Source: an uncultured Actinomycetes bacterium (GTDB lineage: Bacteria; Actinomycetota; Thermoleophilia; Gaiellales; JAICJC01). Taken from it: a DNA stretch of 64,000 nucleotides. The stretch spans positions 1,153,134 through 1,217,133 of the forward strand of contig CAWCNL010000002.1 of the NCBI GenBank assembly GCA_963796875.1, in the 5' to 3' direction. The notes beneath the pieces are model-generated. The model was not told the origin of the DNA. It saw nothing but the letters and a program-made list of their open reading frames with translations, and ran no database searches. Positions 1-64,000 of the stretch are shown here, piece by piece; position 1 is the first letter of the stretch; every line of letters begins with the position of its first letter. Made by a program: the position numbers and the translations under genes.

Positions 1-17
1 TCCTGGAGGCGACGCAC

Positions 18-1847
18 ATGTGTGGAATTGTTGGATATAGCGGACGGCGAGAGGCCTGCGGGCTGCTGGTCGACGGGCTCGCCCGGCTGGAGTACCGCGG
101 CTACGACTCGGCCGGCATCAGCCTGGTCACCGCCGACGGCATCGAATCGGTGCGGTCGGTCGGAAACCTCGATGCCCTGCGCGGCCGGGTGGCCGAGGAG
201 TGGGGGCAGGGCGCCCGCGCTCACACCGGCATCGGGCACACGCGCTGGGCCACCCACGGCGATGTGACCGAGGCCAACGCCCACCCGCACCGCAGCTGCG
301 ACGGGGCGGTGCACATCGTGTTGAACGGCATCGTCGAGAACCACGAGCAGCTGCGCGACGAGCTCACCCGGCGCGGCTGTGAGTTCAGCTCCGAGACCGA
401 CGCCGAGGTGGTGGCGCACCTGATCGGCTGCCGGTTTGCCGGACTCGACACGGCCACCGCGGCGGCCCGCGCGGCGAGCCACATGCGCGGCCACTTTGCG
501 TTCCTGGCGATCCGCCTGGCCGAGCCCGAGGTGCTCGTCGGCGCCCGGCGGGACTGCCCGATGGTGATCGGGGTCGACCGCGGCGAGGTGTTCGTGGGCT
601 CCGACGTGGCCGCCCTTCCGCCCGACATGCACCGCGTGCTGTTCGTCGCCGACGACGAGATCTGCTGCGTGCGGCCGGGACAGTTCGACCTGCGCACCCT
701 CGACGGCACGCCCGTGCACCGCGAACCGCAGCTGATCGAACGCGACCACTCGAGTGCCGAGCGCGGCGAGCACACCTCGTTCATGCGCAAGGAGGTCGCC
801 GATCAGCCCGACGCGCTGCGCCGCACCATCGCCGCGCACGTGGGTCACAGTCCGGTGACGGCCGGCATCGACGACGAGCTGCTGCGCACCGTGTCGCGGA
901 TCACCCTGACCGGCTGCGGCACGTCACACAACGCGGCGCTCTTGGGACGGCTGCTGATCCAGCGCTGGGCCGGGATCCCCGTGACCACGGCGATCGCCTC
1001 GGAGTGGTGCAGCTCGACGCCGCTCCTGGACGACGGTGAGCTGGTGATCGGCGTGACCCAGTCCGGCGAGACGCGCGACACGATCGCCGCTCTGCGGCTG
1101 GCCCGCAGCCTGGGCGCGCCGACCATCGCGCTGACCAACTCGAGTCTGAGCCAGGCGGCCCGCGAGGCCGATGCGGTGATCACAACCCACGCCGGGATCG
1201 AGGTGGGCGTGGCTGCGACCAAGACGTTCACCACGCAGGTGGCGGCGTTCGCGCTTCTGGCGCTGCATCTGGCGCGGTTGCGCAACGCCCGGCCCGCGGC
1301 CGAGCTGGACGAGCTGGAACGCGAACTCTGCCGGCTGCCCGGGCTCGTCACCGAGACGATCGCCGACACGGCGGCCACGATCACGGCTGCGGCGGCCCGG
1401 CACGCCGACCGGCCGCTCTTCATGTACCTGGGCCGCGACCTGGCCTATCCCGTGGCCAGCGAGGGCGCGCTGAAGATGAAGGAGATCTCCTACGTCCCGG
1501 CCGACGCGTATCCGGCCGGCGAGATGAAGCACGGCCCGCTGGCGCTGCTCAGCAGCGGCTCGCCGGTGGTGTGCGTGGCCACCGACTCGGCCGTGCTCGA
1601 GAAGCTCCTGTCCAACCTTTCCGAAGCGCGGGCGCGCGGCGCGACCACTCTGGTCGTCGCATCCGCCGGCCAGCATCGCGTCCGCGATTACGCGGACGCG
1701 GTGTGCTGGCTGCCGCCCGTACATGCCGATCTGCAGCCGGTGCTCGCGGTGGTGCCGCTGCAGCTGCTCGCCCTCGAGGTGGCAGAGGCCCGTGGCCTCA
1801 ACGTTGACCAGCCGCGCAATCTCGCAAAGACAGTGACGGTGGAATAA
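18..1847 (+). CDS. glmS: glutamine--fructose-6-phosphate aminotransferase (isomerizing)
   Basis: Intact 609-aa ORF. N-terminal MCGIVGY (catalytic Cys2 of Ntn amidotransferases), SIS-type sugar isomerase segments, C-terminal KTVTVE typical of GlmS. GGAGG RBS at 5-9. Confidence 0.95.
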   Translation: MCGIVGYSGRREACGLLVDGLARLEYRGYDSAGISLVTADGIESVRSVGNLDALRGRVAEEWGQGARAHTGIGHTRWATHGDVTEANAHPHRSCDGAVHIVLNGIVENHEQLRDELTRRGCEFSSETDAEVVAHLIGCRFAGLDTATAAARAASHMRGHFAFLAIRLAEPEVLVGARRDCPMVIGVDRGEVFVGSDVAALPPDMHRVLFVADDEICCVRPGQFDLRTLDGTPVHREPQLIERDHSSAERGEHTSFMRKEVADQPDALRRTIAAHVGHSPVTAGIDDELLRTVSRITLTGCGTSHNAALLGRLLIQRWAGIPVTTAIASEWCSSTPLLDDGELVIGVTQSGETRDTIAALRLARSLGAPTIALTNSSLSQAAREADAVITTHAGIEVGVAATKTFTTQVAAFALLALHLARLRNARPAAELDELERELCRLPGLVTETIADTAATITAAAARHADRPLFMYLGRDLAYPVASEGALKMKEISYVPADAYPAGEMKHGPLALLSSGSPVVCVATDSAVLEKLLSNLSEARARGATTLVVASAGQHRVRDYADAVCWLPPVHADLQPVLAVVPLQLLALEVAEARGLNVDQPRNLAKTVTVE

Positions 1848-1849
1848 CC

Positions 1850-3415
1850 ATGAAGCGAATAGCAACCGTGATGGCGGCCGCCACCCTCGGGGTGGCGGTC
1901 ACGGGTGCGATCGCCCCTGCGGCGTTCGCAGCGACCTGTACGGGAAAGACACCGACAGCGCTCTCGTTCACCCGTGCAAAGGGTCATGCCTCGGGCGTTC
2001 TGCACTGGAAGGCACCAGCGGTGCACCCGGCCGGAGCGTCGTATCGCACACTGCGAAACGGCGCGGTTATTGGTCAGACCAAGATGTCGCAGATGGCGAT
2101 TCGGGTCACGGCTGGCAACACGTACGTGTTCGGCGTGCGGGTCGTCGCGCCCAGTGGTGCGGTCTCTCCGTGCCATAACTCGATCAAGCGCGCGGTCACC
2201 TACTACAAGCCCACAGCTCCGAAGACCAGCAGCCTGCAATCGCGCACATCCGACGCGATCACCATCGCGTGGGGGGCCGGGGCCGGCGGCGATGCCCGAC
2301 TCACCGCCTACCGTATTCTGCGCAACGGCACGGTGGTTGGTCAGACCACCAAGCGCACCTACAAGCTCTCGAATCTGTTCTCGTCGACCAACTACACGAT
2401 CACCGTGAAGTCGGTCGACTCGCGCGGCGAGGTGAGTGCGGGCACCTCGCCGGCGGTGAAGACCGCGACGCTCGCGCCCACCCCGTCGACGGGCACCGCG
2501 CATGCCTTCATCCTCGCCAGCACCGACAAGAGCTTCGAGGACTTTCGCTCGCACTACAAGCGGTTCGGCGTGGTCTATCCCACGTACTACGACTGCCTCT
2601 CGAACAACACCATCACCGGCCAGAACGACACCCTGATCACCGGGTGGGCGCAGGCGCGCAAGGTGCTCGTGATGCCGCGCATCAACTGTCAGAGCCAGAC
2701 GGTGCTGCACGACATCCTGAACAACTCCACCGACCGCTCCGCCATCCTCACCCAGCTGGTGAACCTGGTGCAGGACAACGGCTACGACGGGCTCAACATC
2801 GACTTCGAGTCGGGCCAGGCGTCCGATCGCGACGCGCTCACCAGCTTCATCCAGACGCTCGCGAGCGACCTGCACGCGAACGGCAAGAAGCTCACCGTGT
2901 GTGTCGCCGCCGCCTACTACAACCAGCTGGTGGGCCGGCAGGGGTTCTACGACTACAAGGCGCTCGGCTCGGCCGCCGACTACGTGTTCGTGATGGGCTG
3001 GGGATACCACTGGGCCACCTCGGCGCCGGGTTCGATCGACGACATCACCTGGGAGAACCGGGTGGTCAGCTATGTCGACACCATGCCGCTCAAGTCCAAA
3101 TACATCCTGGGGCTCGGCATGTACGGCATGGACTGGCCAGACGGCGGCGGGCCGACCAACCGGGCCACGGCGCTCGAGTACGGGTCGATCCGCGCGTTGA
3201 TGCAGCGGGTGGACGCCACCCCGGTGATGGATCCCACCAGCGAGTCGCCGCACTTCTCGTACACCGAGAAGGGCGTCAGCCATGACGTCTGGTACCAGAA
3301 CGCGACGTCTCTCGGAACGCGGATCGCGCTGGCGGGCGCCAACGGCCTGCACGTGGGGTTCTGGCATCTTGGCGAGGAGGATCCCGCGCTGTGGGATCGT
3401 ACTGACATCCAATAA
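1850..3415 (+). CDS. secreted protein with two FN3-like repeats and a glycoside hydrolase family 18 (chitinase-like) domain
   Basis: 521-aa ORF with a signal-peptide-like N-terminus (MKRIATVMAAATLGVAVTGAIAPAAFA). Two ~90-aa repeats (..YRTLRNGAVIGQT.. / ..YRILRNGTVVGQT..). GH18 catalytic motif YDGLNIDFE. Starts 3 nt after the glmS stop. Confidence 0.8.
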   Translation: MKRIATVMAAATLGVAVTGAIAPAAFAATCTGKTPTALSFTRAKGHASGVLHWKAPAVHPAGASYRTLRNGAVIGQTKMSQMAIRVTAGNTYVFGVRVVAPSGAVSPCHNSIKRAVTYYKPTAPKTSSLQSRTSDAITIAWGAGAGGDARLTAYRILRNGTVVGQTTKRTYKLSNLFSSTNYTITVKSVDSRGEVSAGTSPAVKTATLAPTPSTGTAHAFILASTDKSFEDFRSHYKRFGVVYPTYYDCLSNNTITGQNDTLITGWAQARKVLVMPRINCQSQTVLHDILNNSTDRSAILTQLVNLVQDNGYDGLNIDFESGQASDRDALTSFIQTLASDLHANGKKLTVCVAAAYYNQLVGRQGFYDYKALGSAADYVFVMGWGYHWATSAPGSIDDITWENRVVSYVDTMPLKSKYILGLGMYGMDWPDGGGPTNRATALEYGSIRALMQRVDATPVMDPTSESPHFSYTEKGVSHDVWYQNATSLGTRIALAGANGLHVGFWHLGEEDPALWDRTDIQ

Positions 3416-3484
3416 TCGCAAATTGGTCGGACAAGTGACGCCCAACGTGCCAGGAAGTGAACCCGTGGGGCGGAATCCGTCGAG

Positions 3485-3517
3485 ATGAATAAAAGGGGTC
3501 TGACCCCTTTTATTCAT
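3485..3517. repeat. simple palindromic repeat, GGGGTC-N-GACCCC family (33-nt perfect palindrome)
   Basis: ATGAATAAAAGGGGTC T GACCCCTTTTATTCAT. Same family as 12452-12488 and 52185-52215. The A-tract/GC-stem/T-tract layout resembles a bidirectional intrinsic terminator. Confidence 0.85.
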
Positions 3518-3544
3518 GAGCGTTTCTGCGTTGTCCCCTTAACG

Positions 3545-3581
3545 AGCCGAGGCTCCCTGCAGCTAGGGAGCCTCGGCTTTT
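3545..3581 (+). terminator. intrinsic terminator-like hairpin with T-tail
   Basis: AGCCGAGGCTCCCT-gcagct-AGGGAGCCTCGGCT followed by TTTTG. The 14-bp GC-rich stem lies between the convergent GH18 gene and the minus-strand gene ending at 3633. Confidence 0.6.
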
Positions 3582-3632
3582 GGGGGTAACGGCCCCCCCG
3601 GAGAAGGCCGTTGGGTGGAGCCGCGGTTTGGG

Positions 3633-4127
3633 CTACGGCGTGGTTGCGGTGTACGTCAGCGTGTCGCTGAACGGATTACCCGACACCGCGTCGCCCCACT
3701 GCAGCGCAAGTGCGTACTGCAGCGGCACGTTGGTGACGCCTGCGGCGCCCGTGCCGATCGTCTGACCGGCATTGCTCAGAGTCACGTTGGTGGCGCCGTT
3801 GGTGATCGTCATCCGGCTATCCGGAATCGTCAGCGGCGTGGGGGTGGTCGTGTCCTTGAAGTTGCCGGTGCCGTTGACCTTCAGCGTCCAGCCGGCGTTG
3901 GAAGAAACCGTCGCGGTGGTTGCCGAGGGGACAGTGGTCGTCGATAGCGGGCTGACGGAGCCGAACGAGAACGACGCCGCGCTCAGGGACAGCTGGATGG
4001 CGGCCTGGTTGGTAAAGGTCACCGTCTGGTTCTGCGTTACCGTGGTCGCCGCCGTAGCGGGAGCCACAGCCACCGCAAGAGCGGCGGCGCTGACGCACGC
4101 GGCCAGCGCGATGCGTGCTCGGGACAT
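3633..4127 (-). CDS. small secreted WxL-like domain protein
   Basis: Internal ATG at 4127 of ORF 3633..4574, preceded by AAGGAGAA. Signal peptide MSRARIALAACVSAAALAVAVAPATA. T/S/N-rich beta-type sequence with SNAGWTLKV and a C-terminal ..FSDTLTYTATTP. Paralogous to the C-terminal domain of the 4312..5787 protein. Confidence 0.7.
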   Translation of the reverse strand: MSRARIALAACVSAAALAVAVAPATAATTVTQNQTVTFTNQAAIQLSLSAASFSFGSVSPLSTTTVPSATTATVSSNAGWTLKVNGTGNFKDTTTPTPLTIPDSRMTITNGATNVTLSNAGQTIGTGAAGVTNVPLQYALALQWGDAVSGNPFSDTLTYTATTP

Positions 4128-4311
4128 TGAGCTTCTCCTTGAGACTGTTGGGACGGAACGCCGGCCGGTTTCGGACGACGCAGAACCAATCGGCCCCCCA
4201 CCGGGGGACACCCATGCCCCTTTTGGGGGATTCCCCGCCGCCCTCGGCCGGGTGATGCCCCTGTTTCCGTGTTTGGCAGGAACCTGCGTGTGAATTGCGA
4301 ACGGGGAAGCG

Positions 4312-5787
4312 ATGCAAAACCACCTTGCGCGGTTCGCCGTTCTGGCCCTGGGCCTGACGGCGGCCGTCGTGCTGTCCCCGGCCGCGGCATTCGCGGCCAC
4401 CAATCTGATCCAGAATCCTGGCTTCGAAACGCTGGGCGCAACCACCCAAACCATGTTCTCGGACACGCTCGCCGACATGAGCGCGTGGACGGTGACGAGC
4501 GGTGGAGCGACCGCCTCCGGCGGTGTGCTGACCCCTACCGGTGCCAAGAAGACCTCGGACATCGCCGTGATCACCGGATCGGATCACACCACCAACGGCA
4601 CGTTCCAGGTGCAGGGCATCCCCACCAACGTCGTCGCGGGCCTCTCCGGCGGCCTGGTGTTCCGCTATCAGGGCACCGGGTCGTTCTACGCGTGCACGGT
4701 GACCAGCAATGCGCTGCAGCTGGTCGAGCGCGACAGCGGCGTGGACACGGTGCTCAAGACCTCGGCGATGAGCGTGCAGGCGGGCTTGCCCGGCTGGCTG
4801 CGCGTGACCGCGACCGGGTCGTCGCTGACCTGCGCGGCGTACGGCAACACCAACAACGCGCCGGGCACGCTGATCGCGAGCGTCACGACCACCGACACCA
4901 CGTACACCTACGGCGCGGTGGGCGTCTACGACACCAACACCACCAACGCCGCCGGAAAGATGCTGACGTTCGACAACCCGACGATCACGGGCACGGGGCC
5001 CGCGAGTTGGGGAGCGCTGACGACGACGGCAGGGACGCCCGGCGAGACGGTCGATACCGTGCAGCCGAACACCGGCACCACCTCGCTGCGGCTCTACGCC
5101 GGCGCCTCGACCGACGACGGCTACGTCGCCCAGACGGGGATCGCGGTCACGGCCAACACGACGTACACGCTCTCGGCCAGCATCGCGACTGCCGGTCTGT
5201 CTGCAGCGACCGGCGCCCAGGTGATCGCGATCGAATCGCCCAGCAACACCCAGACCGTGCTCTCGAGCAGCTCGGCAACGGCCGGGTACACGCTCTACTC
5301 CACCACCTTCACCACCAGGACCAACACGACGTCGGTGGCAATCCGGGTGCGGCTGCTTGGCGCCGGCACGGCCAACTTCGACGATCTATCGCTGGCAGTC
5401 GCCAACACCGTCACCCTTGCGCTCAACACCGCCACGGTCGGACTGGGCAACATCTCGCCGCTGACCTCGCCGCTCACACTGCTCTCGGCGACCACCGCGA
5501 CGGTGGTCTCGAACGCCGGGTGGACGCTCTCGGCACTCGGCACCGGCCCGTTCACCGACGGCGCCGGCGGGCACTCGATCGCGCTCTCGGCGCTCGCGTG
5601 GCGGCGCAACGGCACCACCACATTCACCCCGTTCACCACAACCGCGACCACCGTCACCACCGGCACCGCAACCACCCCGGCAGGCGTGGCGACTCCCGTC
5701 GACTACCGCCTGACCGTCGGCTACTCCGACCCAGCCTCGTCCACCCCGTACTCAACGACGATCACCTACGTCGCCACGACCCCGTGA
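4312..5787 (+). CDS. secreted multidomain protein: ConA/LamG-like jelly-roll + CBM4_9-like module + C-terminal WxL-like domain
   Basis: 491-aa ORF with signal peptide MQNHLARFAVLALGLTAAVVLSPAAAFA. NLIQNPGFE and a second CBM-like stretch ending NFDDLSL. The C-terminal ~135 aa share ATTATVVSNAGWTL and ..STTITYVATTP with the 3633..4127 product. Confidence 0.7.
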   Translation: MQNHLARFAVLALGLTAAVVLSPAAAFAATNLIQNPGFETLGATTQTMFSDTLADMSAWTVTSGGATASGGVLTPTGAKKTSDIAVITGSDHTTNGTFQVQGIPTNVVAGLSGGLVFRYQGTGSFYACTVTSNALQLVERDSGVDTVLKTSAMSVQAGLPGWLRVTATGSSLTCAAYGNTNNAPGTLIASVTTTDTTYTYGAVGVYDTNTTNAAGKMLTFDNPTITGTGPASWGALTTTAGTPGETVDTVQPNTGTTSLRLYAGASTDDGYVAQTGIAVTANTTYTLSASIATAGLSAATGAQVIAIESPSNTQTVLSSSSATAGYTLYSTTFTTRTNTTSVAIRVRLLGAGTANFDDLSLAVANTVTLALNTATVGLGNISPLTSPLTLLSATTATVVSNAGWTLSALGTGPFTDGAGGHSIALSALAWRRNGTTTFTPFTTTATTVTTGTATTPAGVATPVDYRLTVGYSDPASSTPYSTTITYVATTP

Positions 5788-5798
5788 GGTAACCAGCC

Positions 5799-6815
5799 AT
5801 GTCCCGCCGTCCCATCATCGCCGTACTCGCCCTGCTCCTGCTCGGCGCGCTGGCCGCTGTCCCCATCGCCGCGGCCACCGACCAGCCGACCACACCGCTC
5901 AGCCTGGGTGTCGCGCCCTCCAAGCTCCAGCTGCGGCTGAAGCCCGGGCACACTGTGCGAGCCAATCTCAAGATCTACAACAAGGGCTCCAAACCCGTGA
6001 CCATCGACGTGTTCCCGCAGGACTACACGGTCGACATGGACTCCAACGTGAAGTTCCTGCCGGCCGGCACGCTGCGTGGATCGGCGGCGCCGTGGACGAC
6101 GCTCTCCGAGACGCTGCTGAAGGTTCCCGCCGGGGGGTATCGCAACGTGGTCGCGACCATCCGCGTACCGCGGAGCATCCCGCCCGGAACCCACACCCTG
6201 GCAATCCTCTTTCGGTCGCACACCATCACCTCTTCGGCGGGCCTGCGCTACCAGTCTGCGGTGGCGTCGTTGATGGCAGCGGGCGTGACCGACGCCAACG
6301 GCGGAGGGCTGGTGCTGAAGGCCGGCGTGCTCGCCAAGTCGACGTCGGTGCAGTGGAAGTCGCTGCTCTCGGTGCGCTCGCCCAGCGGGCTGATCCACGC
6401 CCTGTTCAAGCCGACCATCACCACCAACATCGCTGTGGTCAACTCGGGCAACACGTTCTTCAATATCCTGCACGGCGCGGTGACCTACAAGAAGGGCCTC
6501 TCGCTGGGCGGCTCTGGCACCACCATCAAGGCGCCGCACTACACGATCCTGCCGGGCTCGACGCGCCTGATCACGATCGCGTGGACGAGTGCGCCGTTCA
6601 TCGGCTGGTCGACGGTGCAGACCAGCTTCTACTACAACCCGACCACCGCGCTCTCGCTGACCTCGCCCGATCGCGTGCTGATCATCCCGTGGAACCTGCT
6701 GTTCGTGGTCACGGTGATGACCGCGCTCGTGGTGGTCTGGCGGCTGATGCGCGCCCGCCGCCGGCGCCGCGCGCAGGCTCCGGGCCGCAAGGTGGTCTGG
6801 GCCAACAGCAAGTAA
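5799..6815 (+). CDS. DUF916/DUF3324-like cell-surface protein with C-terminal membrane anchor
   Basis: 338-aa ORF with a signal peptide. Two beta-sandwich-like halves (..LRLKPGHTVRANLKIYNKGSKPVTIDVFPQDY.. and ..VPAGGYRNVVATIRVPRSIPPGTHTLAILF..). C-terminal TM helix followed by RLMRARRRRR. This architecture accompanies WxL genes in Firmicutes csc clusters. Confidence 0.65.
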   Translation: MSRRPIIAVLALLLLGALAAVPIAAATDQPTTPLSLGVAPSKLQLRLKPGHTVRANLKIYNKGSKPVTIDVFPQDYTVDMDSNVKFLPAGTLRGSAAPWTTLSETLLKVPAGGYRNVVATIRVPRSIPPGTHTLAILFRSHTITSSAGLRYQSAVASLMAAGVTDANGGGLVLKAGVLAKSTSVQWKSLLSVRSPSGLIHALFKPTITTNIAVVNSGNTFFNILHGAVTYKKGLSLGGSGTTIKAPHYTILPGSTRLITIAWTSAPFIGWSTVQTSFYYNPTTALSLTSPDRVLIIPWNLLFVVTVMTALVVVWRLMRARRRRRAQAPGRKVVWANSK

Positions 6816-6822
6816 GCACCCG

Positions 6823-6855
6823 ACGCATACCTCGTGCCAGGCACGAGGTATGCGT
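6823..6855. repeat. palindromic repeat, GTGCC-N-GGCAC family (33-nt perfect palindrome)
   Basis: ACGCATACCTCGTGCC A GGCACGAGGTATGCGT, starting 8 nt after the stop of the 5799..6815 gene. Confidence 0.85.
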
Positions 6856-7012
6856 TCGCCTGCGGTGCTAGAGTCACCGATGCCGGTTTGCGCTTGTCCG
6901 AGAACGCGCCGGTCCGCCGCGTCGCCAACGTCATCGTGAGTCCGCCTCCGCGCATGCGCATCCGCGCGCGCCCAGGCTGGGCCCTATCCGACCCGCGAAA
7001 GAGTGTCTCAAC

Positions 7013-7827
7013 GTGTCCGCAGAACCCGCAGTCGAAGTACATGAGCTGACAAAGAAGTTCGTCCGCCGTGACGGCTCGCGGCGGCGTGGTCACAAGCAGT
7101 GGGCCACCGCGCTTGACGCCGTGTCGTTCACCATCGAGCGCGGCGAGTGCGTGGCGATCCTCGGCCAGAACGGCTCGGGCAAGTCGACGCTGGTGCGGCT
7201 GCTCTCGACGCTGCTCCTGCACGACGGCGGCACGGCGCGGGTGTTCGGCGTGGACGTGTTCAAGCATCCCCGCCAGGTGCGACGCATGGTCAACCGGGTG
7301 TCGGTCGAGGCGTCGTTCTTCAAGCGGATGTCGCCGCTCGAGAACCTCAGCTACTCGGCGCGGTTCTACGGGCTGGGGATCAAGGAGACGCGCACGCAGA
7401 TTCCGCTGATCCTGGAGCGGGTCGGGTTTCCCCCGACCGCGCGACCGAGCCGATGGAGGATCTGTCGCGCGGAATGCAGCAGAAGATCGCGCTGGCCCGG
7501 GCGCTGATGACCTCGCCGATGCTGCTGCTGCTGGACGAGCCGACCACGGGGCTCGATCCGCGCTCCAAACGCGAAGTGCAGGCGTTCGTGGCGTCGATCC
7601 GCGAGTCGACCGACGTGACCACGCTTCTGTGCACCCACGACATGGTCGAGGCCGGAGCGATGGCCGATCGCGTCGGGATTCTCCACAACGGCCGGCTGCT
7701 GTGCCTGGAGCCGACCGCCGACATCCTGGCCCGGTACGAGGCCGACGATCTGGAGGGCGCGTTCCTGGCCGCCACCGGTCGCGAGTTTGAGGACGAGTTC
7801 GACGATCGGGAGGTGGCGCAGCAATGA
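7013..7827 (+). pseudogene. ABC transporter ATP-binding protein (ABC-2/DrrA-like), one frameshift
   Basis: The N-terminal part is in ORF 7013..7507 (Walker A GQNGSGKST). The C-terminal part is in ORF 7147..7827 (signature LSRGMQQK, Walker B LLLLDEPT). The frame switches at the C-run ~7430-7434. Confidence 0.85.
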
Positions 7828-7834
7828 TGAAGGG

Positions 7835-8647
7835 ATGCGTCGAGAGGCGATCGGCTTTGCCGGCATCGTCGAGCGAAACACCTATCTGATCCGGCGGTTC
7901 GTGTGGTGGGAGCTGGCGTGGTTCCTCTACACGATCGCCAACACGCTCACGATCGTCTTCATCGCCAAGGGCGTGGAGGCCTCCGGCGGCCACATCGACG
8001 TGAACCAGACGATGATCGTGCTGCTGATCGGCGCGGTCGTGTGGTCGTATCTCGGGCTGATCTTCGAGATCGTCACCGAGACGGTCGCCTGGGAGCGGTG
8101 GGAGGGCACCATCGAATACACGTTCATGGCGCCGCTGTCGCGCCCGGCGCATCTGCTGGGCATGGGCGCGTTCGCGGTGCTCTACGGCGTGCTGCGCACC
8201 ATCCTGCTGTTCGGCGTGGTGGCGTGGATGCTGGGCGTGAACTTCAGCTAACGCGAACTTCACCGGCGCGATCGTGGTGCTGGCCGTGTCCTCGGTGTCG
8301 TTTGTGGGCATCGGCATGATGACCGCGGTGCTGCCGCTGATCTCGCCCGAGAAGGGCACGCAGCTGGGGTTCATCGCGCAGGGCATGCTGCTGGTCGTCT
8401 CGGGTGTCTATTACCCGGTGTCGGTGCTGCCGCAGTGGATGCAGTGGCTGGCCAAGATCTCGCCGGCCACCTATACGCTCGAGGGGGCCGGCACGCGATC
8501 GTGGACGGTGCGGCGCTGGGGGCGCTGTGGGGCGACATGTGGCCGTTGATCGTGATCGGCGTGATCTCGATCCCCGGGGGGCTCTTCATCTTCAACCGTG
8601 GCGAGGTGTACGCCAAGCGCCACGGCCGCCTGAAGCGATCGGGGTAG
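7835..8647 (+). pseudogene. ABC-2 type transporter permease, two frameshifts
   Basis: Hydrophobic protein spread over ORF 7787..8251 (from ATG 7835), ORF 8274..8549 and ORF 8435..8647. Frame switches at ~8230-8250 and at the G-run 8483-8487. Confidence 0.75.
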
Positions 8648-8744
8648 TGCATAAAGGGGTCAGCCACCTTTTGTGCATCCGTTGCGTTGGTTGCAACCCT
8701 TGGCCTCCGCCCATGCACAAAAGGTGGCTGACCCCTTTATGCAT
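8648..8744. repeat. composite palindromic element (~97 bp; 31-nt arms, 34-nt spacer), TGCA-terminus subtype
   Basis: Left arm TGCATAAAGGGGTCAGCCACCTTTTGTGCAT (8648-8678) is the reverse complement of 8713-8743. Near-copy at 45949-46041. Begins 1 nt after the permease stop. Confidence 0.9.
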
Positions 8745-8761
8745 CGTGGCCTGCGATAGGG

Positions 8762-9733
8762 TTGCGGCATGACCGCAATCGATTCCGCCGAGACACCGCG
8801 CCGCTCGAGGTGCTCACGATGGGCCGTATCGGCGTGGACATCTATCCGCAGACCGCGGGGCCGCTCGAGGGTGTCGAGGCGTTCTCGCGGTTCCTCGGCG
8901 GCACGGCGACCAACGTCGCAGTGGCCGCCGCCCGGCTGGGCCGCCGCAGCGGTGTGGTGACCAGGGTCGGCGACGACCCGTTCGGCCGCTACGCGCGCAC
9001 CGCGCTCGAGGGGTTCGGGGTCTCGACCCGCCACCTGGGGATCGATCCCGATCTGCCCACGCCAGTGGTGTTCGCCGAGCTCGACCCGCCGGCTGACCCC
9101 ACCATCTGGTTCTACCGGTACCCCAAGGCGCCCGACATGACGCTCGCCACCGCCGAACTCGACCGCCCCGCGATCGAGGCGGCCGACATCTTCTGGGCCA
9201 CCGGCACCGGGCTGGCGGACGAGCCCAGCGCCACGGCCACGCGCACCGCGCTCGGCTGGCGCGACCCGGCCGCGATCACGGTGCTCGATCTGGACTGGCG
9301 GCCGGGGCTCTGGCCCGACCCCTCCGCCGCGCCCGGCCGCTACCGCGAGGCGCTGCGGCACGTCTCGGTGGTGGTGGGAAACCGCGCCGAGACGCAGGCG
9401 GCGGTGGGCACCGACGATCCCGACGCGAGCGCCGATGCACTGCTGGCGCTAGGCGTGCGGCTGGCGGTGGTGAAGCTGGGTGCCGACGGTGTGCTGGTGG
9501 CCACCTCCGAGGGCCGCGAGCGAGTTACCCCGCTGCGCGTCGACGTGGTCAACGGCCTCGGCGCCGGCGACGCGTTCGGCGGTGCGCTCTGCCACCGGCT
9601 GCTGGCAGGAGACGATCCCGCCGCCGCCGTGCGGTTTGCCAACGCCGCCGGCGCCTACGTGGTGGGCCAGCTGGCCTGCGCCGACGCCATGCCCACCGAA
9701 TCTCAGGTCACCGCAATCATGGAGCAACGATGA
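8762..9733 (+). CDS. iolC: 5-dehydro-2-deoxygluconokinase (PfkB family)
   Basis: 323-aa ORF with ..LTMGRIGVDIYPQ.. and the PfkB motif GAGDAFGGAL, followed by iolB and iolD. The start is uncertain (TTG 8762, ATG 8819, or ATG 8769 in another frame; see findings). Confidence 0.8.
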   Translation: MRHDRNRFRRDTAPLEVLTMGRIGVDIYPQTAGPLEGVEAFSRFLGGTATNVAVAAARLGRRSGVVTRVGDDPFGRYARTALEGFGVSTRHLGIDPDLPTPVVFAELDPPADPTIWFYRYPKAPDMTLATAELDRPAIEAADIFWATGTGLADEPSATATRTALGWRDPAAITVLDLDWRPGLWPDPSAAPGRYREALRHVSVVVGNRAETQAAVGTDDPDASADALLALGVRLAVVKLGADGVLVATSEGRERVTPLRVDVVNGLGAGDAFGGALCHRLLAGDDPAAAVRFANAAGAYVVGQLACADAMPTESQVTAIMEQR

Positions 9734-10608
9734 CGACCGACTCAACTGTGCTGCACATCCCCGCCGGCGCCGCCGCCGAGGGCGGTGATCCGCTGGCACT
9801 GACTCCGGAGCGCTGCGGGTGGGAGTTCTGCGGGCTGCGGGTGATCGAGCTGGAGCCCGGGCACAGCCGCGATCTGGCCACCGGCGGCGACGAGCTGGCG
9901 GTGCTGCCGCTGGAGGGCGGGCTGAGGGTCGAGGTGGAGGGCGCCACCCACGATCTGGAGGGCCGCGAATCAGTGTTCGACCGGGTTACCGACGCCGTCT
10001 ATCTGCCCCGCGACACCGAGGCCCGGCTGGTGGCCGACCGCCGCTGCCAGGTGGCGCTGCCGTCGTGTCCGGCGCGCACCCGCCGCGAAGTTGCCTACAT
10101 CGATGCCCGCGCCGTGGCCATCGAGATCCGCGGCGCCGGCCGCTCGACCCGGCAGGTGACCAACTTCCTGACGCCCGAGGTCGCGCTGCCCGATCGGCTG
10201 CTGTGCTGCGAAGTGCTGACGCCCCGCGGCAACTGGTCGAGCTATCCGCCGCACAAGCACGACACGCCCGGCGGCGTCGAGGCGGTGCTCGAGGAGATCT
10301 ACTACTTCCGCGTGGAGGGTCCAGACGGCATGGCCGCGCACCGCACCTACGACCTGGAGGAGGGGTGGGACGTCACCGTCACGATCGGCGACGGTGACGT
10401 GTTCCTGATCCCGCGCGGGTATCACGGCCCGTGCATGGCCTCGCCCAACAGCGCCCTCTGGTACCTGAACGTGCTCGCCGGCCCCGAGCCCGAGCGATCG
10501 ATGGCGATCAGCGACGATCCTGCGCACGCGTGGATCCGGCAGAGCTGGGAGGCAGAACCCCGCGACGAGCGCGTGCCCATGACCTCGGCCTACGGGAAGC
10601 ACGCATGA
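9730..10608 (+). CDS. iolB: 5-deoxy-glucuronate isomerase
   Basis: 292-aa cupin-type ORF overlapping the iolC stop by 4 nt. Sits in the conserved iolC-iolB-iolD context. Confidence 0.8.
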   Translation: MTTDSTVLHIPAGAAAEGGDPLALTPERCGWEFCGLRVIELEPGHSRDLATGGDELAVLPLEGGLRVEVEGATHDLEGRESVFDRVTDAVYLPRDTEARLVADRRCQVALPSCPARTRREVAYIDARAVAIEIRGAGRSTRQVTNFLTPEVALPDRLLCCEVLTPRGNWSSYPPHKHDTPGGVEAVLEEIYYFRVEGPDGMAAHRTYDLEEGWDVTVTIGDGDVFLIPRGYHGPCMASPNSALWYLNVLAGPEPERSMAISDDPAHAWIRQSWEAEPRDERVPMTSAYGKHA

Positions 10609-12461
10609 GCGACACCGTGCGGCTCACCACCGGACAGGCCATCGTCCGCTTTCTGGCGGCGCAGTGGACGGTGCGTGACGGCGTCGAGCGACCGCTCTTT
10701 GCCGGGGTGCTCGGAATCTTCGGGCACGGCAACGTCGCGGGCCTCGGCCAGGCGCTGATGCAGGAGCGCGACACGCTCACCTACGTGCCCGCGCGAAACG
10801 AGCAGGCGATGGTGCACATCGCCTCGGCGTACGCCAAGGCGTCCAACCGCATGCAGGCGTGGGCCTGCACGTCGTCGATCGGCCCGGGCGCCACCAACAT
10901 GGTCACCGGCGCGGCGCTTGCCACCATCAACCGGCTGCCGGTGCTGCTCTTGCCCGGCGACGTCTTTGCCAACCGCCGGCCGGGGGCGGTGCTGCAGCAG
11001 CTCGAGCAGCCCGGCTCGCTCGAGACCAGCGTGAACGATGCCTTTCGTCCGGTGTGCCGCTACTGGGATCGCATCTGGCGCCCCGACCAGCTGCCGTCGG
11101 CGCTGCTTGCGGCCACCCGGGTGCTGACCGACCAGGCCGAGACCGGAGCGGTCTGCCTTGCGCTACCGCAGGATGTGCAGGCCGAGGCGTGGGACTTCCC
11201 CGTCGAGCTGTTTGAGCAGCGCAAGTGGGTGATCGACCGGCAGCCGCCGCCGCTCGAGCGCCTCGACCGGGCCGCCGAGTTGATCCGCGACGCGCGCCGG
11301 CCGGTGATCGTGGCCGGCGGCGGAGTGATCTACAGCGAGGCCACCGATGCCCTGCGCGCGCTGGTCGATGCAACCGGAATCCCGGTGTGCGAGACCCAGG
11401 CCGGCAAGGGCGCGATGCCCTACGACCACCCTGCCGCCCTCGGCGCGGCCGGTGCCACCGGCACGTTTGCCGCAAACGTGGTGCTGCGCGACGCCGACCT
11501 CGTGATCGGCGTCGGCACCCGTTACAGCGACTTCACCACCGCCTCGCAGTCGGCCTTTGCCGCCGACGCGCGGTTCGTCAACCTGAACGCGGCCGCGGTC
11601 GACGCGCACAAGCAGTCCGCGCTGCCCGTGGTGGGCGACGCGCGCGCCGCGCTCGAGCTGCTGGCAGCCGCGCTCACCGGGCATGCGGTGGACGAGGGCT
11701 ACCGCGCGCGAAATGCCGAGCTCGTGCGCGAGTGGGACGCCGAGGTCGAGCGGCTCTACTCCCGCGGCGGCGGCCCCATCTTCGCCCAGTCGACAGTGAT
11801 CGGCGCGGTCAACGATCTGTCCCAGCCCGAAGACGTGGTGGTGTGCGCGGCCGGCAGCCTGCCCGGCGACCTGCACAAGCTGTGGCGCACGCGCGACCCC
11901 AAGGGCTACCACCTGGAGTACGGCTACTCGTGCATGGGCTACGAGCTGCCCGGCGGCATCGGCGTGCGCATGGCATCGCCCGCACGCGAGGTGTTCGTGA
12001 TGGTCGGCGACGGCAGCTGGCTGATGATGCCGGGCGAGCTCGCCACCGCCATCCAGCAGCACATCAAGCTCGTGATCGTCCTGATCGACAGCGGCGGGTA
12101 CGCGTCCATCGGCGCGCTCTCCGACTCGGTCGGCACGCAGCGGTTCGGCACGCAGCTGCTCGATGTCGACGGCCAGCCGCTGGGCATCGACCTGGCCGCG
12201 AATCTCGAGAGCTACGGCATCGACGTGCTGCGGCCGCAGACGATCCCCGAGCTGCGCGAGTCCGTGGCAACCGCGCGGGCGGCCATGCAGACCACCGCGA
12301 TCTACGTGCGCACCGATCCGCTGGTCGGCGTGCCCGGCTACGAGTCGTGGTGGGACGTACCGGTCGCCGAGGTCAGCACCGTCGAGACGGTGCAGCAGGC
12401 CCGCGCCGCCTACGAGGCCGCCTTGGCCAAGGTCCACCGCCACCTCAAGCCCCCTGAATAA
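10605..12461 (+). CDS. iolD: 3D-(3,5/4)-trihydroxycyclohexane-1,2-dione acylhydrolase (ThDP enzyme)
   Basis: From ATG 10605 (ATGA overlap with the iolB stop). MSDTVRLTTGQAIVRFL.., ThDP-binding fold, 618 aa. Confidence 0.85.
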   Translation: MSDTVRLTTGQAIVRFLAAQWTVRDGVERPLFAGVLGIFGHGNVAGLGQALMQERDTLTYVPARNEQAMVHIASAYAKASNRMQAWACTSSIGPGATNMVTGAALATINRLPVLLLPGDVFANRRPGAVLQQLEQPGSLETSVNDAFRPVCRYWDRIWRPDQLPSALLAATRVLTDQAETGAVCLALPQDVQAEAWDFPVELFEQRKWVIDRQPPPLERLDRAAELIRDARRPVIVAGGGVIYSEATDALRALVDATGIPVCETQAGKGAMPYDHPAALGAAGATGTFAANVVLRDADLVIGVGTRYSDFTTASQSAFAADARFVNLNAAAVDAHKQSALPVVGDARAALELLAAALTGHAVDEGYRARNAELVREWDAEVERLYSRGGGPIFAQSTVIGAVNDLSQPEDVVVCAAGSLPGDLHKLWRTRDPKGYHLEYGYSCMGYELPGGIGVRMASPAREVFVMVGDGSWLMMPGELATAIQQHIKLVIVLIDSGGYASIGALSDSVGTQRFGTQLLDVDGQPLGIDLAANLESYGIDVLRPQTIPELRESVATARAAMQTTAIYVRTDPLVGVPGYESWWDVPVAEVSTVETVQQARAAYEAALAKVHRHLKPPE

Positions 12462-12488
12462 AAGGGGTCAGACCCCTTTAATTCAGGG
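12452..12488. repeat. simple palindromic repeat, GGGGTC-A-GACCCC family
   Basis: CCCTGAATAAAAGGGGTC A GACCCCTTTAATTCAGGG (one mismatch). Contains the iolD TAA (12459-12461) and, on the other strand, the stop of the 12483..13475 gene (12483-12485). Confidence 0.9.
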
Positions 12489-13475
12489 CGCGATGCGGAC
12501 GGTCTCGCCGGAGAGGCGCGACTGCCGAAACGCGAGACCCGCGCGCAACGCGTGGGCGGCATCCTCGACGCGGGCGTGCGGCTCGGCGCCGCCGATCGCG
12601 TCCACGAAGCAGCGCAGCTGCCGCTTGAGCGCGTCGTGGGTCACGTCGGTGCAGTCTTCCGGCGGCTCCATGACCGGACGCAGGCCGGCGGGATCGCCCA
12701 GCAGCACCTCGCCGCGATTGGCAGCGCGCACGAAGATCGACCCGCCGTCGCCCAGGATCTCGGTGCGCACGTCGTCCCAGTACCCGGCCACCCGCGTCTG
12801 GTCGATCAGCACCACCCCGCCGTTGGCGGTTGCGGCCACGCCGCCCACCGTGGGCGTGTCGCCGAGCTCGGCGTACGGATTGGGCTTCACACCGTGAGCG
12901 GTGACCGACACCATCGGCGCGCCCAGCACCAGCCGCGCCATGTCGAAGTCGTGCACGCCGCCGTCCACCTCGATGCCGCCCGAAACCTCGGCGTTCAGAA
13001 ACGCGGGGGAGGGAGGCGTCGCATCCCACATACACGAGCGCACCAGCGACGGCCGGCCGATCGCCCCGGCGGCCACCAGCCGCAGCGCCTCGGCATACGG
13101 CCAGGCCACCCGCCGCCAGAACCCGACGGCGAGCACCCGGTTGCGATCGATGGCGTGCTGGGCGAGTGCGGGGATGGCATCGGGATCGAACCCGACCGGC
13201 TTCTCGGTCAGCACGTGCAGACCCTGGTCGAGCAGCTCGGTGGCCATCTGCACGTGCAGCGGCGTCGGGGCGGCGGTAACCACCGCGTCCACACCCACAC
13301 CGGGCAGCTGGTCGATCCGCTCGAGCGCGGCAACTCCCGGCGGCGCCAGCCGCTGCGCCACGCCAGGTGCGGGATCGACGATCGCCACCAGCTCGACCTC
13401 CGAAACCTCGAGCGCGGCGGCGATGTGCGTACGGCCCATGCGGCCCGCCCCAACCACGGCCAGTTTCACGCTCAT
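12483..13475 (-). CDS. Gfo/Idh/MocA family oxidoreductase (inositol 2-dehydrogenase-like)
   Basis: Internal ATG 13475 of ORF 12483..13757. MSVKLAVVGAGRMGRTH Rossmann N-terminus. ATGA overlap with the upstream LacI gene stop. Confidence 0.8.
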   Translation of the reverse strand: MSVKLAVVGAGRMGRTHIAAALEVSEVELVAIVDPAPGVAQRLAPPGVAALERIDQLPGVGVDAVVTAAPTPLHVQMATELLDQGLHVLTEKPVGFDPDAIPALAQHAIDRNRVLAVGFWRRVAWPYAEALRLVAAGAIGRPSLVRSCMWDATPPSPAFLNAEVSGGIEVDGGVHDFDMARLVLGAPMVSVTAHGVKPNPYAELGDTPTVGGVAATANGGVVLIDQTRVAGYWDDVRTEILGDGGSIFVRAANRGEVLLGDPAGLRPVMEPPEDCTDVTHDALKRQLRCFVDAIGGAEPHARVEDAAHALRAGLAFRQSRLSGETVRIAP

Positions 13476-14425
13476 GCCGCCGCCCTGACCGGAGCGGTCG
13501 AGCTGCGCACCACCAACCGCGGCGGGATGCGCGTGACGTCGGCCGGCATGGTGCCGGTGCGCAGCGCGCGCACGAGCATGGTCGCCGCGGCCCGGCCCAC
13601 GGCCGGCACGTCGGTGGCCACGGTGGTCAGCTGGAGCCGCACGTGGGCGCCGAGGGGAATGCCGTCGTAGCCCACCACCGAGACGTCGGTTGGTACCCGG
13701 CGGCCCTCGCGCTCGAGTTCGTCGATCACTGCGATCGCCGTCACGTCGTCGTGGCACACGATGGCGGTGGCCTCCCAGCGGTCGGCGGTCAGCTGCATGC
13801 CGAGTTCCGAGACGGCGCGCTCCAGAAGGTCGCCGCGCAGCTCCGCGCCGGCCTCGTTGACCACGGCGTGGCGGGCAAACGCGATGCGGCGGTGGCCCAG
13901 CTCGTGCAGGTGTCCGGCGATCGCCCGAATGCCGATCTCGTCGCAGGCATCGACCCGCCCGATCCCCGCGCGGCTCGCTCCGGCAGCCGCCGCCATGACC
14001 GCGGGCACGCCCGAACGCGACAGTCGCTCCTCCACCTGCGATCCGCGGGTCAGGCCGGCCACGATCACCCCGTCGGCGCGACGTTCGAGCAGCGCCTCGA
14101 TCTGCGCCTCTTCGACCTCGGCGTCTGCGTCGGTACCCACCATCACGAGGCCGAACTCGAACCGCCGCAGCTCGCGCTCCACGGCCACGGCAAGCTGGGC
14201 GTAGAAGGGGTTGACGGCATCAGGCACGATCATGCCGACCAGTCCCGTGCTGCCGCGGCGCAGCGCGCGCGCCACGCCGTCGGGCCGGTAGCCCAGCTCG
14301 TCGATGGCGGTCTCGACCCGCGCGCGCGTTGACGGCGCCACCACCGCGCTGCCGCGCACCACGTTCGAGACGGTCGACTTGGAGACGCGCGCCCGGCGGG
14401 CGACGTCGATCAGGGTTGCCGGCAT
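13472..14425 (-). CDS. LacI family transcriptional regulator (candidate inositol repressor)
   Basis: 317-aa ORF. N-terminal HTH MPATLIDVARRARVSKSTVSNVVRG plus a periplasmic-binding-protein-like sugar-binding fold. Confidence 0.85.
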   Translation of the reverse strand: MPATLIDVARRARVSKSTVSNVVRGSAVVAPSTRARVETAIDELGYRPDGVARALRRGSTGLVGMIVPDAVNPFYAQLAVAVERELRRFEFGLVMVGTDADAEVEEAQIEALLERRADGVIVAGLTRGSQVEERLSRSGVPAVMAAAAGASRAGIGRVDACDEIGIRAIAGHLHELGHRRIAFARHAVVNEAGAELRGDLLERAVSELGMQLTADRWEATAIVCHDDVTAIAVIDELEREGRRVPTDVSVVGYDGIPLGAHVRLQLTTVATDVPAVGRAAATMLVRALRTGTMPADVTRIPPRLVVRSSTAPVRAAA

Positions 14426-15531
14426 CCCGCAGCCTCTTGGAACGCCTGCACCAGCAGGTCGACGTCGGCGGCGGCGTCACGCGCCGTCACCCGCACCCGG
14501 CCGCCGCCGGTGATGGCAGTGTGGAAGTCGCGCAGCTCGCTGCGAAACGCCTCCTCGTAGCTGACCCGGATCGTGCGCTCATCGAGGCCGATCTTGCCGT
14601 CGGCCGTGCGCACCGTGAAGCTGGTCACGAAGTGCCGCAGGTACGGCGACGGGAACAGCAGCTCGATGATGCGGTCGGTGCAGTAGACGGTCATCCGCTC
14701 GCGGTAGTCGGGCACGCCGGCGTTCTTCAGGTGTGCCATCCGCGCGCGGCCGCCCCCCGGCAGCGCGACCGACATCTCGACCGCGCGGCCCTCGTCCCAG
14801 TAGGCGGCCGACACCAGCTGCAGCGGCAGTTCGGCGCCGTAGTGCGCAGCAATGCCGTGCACCAGGCTCAGGTTGTGCACCAGGCAGCCTAGATAGCCGT
14901 CGTGGGCGGTCATCTCGGCGTCGGTCGGCTCGCGGCCGGCCACCCCCGCCGCCATCGCCCGGGTCTGCGCGCGCAGCGCGACCCCCACCAGAGGATCGAT
15001 GTCGCCGCCGTGCGACCACGGCATGTGGCTCACGAACGGCAGGAAGTCGGGGTCGGTGATCTCGATCGAAACGGTGCGGATGTCGGCCGGGTCGTCCGGC
15101 AGCGTCTCGAGCAGCCGCTCGAAGCTGGGGTCGTAGCGCTTCATCGTGCCCACCTGCACCACGAGGCCGGCGGCCTCGGCGCGGTCGGCCACCGCGGCAC
15201 AGTCCTCGGCGGTCAGCGCCAGCGGCTTCTCGCAGAACACGTGCATGCCGGCGTCGAGCGCCGCCAGCGCGATCTCGGCGTGCACCGCGTCGGGCGCGGC
15301 GATCACCACGGCGTCGAGGCCGAGGCCCACGAGTCCCTCGATACCGTCGTGCAGCTCGGTCGCGCCGTAGCGCGCACCCACACCCTCGCGGGCCTTCGCC
15401 GAGGGGTCGGCCACGGCCACCAGTTCGAACCGCTCGCGCTCCTCCCACAGATAGAACGCGTGCTCGGCCTGGGCGATCAGGCCCACTCCAACCAACCCCA
15501 CTCGCAGTCTGCGCATACCGTCTGACGTCAT
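14410..15531 (-). CDS. Gfo/Idh/MocA family oxidoreductase
   Basis: Conserved part of ORF 14410..16233, from ATG 15531 (alternative start 15516). ..RVGLVGVGLIAQAEH.. and EKPLALT motifs. Confidence 0.8.
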   Translation of the reverse strand: MTSDGMRRLRVGLVGVGLIAQAEHAFYLWEERERFELVAVADPSAKAREGVGARYGATELHDGIEGLVGLGLDAVVIAAPDAVHAEIALAALDAGMHVFCEKPLALTAEDCAAVADRAEAAGLVVQVGTMKRYDPSFERLLETLPDDPADIRTVSIEITDPDFLPFVSHMPWSHGGDIDPLVGVALRAQTRAMAAGVAGREPTDAEMTAHDGYLGCLVHNLSLVHGIAAHYGAELPLQLVSAAYWDEGRAVEMSVALPGGGRARMAHLKNAGVPDYRERMTVYCTDRIIELLFPSPYLRHFVTSFTVRTADGKIGLDERTIRVSYEEAFRSELRDFHTAITGGGRVRVTARDAAADVDLLVQAFQEAAGCRQP

Positions 15532-15544
15532 CGACCCTCGCTCG

Positions 15545-15558
15545 TTGGAACGCTCCAA
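15545..15558. promoter_or_regulatory. candidate LacI-family operator
   Basis: TTGGAACGCTCCAA: a 14-nt palindrome (6 of 7 pairs) with the central CG typical of LacI/GalR operators. Lies in the 48-nt gap between divergent iol genes. Confidence 0.4.
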
Positions 15559-15579
15559 ACTGCGATAGCATACCGCGCC

Positions 15580-16497
15580 ATGCCCATTCGAATTGCATCC
15601 GCACCCTGCTCCTACGGCGTCTTTGAGATCACCGTCGACCAACCCGGCCTGCCCGAGGGCGAAGAGCTCGCCCGCGTGATGGCCGAATCCGGCTACGCCG
15701 GCACCGAGCTGGGGCCTCCCGGCTACTTTGGCACCGGCCCCGCGGTGGGCCGCATGCTCGCCTCGCACGGCCTCGAGCTGATGGGGTCGTTTCTGCCGCT
15801 GAGCTTCTCGCGGGCCGAGCAGTTCGGCACCGACTACGAGGCCATGGACCGCGCGCTCGACACGCTCGAGACCGCCGGTGGCGACGAGTTGCCGGTGGTG
15901 CTGCTGTCCGACGCGTTCGTCGAGCCCGACCGCATCAGGTACGCCGGCGACATCGAGAACCACCCCGAGACCTGGCTCGACGAGGCGCGGTTCGCGCTGC
16001 TGATCGAGAACCTCGAGAAGGCAGCCGGCCGCTGCCGCGAGCGGGGGTTCACCGCGTCGCTGCACTACCACGCCGGCACCTACGTCGAGACTCCGCGCGA
16101 GATCGATGCGGTGGTGGCGGCCATCGACACCTCCACGGTCGGGCTGTGCTTCGACACCGGTCACAGCGCGTTTGGCGGCGGCGATCCGCTGGAGCTGCTC
16201 GAGCGCCACGGCGAAGCGGTCAACCACGTGCACATGAAGGACGTCGACCTCGAGGGCCTGCGCCGGCTTCGCGAGGACGGCGGCGACCTGATCGCCGCAT
16301 GGAAGGCGGGCATCTTCTGCGCGCTCGGTACCGGCGATGCGCGGGTGTCGGAGTGCCTGGATCAGCTGCGTGCGCGCGGCTATGACGGGTGGCTGGTGGT
16401 GGAGCAGGATCGCGTGCTGGGCCCTGACGAGCCGTTCGATGTGGCCGTCAGCGACGGCGTCAAGAACCGCGAGTTTCTGCGAGAGCGCGGCCTGTGA
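15580..16497 (+). CDS. sugar phosphate isomerase/epimerase (xylose-isomerase-like TIM barrel; IolE-like inosose dehydratase candidate)
   Basis: 305-aa ORF in the iol cluster, with ..HYHAGTYVETP.. and ..CFDTGH.. metal-site-like segments. Confidence 0.65.
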   Translation: MPIRIASAPCSYGVFEITVDQPGLPEGEELARVMAESGYAGTELGPPGYFGTGPAVGRMLASHGLELMGSFLPLSFSRAEQFGTDYEAMDRALDTLETAGGDELPVVLLSDAFVEPDRIRYAGDIENHPETWLDEARFALLIENLEKAAGRCRERGFTASLHYHAGTYVETPREIDAVVAAIDTSTVGLCFDTGHSAFGGGDPLELLERHGEAVNHVHMKDVDLEGLRRLREDGGDLIAAWKAGIFCALGTGDARVSECLDQLRARGYDGWLVVEQDRVLGPDEPFDVAVSDGVKNREFLRERGL

Positions 16498-17444
16498 GTG
16501 ACCGCGCGGCCGAGCTCGGCCGGCGCCGCAGACTGCATCGCATCACCCGCGACGGCGTTTTCGCACTGGTTGCGATCGATCACCGAGATTCGCTTCAGGT
16601 GGCGTTCGAGGGCGCGGGGCTCGAGCCGCTCAGCGGTGCCGAGATCGCCGAGTTCAAGGGCCGGGTGATCGATGCGCTGACTCCCGCCGCCACCGGCGTG
16701 CTGATCGACGCCGAGCACGGCGCCCAGGCACTGGCCGGCGGGTCTGCCGCGGCGCTTTCCGTGGTGATGCCGCTCGAGGCGCAGGGCTACGGCGACGCTG
16801 CGCAGGGCCGCACGTCATCGTTTCTACCCAACTGGGGGCCCGACCGCGCAGTCCGCGCGGGGGCCGATGCCTGCAAGCTCCTGCTGCCGTTCCGGGCCGA
16901 TCACGACGCGTCCGCGGAGGCACAGCTGGAAGTGGTGCGCCAGGCCGTGGCGGGTTGCCGCGCGGCCGGCCTTCCGTTGATTCTCGAGCCGATCGTCTAT
17001 CCGCTTCCCGGCGAGGACGCGGCCGTGTATGCGGCAGCGTTCCCCGAGCATGTGGTGCGCGGCGCCGAGCGCCTGCAGGCCCTCGAGCCGGACGTGCTCA
17101 AGGTGCAGTTTCCCGTCACCGAAGGCGACGCTGCCGAGTGGTGCCGGCGCATCGACGCGGCCTGTGGGCCGGTGCCGTGGGTGCTTCTGGGCGGCGGCGC
17201 GGCGGTCGACGTGTTTCGCGAACAGGTCGAGGTGGCCTGCGCGGCAGGGGCATCCGGCTACATCGTCGGGCGCACCGCCTGGAAGGGCGCGGTCACGGCC
17301 GATACCGCCGCCCGCGACCGGTGGCTGGTGGAGGTGGGCCGGCCGCAGCTGGCCGCGATCCGCGACCGCGCGCTGCAGATCGCCCGGCCGTGGACCGACC
17401 GCGTGGCGCCGCTGCCCGAGTACGCGAGCAGCTGGCTGGAGTGA
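16494..17444 (+). CDS. class I aldolase-like (beta/alpha)8 protein (LacD/IolJ-like; candidate 5-dehydro-2-deoxyphosphogluconate aldolase)
   Basis: 316-aa ORF with a GTG start overlapping the upstream stop. Sits in the iol context. The family assignment rests on overall resemblance only. Confidence 0.55.
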   Translation: MSDRAAELGRRRRLHRITRDGVFALVAIDHRDSLQVAFEGAGLEPLSGAEIAEFKGRVIDALTPAATGVLIDAEHGAQALAGGSAAALSVVMPLEAQGYGDAAQGRTSSFLPNWGPDRAVRAGADACKLLLPFRADHDASAEAQLEVVRQAVAGCRAAGLPLILEPIVYPLPGEDAAVYAAAFPEHVVRGAERLQALEPDVLKVQFPVTEGDAAEWCRRIDAACGPVPWVLLGGGAAVDVFREQVEVACAAGASGYIVGRTAWKGAVTADTAARDRWLVEVGRPQLAAIRDRALQIARPWTDRVAPLPEYASSWLE

Positions 17445-17538
17445 ATAAGAGGGGTCAGTCGCCATTTATTCACACCGCTTCGGTCGGGCACTTCACGCCG
17501 ACCACGTGAATAAATGGCGACTGACCCCTCTTATGCAC
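17441..17538. repeat. composite palindromic element (98 bp; 33-nt arms, 32-nt spacer), GTGAATAA subtype
   Basis: Left arm GTGAATAAGAGGGGTCAGTCGCCATTTATTCAC; right arm GTGAATAAATGGCGACTGACCCCTCTTATGCAC (one mismatch). Contains the stops of both convergent genes (TGA 17442-17444; TAA on minus at 17531-17533). Confidence 0.9.
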
Positions 17539-18682
17539 GCGGGTCGAAGACGACCTTCATCGCCTCGTCGCGGGCGCTCAGGTCGATCGCATGGGCGCAG
17601 TCGTCCAGCGCCAGCTGATGCGTGACGAACTCGGTCAGCGGCATGTGCTCGCGCTGCTCTGACATCAGCCGCAGCGCCGCCGGGTAGGCGGGCAGCACCT
17701 CGCCCGCCACGCCGATCACCAGGATGCTCTTCATGCACAGATGCCGGTTCGCGTTGATGCGCGTGTCGCCCATGTCGACGAACGCGCCCGGTTCGATCAG
17801 CGTGCCACCCATCCGCAAGAGCTCGATCGCCTCCAGAACCGCATCGCCGACGCCGGTGCAGTCGATCACCACGTCGGCGCCCTGCCCGCCCGTCAGCTGC
17901 AGCACCGCGGCGCGGCGCTCGGCGGCGTTGGTGAGACTCGCGTCCAGGCAGAGCCCCGCCCCGAACTTCGCCGCGTGCGCCAGCCGGTTGGGCAGGCGAT
18001 CGATCGCGACGATCCGCCCCGCGCCCATGGCCCGCGCCTTGATCAGGTGGCAGAGACCCAGCGGGCCGAGTCCGAGCAGCACCACCGTGCAGCCCGGTTC
18101 GAACCCGCCGCCCGAGGCGGTCATCGCCGCCGCCGAGTCCAGCCCGTGCGTGACCGCCATCGGCTCGGTCAGCACAGCCACCTCGTCGGGCACGTCGTCC
18201 GGCACGCGAAAGAGGTGGGTGCCGGGCAGCAGGTACATCATCTCGGCCCATCCGCCGAACAGCCCCGGCGGCCGGCTCAGCGTGAGGCTGTTGCCGTAGT
18301 CCTCCAGCCGGTCGCACATGAAGTACGGCCGGCCGGCGCGGCACGGCGGACACTCGCCGCACTCGATGTTGGCGGCGATCACCACCCGGTCGCCCGCGTG
18401 TAGCGGCGTGCCGTCGGCGGCGTCGCGCAGCTGGGTGCCGGGGCCGAGCTGCTCCAGTGTGCCGACCACCTCGTGGCCGCAGATCAGCGGATAGTCGATG
18501 CCGTGCTCGTGGTCGGTGCCCGCGTACTGCAGACTCTCGCCGCGAAACGTGTGTTTGTCGGTGCCGCAGATACCCGCCAGATGCACCCTCAGCGTCGCAG
18601 CTCCCGGCCCCGGGGTGGGCAGGTCGAACGTGCGCACCGCGATCCGGCCGGGCTCCTCGATGACGACTGCGCGCACGTCCAC
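17531..18682 (-). CDS. zinc-dependent alcohol/polyol dehydrogenase (MDR family)
   Basis: ORF 17531..18730 with ..GICGTDKHTF.., ..PLICGHEVVG.. and a structural-zinc CGECPPC motif. GTG 18682, just after the upstream stop, is preferred over TTG 18730. Confidence 0.8.
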   Translation of the reverse strand: MDVRAVVIEEPGRIAVRTFDLPTPGPGAATLRVHLAGICGTDKHTFRGESLQYAGTDHEHGIDYPLICGHEVVGTLEQLGPGTQLRDAADGTPLHAGDRVVIAANIECGECPPCRAGRPYFMCDRLEDYGNSLTLSRPPGLFGGWAEMMYLLPGTHLFRVPDDVPDEVAVLTEPMAVTHGLDSAAAMTASGGGFEPGCTVVLLGLGPLGLCHLIKARAMGAGRIVAIDRLPNRLAHAAKFGAGLCLDASLTNAAERRAAVLQLTGGQGADVVIDCTGVGDAVLEAIELLRMGGTLIEPGAFVDMGDTRINANRHLCMKSILVIGVAGEVLPAYPAALRLMSEQREHMPLTEFVTHQLALDDCAHAIDLSARDEAMKVVFDPRA

Positions 18683-18683
18683 G

Positions 18684-19517
18684 TCAGGTACGCAGGCGGC
18701 GCACTCCGCGCATCGCCAGGGGGATCGCAAATCCGATCAGCGCGGTCAGGAGCGTCAGGCCCAGCAGCACCGATGCGAGTGCGTTCACCTCGGGGGTGAT
18801 GCCGAACTTGACCTGCGTGTAGATGTAGATCGGAAGCGTGTTCTGGCCGCCGATCAGAAAGAGCGTGATGATGAACTCGTCGAGCGAGAGCGTGAAGGCG
18901 AACAGCCCTCCGGCCACCACCGCGGGCAGGATCAGCGGCAGCACGATGAACCGCAGCCGGTTGAACATGTTCGCGCCCAGGTCGCCCGCGGCCAGCTCGA
19001 GCCGGCGGTCAAAGCTCTGCAGCCTGGCCGCCACGATCAGCATGACAAACGGGGTCACATAAACTGCCTGGCCGATCACCGCCGTCTCGTTGGAGAGCGT
19101 GTAATGCAGCACGTCGGTGAAGAGCGCGAGCAGCCCGACGCCGATCAGAAGGCCCGGGATCATGATCGGCAGCATGAACCCGGCGCGCACGCCCGACCGG
19201 AACGGCAGCCGGGCGCGGGCCAGCGGGAACGCCGCGGCGGTGCCCACGACCGTCGCAAGGATGGTCACCTGCGTGCTGATCTTGAGGCTGGTGATCGCCG
19301 CCTGCTGGATCTGGTAGTCGGCGAACATCTCGCGGTACCAGCTCAGCGTGAGGCCCTGGATCGGCAGCGTTGGGTAGCGGTTGCTGTTGAAGCTGAACAG
19401 CACCAGCAGCACCACCGGGGCGAACAGGAACAGGTAGACGATCGCGGCCCAGACCAGCAGGCTGGTGCGGGCAAGTGTGCCGTGGCGGGCAACGACCTCT
19501 GCGTCTCTAGCCGGCAT
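18684..19517 (-). CDS. ABC transporter permease (PotC-like)
   Basis: 277-aa polytopic ORF of the binding-protein-dependent transport inner-membrane family. Overlaps the upstream permease gene by 11 nt. Confidence 0.8.
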   Translation of the reverse strand: MPARDAEVVARHGTLARTSLLVWAAIVYLFLFAPVVLLVLFSFNSNRYPTLPIQGLTLSWYREMFADYQIQQAAITSLKISTQVTILATVVGTAAAFPLARARLPFRSGVRAGFMLPIMIPGLLIGVGLLALFTDVLHYTLSNETAVIGQAVYVTPFVMLIVAARLQSFDRRLELAAGDLGANMFNRLRFIVLPLILPAVVAGGLFAFTLSLDEFIITLFLIGGQNTLPIYIYTQVKFGITPEVNALASVLLGLTLLTALIGFAIPLAMRGVRRLRT

Positions 19518-20427
19518 ACACGTCGTCCACGTCGATCTGCTTGCGGAACAGGATCAGCAGGAGCACGATGAACACTGCGACCAGGATCGCCGCAGCCGCC
19601 CCGCGGGTGTACTCGGCGCCCTGGAAGAAGTTCGCGATCAGGTTTCCGATCATCACGCCCTGCACGCCGCCGATCAGCTGCGGCGTGAGGTACTCGCCCA
19701 GCACCGGCACGAAGACGAAGATCACGGCGGTCGCGACGCCGGCGCGCACCTGCGGCAGAAGGATGCGGCGCAGGGCCGTCAGCGGCGGCGCCCCCAGGTC
19801 CATGGCCGCGGTCAGCTGGGCCCAGTCGAACCGCTCGAGCGCCGAGTAGAGCGTCAGCGCGGCGAACGGGAAGTACAGGTACACCAGCACCAGGATCACC
19901 GACTCGCGGTTGTAGAGCAGAAACGACAGCGGGTGGTGAATGATTCCGAGGTCCATCAGCACGCGGTTCAGGACGCCCTTCTCGCCCAGGATCGTGATCC
20001 AGGCGTACACGCGCAGCAGGTAGCTGGCCCAGAACGGCAGGATTACCAATAGAAGCAGCGGCCGGCGGATGCCGGGCGACACGTGCCGAGCCAGGAAGTA
20101 GGCGAACGGGAACGCCGCGGCGATGGTAATCGCGGTGGCGGCCGCCGCCATCCAGAGCGTCGCCCACAGCGTGCGCACGTAGGTCGGCACCGAGAAGAAG
20201 TAGCGGTAGTTGTCGAGCGTCCAGTGGTGGACGACGTTGTAGTCGATCGTCACCCAGAAGCTGTACGCGACGATTAGCAGCATCGGCAGCACGAAGAAGC
20301 AGCCGAACAGGATCAGGGCAGGGCCGAAGCCGGCCAGCTCCATGAACCGGCCCTTGGCTCCCGAGCCGGGCTCGGCCCCCGCCCGCGCGGCGGGCGGGGG
20401 CACCAGTGCACGTGGTTCGTCGACCAC
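19507..20427 (-). CDS. ABC transporter permease (PotB-like)
   Basis: 306-aa polytopic ORF. An alternative start at ~20343 (MELAGFG..) is possible. Confidence 0.8.
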   Translation of the reverse strand: MVDEPRALVPPPAARAGAEPGSGAKGRFMELAGFGPALILFGCFFVLPMLLIVAYSFWVTIDYNVVHHWTLDNYRYFFSVPTYVRTLWATLWMAAAATAITIAAAFPFAYFLARHVSPGIRRPLLLLVILPFWASYLLRVYAWITILGEKGVLNRVLMDLGIIHHPLSFLLYNRESVILVLVYLYFPFAALTLYSALERFDWAQLTAAMDLGAPPLTALRRILLPQVRAGVATAVIFVFVPVLGEYLTPQLIGGVQGVMIGNLIANFFQGAEYTRGAAAAILVAVFIVLLLILFRKQIDVDDVYAG

Positions 20428-20431
20428 CGGG

Positions 20432-21547
20432 TTAGGCGCCGAACACCTCGTTGAAGGTGTCGGTAACCGCCTGGGTGTTGCCCGACGGACCCTTCAGCGT
20501 CATCTGCAGAGCCAGCTCGGGCTTGTTGTAGAGCAGCTTGTCGGCGCGCTCCTTCTCACCCTGGTTGACCAGGATCTTGTAGGCCGCCTCGTTGAACAGC
20601 GGCCGGCCGTTGGTGATGAAGTTCTTGGCGATCCAGGGTCCGCGCTCCATCGCGTTGATAAACGGGATGAACAGATCGGCCTTGTTGGCGGCCTTGACGA
20701 TCTGCTCGCAGTCGATGAATCCGTAGGTGCCTTCCTTGGGGTATGCCGCCAGCACCGTCGGCCCGCCCGCGTCCTTGACGCGGTACTCGGTGCCGAGGTT
20801 CTCGAGTGCGATCCAGGCCGAGCCGTCGGTCAGTGCCGCCACCGATTCGGTGTTCTGTGACACCAGCTTGAGGATGTTTGGCTTGAGCTCGGTCAGGAAC
20901 TGCTTCGACTTGGAGAGCTCGGCCGACGTCTGGTTGTACGGATCCTTTGCGCCCGTCGCGCGGCCGGCCATCGCCACCAGATCGGTGGGCTGGTTCTCGG
21001 CCACGATCTTGCTCTTGTAGGCCGGGTTGAGCAGCGCGTGCCACGAGTCGGGCTTGGTGGTCACATTCGTCGGGTTGTAGTAGATCTGGATTGTCGACCA
21101 GGCGAACGGGTAGCCGATCGCCTTGCCGTCAGCCTGGAAGAACGGGAAGTTGCGCGCCATCGGATACAGCTCCTTGGACGCGCCGATCTCGTTGATGTCG
21201 AAGCCCTCGGTGAGGCCGTCCTGATAGAACTTCGGCGCCCACAGAGCGTCGATCGACGCCTGGCCGAACTGGCCGCCGGTCTGCTTGATCTTGAGGTAGC
21301 CGTCCGCGTCGTCGGAGAACAGTGTGGGGGTGACCTGGATGCCGGTCTGCGCCGCAACGGCCTTGATCTGCTGCGGACTCCAGTGGTCTGACCATGTCAG
21401 CCAGTCCATCGAGCCGGTGGCGTGGCCGCCGCTCGAGCTGGTGCTGGACGACGACGACGACGAACCGCACGCCGCCGCGTACAGGCTGAGCGCACCAAGC
21501 GCGCCCGCGCCGAGAGCGCCTCGCCTGGTGACCCGTCTCTCTGTCAT
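20432..21547 (-). CDS. ABC transporter substrate-binding lipoprotein (PotD/PotF-like, solute-binding family 1)
   Basis: 371-aa ORF. Twin-arginine-like N-terminus MTERRVTRRGALGAG with lipobox-like LYAAAC followed by a Ser-rich linker. Confidence 0.8.
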   Translation of the reverse strand: MTERRVTRRGALGAGALGALSLYAAACGSSSSSSSTSSSGGHATGSMDWLTWSDHWSPQQIKAVAAQTGIQVTPTLFSDDADGYLKIKQTGGQFGQASIDALWAPKFYQDGLTEGFDINEIGASKELYPMARNFPFFQADGKAIGYPFAWSTIQIYYNPTNVTTKPDSWHALLNPAYKSKIVAENQPTDLVAMAGRATGAKDPYNQTSAELSKSKQFLTELKPNILKLVSQNTESVAALTDGSAWIALENLGTEYRVKDAGGPTVLAAYPKEGTYGFIDCEQIVKAANKADLFIPFINAMERGPWIAKNFITNGRPLFNEAAYKILVNQGEKERADKLLYNKPELALQMTLKGPSGNTQAVTDTFNEVFGA

Positions 21548-22665
21548 GTGTCTCCTCCTTGAGTGTTCGGGACGTCGGGATCGAACACGACGATGTCCTT
21601 GCGGTCCCAGGTCAGGGTGACGCGGTCGCCGGCACGCGCCGTAACGGAGTCCGCCGATGCGCCGAAATGCCAGGCAGTGACGGGCTCCTCCATGCCATCC
21701 ACAGACGCAACTACGCGCAGGTAGCTGCCGAGAAAAGCGATCTTGACGATGGTGGCGGGCAGTCCAGGCTCGCCCGCGGGGGAGATCAGGGTGTGCTCGG
21801 GCCGGATCATCACGGTGGTCGGCCCGTCGTGGTGCTCGGTGGTTACCGGGAGGTGGACGCCTCCGGGGCCGGTAACGGCCCCTCGCTCGATGACGACGTC
21901 GACGAAGTTCGACTCGCCGATGAAGTCGGCCACGAAGCGGTTGACCGGCCGCCGGTAGATCTCCTCGGGCGTGCCCACCTGCTCGACACGGCCGTCGTTC
22001 ATGACGGCGATCCGATTGGCCATCGACATGGCCTCCTCCTGGTCGTGGGTGACCAGCACGAAGGTGGTGTCGAGGTTGGCGTGGATCTGCGCCAGCTCGA
22101 TCTGCAGGCGTTTGCGCAGCTTCAGATCGAGCGCGCCGAGCGGTTCGTCGAGCAACAGCACGGCGGGCTTGTTGACCAGCGCCCGGGCCACCGCCACGCG
22201 CTGCTGCTGGCCACCGGAAAGCTGCGTGGGCAGGCGGTCGGCGAACTCGTCGAGGGCCACCATCGAGAGCGCCTCGGCCACCCGGGTCTTGCTCTCACCG
22301 CGCGGCACCTTGGCCATCTTCAGGCCGAACCCGACGTTGTCGGTGACGGTCATGTGCGGGAACAGCGCGTAGCTCTGGAACACGGTGTTGACCGCGCGCT
22401 TGTGCGGCGGCACCTGATCGACCCGCTCGCCGCGGATGTGCACCTCGCCGGACGAGGCGCCTACGAACCCGCCGATCACGTTCAGCGTGGTGGTCTTGCC
22501 GCACCCCGACGGGCCGAGCAGGCAGAAGAACTCGCCCTCCTGGATGTCGAGGTCGACCGGCTCGAGCGCCACCTGGCTGCCGTAGCGCTTGGAGACTCCG
22601 CGCAGCGAGATCGCCGGCCGATCGGTCGCTGCTGCGGTTTCGACCGCGCTCGGCTCGGCGCTCAT
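21544..22665 (-). CDS. ABC transporter ATP-binding protein (PotA-like)
   Basis: From ATG 22665 inside ORF 21544..23025. Walker A GPSGCGKTT, signature LSGGQQQRV, Walker B LLLDEP, and a C-terminal TOBE-like regulatory domain. Confidence 0.9.
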   Translation of the reverse strand: MSAEPSAVETAAATDRPAISLRGVSKRYGSQVALEPVDLDIQEGEFFCLLGPSGCGKTTTLNVIGGFVGASSGEVHIRGERVDQVPPHKRAVNTVFQSYALFPHMTVTDNVGFGLKMAKVPRGESKTRVAEALSMVALDEFADRLPTQLSGGQQQRVAVARALVNKPAVLLLDEPLGALDLKLRKRLQIELAQIHANLDTTFVLVTHDQEEAMSMANRIAVMNDGRVEQVGTPEEIYRRPVNRFVADFIGESNFVDVVIERGAVTGPGGVHLPVTTEHHDGPTTVMIRPEHTLISPAGEPGLPATIVKIAFLGSYLRVVASVDGMEEPVTAWHFGASADSVTARAGDRVTLTWDRKDIVVFDPDVPNTQGGDT

Positions 22666-23711
22666 GACGCCCCTCCGCAGCCGCACGAGCGGCGCACCTT
22701 GAGCGAGACCCCCACTCGGTGCTCTCCGCCGGCGCGCTCCTGCTCGACCGACTCGATCAGCATCGCGGCGGCATCGCGGCCGAGCTCGGCGGCGTCGTAG
22801 GCGACCGAGGTGAGCGGCGGGTCGAGGTAGCGGCCGTAGTAGGGATCGTCGAAGCACACCAGGGCCAGATCCGCCGGCACCCGCAGACCGCGATCGCCGG
22901 CGGCGGCCAGCGCACCCAGGGCGAGCTCGGCAGATGCCGCGACGATCGCGTCGGGTCGCGGGTCGACGGCGAGCGCGGTGTTGACCGCCTCGCGGGCCGA
23001 TTCGACCGCCCACGTGCACTCCCACACCGACTGTTCGACCGCGCGATCGTGGCCGGCCACTGCCTGTTCGAACCCGCTGCGGCGCTCGGCGCCCGACGTT
23101 CCGAGGTCGGGTCCGACCAGCAGTGCCAGCCGCTCGTGCCCATGGTCTTCGATGAGGTGGTCAACCAGAAGTTGCATGCCCCGCCCGTTCTCGATACGGA
23201 CGTTGCCGGCCCCACCCTCCGGAACGATGTCGTCTATGAAGATACAGGGTGGATCAGCCGGCTGCACAGCCGCGCGGAACTCGCCGGGCGAAACGCCGGC
23301 GGTGCAGACCAGCAGCCCGTCCACCTGATGTTCGACCAGCAACCGTAGTGCGGCGACCTCGCGGGCGGTCTCCTGATCGGAGTCCATCAGGATCAGCCGG
23401 TAGCCGGCGTCGTCGAGAATCGCTTCGGCGCCCTTGAGGATGGCCGCGTAGAACGGGTGGGCAACGTCGGGCACCACCAGGCCGATCGTGTGGCTCTTGC
23501 GCATGCGCAGCGACCGCGCCAGCGGCGAGGGGCGGAAGTCGAGTGTGGCAGCCGCGGCCACGACCGCAGCGCGTGTCTTGGTGGACACATCTCCTCGGCC
23601 GTTCAGCGCGCGCGACGCCGTGGACGGCGAGACACGCGCGAGCCTGGCGACGTCCTCGAGTCGCGTACGGGTCGCCTCGGGGTTGGACCGGAATCGATTG
23701 TGGTAACTCAA
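22662..23711 (-). CDS. LacI family transcriptional regulator
   Basis: HTH ..LEDVARLARVSPSTASRALNG.. plus a sugar-binding fold. TTG 23711 chosen within ORF 22662..23858. The stop overlaps the ATPase start (ATGA). Confidence 0.8.
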   Translation of the reverse strand: MSYHNRFRSNPEATRTRLEDVARLARVSPSTASRALNGRGDVSTKTRAAVVAAAATLDFRPSPLARSLRMRKSHTIGLVVPDVAHPFYAAILKGAEAILDDAGYRLILMDSDQETAREVAALRLLVEHQVDGLLVCTAGVSPGEFRAAVQPADPPCIFIDDIVPEGGAGNVRIENGRGMQLLVDHLIEDHGHERLALLVGPDLGTSGAERRSGFEQAVAGHDRAVEQSVWECTWAVESAREAVNTALAVDPRPDAIVAASAELALGALAAAGDRGLRVPADLALVCFDDPYYGRYLDPPLTSVAYDAAELGRDAAAMLIESVEQERAGGEHRVGVSLKVRRSCGCGGAS

Positions 23712-23804
23712 GGCGCCGACTATCGCGCAGCGCGCGGGCTGTGTCAAGCGATCCGTTTCACAAACCAGTAACAGTGCTGTAGCGGGTGGTGTGACACCTG
23801 TGCG

Positions 23805-24446
23805 GTGCGCTTTAGACTGAGCGTGATGGGACAGGAGATCGTGTGCACGGCCCGCCACGCCGGCGCGGCGTCAGAAGGCAGGGCTCAGCTCGAGACCGAC
23901 GAGCTGCGTTTTCGCGGCGAGTTTCGGGTGGTCGTGCCCTTCGCCCAGGTGCGCGGTGCCCGCGCCGACGGCGGCACGCTGGTGCTGGAGTACCCCGGCG
24001 GCCCGCTCGAACTGGAACTGGGCGACCGCGCGGTCAAATGGGCGCACGCCATCCTGCACCCCAAGAGCGTCGTCGAGAAGCTGGGCGTGAAACCGGGCCA
24101 GCGGGTCGGGCTGGAACACCTGCCCGACTCGGCGTTCGCGCGGCAGGTCGAGGAGCGCGGGGCCGAGCTGGTGGAGAGTGGCGGCGACCTGGATCACCTG
24201 TTCGTGGGCGCCGAGAGTGAGGCCGACCTGGCCGGTGTCGCCGCGCTGCGCGCGCGGTTGGCCCCCGACGGCGGTCTCTGGCTGGTGCGACCCAAGGGCA
24301 AGCACGGCCTGGCCGAGTCGGCGGTGTTTGCCGCAGGCCGAGGGGCCGGCCTGACCGACGTCAAGGTGGTGCGGTTCTCCGCCACGCACACGGCCTACCG
24401 CTTCGTCATCCCGGTGGCCGAGCGTAAGGAGGTGGCTCCCGAATGA
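23805..24446 (+). CDS. hypothetical protein (DUF3052-like C-terminal half)
   Basis: 213-aa ORF with good high-GC codon bias. The segment ..SVVEKLGVKPGQRVGL.. resembles DUF3052 proteins. The start may be ATG 23826. Confidence 0.5.
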   Translation: MRFRLSVMGQEIVCTARHAGAASEGRAQLETDELRFRGEFRVVVPFAQVRGARADGGTLVLEYPGGPLELELGDRAVKWAHAILHPKSVVEKLGVKPGQRVGLEHLPDSAFARQVEERGAELVESGGDLDHLFVGAESEADLAGVAALRARLAPDGGLWLVRPKGKHGLAESAVFAAGRGAGLTDVKVVRFSATHTAYRFVIPVAERKEVAPE

Positions 24447-24510
24447 ACACCTCGTTGCGCTTCGCGGTGGCGCCCGGTGCAGGAAAACGCACACCGCGTT
24501 GCCAGGCACG

Positions 24511-24547
24511 TCGATCGTTGCCACCACCACCGCGCCCTGCGCCTCAC
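24511..24547. repeat. 37-nt dispersed repeat, copy 1
   Basis: TCGATCGTTGCCACCACCACCGCGCCCTGCGCCTCAC matches 52141-52177 at 35 of 37 positions. Intergenic. Confidence 0.8.
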
Positions 24548-24575
24548 GACGGCGCTCCTTCGGGAGCCACCTCCC

Positions 24576-25623
24576 GTGAAAATCGCGCTTCTCGCACCCG
24601 CGTGGTTTGCCGTGCCGCCCGTGCGCTACGGCGGCATCGAGTGGGTCGTCGCGATCCTGGCCGACGGCCTGGTGGATCGCGGCCACGACGTGACGCTCTT
24701 TGCCACCGGCGACTCGCGCACCAAGGCCCACCTGGCCACGAGCTATGACGATCCGCCCAGCTACCGGCTGGGCATGTCGATGCCCGACCTGCACCACGCG
24801 CTCACCTGTCTGGAACGGGCCTCCGAGTTCGACCTCGTCAACGACCACTCCGGACCGCTCGCCGCCGCGCTCGGCGCCACGGTGCACGTGCCGTTCTGCC
24901 ACACCGTGCACGGCCCGATGACCGGCGAGCCCGCGCGCCGTCTACAACCAGATCAACGCGATCGCGCCCAACGTCGCGCTGATCTCGCTGTCGCAGGATC
25001 AACGCTCGCCGCAGCCCGATCTGAACTGGCTTGCGACCTGCCATAACGCGATCGACGTGGACGACTATCCGTTCCACTCCGAGCACGACGGGTACCTGCT
25101 GTTCCTGGGCCGCATGTCGCCCGACAAGGGAGCGCACAACGCCGTCGAGATCGCCCGCGCCACGGGGCTTCCGCTGAAGCTCGCAGGCAAGATCCACGAC
25201 CCCGAGGAGAAGGCGCACTTCGACGCGGCGGTGGCCCCGCACCTGGACGGGCAGATCGAGTACCTGGGCGAGGTGTCGCACGACGAGAAGGTCGAGCTGC
25301 TGCAGCGGGCGATGGTCACGCTGTTCCCGATCCAGTGGGCCGAGCCGTTCGGCCTCGTGATGGTCGAGTCAATGGCCTGCGGCACGCCGGTGGCCGCGAT
25401 CGGCCTCGGCGCGGTGCCCGAGGTGGTCGTCGACGGCCGCAGCGGCATCGTCGAATCACACGTGGCGGGGCTGATCGAGCGGCTGGACGAGGCGATCGCG
25501 CTTGACCGGGCCGACGTGGCCCGCGCCGCGCGCGAGCGATTCTCGGCCGAGCGGATGGTCAGCGATTACGAGGCTGCGTACGAGCTCTTGTTGAGCAGGG
25601 GGTCGTCGTCAGCCGCGCGGTGA
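24576..25623 (+). pseudogene. glycosyltransferase family 4, one frameshift
   Basis: ORF 24477..25046 (from GTG 24576: VKIALLAPAWFAVPPVRYGGIEWVV) plus ORF 25057..25623 (..EPFGLVMVESMACGTPV..). Frame switch at ~24931-24941. Confidence 0.8.
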
Positions 25624-26282
25624 TCTGGGATTTCGACGGGACGCTGGCTCGGCGGATCGGTAACTGGCGCGGCGCCATGATCGAGGTGCTCGACGAGCAT
25701 CACGGCGAGCATGCCGTGACCATGGAGGCGCTCTCGCCGCTGATCCACAACCGGTTCCCGTGGGATCGCGCCGACGTCGTGCACCACGAGCTGAGCGACG
25801 ATCCCGACGAGTGGTGGGCGCCGATGCAGACGATGATCGCCGACGCCTATCGCGGCGTCGGCCATGGTCCGCGCGCCGACGAGTTCGCCGGGCTGGTGCG
25901 GCAGCGGTTCGTCGATCATCGGTATTCGTGGGAGGTGTTCGCCGACACCGTCCCGGCGCTCGAGCGGTTGAGCGCGGCAGGCTGGGAGCACGTGGTGCTG
26001 TCCAACCACGTGCCCGAGCTGCCGCTGCTGGCGCGCGGGCTGGGGCTGGAGGGGCGGTTTCGGGCGATCATCACCTCGGCGCTGATCGGGTATGAGAAGC
26101 CGCATCCCGAGGCGTTTCGGCTGGCGCTCGAGGCCGCCGGCCATCCCGATCAGGTGTGGATGGTGGGCGACAACCCGGTGGCCGACGTGCAGGGGGCCGA
26201 GGCGGTCGGCATCCCCGCCCTGCAGGTGCGCACCGGCGGCCTGCCCGACGCCGCCGCTGCCGCCGACCACATCCTCGGCTGA
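25620..26282 (+). CDS. HAD family hydrolase
   Basis: 220-aa ORF. HAD motif I in WDFDGTL, with a late ..MVGDNPVADVQGA.. motif. The GTG start overlaps the GT4 stop. Confidence 0.8.
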   Translation: MIWDFDGTLARRIGNWRGAMIEVLDEHHGEHAVTMEALSPLIHNRFPWDRADVVHHELSDDPDEWWAPMQTMIADAYRGVGHGPRADEFAGLVRQRFVDHRYSWEVFADTVPALERLSAAGWEHVVLSNHVPELPLLARGLGLEGRFRAIITSALIGYEKPHPEAFRLALEAAGHPDQVWMVGDNPVADVQGAEAVGIPALQVRTGGLPDAAAAADHILG

Positions 26283-26283
26283 A

Positions 26284-26374
26284 AGAAAGTGTCAGGCAGT
26301 TGTTATTCACGCCAGCGCTTGATGGCACGGCAATGAACGTGGTGAATAACAACTGCCTGACACTTTCTATTCAC
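26284..26374. repeat. composite palindromic element (divergent GTGAATAA subtype; 27-nt perfect arms, 31-nt spacer)
   Basis: AGAAAGTGTCAGGCAGTTGTTATTCAC (26284-26310) is the exact reverse complement of 26342-26368. Right end ..CTATTCAC. Flanked by the HAD stop (26280-26282) and the purH stop (26376-26378). Confidence 0.9.
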
Positions 26375-26375
26375 T

Positions 26376-27916
26376 TCAGTGCACGAAGTGGCGGCGGCCG
26401 GTGAAGACCATCGCCGCACCCGCGGCGTTCGCGGCGGCGATCACCTCGTCGTCGCGCACCGAGCCGCCCGGCTGAATCACCGCGGTCACTCCCGCCTCGA
26501 AGGCGGCCTGCGGCCCGTCGTCGAACGGGAAGAACGCGTCGGATGCCATGACCGCACCGCGCGATCGCTCGCCGGCCTTGGCGACCGCCAGCCGCACCGC
26601 CTCGACCCGGCTGACCTGTCCGGCGCCGATCCCCACCGTCGCCAGGTCGGACGCCAGCACGATCGCGTTGGAGCGCACGAAGTGCGCCACCCGCCACGCG
26701 AACAGCAGGTCGTCCCACTGCCGCTTGGTCGGCGTCTGCTCGGTGACGACCTCCATCGTCTCGCGGTCGTCCAGCTCGGTGTCGCGATCCTGGATCAAGA
26801 GGCCGCCCAGCACCCGGCGGATGTCGCGCTCGCCCGGCGAGGCCTTGCGGCGCTCCTGATCCTCGAGGATGCGGATGCTCTGCTTGCGGCGCAGCACGTC
26901 GAGCGCGCCGTCCTCGTAGCCGGGTGCGAAGAGCACATCCAGCTTGCGCTCGGTCATCGCCTCGGCCAGCTCGGCACTCACCGGCCGGTTCACACCGATC
27001 ACCGCGCCGAACGCCGCGTCGGGATCGCTGGCCAGCGCCCGCTCGAAGGCCTCCACCAGGTGCGCCCCCACCGCCACGCCCGCGGGGATCGCGTGCTTCA
27101 CGATCGCCACCGCCGGCACCTGGAACGCCGCGGCGATCGTGCGCGCCGCCTGCAGGTCGCCCAGGTTGTTGAACGAGAGCTGCGGACCGCCGTGCTGCTC
27201 GACGCGTGACAGCAGGTGCCGCCGCGCGCCCGAGTCGCGATAGAACGCGGCGCGCTGATGCGGGTTCTCGCCGTAGGACAGGTCGGCCACCTTGACCAGG
27301 TCGAGCGTGAGCCGCTCGGGGAACGGCTCGGTATCCGAGAACCATGCGGCGACCGTGGCGTCGTAGCTCGCGGTGTGCGCGAACGCTTCGGCGGCGAGGT
27401 CGCGCAGCGTTTCTGTCGACAGCTCGCCGTCGCGCTCGCGCATCTCGTCGAGCACGAACCCGTAGCGGTCGGGCTCGGTGACGATCGCCACCGAATTGTG
27501 GTTCTTGGCGGCGGCGCGCACCAGCGACGGCCCGCCGATGTCGATGTTCTCGAGCACCTCGTCCTCGGGCACGCCCGCGCCGTGCCGCCACGCGCCGGAA
27601 CGGATACAGATTCGAGACCACCAGGTCGATCGGCTTGACGCCCATCGACTCGATCGACTGCATGTCGTCCGGGTTGTCGCGGCGCGCCAGGATGCCGGCG
27701 AAGATCGCCGGGTGCAGCGTCTTGACGCGCCCGCCCAGAATCTCGGCCTGGCCGGTGACCTCCTCGACCTGCGTCACGGGCACACCCGCCGACTTCAGAA
27801 AGTCGGCCGTGCCGTGCGCTCGCGATCAGCTCGACGCCCAGCGCGTCGAGACCCTGCGCGAACGTGGCAAGCCCGTTCTTGTCGGACACCGAGATCAGCG
27901 CGCGGCAGATCTTCAA
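26376..27916 (-). pseudogene. purH: bifunctional AICAR formyltransferase / IMP cyclohydrolase, two frameshifts
   Basis: Three frames: ORF 27098..27916 (MKICRALISVSDKNGL, MGS domain), ORF 26371..27783 (..GRVKTLHP..) and ORF 26376..27572 (AICARFT body to ..FTGRRHFVH). Frame switches at ~27805-27818 and ~27573-27600. Confidence 0.9.
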
Positions 27917-28440
27917 GGGCGGATCGCTCCTGACACGATGTCTCGCACCGTCTGGGTCAAGAGCCGGTGCTCCACCTGATGAATGCGCGTCTCGAGTTCC
28001 AAGGCGTTGCCATCATACGGAACCTCCACCGCCTCCTGCACGATGATCGGCCCGGTATCGACGCCGCTGTCCACCCAGTGCACGGTGACGCCGGTGACCC
28101 GCACCCCGCCGGCCAGAGCATCGGCGATCGCGGTACGGCCGGGAAACGCGGGCAGAAGCGACGGATGGATGTTGATGGTACGCGGGAACCGCGCCAGGAA
28201 ATCGGCCGAGAGGATGCGCATGTATCCGGCCAGCACAACCAGCTCGACGCCGTGTGCGGCCAGGAACTCGGCGGTCTCGGTCTGGTCGGTCGACACGGTC
28301 ACCGGCAGCGCGGCCCGCTCGGCGCGGGCGATGCCGGCCGCCGTCGGGCTGCTCGAGACCACGCATGCCGAGCGGAATGTCAGCCGCGTCGATCAGCGCC
28401 TGCAGGTTGGTGCCGTTCCCGGAGATCAGGACTCCGGTCT
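27913..28440 (-). pseudogene. purN: phosphoribosylglycinamide formyltransferase, one frameshift
   Basis: ORF 27913..28362 carries the core (INIHPSLLP, ..HWVDSGVDTGPII..). The expected N-terminus KTGVLISGNGTNLQALIDA reads in another frame at 28366-28440. Frame switch at ~28355-28375. No clean start codon. Confidence 0.8.
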
Positions 28441-29473
28441 TCAGCGCAGCTCAACCCCCGCGCCCGCCACCACCTCGCCGGCCACGAACCCGGCGCATTC
28501 CACCCGCTCGAGTGCGCCCAGCGCCGCCTCGACAGACTCCGGCTCGACGATCACCGCAAAGCCGATGCCAAGGTTGAACACCGACACGCATCTCGTCCTC
28601 CTCGACCCCGAGCGACGCCAGCCAGTCGAACACGGCCGGCCGCGTCCACGTGTTCTGGTCGAGCCGCGCGCCGAGCCCTGCGGGAAACTGCCGGGTGAGG
28701 TTGCCGACGATTCCGCCACCGGTGATGTGGGCCATTCCGCGCACGTCGACCGTGCGGGTGACCTCGGCGGCGGCGCGTGCGTAGATGCGCGTGGGCTCCA
28801 GCAGCGCATCGGCAACGCTGGCGCCCCCCAGCTCGGCCGGAGTCGCGTCCAGGCTCACCGATGCGCGATCGAGCAGCCGGCGGATCAGCGAGTAGCCGTT
28901 GGAGTGGGGGCCGCTCGAGGGCAGCGCGATGATCGTGTCGCCCGCGCTGATGCGCGACCCCGTGATCAGCTCGCGCCGCTCGCTGAGGGCGACGCAGAAC
29001 CCGGCCAGATCCAGGTCGTCGGGCCGCATCATGTCGGGATGCTCGGCGGTCTCGCCGCCCAGAAGCGCACAGCCGGCCTGCCGGCAGCCCTCGGCGATGC
29101 CCTCCACCAGCTCGGCGATCACGTCGGGGTCGATCCGCCCGCAGGTGATCACGTCGAGGAAGAACGCGGGGCGCCCACCGCTGGTGATCACGTCGTTCAC
29201 GCTCATCGCCACCAGGTCGATGCCGAGCCCGTGCAGCCGTCCGGCCGCCTGGCCCAGCAGCACCTTGGTGCCCACACCGTCGCAGCCGGCCGAGATCAGC
29301 GGGTCGCCCACGCTCGGCGTGTACAGCCCGGCGAACCCGCCGTGTCCACCCAGCACCGACCTGCTGTGGGTCGAGGTGACGGCGCGCTTGATGCGCTCGA
29401 CGACCTCCTCGGCGGCGTCCAGGCTGACCCCCGCGTCGGCGTAGGTGAGGGGAGTCGCTGACTGGTCGCTCAT
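28441..29473 (-). pseudogene. purM: phosphoribosylformylglycinamidine cyclo-ligase (AIR synthetase), one frameshift
   Basis: ORF 28451..29728 from ATG 29473 (MSDQSATPLTYADAGV.., ..DGVGTK..). The C-terminus ..FNLGIGFAVIV..VELR is in ORF 28441..28815. Frame switch at ~28583-28592. Confidence 0.9.
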
Positions 29474-30885
29474 CGAATCTCGACCGGCACCGGCTTGGCC
29501 TCGAACCTGAGCTTGGCCAGGCGAGCCTCGGCAGGGATGGCGGTGGGGTAGTCGCCGGTCAGGCATGCCCGGCAGAAGTCCGACTCGGGCCGGCCGGCGG
29601 CCGCCTGCAGGCCGTCGAGCGAGAGGTAGGCGAGCGACGTGGCACCCAGCATCCGGCGTACCTCGTCGATCTCGCGCCCGGCGGCGATCAGCTGATCCTG
29701 GTCTGCCATGTCGATGCCGTAGAAGCACGGCGAGATGATCGGCGGCGACGAGACCCGCAGATGCACCTCGAGCGCACCCGCCTCGAACAGCATCGCCACC
29801 AGCTTGCGCGTGGTCGACCCGCGCACGATCGAGTCGTCGACCACCACCACCCGTTTGCCTTCCAGCACCGAGCGCAGCACGTTGAACTTGAGCCGCACAC
29901 CGCGCTCGCGCAGCTCCTGGTCGGGCTGGATGAACGTGCGCCCGACGTAGCGGTTCTTGACGAGCCCCTCACCGAACGGGATGCCGCTGGCCGCGGCGAA
30001 TCCGACGGCTGCCGGAGTGCCCGAGTCGGGCACGCCGATCACCACGTCGGCCTCGACCGGTGCTTCGGCCGCCAGCCGCTCGCCCATGCGCCGCCGCGCG
30101 TCGTGCAGCAACTCGCCCTGCATGGTCGAATCGGGCCGGGCGAAATAGATGTACTCGAAGATGCAGAGCGAGCCCGACCGAGCCGGCACGGCCTGGCGGA
30201 ACCGCGGCCCGTTCTCGTCGATCACGACCAGCTCGCCGGGGCGCAGCTCGCGCTCGGCGGTGGCCCCGATCAGATCGAACGCGCACGTCTCGGACGCCAA
30301 CACCCAGGCGTCGTCCAGCCGCCCCACCACCAGGGGGCGGATGCCGTCGGGATCACGGAACCCGGCCACGCCCGTCTCGGACAGTACGACTGCGGCAAAG
30401 GCGCCTTCGATCCGGCCCATCGTGTCGGCGATCGCATCGCCCAGGTCGCCGGACTCGTGCCGGGCGATCAGTGCGGCGATCGCCTCGGTGTCCGAACTCG
30501 AGTGCAGGTTCACACCATCGGCGCGCAGCTCGTCGCGCAGCGAGGTGGTGTTGGTGAGGTTGCCGTTGTGCCCCAGCGCGAACGTGTGGCCGCCGCCGTG
30601 GCGCAGCACCGGCTGGGCGTTCTGCCACACCGTCGAGCCCGTGGTCGAGTAGCGCGCGTGGCCGATCGCCATGCGCCCGGGCAGGCCCGAGAGCTTGGGC
30701 TCGTCGAACACCTGGCTGACCAGCCCCATGTCCTTCATCGCGGTCACCCGGCGACCGTCGGACACGGCGATACCGGCCGATTCCTGGCCGCGGTGCTGGA
30801 GCGCGTAGAGGCCGAAGAAGGTGAGCCGCGCGACGTCGCGGTCGGGCTCACCGACGGGGTCGTAGATGCCAAATACACCGCACAT
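29470..30885 (-). CDS. purF: amidophosphoribosyltransferase
   Basis: Intact 471-aa ORF with MCGVFGIY (N-terminal catalytic Cys) and a PRT domain. The stop overlaps the purM start. Confidence 0.95.
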   Translation of the reverse strand: MCGVFGIYDPVGEPDRDVARLTFFGLYALQHRGQESAGIAVSDGRRVTAMKDMGLVSQVFDEPKLSGLPGRMAIGHARYSTTGSTVWQNAQPVLRHGGGHTFALGHNGNLTNTTSLRDELRADGVNLHSSSDTEAIAALIARHESGDLGDAIADTMGRIEGAFAAVVLSETGVAGFRDPDGIRPLVVGRLDDAWVLASETCAFDLIGATAERELRPGELVVIDENGPRFRQAVPARSGSLCIFEYIYFARPDSTMQGELLHDARRRMGERLAAEAPVEADVVIGVPDSGTPAAVGFAAASGIPFGEGLVKNRYVGRTFIQPDQELRERGVRLKFNVLRSVLEGKRVVVVDDSIVRGSTTRKLVAMLFEAGALEVHLRVSSPPIISPCFYGIDMADQDQLIAAGREIDEVRRMLGATSLAYLSLDGLQAAAGRPESDFCRACLTGDYPTAIPAEARLAKLRFEAKPVPVEIR

Positions 30886-30888
30886 GGC

Positions 30889-33060
<2,172 letters not shown>

Positions 33061-33061
<1 letters not shown>

Positions 33062-33756
33062 CAGGCGGCCCCCGCGGCGGCCGGCGTGAGTGCGGCCGAG
33101 CTGCGGCCCATCAACCCGGCCAGCAGGATGCGGCCGTCGGTCGAGCCGAGCAGTTCGTCGACCGCATGTTCCGGATGCGGCATCAGCGCCGCCACGTTGC
33201 CCGCCTCGTTCGTGACTCCCGCGATCGCGTCGACCGAGCCGTTGGGGTTGGGCTCGTAGCGCACCAGGATCTGGCCGTTAGCCTGCATCCGCGCGACGTC
33301 CTCGGGGCCGGCGAAGAAGCAGCCGTCGTGGTGCTTCATGGGGATGGTCAGCGTCTCGCCGGCCACGACGCCCGGCAGCCAGGCCGACTCGTGCTCGACT
33401 CGCAACCGCACGTCGTGGCAGCGAAACCGCAGTGTCGAGTTGGGCCGCAGCGCGCCGGGCAAGAGATGCGCCTCGGTCAGCACCTGGAACCCGTTGCAGA
33501 TTCCCAGCACCCGGCCACCGTCCGCAGCCAGGCGGCGCACGGCCGTCATCACGGGCGAGAGCGCGGCGATCGCGCCGGGGCGCAGGTGGTCGCCGTAGCT
33601 GAAGCCGCCGGGAACCAGCACCGCGTCGACGCCGCGCAGGTTGTCGTCGGCGTGCCACAGCGGCACCGCCGTCGCGCCCATCAGCTCGATCGCGTGGGCG
33701 GCGTCACGGTCGTCACACGCTCCCGGGAACGTGACCACGCCGACCCGCTCGCTCAT
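33061..33756 (-). CDS. purQ: phosphoribosylformylglycinamidine synthase glutaminase subunit PurQ
   Basis: From ATG 33756 in ORF 33061..34098. MSERVGVVTFPGACDDRD.., ..GICNGFQ.. (class I GATase Cys). ATGA overlap with the purS stop. Confidence 0.9.
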
Positions 33757-34004
33757 ACGGGCACTCCGGCGACCGCCTCGATCTGGAACTGCTCGATCAG
33801 CGGGTTGTGCAGAACCCGCTCGGCGATCTCCTCGGCCAGCCGGCGGGCCTCGGCGGCATCGTCGGTCTCCAGTTCGAGGTCGAACACCTTGCCGGCCCGC
33901 ACCTCGTGAGCCGGGTACCCGAGCCCGTCCAGCGACCGGCGCAGCGTCTCGCCCTGCGGATCGAGGATGCCTTCGCGCGGCCGCACGATCACCGTCACGA
34001 TCAC
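33753..34004 (-). CDS. purS: phosphoribosylformylglycinamidine synthase subunit PurS
   Basis: 83-aa ORF MIVTVIVRPREGILDPQGETL.., located between purC and purQ. Confidence 0.9.
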   Translation of the reverse strand: MIVTVIVRPREGILDPQGETLRRSLDGLGYPAHEVRAGKVFDLELETDDAAEARRLAEEIAERVLHNPLIEQFQIEAVAGVPV

Positions 34005-34909
34005 GACTCGACCCCGGCGGCGTCGAGGTAGGCCTGGAACGAGCCGCCGGTGAGCGTCTCGTAGGCCTCGATGTAGCGTCGCTCGGTACCCTCGGCAACC
34101 TCGGCGGGGACCGCCGGGCCGGGAGGGGTCTTGTCCCAGTCGAGCGTCTCGAGCCAGTCGCGCACGAACTGCTTGTCGAACGACTGCGGCGAGGTGCCGA
34201 CCTCGTAGGAGTCGGCCGGCCAGAAGCGCGACGAGTCGGGAGTCAGCGCCTCGTCGCCCAGCACCAGCTGGCCGTCGGCGCCGATGCCGAACTCGAACTT
34301 GGTGTCGGCGATGATGATGCCCCTGGTCAGCGCGTACTCCGCCGCGGTGCGGTAGAGCTCGATCGAGACGCGCTCAACCTCGTCGAACCGCTCCTCGCCG
34401 ACCAGCAGCCGGCCCGTGGCGCGGTCGATGTTCACGTCGTGGCCGTCGGTGGCCTTGGTGGCCGGGGTAAAGATGGGATCGGGCAGCTTCTGGGCCTGCT
34501 GCATGCCGGCCGGCAGCGAGTGGCCGCAGACCGCGCCGGTGGACTGGTAGTCCTTCCATCCCGACCCGACCAGGTAGCCGCGCACCACGCACTCGATCGG
34601 CAGCATGGTCAGCCGCTGCACCAGCATCGAGCGTCCGGCCAGCTCCGGGTCGCCCTGTGCCTGGGCCGGGAAGTCGGCCCGCAGGTGCGAGATCAGATGG
34701 TTGGGCACGAGGTCGCCGGTGCGCTCGAACCAGAACAGCGAGAGCGCGGTCAGCACGCGGCCCTTATTGGGGATCGGCGTGGGCAGGATCACGTCGAAGG
34801 CCGAGATGCGGTCGCTGGCGACCATCAGCATCTGGTCGCCGAAGCCGTACATCTCGCGCACCTTGCCGGAGGCTTCGTGCAGGTCGGCGAGTGTGGATTG
34901 ATCAGACAT
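34001..34909 (-). CDS. purC: phosphoribosylaminoimidazole-succinocarboxamide synthase
   Basis: Intact 302-aa ORF of the long SAICAR synthetase form (..ASDRISAFDVILPT..). Confidence 0.9.
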   Translation of the reverse strand: MSDQSTLADLHEASGKVREMYGFGDQMLMVASDRISAFDVILPTPIPNKGRVLTALSLFWFERTGDLVPNHLISHLRADFPAQAQGDPELAGRSMLVQRLTMLPIECVVRGYLVGSGWKDYQSTGAVCGHSLPAGMQQAQKLPDPIFTPATKATDGHDVNIDRATGRLLVGEERFDEVERVSIELYRTAAEYALTRGIIIADTKFEFGIGADGQLVLGDEALTPDSSRFWPADSYEVGTSPQSFDKQFVRDWLETLDWDKTPPGPAVPAEVAEGTERRYIEAYETLTGGSFQAYLDAAGVES

Positions 34910-36221
34910 GGGTCACCTCGAGCGTCGTCAGTGTGCGGGCAAAGATGTCGTCCACGTTGCGCAGGAACGAGTCCAGATCGAACGCGGCGTCCAGCGCGAC
35001 CGGGTCGAGCGCGGCGGTGGCCGCGGGGTCGGCTTCCAGCAGGTCGCGCAGCTGCGCGCCGTTCTCCCAGGCCGCGAGCGCGTTGCGCTGCGCGATCTCG
35101 TAGGCGGCCTCGCGCGACAGCCCCGATTCGACCAGCTGCAGCAGCACGCGCCCCGAGAACACGAGGCCGTGTGAGGCCTCCAGGTTTTGCAGCATGCGGT
35201 CGGGAAAGACGACCAGACCCTCGACCAGCCAGCGGGCCTTCTCCAGCATGTAGTCGAGCGTGATCGTCGAGTCGGGCAGCACGACCCGTTCGGCCGAGGA
35301 GTGCGAGATGTCGCGTTCGTGCCAGAGCGCCACGTCCTCGAACCCGACGATGGCGTTGGCGCGCAGGATGCGGGCCAGGCCGCAGATGCGCTCGCACACG
35401 ATCGGGTTCTGCTTGTGCGGCATGGCCGACGAGCCCTTCTGGCCGCGGGCGAACGGCTCGCGCGCCTCGCGCACCTCGGTGCGCTGCAGGTGGCGGATCT
35501 CGAGCGCGTGGCGTTCCAGGCTCGCGCCGGCGCCGGCGATGGCCGCGAGCAGGGCAGCGTGGCGGTCGCGCGGGATCACCTGGGTGGCGACGTCCTCGCG
35601 GCGCAGGCCCAGCGCGTCCAGCGCAAGCTCCTCGACCTGCGGCTCGATGTTGGCGTAGGCGCCGACGGCGCCCGAAAGCTTGCCCACCGTGACGTCGGCG
35701 AAGGCCACCTCCAGCCTCTCGCGCTGGCGGCGCAGCTCGGTCACCCAGCCCAGCAGCTTGAGCCCGAACGTGGTCGGCTCGGCGTGCACGCCGTGGGTGC
35801 GGCCGATCATGGGGGTCGAGCGAAACTCCTCGGCGCGGGCGAGGGCTGCCTTCTCGACGTCGGCGATACCGGCCACCAGCAGCTCGCCGGCGTCGCGCAG
35901 CTGCAGGGCCAGTGCCGTGTCGACGACATCGGAGGACGTCAATCCGTAGTGAAACCAGCGGGCGTGCTCGGGGTCGTTGACCTGCTCGGCGATCGACTCG
36001 GTGAACGCGAGCACGTCGTGGTGGGTGCGGTCCTCGATCTCGAGGATGCGAGGTACGTCGACGCGCGCGCGAGAGCGCACCGCCTCGACCGCGGCGGCGG
36101 GCACCACGTCCAGCTCGGCCCAGGCGGCCATGGCTGCGATCTCCACATCCAGCCACCGCTGGAACTTGCGCTCGTCCGACCAGACGGCGCCCATCGCGGG
36201 GCGGGTATAGCGCGAGATCAA
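34902..36221 (-). CDS. purB: adenylosuccinate lyase
   Basis: Intact 439-aa ORF of the fumarase/lyase family with ..GSSAMPHKQNP.. signature. Confidence 0.95.
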   Translation of the reverse strand: MISRYTRPAMGAVWSDERKFQRWLDVEIAAMAAWAELDVVPAAAVEAVRSRARVDVPRILEIEDRTHHDVLAFTESIAEQVNDPEHARWFHYGLTSSDVVDTALALQLRDAGELLVAGIADVEKAALARAEEFRSTPMIGRTHGVHAEPTTFGLKLLGWVTELRRQRERLEVAFADVTVGKLSGAVGAYANIEPQVEELALDALGLRREDVATQVIPRDRHAALLAAIAGAGASLERHALEIRHLQRTEVREAREPFARGQKGSSAMPHKQNPIVCERICGLARILRANAIVGFEDVALWHERDISHSSAERVVLPDSTITLDYMLEKARWLVEGLVVFPDRMLQNLEASHGLVFSGRVLLQLVESGLSREAAYEIAQRNALAAWENGAQLRDLLEADPAATAALDPVALDAAFDLDSFLRNVDDIFARTLTTLEVTHV

Positions 36222-36304
36222 GCCGGCGGCTCTGCCTTTCGACGAGTCACAAGGACACGACGCAGTCTACCAACCACGCCCCCGGAACCCGTCAGGTCGC
36301 GGAA

Positions 36305-36402
36305 GTGAATAAGAGGGGTCAGTCGCCATTTATTCACACCGGTTCGGTCGGGCGCTTCGCGCCGGCCACGTGAATAAATGGCGACTGACCCCTCTTATTC
36401 AC
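36305..36402. repeat. composite palindromic element (98 bp; perfect 33-nt arms), GTGAATAA subtype, inside the pur operon
   Basis: GTGAATAAGAGGGGTCAGTCGCCATTTATTCAC (36305-36337) and its exact reverse complement (36370-36402). Left arm identical to the 17441 copy, right arm differs at 1 nt; the spacer differs at 4 of 32 positions. Confidence 0.9.
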
Positions 36403-36406
36403 GCGA

Positions 36407-36895
36407 CTACTCCGCAGGTGCGGGAGGCGTGGGAATCTGAGCCAGGATCTTGGCCGCGAAGATGGCGGCGTTGCGGCTGCCGTTGATGGCCATGCACGCC
36501 ACCGGCACGCCCGGCGGCATCTGCACGATCGAGAGCAGCGAGTCCATGCCGCCCAGGTCGGAGGTCTTGATCGGCACCCCGATCACCGGCAGATCGGTGT
36601 ACGCGGCCACCACGCCGGGCAGCGCCGCGGCCTTGCCGGCGCCGGCGATCATCACGCGGATGCCGCGCACCGCGGCGTTGCTCGAGTACTCCGCCACCGC
36701 CTGCGGCGTGCGGTGGGCCGAGAGCACGTTCATCTCGAAGCTGATCCCGCGCTCGAGCAGCTCGTCGGCCGCCTTCTGCATGATCTCCTTATCGGACTCC
36801 GAGCCCATCAGGATGCCGACCTGGGGGCCGTCTCCCTCGAGCTGGTCCCAGAGGTGCTTGACCTCTGCCATCGGTGCGGGTTCAGACATGTTCAC
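36407..36895 (-). CDS. purE: 5-(carboxyamino)imidazole ribonucleotide mutase (class I PurE)
   Basis: Intact 162-aa ORF. The SAHRTP motif is characteristic of class I (N5-CAIR mutase) enzymes. Confidence 0.9.
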   Translation of the reverse strand: MNMSEPAPMAEVKHLWDQLEGDGPQVGILMGSESDKEIMQKAADELLERGISFEMNVLSAHRTPQAVAEYSSNAAVRGIRVMIAGAGKAAALPGVVAAYTDLPVIGVPIKTSDLGGMDSLLSIVQMPPGVPVACMAINGSRNAAIFAAKILAQIPTPPAPAE

Positions 36896-38168
36896 GCTCC
36901 ATTGCCACGGCTTGGGCTCCTATATCCGTTCGGTGGTGAGATCCCGCCATCGAGATGCGATCGACGGCGGCGTACGCGCGGTCGCGAGCGGCCGCAAGAG
37001 TGGGGGCGACGGCGGTCACGTTCAGCACGCGGCCGCCGGCGGCGACGAGCTGGCCGTCGAGGACGGCGGTGCCGGCGTGGAACACGTTCACGCCTTCGAG
37101 CTGCTCGGCCTCGGCGATGCCCTCGATCACCGCGCCCGCCTCGGGTGCGTCGGGATATCCGTGCGAGGCGATCACCACGCTGATGCAGGCGTCGGGCGAC
37201 GCGGCCAGCTCGGTGTGCTCGAGGCTTCCCGTGGCGGCCGCGTGGAGGGCGGGCAGCAGGTCGCCGGTCAGCCGCGGGACGATCACCTGGGTCTCGGGAT
37301 CGCCGAAGCGGGTGTTGAACTCGAGCACCCGCGGCCCGTCGGGCGTGAGCATCAGCCCGGCGTAGAGGCAGCCGCGAAACGGCCGGCCGCGGCGGGCCAT
37401 CTCGTAGATCACGGGGCGGTGGACGGTCTCGAGGATCTCGTCCACCAGCGCGTCGCCGGCGTCGGGTACGGGCGAGACGCAGCCCATGCCGCCGGTGTTG
37501 GGCCCCTCGTCTCCGTCGAAGATGCGCTTGGCGTCGCGTGCGGGCGCGAGGGGGAGTACACGCTCGCCGTCGCAGAGCGCGAGCACCGAGACCTCGGGAC
37601 CGGTCATCAGCTCCTCGACGACCACCCGCGCCCCGGCGCTGCCGAAACGTCCGGCGATCAGGCATTCGCGGGCGGCGGCGTTGGCCTCGCCGGCGGTCTC
37701 GCAAATGAAGACGCCCTTGCCGGCGGCCAGCCCGTCGGCCTTGATTGCGACGCGGCCGTCGAACTCGGCGATGGCGACCTCGACGGCGGCCATGGTGTCG
37801 CAGACGGCGTGGCGGGCAGTGGGGATGCCGGCGCCGTCCATGACCTGCTTGGCGAACGCCTTGGAACCCTCGAGTTCGGCCGCGTTGCCAGACGGCCCGA
37901 ACGCTGCGATGCCGGCGGCTTCGAGGCGGTCGGCGAGGCCGGCGACGATCGGGACCTCGGGGCCGATCACGACAAAATCGGCGGCGATGTGCTGGGCGAC
38001 CGCGGTCAGGCCCTCGAGGTCGGTGACGGCGACGTCGTGGGTGGTGGCGAGCTGCGCGATCCCCGGATTTCCGGGCGCAGCGTGCAGCTCACTCAGCTCG
38101 GGTGAGGAGTGCAGTTTCCAGGCAAGCGCATGCTCACGCCCCCCCGATCCGACCACCAAAACGCGCAT
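36882..38168 (-). CDS. purD: phosphoribosylamine--glycine ligase
   Basis: Intact 428-aa ORF MRVLVVGSGGREHALAWKL.. with an ATP-grasp fold. Overlaps the purE start by 14 nt. Confidence 0.95.
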   Translation of the reverse strand: MRVLVVGSGGREHALAWKLHSSPELSELHAAPGNPGIAQLATTHDVAVTDLEGLTAVAQHIAADFVVIGPEVPIVAGLADRLEAAGIAAFGPSGNAAELEGSKAFAKQVMDGAGIPTARHAVCDTMAAVEVAIAEFDGRVAIKADGLAAGKGVFICETAGEANAAARECLIAGRFGSAGARVVVEELMTGPEVSVLALCDGERVLPLAPARDAKRIFDGDEGPNTGGMGCVSPVPDAGDALVDEILETVHRPVIYEMARRGRPFRGCLYAGLMLTPDGPRVLEFNTRFGDPETQVIVPRLTGDLLPALHAAATGSLEHTELAASPDACISVVIASHGYPDAPEAGAVIEGIAEAEQLEGVNVFHAGTAVLDGQLVAAGGRVLNVTAVAPTLAAARDRAYAAVDRISMAGSHHRTDIGAQAVAMEREHV

Positions 38169-38203
38169 CGGGCGAGTCTACACCTGCCGCCCTTCCCAGG
38201 TCA

Positions 38204-38238
38204 GACGCATACAAAGTGCCAGGCACTTTCTATGCGTC
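38204..38238. repeat. palindromic repeat, GTGCC-N-GGCAC family
   Basis: GACGCATACAAAGTGCC A GGCACTTTCTATGCGTC (one mismatch). Lies 36 nt upstream of the purD start and contains the stop (38230-38232) of the small ORF. Confidence 0.85.
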
Positions 38239-38475
38239 AGGGCGTGGTGAGCAGTTGCGCCGGGTGATCTCAGCGCCGAGTGTGAAGCAGCCACCAACGA
38301 ACGCGGCATAGATGACGTCGGACGGTCTCAGAGACCCGTCGCCCCATTGCCGCTCGACTATCCAGGTGGCCGCGCCCAGCAGCAGTTCGATCCAGTTTTG
38401 CTTTACGAATGCCAGCGCGCGAACGAGCACTGCGTTGACGTTGGCGGCGGTCATCGCGCTTGCCACGAGCGTCAC
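38230..38475 (-). CDS. hypothetical small protein (two hydrophobic segments)
   Basis: 81-aa ORF with a GTG start and no convincing RBS. G+C appears lower than in the neighbours. Bracketed by two GTGCC-N-GGCAC palindromes. May not be a real gene. Confidence 0.3.
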   Translation of the reverse strand: MTLVASAMTAANVNAVLVRALAFVKQNWIELLLGAATWIVERQWGDGSLRPSDVIYAAFVGGCFTLGAEITRRNCSPRPDA

Positions 38476-38530
38476 CTCAGACCGAAACGCCGTGAGGGCT
38501 GTTCCCTTTATTCACGTCGTGCCTCAGGGT

Positions 38531-38568
38531 GAACTGCAACAAACGTGCCTGGCACGTTTGTTGCGTTC
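38531..38568. repeat. palindromic repeat, GTGCC-N-GGCAC family
   Basis: The perfect 29-nt core GCAACAAACGTGCC T GGCACGTTTGTTGC (38536-38564) is identical to the core at 61631-61659. Lies just downstream of the cyclohydrolase gene. Confidence 0.9.
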
Positions 38569-38579
38569 GTGTCTGTGTG

Positions 38580-39200
38580 TCACATGGCGGCGTAGGCGCT
38601 GACCGCGCGCTCCCGGGCGCGGGTCGCGCGGGCCAGCAGCGGGCGCAACTCGTCCAGGTGCGCGTCGGCCAGGGCGCTGACCGACAGCATGCTCGCGTTC
38701 AGCTGGGCGAGCGTCGCCGCCGACCGCGCCGCCGCCTCGGCCAGCAGCGCTCCCGTGAGCGCATCGCCCTCGAGGTTGCGGTTGCCCGTCTCGGCCACGT
38801 CGGCCGCGAGCGTCGCGACCTCGGAGGCGATCTCGAGAATCTCCATCGGACCGGCCATCGCGCCGGCCACTGCGGCGTCCAGCTGCTCCTTGCGCCCCTC
38901 GCCCGGCGGCAGCCGCAGCGCCTCGATCACCCTGCCGTACGACTGGCCGTCGGCGTAGGCGAGCACCTGCACCTGTGCGCGCAGAGCCTGGGCGCGCTCA
39001 TGCACGCGTTCGAGTCCGCGGGCCGACGCGAACGACGTCGCCATCTCGACGAGCCCCGCCGCCATCGCACACGTCAGCGCCGCCGACGCACCCCCGCCGG
39101 GAGCGGGGGTGCGGGCGGCAAGCAGGTCGAGGAACTCGTCGACCCTCGAGCTCAGATACGGGTCGGGCTCTCCGTTAGAAGAGGCCGACGGTCTTCCCAT
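38580..39200 (-). CDS. cyclodeaminase/cyclohydrolase family protein (methenyl-THF cyclohydrolase FchA-like)
   Basis: From ATG 39200 in ORF 38580..39350. ..FLDLLAARTPAPGGGASAALTCAMAAGLVEM.. is typical of the formiminotransferase-cyclodeaminase C-terminal / FchA family. The start overlaps the fhs 3' end. Confidence 0.7.
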   Translation of the reverse strand: MGRPSASSNGEPDPYLSSRVDEFLDLLAARTPAPGGGASAALTCAMAAGLVEMATSFASARGLERVHERAQALRAQVQVLAYADGQSYGRVIEALRLPPGEGRKEQLDAAVAGAMAGPMEILEIASEVATLAADVAETGNRNLEGDALTGALLAEAAARSAATLAQLNASMLSVSALADAHLDELRPLLARATRARERAVSAYAAM

Positions 39201-40849
39201 TTTCGTCGATGTCGACGTTGAACCCGGCCGGCGTGGCGCCCAGCCCGGGCATCTGCATGATGTCGCCACACAGCGCCGTGAGGAACCCGGCGCCCGTGTA
39301 CGGACGGATGTCGCGCACCGGGATCCGGTAGCCGGTGGGCGCATTGGCAAGCGCGGGATCGGCCGACAGCGAGAGGTGCGTCTTGGCCATGCAGATCGAG
39401 AGGCCGGTCAGCCCGTCGCGCGTGAACTGCTCGACCTTCTGCCGCGCAGCCGGGGCGAAGTCGACGCCCTCGGCGCGGTAGATGCGCTTGGCGATCTTCT
39501 CGATCTTCACGTCGATCGGATCGGAGTCCTCGTACATGAAGTTGAACGTGTTGGGCTGGTCGGCCGCATCGGCCACCGCCTCGGCCATCTCGGCCGCGCC
39601 GGCACCACCCTCGGTGAAGCCCTCGTTCAGCACCGCGGCGTGGGCGCCGTACTCGAGCCCGAGCTTCTGCACCAGCGCCACCTCCTCGTCGGTGTCGCCG
39701 GGGAACCGGTTGGCCGCGACGACCGCCGGCACACCGAACTCCTTGGCGTTCATCAGGTGCCGCTCCAGGTTCCTGCGAACCCTCCTCGATTGCCTTGAGG
39801 CTCTCGGCCTGCGACGGATTGGGGTCGGTCAGACCGGCATGGTGCTTGAGCGCCTTGGCCGTCGCCACGATCACGATCGCGCTGGGCTTGAACCCGCCGC
39901 CGCGGCACACGATGTCCATGAACTTCTCCATGCCCAGATCCGAGCCGAACCCGGCCTCGGTGATCAGGTACTCGCCCAGCTTCTTGCCGGCCAGGTCGGC
40001 GATCACCGAGCTGTTGCCGTGGGCGATGTTGCCGAACGGGCCGATGTGCATGAAGCACGGCTGGCCCTCGAGCGTCTGGATCAGGTTGGGCTTGAGCGCG
40101 TCCTTGAGCAGCACCGTCATGGCACCGGCGCAGCCCATCTGCTCGGCGGTGACCGGATTGCCGTCCAGGTCGTAGCCCACCGTGATCGCACCGATCCGCT
40201 TGCGCAGATCCTGCAGCGAGGTGGCCATGCCCATGATCGCCATGATCTCGGAGGCTGCGACGATGTCGAACCCGGTCTCGCGCGGAATGCCGTGCGTGGG
40301 GCCGCCGAGGCCGGTGGCGATGTTGCGCAGGTTGCGGTCGTTCATGTCGACCGCGCGCCGCCAGGTCACGCCGTGCGGCGCGATCCGGCACTCGTTGCCG
40401 TAGAAGATGTGCCGGTCGACGAACGCGGCCAGCATGTTGTTGGCAGCAGCCACCGCGTGGAAGTCGCCGGTGAAGTGCAGGTTCAGGTCCTCCATCGGGA
40501 CGACCTGGGTGAACCCGCCGCCGGCGGCTCCACCCTTGATGCCGAAGATGGGACCCAGCGACGGCTCGCGCAGGCACAGCACCGGCTTCTTGCCGATCGC
40601 GCCCATGCCCTGCGTCAGCGACACCGACGTCGTCGTCTTGCCCTCGCCCGCCTTGGTCGGCGTGATGGCCGAGACGCAGATGATCTTGGCGTCGGGCGCG
40701 CCCGACAGCCGGTCGATCACGCTCAGGTCGACCTTGGCCTTGTACTTGCCGTAGAGATCGACCTCGTCCTCCTCGAGGCCCATGTCCCTGGCGACATCCA
40801 TGATCGGCCGCAGGGTGGCTTCCTGCGCAATCTCGAGGCTTGACTTCAA
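39175..40849 (-). pseudogene. fhs: formate--tetrahydrofolate ligase, one frameshift
   Basis: ORF 39152..40849 (MKSSLEIAQ.., ..PTKAGEGKTT..) continues in ORF 39175..39753 (..FGVPAVVAANRF.. to ..ENGKTVGLF). Frame switch at ~39770-39782. Confidence 0.9.
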
Positions 40850-40865
40850 CGCTCAGCTCCTTGAT

Positions 40866-42077
40866 TCAGTGGGATACCGCCGCCGCGCCGCGCTCGGACA
40901 CCAGCTGGTCCTCGTAGAAGCGCGAGAGCCGGAACGGCTCGATCAGGGCGGGTGTCTTGTCGGTGGCGATCAGCTCGGCCATCGTGTGGCCGACGATCGG
41001 TGATGCCTTGAAGCCGTAGGTGCCCCAGCCCGCATCGAGCAGGAACCCGTCGACCTCGGTAACGCCCATCAGCGGCGAGTAGTCCGGCGACACGTCGCAC
41101 AGTCCCGTCCACTGGCGCAGGATCTTGGCCTCGCCCAGCATCGGCAAGAGCTCGACCATGTGCATGGCCAGATCCTCGATGAACCGGAACGTGCCCTTGG
41201 TCGAGTAGCCGGAGTACGGCTCGATCTCGGAGCCCATCACGAACTCGCCGCGGTCAGACTGGCTGATGTAGATGTGCAGCGTGCCCGAGACGATGATCTT
41301 GTGCAGCAGCGGCTTGACCGGCTCGGTCACGCACGCCTGCAGGATGTGAGTGGTCAGCGGCAGCGGGATGTTGACCATCTCGCAGACCCCGGTGCTCCAC
41401 CCGGCGACGCACGAGATCACCTTGCCGGCGTTGATCGTGCCGCGGTTGGTCTCGACGCCCGTGACCTTGCCGCCCGACACGTTGATGCCGGTGACCTCGG
41501 TGTACGGATGGATCTCGACGCCCATCCGATCGGCTTCCTTGCCGTAGCCCCACACCACTGCGTCGTGGCGGATGATGCCGCCCGGCGGGTGGTAGAGCGC
41601 GGCCAGGATCGGGAACGTCGGATGGTCGGTCACGTCCAGCTGCGGGCACAGCTCCTTGATCTCGTCGGGGTAGACCACCCGCGAGTCGACGCCCACCAGC
41701 CGGTTCACCTCGGCGCGCTCCATCATCGTGTTGACCGAGCGGTCGGAGTGCGCCAGCGTCAGGTGGCCCTGCTGCGAGAGCATGGTGTTGAAGTTGAGCT
41801 CCTGCGACAGCGACTCGTACAGGTTCAGGCTGGCCTGGTAGAACAGCGAACCCTCCGGCGTCAGGTAGTTGGAGCGCACGATGGTGGTGTTGCGCCCCGA
41901 GCCGCCCGCGCCCATGTACGACTTGTCCAGCACCGCGACATTGGTCATACCATGGTTCTTGGCAAGGTAGTAGGCGGTGGCGAGACCATGCGCACCCGCG
42001 CCGATGATGATTGCGTCGTACGAGCTCTTCAGGTCGTGGCGCTTGAAGTAGCGGTGCTTTTTCAAGAGGCCGATCAT
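40866..42077 (-). CDS. soxB: sarcosine oxidase subunit beta family (SoxB / N-methylglutamate dehydrogenase MgdA-like)
   Basis: From ATG 42077 (AGGAGG RBS) in ORF 40866..42323. ..YDAIIIGAGAHGLATAYYLAKNHGMTNVAVLDK.. and ..GRNTTIVRSNY... Confidence 0.85.
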   Translation of the reverse strand: MIGLLKKHRYFKRHDLKSSYDAIIIGAGAHGLATAYYLAKNHGMTNVAVLDKSYMGAGGSGRNTTIVRSNYLTPEGSLFYQASLNLYESLSQELNFNTMLSQQGHLTLAHSDRSVNTMMERAEVNRLVGVDSRVVYPDEIKELCPQLDVTDHPTFPILAALYHPPGGIIRHDAVVWGYGKEADRMGVEIHPYTEVTGINVSGGKVTGVETNRGTINAGKVISCVAGWSTGVCEMVNIPLPLTTHILQACVTEPVKPLLHKIIVSGTLHIYISQSDRGEFVMGSEIEPYSGYSTKGTFRFIEDLAMHMVELLPMLGEAKILRQWTGLCDVSPDYSPLMGVTEVDGFLLDAGWGTYGFKASPIVGHTMAELIATDKTPALIEPFRLSRFYEDQLVSERGAAAVSH

Positions 42078-42748
42078 GCCTCCACCTCCTGCTTGGGCAC
42101 ACCCAACGGGCTCACCGGGGTGAGATCGAAATTGACGCCGGCATCCAGGATGGCCTCCCAGAAGTACTCGCCGAACTCCCAGCCGATCAGCATCACGATG
42201 TGATCGCCGGCGTTGAGAGTGATCGACGGGCAGCGCATGACCGAGCCGCCCATGCACCGGTTTGCCGGGAACTTGCTCTCGCGTACATCCGATCCGGATG
42301 AGCGCATCCACACCTCGCGCCACTGCTCACCGCCAACCTCGACGGCGGCCATCGCGCAGCTCACGTCGACCGCGGCGGCGCCGATCCGCTGGCGCAGCTC
42401 GGCCACCCGGCCGAACGGACACAGGACGTAGCCGTGGATGGCGGTCAACCGCAGCGTCCATACCCCGTCGTCGTTGCGGGCATGGCCGGGCTCGAGTCCC
42501 CCGGTGAGCTTGTCGAGCTCCTCGGCGGTACCGCGCACATCGAGCTTGCCCATGTGCGAGAGGTCGGTGATCCAGAGATCGGCGTCGGCGTCCGGATAGG
42601 ACGCCAGCCGCCAGCCCTCGTGGTCGACCAGGGTCGCGCCGGCGGCCAGATGCGAGCGCTCCATGGGGGTGCGCAGCGCGGGAGTGTGCGCTGCGCTGCC
42701 CGCCACCGAGGCGGGCGAGAGGAACGCGTAGGGATCGGTAACCGTCAT
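42074..42748 (-). CDS. soxG: sarcosine oxidase subunit gamma family
   Basis: From ATG 42748 in ORF 42074..42874. ATGA overlaps with both neighbouring genes. Size and position fit SoxG. Confidence 0.7.
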   Translation of the reverse strand: MTVTDPYAFLSPASVAGSAAHTPALRTPMERSHLAAGATLVDHEGWRLASYPDADADLWITDLSHMGKLDVRGTAEELDKLTGGLEPGHARNDDGVWTLRLTAIHGYVLCPFGRVAELRQRIGAAAVDVSCAMAAVEVGGEQWREVWMRSSGSDVRESKFPANRCMGGSVMRCPSITLNAGDHIVMLIGWEFGEYFWEAILDAGVNFDLTPVSPLGVPKQEVEA

Positions 42749-45473
42749 GAGCGCAGCTTCTCTCCATCGGGGTCGTAGAAGGCCTTGTGAGTCACGGTCG
42801 CGGGGATCTTGGCTCCCGACGGATCGCTGATCGTGAGCGAGCGGCCCTCCTCGGCGTGGTCGATCGGCACCCACGCGATCCCGATCGACTTACCCAGCCG
42901 CTTGGAGAACCGCGAGCTGGTGATGCGGCCGATCGGCCGGCCGTTGTCACCGATCACCTGCGTCCCCTCGACGGGCGTACGGTCGTTGTCGGTGGTGAAC
43001 CCGATCAGCGCGAACCGGTCGCCGCGGCGCTTGAAGTACTCCAGCGAGTACTTGCCGATCCACGGCGACTCCTTGTCCAGCTTCACGATCCACGGCATGG
43101 CCGCCTCGAGCGGGTTGGACTCGGCGTTGGTGTCCTGGCCGACGATCACGTGCATCTTCTCGAGCCGCAGCACGCGCTGGGGCTCGAGCCCGAAGGGCTT
43201 CACCGAGAACTCGGCGCCGGCCTCCATCAGCTGCTCCCACAGGTACTCGCCGGCAGCGCTGGGGTAGTGGATCTCGTAGCCCAGCTCGCCCACGAAGCCG
43301 ATCCGCAGGAGCAGGGCGGGCACGCCCGCGATGTTTGCGTGACCGGCGCCCAGGTACGGAAACGCCTCGTTCGAGATGTCGAAGTCGGTCAGCTTGGCGA
43401 GCGCGGTGCGCGCGTTGGGGCCCGGCCAGGTTGACGGCCGCGATCGCGCTGGTCACGTTGATCACCTGCACGTCCATGTTCCACACGGCGTTCCACCAGG
43501 TGAACCACTGCTCCATGCCGCCGGCGCCCGACGACGTGGTGGTCACGTAGTACTCGGTCTCGGAGAGCCGCGCGACGGTGCCGTCGTCGATGATCGAGCC
43601 GTCGTCGCCGCACACCACGCCGTAGCGCACGCGGGCGGTCTTCATGTCGCCGAACCGGTTGGGGTAGAGCCGCTCGAGGAACTCGGCGGCGTCAGGCCCG
43701 CGCACGATCAGCTTGCCCAGCGTCGAGACGTCGATCAGCCCCAGCGACTCGTGCACCGCGGCGGTCTCGTCTTCGGGCGTGCCGTAGTCGTAGGCGCGCT
43801 TCCAGTCGCCGGCCCACAGCATCTTTCCGCCGTGCTCTTCGTGCCAGTGGTGGATCGCGGTGCGCTTGACCGGCTCGTAGCCGCGCCCGGCCAGAATCGA
43901 GAAGCTGGTGGGGTGGTGCGGCGGCCGCGCGGTGGTCACACCGGCCTGCTGGCGCGTCGGGGTCGATGCCCAGCTCGGCGGCCATCAGGAGGCCCGAGTT
44001 GCGGTGGCACATGCGGCCCTGGCAAGGGCCCATGGTGACGGTCGTGTAGCGCTTGCTCAGCTCGAGCGAGGCAAAGCCCTCCTGGATCGACTGGCCCACG
44101 TCCTTGGTGGTGACGTCCTCGCAGAAGCACACGAACTGCTTGCCCTTGGCGCTGCCGCACTTGGCCGGAATCGCCTCGGTGGTGCCGACGGGGTCGACCT
44201 CGACGCGGACGCCCTCGGGGACCCGGTCGGGTACGTAGACGCGGCGTTCGCGGTCGTACTTGATCGAGCCGCCGGCCTGGGTCAGGAACCCGAGCTGGCC
44301 GACCCGCCCGCCGCTCATCAGCACCAGGTCGGCGCTCAGCGAGCGCCGCTCCGAGCCGTTTGCCACCGTGATGCCCGAGACGGCCTTCGAGCCCTTGGCC
44401 GCCACCGGAGCGAACCCGGTGAGGTGCTGGATATTGGCGTTGGCGAGGCGTTCGGAAGGTGCGCCGGTGCGCGTATCGGCCACCGCTTCGACGTGGATGC
44501 CGGCGTTGGCCAGATCGATCGCGGCGTCGATGCCCGCATCGTCCGAGCAGACCACCACGGCCTGCTCGCCGGGGGCGACCCGGAACTGGTTGACCAGCCG
44601 CCGTGCCGCTCCGCCCAGCATCACGCCGGGGAGGTCGTTCTTCTCGAATACCAGCGGCTGCTCGAGCGTGCCGCCGGCCAGCACCACCTCGGCGGCGCGG
44701 AACCGGTGCATGGTGTCGCCCTGGTAGACGGGCACCAGATTGCCCTCGTACACGCCGCCGGCGTAGGCCGGCTGCAGGACGTGCACGCCCACCTCGCGGG
44801 CGCGCTCGGCCAGCTTCGCCGCCGTATCGGCGGCGTCAGGGCCGGCGTAGGAGAGCAGGCCGCCCAGCGCCAGACCCTCCTCGACCAGCGCCACGTCCTT
44901 GCCCTGCTCGGCCGCGGCGATCGCGGCTTCCAGGCCGGAGTGGCCGCCGCCGATGACGAGCACGTCGACGTGGCGATGCACCTTTTCGAACCGGCGGCTG
45001 CGGCGATGGTCGGGATCGAGCTGACCCAGGCCGGCCGCTCCGCGCAGGAACCGCTCGTAGTACTTCCACGCCCACTTGGGGCGGATGAAGGTCTTGTAGT
45101 AGAAGCCCACCTGCATGCCGAAGCCCGGCGTGACCTTGGTCAGCGAGTGCAGCGCGTCGCGCTCGAGCGACGGCCAGGCGTTGATGTGCTGCACCTGCAT
45201 CCCGCCGGTGATCGGCGTCATGCAGGCCTTCACGGTCGGCGTGTCGCCCACCTTGACCAGGCAGTTGGGGCATGCGCCGCCGCAGCACATCAGGCCGCGC
45301 GGGCGGTGGTACTTGAACGAACGCGAGAACACTCGCACGCCCGCTGCATACAGGGCCGAGGCGATGGTGTCGCCGGCGTAGCCGGTGTACGGCTCTCCCT
45401 GCCACGAGAAGGCGATCTCGCGCGAGCGGTCGATCAGTTCGCTGCGCTGCTCGGACAGACGGGGACTAGCCAT
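42745..45473 (-). pseudogene. soxA: sarcosine oxidase subunit alpha family, two frameshifts
   Basis: Pieces: ORF 43692..45473 (N-terminus, Cys cluster, FAD/NAD folds), ORF 42947..43939 and ORF 42745..43323 (GcvT-like folate-binding C-terminus). Frame switches at ~43955-43962 and ~43417-43423, both at G/C runs. Confidence 0.85.
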
Positions 45474-45729
45474 TCAACGCTCCGGGTTTGGCGGTTTCGA
45501 GCACCGTGTTGTCAGTGGTAATACGCCGCGCCTGGAACCACTCGCGGCAGCCCGAGGAGTGGAACCACCACTCGGTCTGCTCGCCGGCCACGTTGCGGCG
45601 GAAGTACAGGTAGCTGAAGAGGGCGTGCTCGTCCTCTGAGGAGTCGGGGCGAGAGGTGATCTCGCCGCCGTAGGAGAACTCGTCCACGGGGCGGCGACCG
45701 CAGTTGGGGCACGTGAGGAGAAAGCTCAT
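45466..45729 (-). CDS. soxD: sarcosine oxidase subunit delta family
   Basis: From ATG 45729. MSFLLTCPNCGRRPVDEFSYGGE.. is the typical SoxD zinc-ribbon N-terminus. 87 aa. Overlaps the soxA start. Confidence 0.85.
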   Translation of the reverse strand: MSFLLTCPNCGRRPVDEFSYGGEITSRPDSSEDEHALFSYLYFRRNVAGEQTEWWFHSSGCREWFQARRITTDNTVLETAKPGALNG

Positions 45730-45948
45730 CGCAGGTCGAGGGTTCCTTCCAGATCCGAGGCATCGGGGAGGGCGTGGCCGTTCGCAGACTCGTATAGAGA
45801 AACCCACACCCGCACGGACCGCTCACCCTTCCCGGAAGATTCCGCCTGATCCTAAGCCAAAAGGCCCGGAAGGGACACCAGTTGGCGGCGCACAATTCCG
45901 CGAGTTCCTATGTGGAGTCGTCCACCCACCGCCCGCGGGAGCACACCC

Positions 45949-46041
45949 AAAGGGGGTCAGCCACCTTTTGTGCATCCGTGGCGTTTGTTGCAACCCTAGG
46001 CGTTTGCCCATGCACAAAAGGTGGCTGACCCCCTTTGTGCG
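45949..46041. repeat. composite palindromic element, TGCA-terminus subtype (copy of 8648-8744)
   Basis: Arms AAAGGGGGTCAGCCACCTTTTGTGCAT (45949-45975) and ATGCACAAAAGGTGGCTGACCCCCTTTGTGCG (46010-46041). The 34-nt spacer matches the 8679-8712 spacer at 28 of 34 positions. Abuts the regulator stop at 46042. Confidence 0.9.
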
Positions 46042-47860
46042 TTAGAGCTGGTGGCCCAGCGCGTGCTCGAGGCGCAGCAGCTTCAGCTCGATCTCGATCA
46101 TCAGCCAGTCCTCGTTCTGCACGTCGAGGCCGGTCAGATCCTCGATCCGGCGCAGCCGCTGGCGCAGCGTATTTGGGTGCACGAACAGCGTCTGGGCGGC
46201 GGCGGCGATGTTGCCGCGGCGCTTGAGGAACTCCTCGAGCGTGGTGAGAAGCTGCGAGCGGTGGCGGCGGTCGTAGTCGACCAGGATCTCGAGCGCGTCG
46301 CCGCGCGGGTCGCGCACACGCCCGTCTCGGCCCACCCGCAGCAGATACTTGTAGGCGCCCAGATCGTCGAATGCGACGACGCTGGGATTGGGGCTCACGA
46401 TCGCGGCCGCCGCGACCGCCTGCTCGGCCTCCTCGAACCCGGTGCGAAAGCTCACCGCACCCGTGCACCGCTGCGATGTGCCGATCGCCAGCGGATGGCG
46501 GGCGTTGAGCGACGCGTGCAGTTCGCGGAGCTTCTCGAGGGCGCGCTCCTCGCCGCCCGTACCCAACCGCACCAGGCCGCGCAGCGCGGTGTCGCGGCGG
46601 TCGAACAGCGATCCGGGGAACATGCGCGTGGCCTGATTCTCGAGGCTGGCCGTGACGTCGTCCCAGGACTGCTGTGCGGTGCCCGGCCGCGGCACCGCCT
46701 GCAGCACCAGGTGCGGCTGTTCGAGATCGGCCCCCAACCCGCGCGCCCGGTTGTTGCAGCTCGTCGGGGGCGGCGGTGGCGTGGGCCAGGTCCTCGAGCA
46801 GGTCCTTGATCGCGTTTCGCTCGGTGAGCCGGTCGATCAGCTCGACCTTCTTGATCGCGACAGCGGTCTGGCCGGCGATCGAGGCGGCGATCTCGCGTTC
46901 CTCGGCGTCCATGCGCCGGCCTGCGGGGATCCGCAGCGCCAGGAACCCGACCAGCTCGTCGGCCGAGACCAGCGACAGCACCGCCGCAGAGCCGTGCGTG
47001 TCGGGGCCCCACAGCCGCATGCTGAGGTTGCCGGCGGCGCCGTTGCGGCGGGCCAGTTCGACGCTCATCTCGTGCGCCGTGAGGGGCGAGGGCGGGGCGG
47101 CGTCGGGTGGCCAGGCGCTGCACAGGAGCTTTGCGCCGCCGGCGGGATCGACCACGTAGAGCTGGCAGGCGTCGACCGTGAGCAGGCGGTGGGCGCGCTT
47201 GGTGACGGCCGGCAGCAGATCGTCCAGCCGCGCTGCGCCGGCCACCGCCCGGGCCAGATCGGCGAGCCCCTCGACCAGCGCCAGGCGGCGCCGCGTGTCC
47301 TGGTAGAGCCGCGCGTTCTCGATCGCTCCGGCCACCAGCGACGCGGACTGCATGAGGAAGTCGGAGTCGGCCTGGGTGAACTCGCGCGGCGCCTCGCCGT
47401 GGAGCGCGATCACCCCGATCACGGTGCCCGACTTGTCGGTCAGGGGCACCGCTACGAGCGACTGGTAGTCCTCCTCCTCGGCCTCGGGCACGATCTTCAC
47501 GCGCGGATCGGCGAGGGCGTTGTCGCCCAGGAATACCGGCTGATTGTTGGCGGCCACCCAGCCCGCCAGACCCTCGCCGTGCTCGAACCGCAGCCGGCCC
47601 ACCAGCGCCCCGTACGGGTCGGACACGGAGCGCAGCGCCAGCGAGCCGTCGGCGGGATCGACGAAGTACACGAAGCACGCGTGGCAGTCGATCGCGTCGG
47701 AGATCAGATCGACGATCGCGCGCAGCACCCGGTCCAGATCGAGGGTCGACGAAACCGTGTTGATGATCTGGTGCAGATACCGGCTGTCGACGCCGACGCG
47801 GGCAGCAGGCCGCCCGGCGGCCGGGGTTGTGTCGGAAACCGACATGTAGGAATCGTACAT
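46042..47860 (-). pseudogene. GAF-GAF-PucR/CdaR family transcriptional regulator, one frameshift
   Basis: ORF 45908..47860 (two GAF-like segments) plus ORF 46042..46737 (PucR C-terminal HTH ..NIAAAAQTLFVHPNTLRQRLRRIE..). Frame switch at ~46747-46752. Confidence 0.8.
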
Positions 47861-47970
47861 GTGAAGGTCTCCATGTCGTGCGATATAGCACCTCCCCGTC
47901 GCTCCGGGTTTGCAGGTTGAGTAGGATGGTTTCGCCTAATTTTTCGACGTTACGAAGAAGGGAGAACCGG

Positions 47971-49346
47971 ATGGCAACGGTTGCCGAGTCCGCGATGGAC
48001 GGACTTGACCCGATGTTCCAGCCTGACTGGTACCTGGATGACGAGCAGAAGGCTCTGCTGGAACGACTCAAGGAGATCTGCGAGGAGACCATCCGGCCGC
48101 TGGCGGCTGAGAACGACCGCACGCTGACGTTCCCGCGCAAGAGCCTCGAGGCTCTGGGCGCCGGACGGATTCCTGGGGCTGATGCTGCCCAAGGAGTGGG
48201 GCGGTCTGGGTCAGAACCACGTCATGTACGCAAACGTGACCGAGACGATCGCGCGCTACGGCGACGCCTCGTGCGCAATGTGTTACACGATGCACATCGG
48301 GGCGGTCGAGTCGCTCAAGCTGCGCGCGACCGACTACCTGATCGAGAACTACCTGAAGAAGGTGCGGGACGGCCTTCTGGGCACGCTGTCGTACTCGGAT
48401 CCCGAGACGGGATCGCACTTCTGGTACCCGATCGCCTCGGGCGCCCGCAAGGCGGACGGCGGCTACGAGGTGCTGAAGAAGGCGTCGTGGACGACGTCGG
48501 CCGGGTTTGCCGACTTCTATGTGCTGCAGACCACATCGCCCGATTACAACGGCGACTACTCGAATCTGTCGGTGTTCGTCGTCGACAAGTCCGAGATCGA
48601 GGCCAAGCCCGAAGAGTGGGACGCCATGGGCCTGCGCGGCAACCAGTCGGGCACGCTCCTGCTGGACTGGAAGTTCGTCCCCGAGGAGCAGCTGGTGGGC
48701 GAGATCGGCGACGGCGCGTTCTCCAACGACGAGTCCGTCGATCCCAACTTCCTGATCGGGTCGTCGGGCACGTGGAACGGCATCGCGCTGGGCGCCATCG
48801 ACATCGCCGTGCGCCACACCACGCGCAAGACCCACAAGGACGTGGGCCTGCGGGTGTGCGACTACCCGACCATTCAGGACGCGGTCGGCGAGGCGATCAT
48901 GGACACCAATGCGTCACGGTTGCTGACGTTCGGTGTGGCCCACGCGCTCGACCTGGTGACCGACGGCTCGCAGAGCCAAGATCACCGACGAGCTGGCCCG
49001 CGGCAACTACCTGCCGTGGCTCTGGCAGATCAAGTTCACGGCCGCCAAGAACGTGGCCCACGTGGTGGACAAGATGCTGCACTGCTGCGGTGGCACGGCC
49101 TACAAGAAGGAGCCGCTGCAGCTCGAGCGCTACCTGCGCGACGGCAAGGCCGGCTGGGTGATGGGGCCGACCAACGAGGTACTGCGCCAGTTCGTGGGTA
49201 AGACGGCGCTTCTGGGCATGGAGTCGCTCGACTACTGGAACGTGGTCATCAACCAGCGCGCGCTCTCCAACGAGCTCAAGAAGATGACGTCGGACGAGAA
49301 GCGCGAGCTTGCCGAGAAGCTGCTCGCCGAAGCAGACGCAGGGTAA
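47971..49346 (+). pseudogene. acyl-CoA dehydrogenase family protein, two frameshifts
   Basis: From ATG 47971 (RBS GAAGGGAGAA) in the ORF 47827..49161 frame, then ORF 48182..49201, then ORF 49053..49346. Frame switches at ~48158-48166 and ~48971-48979. Confidence 0.75.
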
Positions 49347-49360
49347 TTCCGGATTCCGGG

Positions 49361-49387
49361 CGGCCGCCGGCTAGCTGCCGGCGGCCG
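49361..49387. terminator. GC-rich hairpin between convergent genes (no T-tract)
   Basis: The 11-bp stem CGGCCGCCGGC / GCCGGCGGCCG with loop TAGCT overlaps the stop codon of the minus-strand gene. Confidence 0.3.
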
Positions 49388-49874
49388 GCTCGCCCTCGAT
49401 CTGCCACGATCGGGTGAGCTTGGCCACCGCCTTCTTGTGCTTTCGATGCACAAGAGGACGCAGGTACACAAACCACGAGAGCAGCGTCACCGAGAGGCCG
49501 GCAAACGTCGAGATCAGCTGGCCGGTGAGCGCGACCACGAGTACGACGGTGGCCAGCACCACCATCACCCCATAGCCGATCCGGCGGTAGCGACGGTCGA
49601 GGTTGGCGATCTGCTGGTAGTCGCCGCTGGGGATCTGGGTCGTGTCGTAGCGGCGGCCACAGCTGGGGCACGTCCACGTCTCGCCGTAGAGCGCGAGGCC
49701 CGACGTGCCGCAGTCGCACGTGAGGTTGATCCGGGGCGGCCGGGTGTTGAGCACGGACTTGAGATCCACGTGTGTATCTTCGCGCACTCCGGCGTCTGGC
49801 GCCACGTCCATACTCACACCGAGACGCGAGAACCTTGACCTATCGAGGGCGATCCTGTTTGATGCTCGCGCCAC
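49371..49874 (-). CDS. hypothetical membrane protein with N-terminal zinc-ribbon-like CxC..CxxC motif
   Basis: 167-aa ORF with ..LTCDCGTSG..WTCPSCGRRYD.. followed by two hydrophobic helices. The start is uncertain (GTG 49874 or ATG 49811). Confidence 0.5.
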   Translation of the reverse strand: MARASNRIALDRSRFSRLGVSMDVAPDAGVREDTHVDLKSVLNTRPPRINLTCDCGTSGLALYGETWTCPSCGRRYDTTQIPSGDYQQIANLDRRYRRIGYGVMVVLATVVLVVALTGQLISTFAGLSVTLLSWFVYLRPLVHRKHKKAVAKLTRSWQIEGEPAAGS

Positions 49875-49918
49875 TCTGTTTTCCGGCTTATACGGTTTAT
49901 CCCCACTAGGAGGGTTCT

Positions 49919-51439
49919 ATGGCCACTGCCGCGGTTGAGGAACGAGAGCTCCTCAAATCGATCAGCTGGTTCGACGGATTTGTCGTCGCGCTGGCGAATC
50001 CCAGTTTCCTCATCACCAGCCTGGGCGGGTCTGTGCTCAGCCTCGGTGGTTGGGGTGCGGTCATCCTCTGGACCGTTTCGGTCCTCCTCGGGGCTCTGCA
50101 CAACTACATCTACTCCGAAACCGCCGCGATGTTCCCGAACCTCGCCGGCGGCATCGCCATCTACGCACACGAGGCGTGGAAAAAGTACCTCTCGTTCGTC
50201 GGCCCGATCGCGGCGTTCGGCTACTGGATCGGCTGGTCGGTGGTGCTCTCGGCGACAGGCGTGGTCGTGGGCCTGCTGGTGCAGGATCAGTGGTATCCGG
50301 CGTCGGCCGCGGCCGGCTCTGCGTGGAACCATCAGTGGTCAATTCTGGGTCAGTCGGTGTACATGACCTTCCCGATCGCGCTCACCGCGGTGATCATCAT
50401 TGCGATCTGGGCGTTCAACGTCGTCGGCATGCGGCCGGCGGTGTGGGTGGGCTACATCACCGGCGCGCTCTTGATGATCCCGCTGGCGGTCATGATCGTG
50501 CTTCCGTACCTGACCGGCGATTGGCATAGCTCCAACCTGCACAACAACATCAGCGCGACGGCGGGCTCGCTCGGAACCTCGAGCTTTACCCTCGTGATCG
50601 TGTGGCTGTACGCCATGTGCTGGTCGTCGTACGGCATGGAGTGCTGCGCCACGTTTGCTCCGGAGTACCACGACACCGCGCGTGATACGCCCAAGGCCCT
50701 GCGGGTCGCGGCCATCTTCGGCGTCATCACCTACGGCCTTCTGCCGATGGGTGCGATGGGGACGTTCGGCGACCAGAACATGACGGCCACCAATCTCTAC
50801 ACGTTCATGCCCGAGACGCTGCGCATCCTGCTTCCAGGGGCACTCGCCGGGCTTGCGGTGTTCTCGCTCTGCGCGGGCATCGTGCTGGCCATGAACACCG
50901 CCACGGCGGACGGGTCGCGGGCGCTCTACGGCATCTCGCAGGACGGCATGACCATCCGGTGGCTGGGCAAGCTGTCGAAGAAACACGTGCCCGCGAACGC
51001 GATGACGCTGGACGCGCTCCTGAACCTGTTCTTGCTGTGCACGTATGCCTATGACGTGCAGGGGGCGATCAAGATCCTGATCTTCTCGAATCTGGGGTAC
51101 GTGTTGTGCCACGTGTTCGCGATGTCAGGGTTCCTGTTGCTCAGGCGAGACAGGCCCAACTGGCCACGGCCGATCGCGGTCGGGAAGATCTGGGTACCGA
51201 TCGCCGCGGCGCTTGCGGCGTTCGACTTACTCCTGTTGATATGGGGTGGGTGGAACTCGGGCCTGGCCTGGGGTAACACCAACAAGACGGTGGTCGGCGA
51301 GGGCGTCGGCGTGTTGCTCATCGCCGCCGTGCTCTACATCTACCGCGTGAAGGTGCAGGAGAGGCGGCCGCTGGCGATGCGTCTGTGGGCACCAACGATG
51401 CCCGACGACAAGCCTCCGGTGGGCGCTGTAGTCGAGTAG
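49919..51439 (+). CDS. APC family amino acid/polyamine permease
   Basis: Intact 506-aa ORF with ~12 hydrophobic segments. AGGAGGG RBS upstream. Confidence 0.8.
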   Translation: MATAAVEERELLKSISWFDGFVVALANPSFLITSLGGSVLSLGGWGAVILWTVSVLLGALHNYIYSETAAMFPNLAGGIAIYAHEAWKKYLSFVGPIAAFGYWIGWSVVLSATGVVVGLLVQDQWYPASAAAGSAWNHQWSILGQSVYMTFPIALTAVIIIAIWAFNVVGMRPAVWVGYITGALLMIPLAVMIVLPYLTGDWHSSNLHNNISATAGSLGTSSFTLVIVWLYAMCWSSYGMECCATFAPEYHDTARDTPKALRVAAIFGVITYGLLPMGAMGTFGDQNMTATNLYTFMPETLRILLPGALAGLAVFSLCAGIVLAMNTATADGSRALYGISQDGMTIRWLGKLSKKHVPANAMTLDALLNLFLLCTYAYDVQGAIKILIFSNLGYVLCHVFAMSGFLLLRRDRPNWPRPIAVGKIWVPIAAALAAFDLLLLIWGGWNSGLAWGNTNKTVVGEGVGVLLIAAVLYIYRVKVQERRPLAMRLWAPTMPDDKPPVGAVVE

Positions 51440-51448
51440 ATCCGCATG

Positions 51449-51495
51449 CGGCCCGGGCATCCACGCGTCACGGATGCCCGGGCCGTTCGCATTTT
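51449..51495 (+). terminator. intrinsic terminator-like hairpin
   Basis: The 14-bp stem CGGCCCGGGCATCC / GGATGCCCGGGCCG (loop ACGCGTCAC) is followed by TTCGCATTTTG, starting 10 nt after the permease stop. Confidence 0.6.
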
Positions 51496-51570
51496 GCGAC
51501 CCGGCCCCTTGTCGTTGAGCCCGATCATCGGGCAACATACGCGCAACGAGGTTCTGATCCTGGGGGGCCA

Positions 51571-52053
51571 GTGAAGGTTCGCGATTCCATCACGATCGAC
51601 CCGCCGGTCGAGTCACCGGCAGAGGGACGGCGCAGCGGGACGGTGATCCTGGCGACGCTTGCCGTGCCGTTCGATCCCGAGGCGGTGCGGGTCGCGGCCC
51701 AGGCGGCGATCGAGACCGGCTCGCGGCTGATCGTCGTGGACGCGGTCGAGCGGCCGTGGTGGCCGATGGCGCTGACGATGCGCTACGCCGAGCTCGAGGA
51801 GGCTGAAGACCGCGCGCAGATCAAGGAGCTGGTGGGCCATATCGCGGGGCTGGGGATTGCAGTGGAGCATCTGCGGGTGCCGTCTCCGCGGCCGGTCGAC
51901 GCGCTGCTCGAGTTGGCCGGCGAGTACCAGGCAGGACTGCTCGTGCTCGGGCCTGACCGCTCGCGATTTCGGCCGCGGCTGTTCGCCCGCATCGCCAAGC
52001 GTGTGCGCAAGCGCTCGCCCTGCCTACTCTGGGTCACCGGCGAAGGGCCCTGA
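51571..52053 (+). CDS. universal stress protein-like (USP/adenine-nucleotide alpha-hydrolase fold)
   Basis: GTG 51571 within ORF 51385..52053. ..VILATLAVPFD.., ..LLVLGPDRS.. and ..CLLWV.. resemble the USP family layout. Weak assignment. Confidence 0.5.
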   Translation: MKVRDSITIDPPVESPAEGRRSGTVILATLAVPFDPEAVRVAAQAAIETGSRLIVVDAVERPWWPMALTMRYAELEEAEDRAQIKELVGHIAGLGIAVEHLRVPSPRPVDALLELAGEYQAGLLVLGPDRSRFRPRLFARIAKRVRKRSPCLLWVTGEGP

Positions 52054-52140
52054 GGCTGGTCCGCGCCGGCGGTGGCGGCGTCCCACGCCGTGTGCGGTGC
52101 TCGACGTGCAACGAGCGCACGCCTGCGCTCCGCTCACGGC

Positions 52141-52177
52141 TCGATCCTTGCCACCACCACCGCGTCCTGCGCCTCAC
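52141..52177. repeat. 37-nt dispersed repeat, copy 2
   Basis: TCGATCCTTGCCACCACCACCGCGTCCTGCGCCTCAC matches 24511-24547 at 35 of 37 positions. Lies directly upstream of the 52185 palindrome. Confidence 0.8.
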
Positions 52178-52184
52178 CTCAGGA

Positions 52185-52215
52185 TGAATAACAGGGGTCA
52201 GACCCCTGTTATTCA
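52185..52215. repeat. simple palindromic repeat, GGGGTC-A-GACCCC family (31-nt perfect)
   Basis: TGAATAACAGGGGTC A GACCCCTGTTATTCA, between the convergent USP-like and flavin reductase genes. Confidence 0.9.
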
Positions 52216-52229
52216 CAGTTTCCGTCCGG

Positions 52230-52763
52230 CTACCAGCTGCCGGCGATGCCGATCACGCGGCCGCGCGGCACGAGCGCATCCTCGTCGAGTCCGCCAAATG
52301 CCCCACGGTGGAAGATCAGCGGCTCGCCGCCCGAGCCTTCGAAGTCGGTCACCTCTCCGACCACCAGGTCGTGGTCGCCGGCGGTGAACACATGCGCGAC
52401 CTCGCAGCGCAGGATCGCCAGCGAATGCCGTACCACCACGAATCCCGCGGGATCGACCACGGTGTGGCCGTCAGGAAATGGCGCGCCGGGCTTGGCAAAC
52501 GCCAGAGCCACGTCGCGCTGGCGGCGGTGCAGCACGTTCACCGCGAACCGTTCGCTCTGGCGGATCTTCTCGAGCGTGCGGGTGCCATGGGCCAGCGACA
52601 CCAGGATCATCAGCGGATCGAGCGACACCGAAGTGAACGAGTTCAGCGTCATTCCGGCACGCGAATCGCCGTAGCGGGTGGTGACCACAGTGACGCCTGT
52701 CGCAAATGCGCCCACCACGTCGCGGAAGTCGAGCCTGCGCGCCGGGTCGATGTGCATTGCCAT
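52230..52763 (-). CDS. flavin reductase family protein (FMN-binding split barrel)
   Basis: From ATG 52763 in ORF 52230..52793. ..FRDVVGAFATGVTVVTT.., ..GMTLNSFTSVSLDPP-like... Confidence 0.8.
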   Translation of the reverse strand: MAMHIDPARRLDFRDVVGAFATGVTVVTTRYGDSRAGMTLNSFTSVSLDPLMILVSLAHGTRTLEKIRQSERFAVNVLHRRQRDVALAFAKPGAPFPDGHTVVDPAGFVVVRHSLAILRCEVAHVFTAGDHDLVVGEVTDFEGSGGEPLIFHRGAFGGLDEDALVPRGRVIGIAGSW

Positions 52764-52783
52764 GTGACGATCATAATAGGCCC

Positions 52784-53545
52784 ATGCCACCAACCGGAAG
52801 ACCTGCAGAGCGTCATCTGGCCGCTGTCGAGCGCGCGACCCGCGTGCTGGATGCCTTTCTGCAGCAGCCTGCAGAGGCCCGCGCGACGGATATTGCCCAG
52901 ATCACGGGCATCAATCCGTCCTCGGTCTCGCGCATCCTCGCGACGCTGGTGGCGGCAGGCTATGTCGAGCACCTGCCGTCCACCGGCCGCTATCGGCTGG
53001 GGACGCACCTGCTGGCGCTGGCCAACCATGTGCTCGCCGGCATCGACGTGCGCGCGATCGCCCGCGGTCACCTCACAGCGTTGGTCGAGGAGACCGGCGA
53101 GACCGCCACCCTCTCGATCCCCGGCGACACCGATGCGGTCACTGTCGACTTCGTGGCGAGTGCGGCGTCGGTCGTGAGCGTCGCGCGCGTCGGCCGGCCC
53201 AGCGTCGGCCACGCGACGGCAGCGGGCAAGGTGGGCCTGGCGTTCGGACGGTCAGTGCCGGCGGCGGTGCTCGAGCCGCTGACCGATCGCACCATCACCG
53301 ACCCCCAGGCGCTCGGACGGGCGCTCGACCAGGTGCGCGCTGCGGGATGGGCCCGGGCGGAGGGCGAGCGCGAGGCCGATCTGAACGCGATCGCGGCGCC
53401 GGTATTCGGGCCGGGCGCAGAGCTCGTGGCGATCCTGGGGCTGCAGGGGCCGGCGGGCCGGTTCGACCACGCTTCGCAGGACGCTGCCGCAGCGCACCTG
53501 CTGCGCCACGCCGCCGAGATCAGCCGCTCTCTGGGTGGTGAATAG
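52784..53545 (+). CDS. IclR family transcriptional regulator
   Basis: From ATG 52784 in ORF 52706..53545. A winged HTH (..ATDIAQITGINPSSVSRILATLVAAGYV..) plus an IclR effector domain. Confidence 0.85.
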   Translation: MPPTGRPAERHLAAVERATRVLDAFLQQPAEARATDIAQITGINPSSVSRILATLVAAGYVEHLPSTGRYRLGTHLLALANHVLAGIDVRAIARGHLTALVEETGETATLSIPGDTDAVTVDFVASAASVVSVARVGRPSVGHATAAGKVGLAFGRSVPAAVLEPLTDRTITDPQALGRALDQVRAAGWARAEGEREADLNAIAAPVFGPGAELVAILGLQGPAGRFDHASQDAAAAHLLRHAAEISRSLGGE

Positions 53546-53639
53546 AAGGGGTCAGCGCAGTTTCTATTCACCAGACGAGCTGACAGTACACCTGCAGCCG
53601 TTGGCGTGAATAGAAACTGCGCTGACACCTTCTATTCAC
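53538..53639. repeat. composite palindromic element (102 bp; 34-nt arms, 34-nt spacer), GTGAATAG subtype
   Basis: Left arm GTGAATAGAAGGGGTCAGCGCAGTTTCTATTCAC; right arm GTGAATAGAAACTGCGCTGACACCTTCTATTCAC (one mismatch). Contains the IclR TAG (53543-53545) and the ligase TAG on the minus strand (53632-53634). Confidence 0.9.
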
Positions 53640-55185
53640 GTTCGCGCTCGACCAGCACTCGGCGCAGCAGCTTGCCCGAGGCCGACTTCGGGATCTCGTC
53701 GATCACCTCGATCGCGCGGATGCGCTCGTGCGGGGCGACGTTGGCGGCCACGAACGCCATCACCTCGTCCGGGTCGAGCTCGCCGCGGGCCACCACGAAC
53801 GCTTTCGGGATCTCGCCGGCCTCCTCGTCGGGCGCGCCCACCACACACGCGTCGGCCACGTCGTCGCGCGTCAAGAGCAGCGCCTCGAGCATCGCCGGCG
53901 GCACCTGGTAGCCCTTGTACTTGATCAGCTCCTTGACGCGGTCGACGATCCGCCACGTACCGTCGGGGTCGGCCACCGCCACGTCGCCGGTGTGCAGCCA
54001 ACCGTCCGGGTCGAGCGTGTAGGCGGTCGCCGCGTCGTCGTCCATGTAGCCGATCATCACCTGCGGGCCACGTACCAGCAGCTCGCCGGGCTGGCCCGGC
54101 TCGACGTCGGTGCCGGTCTCGATGCCGATCACCCGCGCCTCGGTGTTCGGCACAAGGCTCCCGACCGATCCGGGCACCACCGGCGCGTCGCGCGGCATGC
54201 AGTGGGTCACCGGGCTTGCCTCGGTCATCCCGTAGCCCTGCTGGCAGCGTGCGCCCACGCGCCGCGAGGCCGCCTCCTCCAGCTCGGCGTCGAGCGGCGC
54301 GGCGCCCGAGTTGATCAGGTCGAGCGAGCTGAGGTCGTACTGGTCGACCAGCGGGTGCTTGGCCAGGGCGACCATGATCGGCGGCACCACCGCGGCGACG
54401 GTCAGGCGGTGATCCTGGATCATCGCCAGGAACTGCTCGAGGTCGAACCGCGGCATCGTCACCACCGTCGCCCCGTTTGCCAGGCCGAGGTTCATGACCG
54501 CGGTCTGGCCGTAGATGTGGAAGAACGGCAGCACCCCGGCAAGCACGTCGTCCTCGCGGATCTGGAAGTGCGCCTGGCTCTGGATCAGATTTGCCACCAG
54601 GTTGCGATGCGTCAGCTTGACGCCCTTGGCAAACCCGGTGGTGCCGCTCGAGTACGGCAGCGCCGCAAGGGCGGTGGAGGGTCGAGCTGCGGCGCCCACA
54701 ACCCTGCGGGGTCGCCCAGCAGTTCGGCGAACGGTGTGGTGCCGATCCGCGGCGTCGAACGTGAACACCTCCTCGATACCCGCGGCGGCAGCCGCCGGCA
54801 GCGCGCGGTCGAGCATCGGCCCGACCGTGATCAGAAACCGCGCCCGGGCGGTGCGCAGCTGGTTCTCGAGTTCGCCCTGGGTGTAGAGCGCGTTGACCGT
54901 GGTGTTCACACCGCCGGCCAGCCCGACGCCCAGAAACGCGGGTGCGTACTCGGGCAGGTTGGGGGCGAAGATTCCCACGGTCTCGCCGACCTCCAATCCG
55001 CGGGCCTGCAGGCCCGCGGCGACCGCCTGGGTCATCCCCACGAGCTGGGCGAAGGTGATGGTGCGGCCGGTGGGCAGGTCGATCAGCGCGGGCTTGGCGT
55101 CGCGGCCCTCGGCGCCGCGCAGCACGAACTCGGGCAGCGAGACATCGGGGATCTCGATCGGCGGGGCGCTGCTTCGATAGATCAT
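53632..55185 (-). CDS. AMP-dependent acyl-CoA synthetase/ligase (4-coumarate-CoA-ligase-like)
   Basis: From ATG 55185 (AAGGAG RBS) in ORF 53632..55341. Motifs LPYSSGTTGFAKGV, GYGMTE and ..PKSASGKLLRR. A ~70-nt internal stretch looks out of frame (see findings). Confidence 0.85.
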   Translation of the reverse strand: MIYRSSAPPIEIPDVSLPEFVLRGAEGRDAKPALIDLPTGRTITFAQLVGMTQAVAAGLQARGLEVGETVGIFAPNLPEYAPAFLGVGLAGGVNTTVNALYTQGELENQLRTARARFLITVGPMLDRALPAAAAAGIEEVFTFDAADRHHTVRRTAGRPRRVVGAAARPSTALAALPYSSGTTGFAKGVKLTHRNLVANLIQSQAHFQIREDDVLAGVLPFFHIYGQTAVMNLGLANGATVVTMPRFDLEQFLAMIQDHRLTVAAVVPPIMVALAKHPLVDQYDLSSLDLINSGAAPLDAELEEAASRRVGARCQQGYGMTEASPVTHCMPRDAPVVPGSVGSLVPNTEARVIGIETGTDVEPGQPGELLVRGPQVMIGYMDDDAATAYTLDPDGWLHTGDVAVADPDGTWRIVDRVKELIKYKGYQVPPAMLEALLLTRDDVADACVVGAPDEEAGEIPKAFVVARGELDPDEVMAFVAANVAPHERIRAIEVIDEIPKSASGKLLRRVLVERERE

Positions 55186-55196
55186 CCTCGCTCCTT

Positions 55197-56958
55197 TCAC
55201 ACCTCGGCGACGGCCGCCTTGCCGGCCGTGATCATCTCGGCCAGCGCAGCAGTCTCGGGCAGGATTCGCAGCGCGAAGAACCGCGCAGTGTCGAGCTTCT
55301 GGGCGCAGAACTCGGGGTCGAGCCCCTCGCCGCGCAGGCACTCATCGGCCATCCGCAGCCACAGCCAGCCGAAGGTGGCCAGCGCGAAGAGGCGCAGGTA
55401 GTCGGTGGCGGCCGCGGCGGCCTCCTCGCGGTCGCGCAGGCCGGCCTCGGCCACCCAGAGGGTCGCATCCTGCAGACGCCTGAAGGCGAGCTGCGCCTGG
55501 GCGTGGATCTGCTCCGCCCCCTCGGCGGGCGGTTGGGCGAGCTGCGCGTCGAGCCGGTGGAAGAACCGGCGCAGCAGCCGGCCCTGGTGCATCGCCAGCT
55601 TGCGGCCCACCAGGTCGAGCGCCTGAACGCCGTTGGTGCCCTCGTAGATCTGGCTGATGCGCGCGTCGCGGGCCAGCTGTTCGACGCCCGACTCGGTGAT
55701 GTATCCGTGCCCGCCGTAGACGCCGATCGCGAGCCCTGCCGCCTCGGTGCCGTTGTCGGTGCACGCAGCCTTGATCACGGGCGTGAGCAGCGCCACCAGG
55801 TCATCGGCCTCCTCGCGGCGGCCGGGATCGGGATGGTGGTGCGACGATGTCCATCTGGGCGGCCGCCCACAGCGCCAGCGCGCGGCCCGCCTCGGTCAGC
55901 GCGCGCATGCGCAGCAGCGCCCGGCGCACGTCGGCGTGCCGGATGATCGGATCGGCCTGGCCCCGCGGCGTGCCCGGCGCACGGCCCTGGCGGCGCTCGC
56001 GGGCGTAGGCGAGTGCCGACTGGTAGGCGATCTCGCCGATGCCGACCCCCTGGACGCCGACTCCGAGCCGGGCGCGGTTCATCATGGTGAACATCTGCGC
56101 CATGCCGGTGTGCGGCTCGCCCACCAGCTCAGCGTGGGCGGCGTCGAAGTTGAGCACGCACGTGGCGGAGCCCTTGATGCCCATCTTGTGCTCGATCGAC
56201 CCGCACGACACGCCGTTTCGCGCACCGGTCGCGCCGTCGTCGCCCACCCGCAGGCGCGGCACGATGAACAGCGAGATCCCGGCCGTCCCCACCGGCGCGT
56301 CGGGCAGCCGCGCGAGCACCAGGTGCACGATCTGCTCGGTCAGGTCGTGCTCACCGGCGGTGATGAAGATCTTGGTGCCGGTGACCCGGTAGCCACCGTC
56401 GAGGGGTCGGGCTCGGCGCGGGTGGTGAGCAGGCCCAGGTCGGTACCGGCCTGCGGCTCGGTGAGGCACATCGTGCCGCTCCACTCGCCGCTGGCAAGCC
56501 GCGGGACGTAGCGGCCGATCTGCTCGTCCGACGCGTGGGCGCACAGCGCCGCGGCGGCCCCCGCGGTGAGCAGCGGGTAGGTGGCAAAGGCGAGGTTGCT
56601 CGAGCAGGTGATCTCCTCGTAACACACCGCGAGGGTCTCGGGCAGGCCGCTGCCACCGCGATCTGCGTCGATCGCAAGCCCACACCAGCCACCTTCTACC
56701 AGCGCGCGGTGGGCTTCACGGAAACCCGCTCGGCGTGGTCACCGCACCGTCCTCGAACCGGCACCCCTCTGCATCGCCGACGGGGTTCAACGGCAGCAGC
56801 ACCTCCTGGCCGAACTCCGCCGCCTGGGCGATCACTGCGCGCGCAGTCTCGAGCGACGCCTCCTCGAATCCCGGCAGCGCGGCGATCGTGTGCTCGTAGT
56901 CCAGCATCCGTTCGAGGTTGAACGCGAAATCGGCGAGCGGTGCCTGGTAGCGCTGCAT
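55197..56958 (-). pseudogene. acyl-CoA dehydrogenase (long FadE-type), three frameshifts
   Basis: Pieces: ORF 56716..57120 (from ATG 56958), the frame of ORF 56340..56627, ORF 55801..56685 and ORF 55197..55796. Frame switches at ~56719-56727, ~56398-56408 and ~55838-55848. Confidence 0.85.
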
Positions 56959-59070
56959 CAGTTTCGCAGCGGCTTTCCGGTGGCCAGCATGTGGCTGATG
57001 CGCTCGACCGTCTGCGGCTGCCGGATGAGCCCGTCGATGCCCTGCAGCTCGAGCACCGAGAGGGCACTCTCGGGCAGCGGTTCGGTGGGATCGCCGTCGT
57101 CGCCGCCGGTCAGTACCCACGCGTAGCGGCCCACCAGCTCGAGGTCATAGGCGCTGGCGCCGAGCATCGGTGCGCGCTGCGCGGCGGTCAGCTCGAGCGT
57201 GGCCCGCCCGGAGGGGCCGGCGACGGTGAGCAGCGGCGGCTCGGGAGGCGCGTAGCCGTCGGCCAGCTCGAGCGCGAACCCCAGCGCATCGGCCAGCAGC
57301 CGGTCGCGGTTGGCGGTGACCCGGTCGGCCGGCCGCAGGTAGCCGATCTCCTGGGCGTTCTGGGCGGACGTCGACACCTGTGCAGCGGCGATCACCTCGA
57401 ACGCGGCGGCGGCGGCCGGCATCGGCCCGCCGGGTTGCCGGGCGGCCATGCGTTGCAGAAGCTCCTTGCACCCGCCCCACGCGGGCAGCAGTCCCACGCC
57501 CAGCTCGACCAGGCCCATGTACGTCTCGGTGTGCGCCTGCACCGCGTCGCAGTGCAGCAGTACCTCGCAGCCGCCGCCCAGCGCCCGCCCCGACGGTGCG
57601 CCGATCACCGGAAACGGCGCGTACTTGAGCGCGTTGAACGCGGCCTGCCCGCGGTCGCCGAATTCCTCCAGCCGGTGCCATGCGGCGACGTTTGCCATCA
57701 TCAGGATGTGGCCGAGATTGCCGCCGGTGCAGAAGAACCGGCCGTCGTTATAGATCACTGCGGCGCGATAGCGGCCTGCGGCTCGCGCAACGGTCAGCTC
57801 GAGGATGTCGAGCACCGCATCGTCGATCGCGTTGGCCTTGGTGTGGACCTCGAGCACCGCGACGCCGTCCCCGGCATCCCACAGTGTCGCGGCATCGTTG
57901 TGCTCGAATGGCTCGCGGTCGCGCAGATCGGCCAGCGTGCGCGTGCCGGGCCGGCGTACCGCCGGCGGCGCAGGCGTACCGGTCAGCTCGGCAGCCATGG
58001 CGAACGGGCCGCGCTTCCAGTTGTAACCGCGCGTCATCGCCAGGTCGATCAGCTCGGGCCGGTCGGTGACCTCGGGCACCATCGCCACGGCGTAGGCCAG
58101 CACGCGGTCGCGCACGGTCTCAGCGTAGGCGCGCTCGCGGCGGTCGGCCGGGGCGTCTGCACCGGCCGGTACTCGAAGGACTCGAGGTCGAGCGCGAGCC
58201 GCTGTGATCCTTCCCGCGCGTAGAACCCACGACCGCTGCTGCGGCCGGTCGCGCCCATCTGCATCATCCGCTCGAACACGTGCATCTGCGGGGGCACCTG
58301 GTGCCACGCGTCGGCGGCCGGCAGCAGCCGGTCGAGCGAGCCGGTGACGTGCTCGTGCAGCCCGATGCCGACCAGATCCATCAGCCCGAACACCCCGGTG
58401 CGGGGCGTGCCCATCACCTGCTGCATGGCGGCGTCGGCCTCCTCCACGGTGATTCCGCGGGCCAGCGCCTCGCCGATCGCGGTGGCGATCCAGTACACGC
58501 CGAGGCGGTTGGCGACGAATCCCGGCGTGTCGTTGCAGCGCACCACGGCCTTGCCCATGCGCACGTCGGCGAACTGATCCACCGCTTCGACCGCTTCGGC
58601 CCGGGTGTCGTTGGCGGGCGACGATTTCGAGCAGCTGCATGTAGCGCGGCGGGTTGAAGAAGTGCGTGATCAGGAAATCGGCGCCGAGCGCGGGCGGCGC
58701 GCCGTCCAGCAGCTGCGCCAGCGGGATGGTGGAGGTGTTCGAGCTGACGATCGATCCCGGCTTGCGCGCCGCGTCGAGCCGCGCGTACAGCTCGCGCTTG
58801 GCGTCCAGATCCTCGACGATCGCCTCGACGATCCAGTCGGCGTCGCCCATCGCGGCGAGGTCGTCGAGCGAGCCCGGGCGTGATGCGCCGGCCCGCGCGC
58901 GCATCGACCAGCGGCGGCGGCTTTCGCCGAGGCAGGCCCGCGGCGGCCGTGTGAGCGGCATCGCCCAGGTCGAGCATGGTCACCGCCACGCCGGCGTTTG
59001 CCAGGTGCGCGGCGATTCCCGCCCCCATCGTGCCCGACCCGATCACCGCGGCCGAGCGGATGTCGGTCAC
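56958..59070 (-). pseudogene. 3-hydroxyacyl-CoA dehydrogenase / enoyl-CoA hydratase fusion protein, three frameshifts
   Basis: GTG 59070 (..AVIGSGTMGAGIA.. NAD fold, in the frame of ORF 58414..60306), then the ORF 56958..58961 frame, then ORF 58049..58582, then back to the 56958..58961 frame (crotonase-like C-terminal part). Frame switches at ~58872-58880, ~58610-58622 and ~58148-58160. Confidence 0.8.
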
Positions 59071-60192
59071 AGCCGCTCCAGCACGGTGGCGATTCCCTGG
59101 CCGCCGCCGATGCACTGGGTGGCGAGCGCGTAGCGGCCATCCTCGCGCTGCAGCAGCTGCGCGGCCTTGCCGGTGATGCGCGCGCCGGTGGCGCCCAGCG
59201 GGTGACCGAGCGCGATCGCGCCCCCGTCCAGATTCACGCCGGCGGGATCGAGGCCCAGCTGATCGATGCACGCCAGCGCCTGCGAGGCGAACGCTTCGTT
59301 CAGCTCGACGACGTCGATGTCGGCCACATCGATGCCGGCCCGCTCGAGAGCCTTGCGGGTGGCGGCCACCGGGCCGATGCCCATCACCGCGGGGTCGCAG
59401 CCGGCCACCGCGAACGAGCGGATCGCGGCGAGCGGCTCCAGATCGTGCTCGTGGGCGAACCGCTCGCTGGTGACCAGCACGGCGGCGGCGCCGTCGGTCA
59501 GCGGCGACGACGTGTCCGGCCGTTACCGAGCCCTGCGGCGCGAACGCCGGTTTCAGCTCGGCGAGGCCGGTGAGGGTGGTGTCGGGCCGCGGGCATCCGT
59601 CCGCCGTCACGCCCGCCACCGGGATGATCTCGGTCTCGAGCCGCCCGCCCGCGACGGCCGCGGCGGTCTTCTGCTGGCTCTCGAGCGCGAACTGCTCCTG
59701 CCGCTCGCGGGGCACGTCGAACCGCCCGGCCACGTTCTCGGCGGTCTCGCCCATCGTCATGTACATGTCGGGGTAGGACTCGACCAGCGCCGGGTTGTAG
59801 AGCGGGTTGAAGCCGCCCATCGGAACGCGGCTCATCGACTCGACACCGGCACAGATGTATGCCTCGCCCGCGCCCATCGCAATCGACCCGGCGGCGGTGT
59901 GCACGGCCTGCATCGATGAGCCGCAGAACCGGTTGATCGTGGATCCGGCCACCGAGCGCGGCAGCCCGGCGAGGATCGCGACGATGCGGCCCAGGTTCAT
60001 GCCCTGCTCGCCCTCCGGAAAGGCACAGCCCAGCGTGACGTCCTCGATCAGAGCGGGATCGACCCCCGAGCGTTGCACCAGCTCGGCGACGGTGGCGGCG
60101 GCCAGATCATCGGGCCGTACCCGCGCGAACGCCCCGCGCCTGGCCGGCTGAAATGGTGAACGCACATATCCGGCGACGACGGTTCGCTCCAC
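59067..60192 (-). pseudogene. acetyl-CoA C-acyltransferase (thiolase), one frameshift
   Basis: GTG 60192 in the frame of ORF 58414..60306 (..NRFCGSSMQAV.. active-site Cys region), continuing in ORF 59067..59480 (..NEAFASQ.., ..GHPLGATG.., ..CIGGGQG..). Frame switch at ~59511-59521. Confidence 0.85.
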
Positions 60193-60213
60193 GCCTCGAT
60201 CATAGAGCGCATA

Positions 60214-60232
60214 CCCCGTGCCAGGCACGGGG
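60214..60232. repeat. degenerate member of the GTGCC-N-GGCAC palindrome family
   Basis: CCCCGTGCC A GGCACGGGG with flanks GCGCATA / ATAGTCGC (compare 6823-6855). Lies in the divergent intergenic region between the thiolase and FAD oxidoreductase genes. Confidence 0.7.
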
Positions 60233-60320
60233 ATAGTCGCGTTAGGCATCGCACGGTGGTACTCTGTACGAGAAATGGAAATGGCATTGCCGTAGGGGCA
60301 ATGCAACCGAAAGGATCGGC

Positions 60321-61625
60321 ATGAGCCTCCCTTCCAAGGCCAAGTACCTCGTCATCGGGGCCGGCATCCACGGCCTCTCGAGCGCGTGGCACCTGGCGAA
60401 GGAGCAGCGCGCCCGCGGCGAGGAGCCCGACGTGCTGGTGGTCGACAAGACCGGCGTCGGCGCCGGCGCGTCCGGCATCGCCTGCGGCGTCATCCGCAAC
60501 AACTACTTCCAGCCGGCCATGAGCGAGCTGATGGCCGCAAACGTCGAGGTCTGGGAGCAGGATCCGGCCGCCTTCTCGTTCCACGAGGTGGGCTACATCG
60601 CACTCGGCGCCGAGCGCCAGATCGGCGACCTCACCGAGGTCAGCAAGCGACACGAGGCGATCGGCTATCCGTCGCAGCTGATCGTGGGCGAGGCCGAGGT
60701 GCGTGACCACATGAAGGCGATGTTCCCCGACTGGCGCGCCCAGGGCGTGCACGTGGCGCTGCACGAGCAGAAGGGTGGCTTCGCCAACAACATGGCCTCG
60801 CTGCACGGCCTCGCTGCCAAGGCCAAGGAGGCCGGCGCGAAGATCGTTGACGGCGTGCGCGTGACCGGCTTTGAGACCGATTCGAGCGGCGCGGTCACCA
60901 GGGTCAACACCGACCAGGGCGACATCGAGGTCGAGCAGGTCGTGGTGGGCGTCGGCCCCTGGATCGAGCGGCTCTGGACGATGCTCGGCTTGCCGAACAA
61001 GCTCGACGTCCGCACTCCCGAGGGGCAGGTCAACAAGGACCTCGACATGTGGACGTACTGGTACCTGCAGGAGGGCGAGATCGGGGTGGATCCCAAGCTG
61101 CTCTCGCTGGAGGACGGCTCGATGCCGCCGGTGCTGCACGTCGACTCCGACGCGCCGCTCTACGACGACGAGGGCAAGCTGATCACCGACGAGTTCTGGG
61201 GCAACTACTTCAAGCAGGACCTGCACGGCGTGCAGGGCGGTGCCGCTCCGGTGGTCGTCGGCCACGAGTACGAGGTCGACCCCTATCCCACGGCGTCGGT
61301 CGAAAACGACTTCGCTGACATGTGGTGCGCGTCGCTTTCACACTGCATGAAGCGGTTCGAGGGCAAGCGCCCCACGTACAAGAACATCCGCTCGGGCGGC
61401 GTCGGCTGCTTCACCGTCGACAGCTTCCCGGTGTTCGACTACATGCTGCCCAACGTGTACGTGATCGCCGACTCCAACCACGGCTACAAGATGATCGGTG
61501 TGGGCCGCGAGGTCGCGCGGGTGATGAGCGGGGGCGAGTCGAAGGTGCTCGAGCCGTTCAGCTACGAGCGCTTCTCGACCGGCAAGCTCCATCCGGTCAG
61601 CAACAGCCCGTATCCCTGGAGCTAG
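60321..61625 (+). CDS. FAD-dependent oxidoreductase (DAO family, sarcosine-oxidase-beta-like)
   Basis: Intact 434-aa ORF with an N-terminal dinucleotide fold KYLVIGAGIHGLSSAWHLAKE. Confidence 0.75.
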   Translation: MSLPSKAKYLVIGAGIHGLSSAWHLAKEQRARGEEPDVLVVDKTGVGAGASGIACGVIRNNYFQPAMSELMAANVEVWEQDPAAFSFHEVGYIALGAERQIGDLTEVSKRHEAIGYPSQLIVGEAEVRDHMKAMFPDWRAQGVHVALHEQKGGFANNMASLHGLAAKAKEAGAKIVDGVRVTGFETDSSGAVTRVNTDQGDIEVEQVVVGVGPWIERLWTMLGLPNKLDVRTPEGQVNKDLDMWTYWYLQEGEIGVDPKLLSLEDGSMPPVLHVDSDAPLYDDEGKLITDEFWGNYFKQDLHGVQGGAAPVVVGHEYEVDPYPTASVENDFADMWCASLSHCMKRFEGKRPTYKNIRSGGVGCFTVDSFPVFDYMLPNVYVIADSNHGYKMIGVGREVARVMSGGESKVLEPFSYERFSTGKLHPVSNSPYPWS

Positions 61626-61664
61626 CCACTGCAACAAACGTGCCTGGCACGTTTGTTGCAGTGG
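61626..61664. repeat. palindromic repeat, GTGCC-N-GGCAC family (39-nt perfect palindrome)
   Basis: CCACTGCAACAAACGTGCC T GGCACGTTTGTTGCAGTGG begins 1 nt after the TAG of the 60321..61625 gene. Its 29-nt core is identical to 38536-38564. Confidence 0.9.
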
Positions 61665-61699
61665 GCCGGCCGGCGCGTGGATCATGCGCCGGCCGGCCC
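61663..61699. terminator. GC-rich hairpin adjacent to the 61626 palindrome
   Basis: GGGCCGGCCGGCGC-gtggatcat-GCGCCGGCCGGCCC, followed by TT. Lies between convergent genes. Confidence 0.5.
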
Positions 61700-61716
61700 T
61701 TGCGGGCTTCAGCGCC

Positions 61717-62151
61717 TCAGTGGATCGGAGGCTCCCAGCCCTCGAGCACCGGCGGCTTCCAGTCGGTGCCGACGGTCTTCGAGCCCTCGACCCACGGGCC
61801 GAGTTCGGGCTGGGGGAACTTGCAGTGCTTCTCCTTCATCAGGATCCCGTAGGAGTTGCCCGACGTGAGGTGCTTGATCAGCACCTTGCGGGCGAACTCG
61901 TCTTCGTGTCCCTTGGGGATGTCGAAGTAGATCTTGATGAAGCAGTTGGAGTACCGGTCGAACACGGCCGGCACGCCGTCCTCCTCGAGCAGCTCGATGT
62001 CCTCGAGCCAGTTGATGTCCTCGCCCGGAGTCGCGGCCAGCAGGTCGATGTCCTGCACCAGCGAGATGTCCTCCTGGTACTCGAACCGCTTGCCCGCCAT
62101 GAACTCGGCATCGATCGAGGTGTGCTTCTCGGGTTCTTTGACGTAGCTCAT
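61717..62151 (-). CDS. hypothetical acidic protein, translationally coupled to the glutamate-synthase-like FMN subunit
   Basis: Intact 144-aa ORF with strong GC3 bias. The ATG lies 2 nt after the upstream stop. I recognise no family. Confidence 0.6.
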   Translation of the reverse strand: MSYVKEPEKHTSIDAEFMAGKRFEYQEDISLVQDIDLLAATPGEDINWLEDIELLEEDGVPAVFDRYSNCFIKIYFDIPKGHEDEFARKVLIKHLTSGNSYGILMKEKHCKFPQPELGPWVEGSKTVGTDWKPPVLEGWEPPIH

Positions 62152-62153
62152 GA

Positions 62154-63584
62154 TCAGTCTCCCGTCGCTTCGAGGTGCGCCTCGCGGACGGCCTCTTCCT
62201 CATGCTTGGCCTCGAGCAGGCGCTTGATCTCGCTGAGCGTCTGCTGCTCGGTCACGCCGGGGATGTAGGTCGTGCCGGCCAGCGGCACCCGCGCCATGGC
62301 GGACGCCTCGGTGGTCAGCGCGCACAGATCCTCGGGCTCGAGGCTGTGGACGTTGGTCTTGCCGCACGCGCGGGCCAGCATCTGCACTTCCAGCGTCAGC
62401 GTGTGCAGGAAGTTGTAGACCCGCTCGGACGCCTCTTCGACGACCAGCCGCTTGCGCAGCTCGGGATCCTGCGTGGCCACGCCCACCGGGCAGCGACCGG
62501 TGTGGCAGTGGTAGCACTGGCCTGCCGGCACACCCACGGTGCCCTCGTAGTCGGTGACTCCGGGGATCTCCTTGTTGCAGTTCAGCGCCATCAGCGCCGA
62601 GTGGCCGATTGCAACGGCCTTCGCGCCGAGGGCGATGCACTTGGCGACGTCGCCGCCGTTGCGGATACCGCCGGCGACGACCAGGTCGATCTGATCGGCC
62701 AGGCCGACGTCCTCGAGTGCCCGGCGGGCCTCGGGGATCGCGGCCATCAGCGGGATGCCGGTCTCCTCGGTGGCGATGTGCGGGCCGGCGCCGGTGCCGC
62801 CCTCGGCACCGTCCAGGTAGATCACGTCAGGGCCGCACTTGGCCGCCATCCGCACGTCGTCGTACACGCGCGAGGCACCCAGCTTCAGCTGGATCGGGAT
62901 CTGGTAGTCGGTGGCCTCGCGAACCTCCTGGATCTTCAGCGAGAGGTCGTCGGGGCCGAGCCAGTCGGGATGCCGCGCCGGAGAGCGCTGGTCGATCCCG
63001 GCCGGCAGCGACCGCATCTCGGCCACCTGCTCGGTCACCTTCTGGCCCATCAGGTGGCCGCCCAGGCCCACCTTGCAGCCCTGGCCGATGAAGAACTCGC
63101 AGGCGTCGGCCAGCATCAGATGATGCGGGTTGAAGCCGTAGCGGCTCTGGATGCACTGGTAATACCACTTGGTGCTGTGGTCGCGCTCGGGCGGAATCAT
63201 GCCGCCCTCACCCGAACAGGTCGCCGTGCCGGCCATCGACGCGCCGCGCGCCAGAGCCATCTTGGCCTCCAGCGAAAGCGCTCCGAAGCTCATTCCGGTG
63301 ATGTACACGGGAATGTCGAGTTCGATCGGCTTCTTGGCAAACCGTCCGCCGATCACCGTCTTGGTCTCGCACTTCTCGCGGTAGCCCTCGATCACGAATC
63401 GCGTCAGGGTGCCCGGCATGAACATCAGCTCGTCCCAGTGGGGGATCGGCTTGAACATCGAGAATCCGCGCATCCGGTAGCGGCCCAGATCCGACTTCAC
63501 GTGGATGTCGTTGATCACCTCGGGGGTGAAGATCCGGCTGTGTCCGAGCACGTTCTGCTGCGCGGAGGTCTTATCACTCGCCAT
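62154..63584 (-). CDS. glutamate synthase-like FMN-binding protein (N-methylglutamate synthase subunit C-like)
   Basis: From ATG 63584 (AGGAGG RBS) in ORF 62154..63740. GltS FMN-domain hallmarks (..ITGMSFGALS.., ..LDGAEGGTGAGP.., ..VAGGIRNGGDVAK..). Confidence 0.8.
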   Translation of the reverse strand: MASDKTSAQQNVLGHSRIFTPEVINDIHVKSDLGRYRMRGFSMFKPIPHWDELMFMPGTLTRFVIEGYREKCETKTVIGGRFAKKPIELDIPVYITGMSFGALSLEAKMALARGASMAGTATCSGEGGMIPPERDHSTKWYYQCIQSRYGFNPHHLMLADACEFFIGQGCKVGLGGHLMGQKVTEQVAEMRSLPAGIDQRSPARHPDWLGPDDLSLKIQEVREATDYQIPIQLKLGASRVYDDVRMAAKCGPDVIYLDGAEGGTGAGPHIATEETGIPLMAAIPEARRALEDVGLADQIDLVVAGGIRNGGDVAKCIALGAKAVAIGHSALMALNCNKEIPGVTDYEGTVGVPAGQCYHCHTGRCPVGVATQDPELRKRLVVEEASERVYNFLHTLTLEVQMLARACGKTNVHSLEPEDLCALTTEASAMARVPLAGTTYIPGVTEQQTLSEIKRLLEAKHEEEAVREAHLEATGD

Positions 63585-63592
63585 TGGTCCTC

Positions 63593-64000
63593 CTAGAGAA
63601 CGAGCTTCCGCTCGGAAGGCTCGAGGTTGTCGTAGTTGTAGAGCTTCTTGCCGCACACGAACTTCTGGAACTCCGGCGGAGTGCCCAGCTCGTAGATGCT
63701 GAACTTGCGGTTGATGTACTCGGCGTCGGCGTCGGTCCACTCACCGGGCACACAGTCGATACCCAGAGCCTTGACCTTGCCTCCGACGTAGATGATGCCG
63801 TCGTACATCGAGTCGCCGAGACCGGGGCCCGCGTCGCCGCAGATGATCTGCCGGCCGCGCTGCATCATGAAGCCGGTCATCGAGCCGACCGAACCCATCG
63901 TGAGGATCAGGCCGCCCTTCTGGTCGATCCCCGAGCGTGCGCCGCAGCGGCCCTTGACCACCAGGTCGCCGCCGCGGAGGGCCGCGCCGGTGAGTGAGCC
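63593..64000 (-). CDS. GXGXG-motif protein (glutamate synthase alpha C-terminal-domain-like; N-methylglutamate synthase subunit B-like), 5' end outside the window
   Basis: The frame of ORF 63593..63961 stays open to the window edge. ..GDLVVKGRCGARSGIDQKGGLILTMGSVGSMTGFMMQRGRQIICGDAGPGLGDSMYDGIIYVGG.. is the repeated beta-helix GXGXG pattern. Confidence 0.75.
   Translation of the reverse strand, partial: GSLTGAALRGGDLVVKGRCGARSGIDQKGGLILTMGSVGSMTGFMMQRGRQIICGDAGPGLGDSMYDGIIYVGGKVKALGIDCVPGEWTDADAEYINRKFSIYELGTPPEFQKFVCGKKLYNYDNLEPSERKLVL

Follow-up and report, generated by a model that had tools for sequence, protein, structure and literature searches.

Hairpin-forming palindromic doublets behind gene 3′ ends in a Gaiellales-like actinomycete: probable REPIN/BIME-like repeats of a RAYT/TIRYT-associated family

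In the window, by which we mean the whole 64-kb stretch of DNA analyzed here, nine copies of a palindromic repeat lie beside genes of unrelated function (purine synthesis, sugar kinases, regulators, an acyl ligase). Three are free-standing palindromes, here called singlets, and six are composites, or doublets, in which two 32–34-nt reverse-complement arms enclose a spacer of 31–34 nt (n = 6). The tally of three singlets and six inverted dimers thus includes twelve arm units of 32–34 nt. The six composites had been noticed earlier from the sequence, and an inverted-repeat scan bore this original prediction out: the six best pairs in the whole window were exactly these elements (Table 1). The singlets had been overlooked. 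Both GTGAATAA (11 occurrences in the window, 0.10 expected) and the core pattern (12 occurrences, 0.22 expected) far exceed chance. The termini are less uniform than first described: the left terminus of the 26284 copy and both termini of the 45949 copy are degenerate.

Table 1 Repeat elements of the window, with arm pairs as called by the inverted-repeat scan, single-stranded DNA folding energies and neighboring genes. Alternative names are given in brackets.
Element	Coordinates	Type	Arm or unit sequence	Spacer (nt)	Arm pair in scan (length; complementarity; loop)	Hairpin energy (kcal/mol)	z	Neighboring genes
8648 (8647)	8647–8744	Composite, subfamily B	GTGCATAAAGGGGTCAGCCACCTTTTGTGCAT + complement	34	8648–8678 / 8713–8743 (31 nt; 100%; 34)	-44.2	-12.5	ABC-2 permease gene (+, ends 8549) / PfkB kinase gene (+, starts 8762)
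17441	17441–17538	Composite, subfamily A	GTGAATAAGAGGGGTCAGTCGCCATTTATTCAC + complement, 1 mismatch	32	17441–17473 / 17506–17538 (33 nt; 97%; 32)	-40	-12.9	DeoC-type aldolase gene (+) / Zn-ADH gene (-), convergent
26284 (26278)	26278–26374	Composite, subfamily C3	..AGAAAGTGTCAGGCAGTTGTTATTCAC + complement	31	26284–26310 / 26342–26368 (27 nt; 100%; 31)	-37.8	-11.3	HAD hydrolase gene (+, ends 26282) / purH (-, ends about 26371–26376), convergent
36305	36305–36402	Composite, subfamily A	Perfect 33-nt arms	32	36305–36337 / 36370–36402 (33 nt; 100%; 32)	-47.1	-14.4	5 nt past purE stop (-, 36407–36895); 84 nt ahead of purB start (-, 34902–36221)
45949 (45944)	45944–46041	Composite, subfamily B	Outer termini degenerate	34	45943–45975 / 46010–46042 (33 nt; 94%; 34)	-38.2	-8.4	Abuts stop (46042) of PucR-type regulator gene (-); next downstream gene also -
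53538	53538–53639	Composite, subfamily C1	GTGAATAGAAGGGGTCAGCGCAGTTTCTATTCAC + complement, 1 mismatch	34	53538–53571 / 53606–53639 (34 nt; 97%; 34)	-45.9	-13.5	IclR regulator gene (+) / AMP-ligase gene (-), convergent
3485	3485–3517	Free-standing perfect palindrome, 33 nt (REP-like singlet)	ATGAATAAAAGGGGTCTGACCCCTTTTATTCAT			-13.9	-7.6	70 nt past GH18 gene (+)
12454	12454–12486	Free-standing palindrome	CTGAATAAAAGGGGTCAGACCCCTTTAATTCAG					Between convergent genes
52184	52184–52216	Free-standing palindrome	ATGAATAACAGGGGTCAGACCCCTGTTATTCAC			-14.5	-7.5	Usp gene (+) / flavin reductase gene (-, stop at 52230), convergent

Every arm proved to be a single unit of a family of 33-nt palindromes, [ACG]TGAATA-GGGGTC-W-GACCCC-TATTCA, and the arms match the window's singlets both in length and in their two 8-nt ends (GTGAATAA...TTATTCAC). 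The core GGGGTCAG is found in five of the six composites (the 26284 copy has GTGTCAG instead), in each of the three singlets and in the sequence flanking the transposase genes of L013, L041 and L116, described below. At the 5′ foot the units read [ACG]TGAATA, that is GTGA, ATGA or CTGA, and GTGC in subfamily B; the GT[AG]G tetranucleotide that forms the foot of classical REPs is absent from the units, GTGA being one base away from GTGG. Units that are not self-complementary occur in inverted pairs only (6/6), and self-complementary units occur alone (3/3). The singlets have a GGGGTC/GACCCC stem with TTTTATT on both strands, whereas no T-tract follows the stem of the composites. A consensus terminator scan flagged none of the elements; it returned fewer sites than its shuffled controls (4 compared to a mean of 5.5). 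No Rfam family matched anywhere in the window at gathering thresholds. A second, separate palindrome family is also present in the window and had escaped earlier notice.

Outside the window, searching metagenomes for the composite architecture (GGGGTCAG N7-9 TATTCAC N30-35 GTGAATA) yielded no further true copies; its two matches are one AT-rich bioreactor-assembly sequence, whose relation to the family is not established. A scan of viral contigs for the simple palindrome found none, and the palindrome string retrieved only unrelated primers and viral sequences from the full-text literature.

Folded as single-stranded DNA, all six doublets adopted the long stem as their minimum-free-energy structure (-38 to -47 kcal/mol, z -8 to -14). 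We then counted arm-to-arm pairs in eight copies, using a script anchored on the GTCAG/CTGAC cores because MAFFT did not place the one-base length difference of subfamily B symmetrically in the alignment. The spacer-side half of the arms was Watson-Crick paired in 121/121 cells, even though its sequence varies by subfamily (TCGCCATTTATTCAC, CCACCTTTTGTGCAT, CGCAGTTTCTATTCAC, GCAGTTTCTATTCAC, GCAGTTGTTATTCAC), and the covariation reported earlier is thereby confirmed. The outer arm ends, in contrast, were mismatched in 11 of 101 cells. Inner pairing that is kept while the outer ends decay is consistent with a constraint on the hairpin; recognition of the ends as double-stranded DNA would protect the outer termini most.

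The spacers and arms also revealed relationships among copies. The two subfamily A elements, 17441 and 36305, lie 19 kb apart and differ at only 1/66 arm positions (identical left arms and right arms 1 nt apart, as had been noted) and at 4/32 spacer positions. The two subfamily B elements, 8648 and 45949, have homologous spacers, with 28/34 positions in common and a similarity z of 7.9; spacers of different subfamilies are unrelated. In subfamily C, the arms of the 53538 copy and of an extra copy in the close relative L121 are 1–2 nt apart but the spacers differ at 15/36 positions, a combination that fits assembly of doublets from single units and movement of whole doublets equally. The original prediction also held that the GGGGTCAG arm always lies on the left of the + strand; this is an uninformative tautology, because it is true of any inverted repeat on either strand, and only the spacer defines an orientation.

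All nine copies sit after a gene 3′ end, and all units are extragenic or at extreme gene ends. Of the composites, three are flanked by convergent genes, three by tandem genes and none by divergent genes, so the orientation of the flanking genes matters, contrary to what had been supposed. The elements even contribute stop codons. The termini of the 17441 copy hold the stops of both neighbors (TGA at 17442–17444 and TAA at 17531–17533 on the - strand), those of the 53538 copy likewise contain both neighbors' stops (TAG each), and the 12454 palindrome encloses the stop TAA of the + strand gene at 10431–12461. Altogether, stops fall inside element termini in at least five window genes and in the transposase genes of L013, L041 and L051. 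Because TGA/TAA or TAG can be read in the termini on either strand, an element inserted at a gene end would re-terminate both reading frames and be tolerated.

We compared these sites with their counterparts in related genomes, and this check proved positive. L121, with 93–94% nucleotide identity to the window, showed three differences from it across 19 kb. The 8648 site is filled in L121, as is the 26284 site, there with an intact GTGAATAG terminus. The 17441 site is empty, and the two convergent genes overlap there. L121 bears the extra doublet near window position 14430, and at the 12454 site it has a palindrome of a different family. Two more distant relatives also lack the 17441 copy: the site is empty in L111 (ADH 88% identical at the amino-acid level), and on the P0003 contig it is a gap of only 27 nt. 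In all, three relatives are without the 17441 copy at the site where the window has it. When its junctions were set against the empty L121 and L111 sites, we found no direct repeat or target duplication, as expected for Y1 elements, in the one insertion examined. The more distant relative L122 had no copies across 21 syntenic kb, and the sites of the 45949 composite and the 52184 palindrome are empty in it.

The window contains no Y1 transposase gene, and the earlier statement that no transposase, target-site duplication or coding potential accompanies the elements holds for the window and for the 17441 insertion. A motif-only scan of public genomes with the query TGAATAANNGGGGTCAG returned 110 loci. 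Ten of them carry, inside the 8-kb locus, a homologue of one Y1 transposase (tblastn), and at most of these ten, GGGGTCAG-type repeats flank or abut the transposase gene. The L013 protein matches Pfam Y1_Tnp (E 3.9e-8) and, at its C-terminus, HTH_23 (E 6.7e-8, residues 201–235). Against the NCBIfam model NF047646, 'REP-associated tyrosine transposase', with a cut-off of 80 bits, the L013, L117 and L115 proteins score 87.6, 81.8 and 79.7 bits, respectively. The transposase sequence has the motifs HYHLVL and RYVVLNP; a phmmer search of the L013 protein against PDB sequences (E 0.01) gave no match.

The transposase gene is present in five related MAGs and occupies a fixed locus in four of the five, between an M20 peptidase gene and metH (L013, L115, L116 and L117). 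The L115, L116 and L117 transposases are only 55–60% identical to the L013 protein, and a fixed locus across such diverged genomes suggests that the gene is vertically inherited. Inverted repeats bracket the gene in L013 (4233–4266 / 5009–5041), L116, L117 and L115 (32/33 complementary). The flanks carry the same palindrome in L013, L041 and L116 and variant palindromes in L117 and L115. The flanking repeats vary from genome to genome (GGGGTCAGACCCC; CGGGCCAGGCCCC; asymmetric CCCGGTGCCAGGCACTCAA), but the two sides remain complementary to one another; none of the transposase-flanking repeats seen so far has the exact arm sequence of subfamily A, B or C. Several single repeats are also found on different contigs of actinomycete MAGs, and closely spaced repeat pairs in the Planctomycetota MAG BC3.89.

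These observations make it very probable that the six elements are non-autonomous, hairpin-forming mobile repeats: REPIN/BIME-like doublets of a RAYT/TIRYT-associated family. The family is a new member of the known REP/REPIN class, not a new kind of element. The original prediction of a REP/BIME- or MITE-like family is supported by the REP-like units and by their arrangement in inverted doublets, which is the BIME/REPIN architecture. A named counterpart, which it could not supply, is at hand: the repeats fit the described GGGGWSAS TIR class, and the same palindrome flanks TIRYT/RAYT genes in related MAGs.

We infer that the transposase is the mobilizing enzyme and that the source genome carries one. 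In a single-stranded stage, for example at the replication fork, a whole doublet would fold into a stem of ~33 bp, and a self-complementary singlet would fold alone. The Y1 transposase would recognize the foot of the hairpin and cut and rejoin single strands, so that the element would be copied or moved without target duplication, with a preference for short gaps just past gene 3′ ends. Re-termination of both frames would make insertion tolerable even between overlapping convergent genes. Once inserted, the hairpin would probably lie in the 3′ part of transcripts, as a stabilizer or a barrier to transcription. To our knowledge, no study has demonstrated that this transposase class acts on its repeats; the biochemistry comes from E. 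coli TnpA-REP.

The closest resemblance is to the repeats of TIRYT/TIRtron systems, which bear the GGGGWSAS motif and occur as singles and dimers (PMC3733652; PMC6006769); the core GGGGTCAG fits this motif. As in the TIRtrons of Di Nocera et al. 2013 (PMC3733652), a Y1/HUH gene (in the relatives) is flanked by GGGGWSAS-bearing inverted repeats and encodes a transposase with a C-terminal HTH (here HTH_23; HTH_23 / HTH_28 / Bac_DnaA_C being the feature of subclass 2.1.2), and the dispersed copies are singles and dimers, some self-complementary, with no GTAG tag. Unlike those systems, the repeat here is a tight 33-nt 'double-footed' palindrome whose TGAATA/TATTCA ends contain stop codons, its density is high (9 copies in 64 kb), and a single fixed transposase locus is maintained across diverged genomes where TIRtrons were reported as patchy. 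The host differs too: a Gaiellales-like actinomycete, from a group unmentioned in PMC3733652 and PMC6006769. Actinobacteria receive no mention in the RAYT surveys PMC3733652, PMC6006769 and PMC5581495. Judged by domain architecture alone, the relatives' transposase is roughly of TnpA-Y1 subclass 2.1, beside whose genes Quentin et al. 2018 (PMC6006769) found no REP-like sequences. The 'double foot' long REPs of subclass 2.4 in the same survey share a 5′ tag repeated as its reverse complement at the 3′ end, but that tag is GT[AG]G/C[TC]AC as opposed to GTGA/TCAC (GTGA...TCAC) here, and the protein domain layout differs.

With the REPIN–RAYT systems of Pseudomonas and Enterobacteria (Bertels and Rainey 2011, PMC3116915; Bertels et al. 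2017, PMC5581495), the doublets share two inverted units and a spacer that form one long hairpin, compensatory arm changes that preserve pairing, subfamilies coexisting in one genome, extragenic location, presence or absence that varies among close relatives, and an associated transposase that is single-copy and syntenic. They differ in lacking the GT[AG]G foot, in belonging to another phylum and to a RAYT lineage with an extra C-terminal HTH, and in overlapping and replacing the stop codons of flanking genes. The REP/BIME elements of E. coli similarly consist of alternating palindromic units with short linkers, enriched after 3′ ends and between convergent genes, and their TnpA-REP belongs to an enzyme class known to bind and cut single-stranded hairpins (Ton-Hoang et al. 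2012, PMC3333891; Messing et al. 2012, PMC3479197). Their unit sequence, guide tetranucleotide and linker motifs are all different, however, and for the protein partners gyrase, IHF and Pol I no equivalent is known for the elements here. The MITEs Correia/NEMIS, RUP and ERIC are also short, non-coding and co-transcribed, with inverted-repeat ends, and insert beside genes, but they are DDE-mobilized with target duplications (TA for Correia); we saw none here, and the linked gene is a Y1.

Could the doublets instead be BIME-like structures built in place, by two opposite single-unit insertions at a preferred distance, with only the single unit mobile? The divergent spacers between near-identical subfamily C arms, the unrelated spacers of different subfamilies and the existence of free-standing single units would all suit such an origin. 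We nevertheless consider it unlikely: the 17441 copy is a complete doublet facing an empty site in three relatives, asymmetric units are never found alone, spacer length is tightly kept, and spacer positions are largely common within subfamilies (28/32 for 17441 and 36305, as well as the 28/34 of subfamily B). An origin as classical MITEs, derived from a DDE insertion sequence whose 33-nt terminal inverted repeats are recognized as double-stranded DNA, appears very improbable. Inverted repeats around a short non-coding core are indeed the MITE layout, and there is no internal transposase, but the 17441 junctions lack a target-site duplication, the only gene found repeatedly beside the repeats encodes a Y1/HUH transposase, and it is the spacer-side arm halves that are free of mismatches (0/121) while the outer ends decay. 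No parent IS with matching ends was found in the window.

Other possible origins do not involve mobility at all. That the repeats are host-evolved, immobile gene-end signals, either bidirectional terminators or hairpins that stabilize mRNA 3′ ends, seems exceedingly improbable. It would account for the position of all copies just past gene 3′ ends, with convergent genes on either side in half the cases, for the high stability of the hairpins and for the A-tract, G+C stem and T-tract that the simple palindromes show on both strands. It does not readily explain near-identical 98-nt copies 19 kb apart, differences in presence and absence at 93–94% genome identity, a site with different palindrome families in two close genomes, the same unit flanking the transposase gene in relatives, or composites that have no T-tract and go unflagged as terminators. 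This argument concerns origin only, and the elements may have acquired a function after insertion. We give almost no credence to structured small-RNA genes, riboswitch-like leaders or operator palindromes of a DNA-binding regulator. Strong predicted structure and conserved sequence blocks would be expected of these, but no Rfam family reaches threshold, the elements lie at 3′ ends and not in promoter or leader regions, the flanking genes are functionally unrelated, and in subfamily B the 8648 copy lies between + genes and the 45949 copy between - genes with the same spacer orientation.

We also rejected a nested insertion of ~65 nt in the loop of a simple palindrome, because each arm carries both 8-nt ends of the full unit. 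The idea of the doublet as an ORF-deleted TIRtron has a single point in its favor: the 8648 copy, where its spacer meets the right arm, shares 14 identical nt (GCCTCCGCCCATGC) with the region in which the L115 transposase gene starts (rough chance ~0.005). This is a lead only, as other subfamily B copies differ at the matching stretch. Integron attC sites and CRISPR arrays were dismissed in view of the kilobase spacing and the isolated inverted pairs without direct-repeat runs, and neither integrase nor cas genes were apparent from the proteins examined.

The six composites are evenly spaced at ~9 kb, with gaps of 7.6–10.0 kb and a coefficient of variation of 0.10. Spacing this even would arise by chance with a probability of ~1.5e-4 if positions were random and ~2e-4 if gene 3′ ends were drawn at random, as calculated post hoc from six points in one window. 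In L121, too, a single doublet lies between the 8648 and 26284 sites, at ~14430 instead of 17441. One could speculate, although we think it quite improbable, that a domesticated, vertically inherited RAYT keeps long hairpins with two-way stops as ~9-kb chromosomal punctuation, by spacing control or insertion immunity. If so, these elements could be, for example, supercoil-domain or nucleoid-protein sites, and their built-in two-way stop codons would let them drop between genes.

Work on REPIN–RAYT systems has been confined almost entirely to Proteobacteria. The probable REPIN/BIME-like doublets described here point to a dense, recently active repeat population in a Gaiellales-like soil actinomycete; the transposase of the related MAGs belongs to the HTH-bearing TIRYT-like branch, where one survey found no nearby REPs (PMC6006769). 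The doublets are also a clear case from nature of how an element can insert where two convergent genes overlap and give stop codons to both. For annotation, they explain the common last codons of many gene ends and assembly breaks at such sites. More broadly, they would extend the picture of a domesticated transposase plus a resident repeat population to another phylum and another branch of RAYTs.

An unbiased inverted-repeat scan of the whole 64-kb window returned, as its top six pairs, the six elements of the original prediction (starting at 8647, 17441, 26278, 36305, 45944 and 53538), with arms of 27–34 nt, complementarity of 94–100% and loops of 31–34 nt. The window contains 11 occurrences of the terminal octamer GTGAATAA (0.10 expected) and 12 of a degenerate core pattern (0.22 expected). 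Folded as single-stranded DNA, all six are predicted to form a single long hairpin (−38 to −47 kcal/mol; shuffled controls about −11 to −16 kcal/mol, z = −8 to −14). Arm sequences define subfamilies A (17441, 36305), B (8647, 45944) and C (26278, 53538). To count pairs, we anchored the six window copies together with two copies from a relative (eight in all) on their GTCAG/CTGAC cores. The spacer-proximal arm half was Watson-Crick paired in 121 of 121 cells, yet differs at most positions among subfamilies, so the arm-to-arm covariation proposed earlier is real. Non-pairs in the outer halves (11 of 101 cells; Fisher p = 1.3e-4) indicate that decay is concentrated at the termini touching coding sequence. 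The 17441 and 36305 copies differ at 1 of 66 arm and 4 of 32 spacer positions; spacers are conserved within A and B (similarity z 9.1 and 7.9), and in C even copies whose arms are nearly identical have spacers with little resemblance. The statement that the GGGGTCAG arm always lies on the left is empty: both strands of any inverted repeat read arm-spacer-complement, and only the spacer gives orientation.

The count of six holds for these composites, but the original prediction had missed three further members of the family, 33-nt palindromes that stand alone. They have the form [ACG]TGAATAA-NN-GGGGTC-W-GACCCC-NN-TTATTCA. Each composite arm matches this unit in length and carries the 8-nt sequences of both its ends, so a composite consists of two units in inverted orientation (a doublet), and a palindrome with an insert in its loop is ruled out. 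In the doublets the inner half-stem has diverged (GACCCC to GTCGCC, GCCACC and others), and a single arm pairs poorly with itself and perfectly with its partner. The core-pattern scan found no asymmetric unit standing alone in the window. A terminator-like hairpin, GAGCCGAGGCTCCCTGCAGCTAGGGAGCCTCGGCTTTTGG, lies at 3544-3585, 30 nt past the 3485 singlet, showing that ordinary G+C stem and T-tract structures are also in use in this genome.

Genes in the window (G+C ~70%) were called from third-position G+C, and neighbours of elements were checked with Pfam. A gene 3' end directly precedes the element at all nine sites (six doublets, three singlets); genes are convergent at five, tandem at four and divergent at none. 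On both strands, two reading frames meet a stop in the ends GTGAATAA/TTATTCAC, as TGA and TAA (or TAG), and at least five neighbouring genes terminate within element termini (see table). This position makes a 3' hairpin role in transcripts plausible. Successive doublets are separated by 8794, 8837, 10027, 9639 and 7594 nt (CV 0.10), a near-even spacing noticed post hoc. Simulations give P ~1.5e-4 against random points and P ~2e-4 against random gene 3' ends; regularity is lost when singlets are included (P ~0.02).

Repeat units, stop codons and comparison sites in the window and related loci
Feature	Sequence	Position	Strand	Detail
Free-standing palindrome, doublet family	window	3485-3517		33 nt
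Free-standing palindrome, doublet family	window	12454-12486		33 nt
Free-standing palindrome, doublet family	window	52184-52216		33 nt
Second-family unit	window	6823-6855		33 nt; ACGCATAC-NNN-GTGCC-A-GGCAC-NNN-GTATGCGT
Second-family unit	window	38205-38237		33 nt; same form
Second-family unit	window	60207-60239		33 nt; same form
Second family, other form	window	38536-38564		GCAACAAAC-GTGCC-T-GGCAC-GTTTGTTGC
Second family, other form	window	61626-61664		same form
Aldolase stop in element terminus	window	17442-17444		TGA
ADH stop in element terminus	window	17531-17533	-	TAA
IclR and AMP-ligase stops in element termini	window			TAG
Stop of 10431-12461 gene in element terminus	window			TAA
Site in relative	L121	17441 site		empty; overlap of a few codons between the convergent genes
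Site in relative	L121	8648 site		filled
Site in relative	L121	26284 site		filled
Site in relative	L121	~14430 site		extra doublet, none in window
Site in relative	L121	12454 site		occupied by palindrome of another family
M20 peptidase-RAYT/TIRYT-metH	L013	3110-7935
M20 peptidase-RAYT/TIRYT-metH	L115	8800-14221
M20 peptidase-RAYT/TIRYT-metH	L116	4562-7178
M20 peptidase-RAYT/TIRYT-metH	L117	8810-13123

Filled and empty sites were compared in L121, a locus from another genome reached via a cluster mate of the window ADH; its alignment to window 7551-26358 shows 93-94.5% nucleotide identity. The 17441 site is empty there and also in L111 (ADH 88% identical), and the contig encoding database protein P0003 has a gap of only 27 nt at this site. 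The 17441 insertion has no direct repeat at its borders, in agreement with the original prediction, which saw no target-site duplication. L122, a more distant Gaiellales-like relative (SoxB 86% identical), lacks elements of this family throughout 21 syntenic kb, including the 45944 and 52184 sites.

At 11800-12050 (- strand) of L121, corresponding to window ~14430, a ~222-nt insertion separates genes that overlap in the window. Its doublet has arms GTGAATAGAAGGTGTCAGGCAGTTTCTATTCAC, the surrounding sequence is ~95% identical to 52054-52177, adjoining the 52184 singlet, and the direct repeat CCGCTTCCTSGAAC bounds the whole; the insertion is possibly a longer segment, duplicated or mobile, with an element inside it. 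The L121 ADH (7646-8974) is called as 442 aa, versus 383 aa in P0001 (a database protein identical to the window ADH), owing to an indel of 4 nt close to its 3' end, and the alignment with the window has dozens of gapped positions. These may reflect assembly indel error, so gene calls at this locus need caution.

A motif scan for TGAATAANNGGGGTCAG, with one genome per species, matched at least 110 loci. Among the matches listed, many come from AT-rich genomes and are due to chance, but the complete palindrome turns up again in one Planctomycetota MAG and several MAGs of uncultured actinomycetes, and long-stem composite variants are present in Beta- and Gammaproteobacteria. At the L013 locus, two palindrome copies bracket a 238-aa gene whose stop lies inside the right-hand copy. 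Its product matches Pfam Y1_Tnp, with HTH_23 at the C-terminus, and passes the NCBIfam 'REP-associated tyrosine transposase' model (87.6 bits; cut-off 80). By tblastn, homologues occur in 10 of the 110 listed motif-selected loci, and at most of these the transposase gene has GGGGTCAG-type repeats directly adjoining it or on its flanks; soil metagenomes and Gaiellales MAGs contain an abundance of homologues annotated as RayT or REP-associated tyrosine transposase. The order M20 peptidase, transposase, metH is found in L013 and four further genomes or contigs. The transposases of the latter share only 55-60% identity with the L013 protein; a position kept despite such divergence suggests that, in this actinomycete group, the locus is single-copy and inherited vertically. 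In the repeats flanking these further genes the outer TGAATA/TATTCA is constant and the inside varies (GGGGTCAGACCCC, CGGGCCAGGCCCC, asymmetric CCCGGTGCCAGGCACTCAA), and left and right copies are complementary in every case. Within the window we saw no resident transposase gene and neither the M20 peptidase nor the metH neighbour.

A 14-nt identity, GCCTCCGCCCATGC, is shared by 8710-8725, where the spacer and right arm of the 8647 doublet meet, and L115 9987-10003, a region ending in the transposase start codon. The match hints weakly that doublets could be TIRtrons that lost their ORF; in the other copies of subfamily B the sequence here is different. Planctomycetota MAG BC3.89 (L004, L046, L053, L065, L100) has paired TGAATAAA-GGGGTCWGACCC-TTTATTCA palindromes on several contigs, with nearly identical members ~15-20 nt apart, so the unit is common to different phyla; the 8-kb loci around the pairs contain no transposase homologue. 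Two bioreactor metagenomes (L113 939-1001, L114 725-787) show a similar, AT-rich layout, GGGGTCAGGCTTGAAATATTCAC - 31 nt - GTGAATAATCCAAGCCTTACCCC, directly upstream of a possible ORF start codon (ATG), a likeness due to homology or chance.

A second palindrome family, with core GTGCC-W-GGCAC, has five matches in the window against 0.1 expected. The NNN of its three 33-nt units covaries (CTC/GAG, AAA/TTT, CCC/GGG), and the core recurs in inverted repeats flanking the L115 transposase gene. Between the convergent genes at 12454-12486, the window has a palindrome of the GGGGTC type where 93%-identical L121 has GCAACAGAC-GTGCC-A-GGCAC-TGTTGTTGC, evidence that repeat families turn over or replace one another at a single site.

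The original prediction matched the elements to no named family, but a described class exists. Di Nocera et al. 2013 named TIRYTs (genes) and TIRtrons (units), the latter sharing the motif GGGGWSAS and forming repeat families as singles, dimers or groups (PMC3733652). Quentin et al. 2018 placed most TIRYTs in TnpA-Y1 subclass 2.1, whose 2.1.2 branch has HTH_23, HTH_28 or DnaA-C ends, and found no REP-like sequences next to subclass 2.1 genes (PMC6006769). The window core GGGGTCAG fits GGGGWSAS; unlike classical REPs, the window elements lack the tag GT[AG]G and have GTGA as their foot. The family can now be assigned to this RAYT/TIRYT-associated class.

The predicted REP/BIME- or MITE-like nature was essentially right. 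A DDE-type MITE is disfavoured by the missing target duplication, by a linked gene that encodes a Y1 transposase, and by outer ends that decay while inner stems do not. Terminators evolved in place are contradicted by the empty sites in relatives and by two copies that are nearly identical although separated by 19 kb. Readings as RNA genes or operator sites are disfavoured as well: the element positions do not suit them, the neighbouring genes are functionally unrelated, and the window has no Rfam match.

The evidence supports a population of one RAYT/TIRYT-associated repeat family, comprising REPIN-like doublets (inverted pairs of REP-like units) and REP-like singlets. Given the gene-repeat association in relatives, the lack of target duplication and what has been published for E. 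coli TnpA-REP and Pseudomonas REPINs, a Y1 transposase would move the elements by way of a hairpin formed in single-stranded DNA. Doublets may move in one piece or be assembled from single units. The evidence also supports recent activity of the family in the window's lineage.
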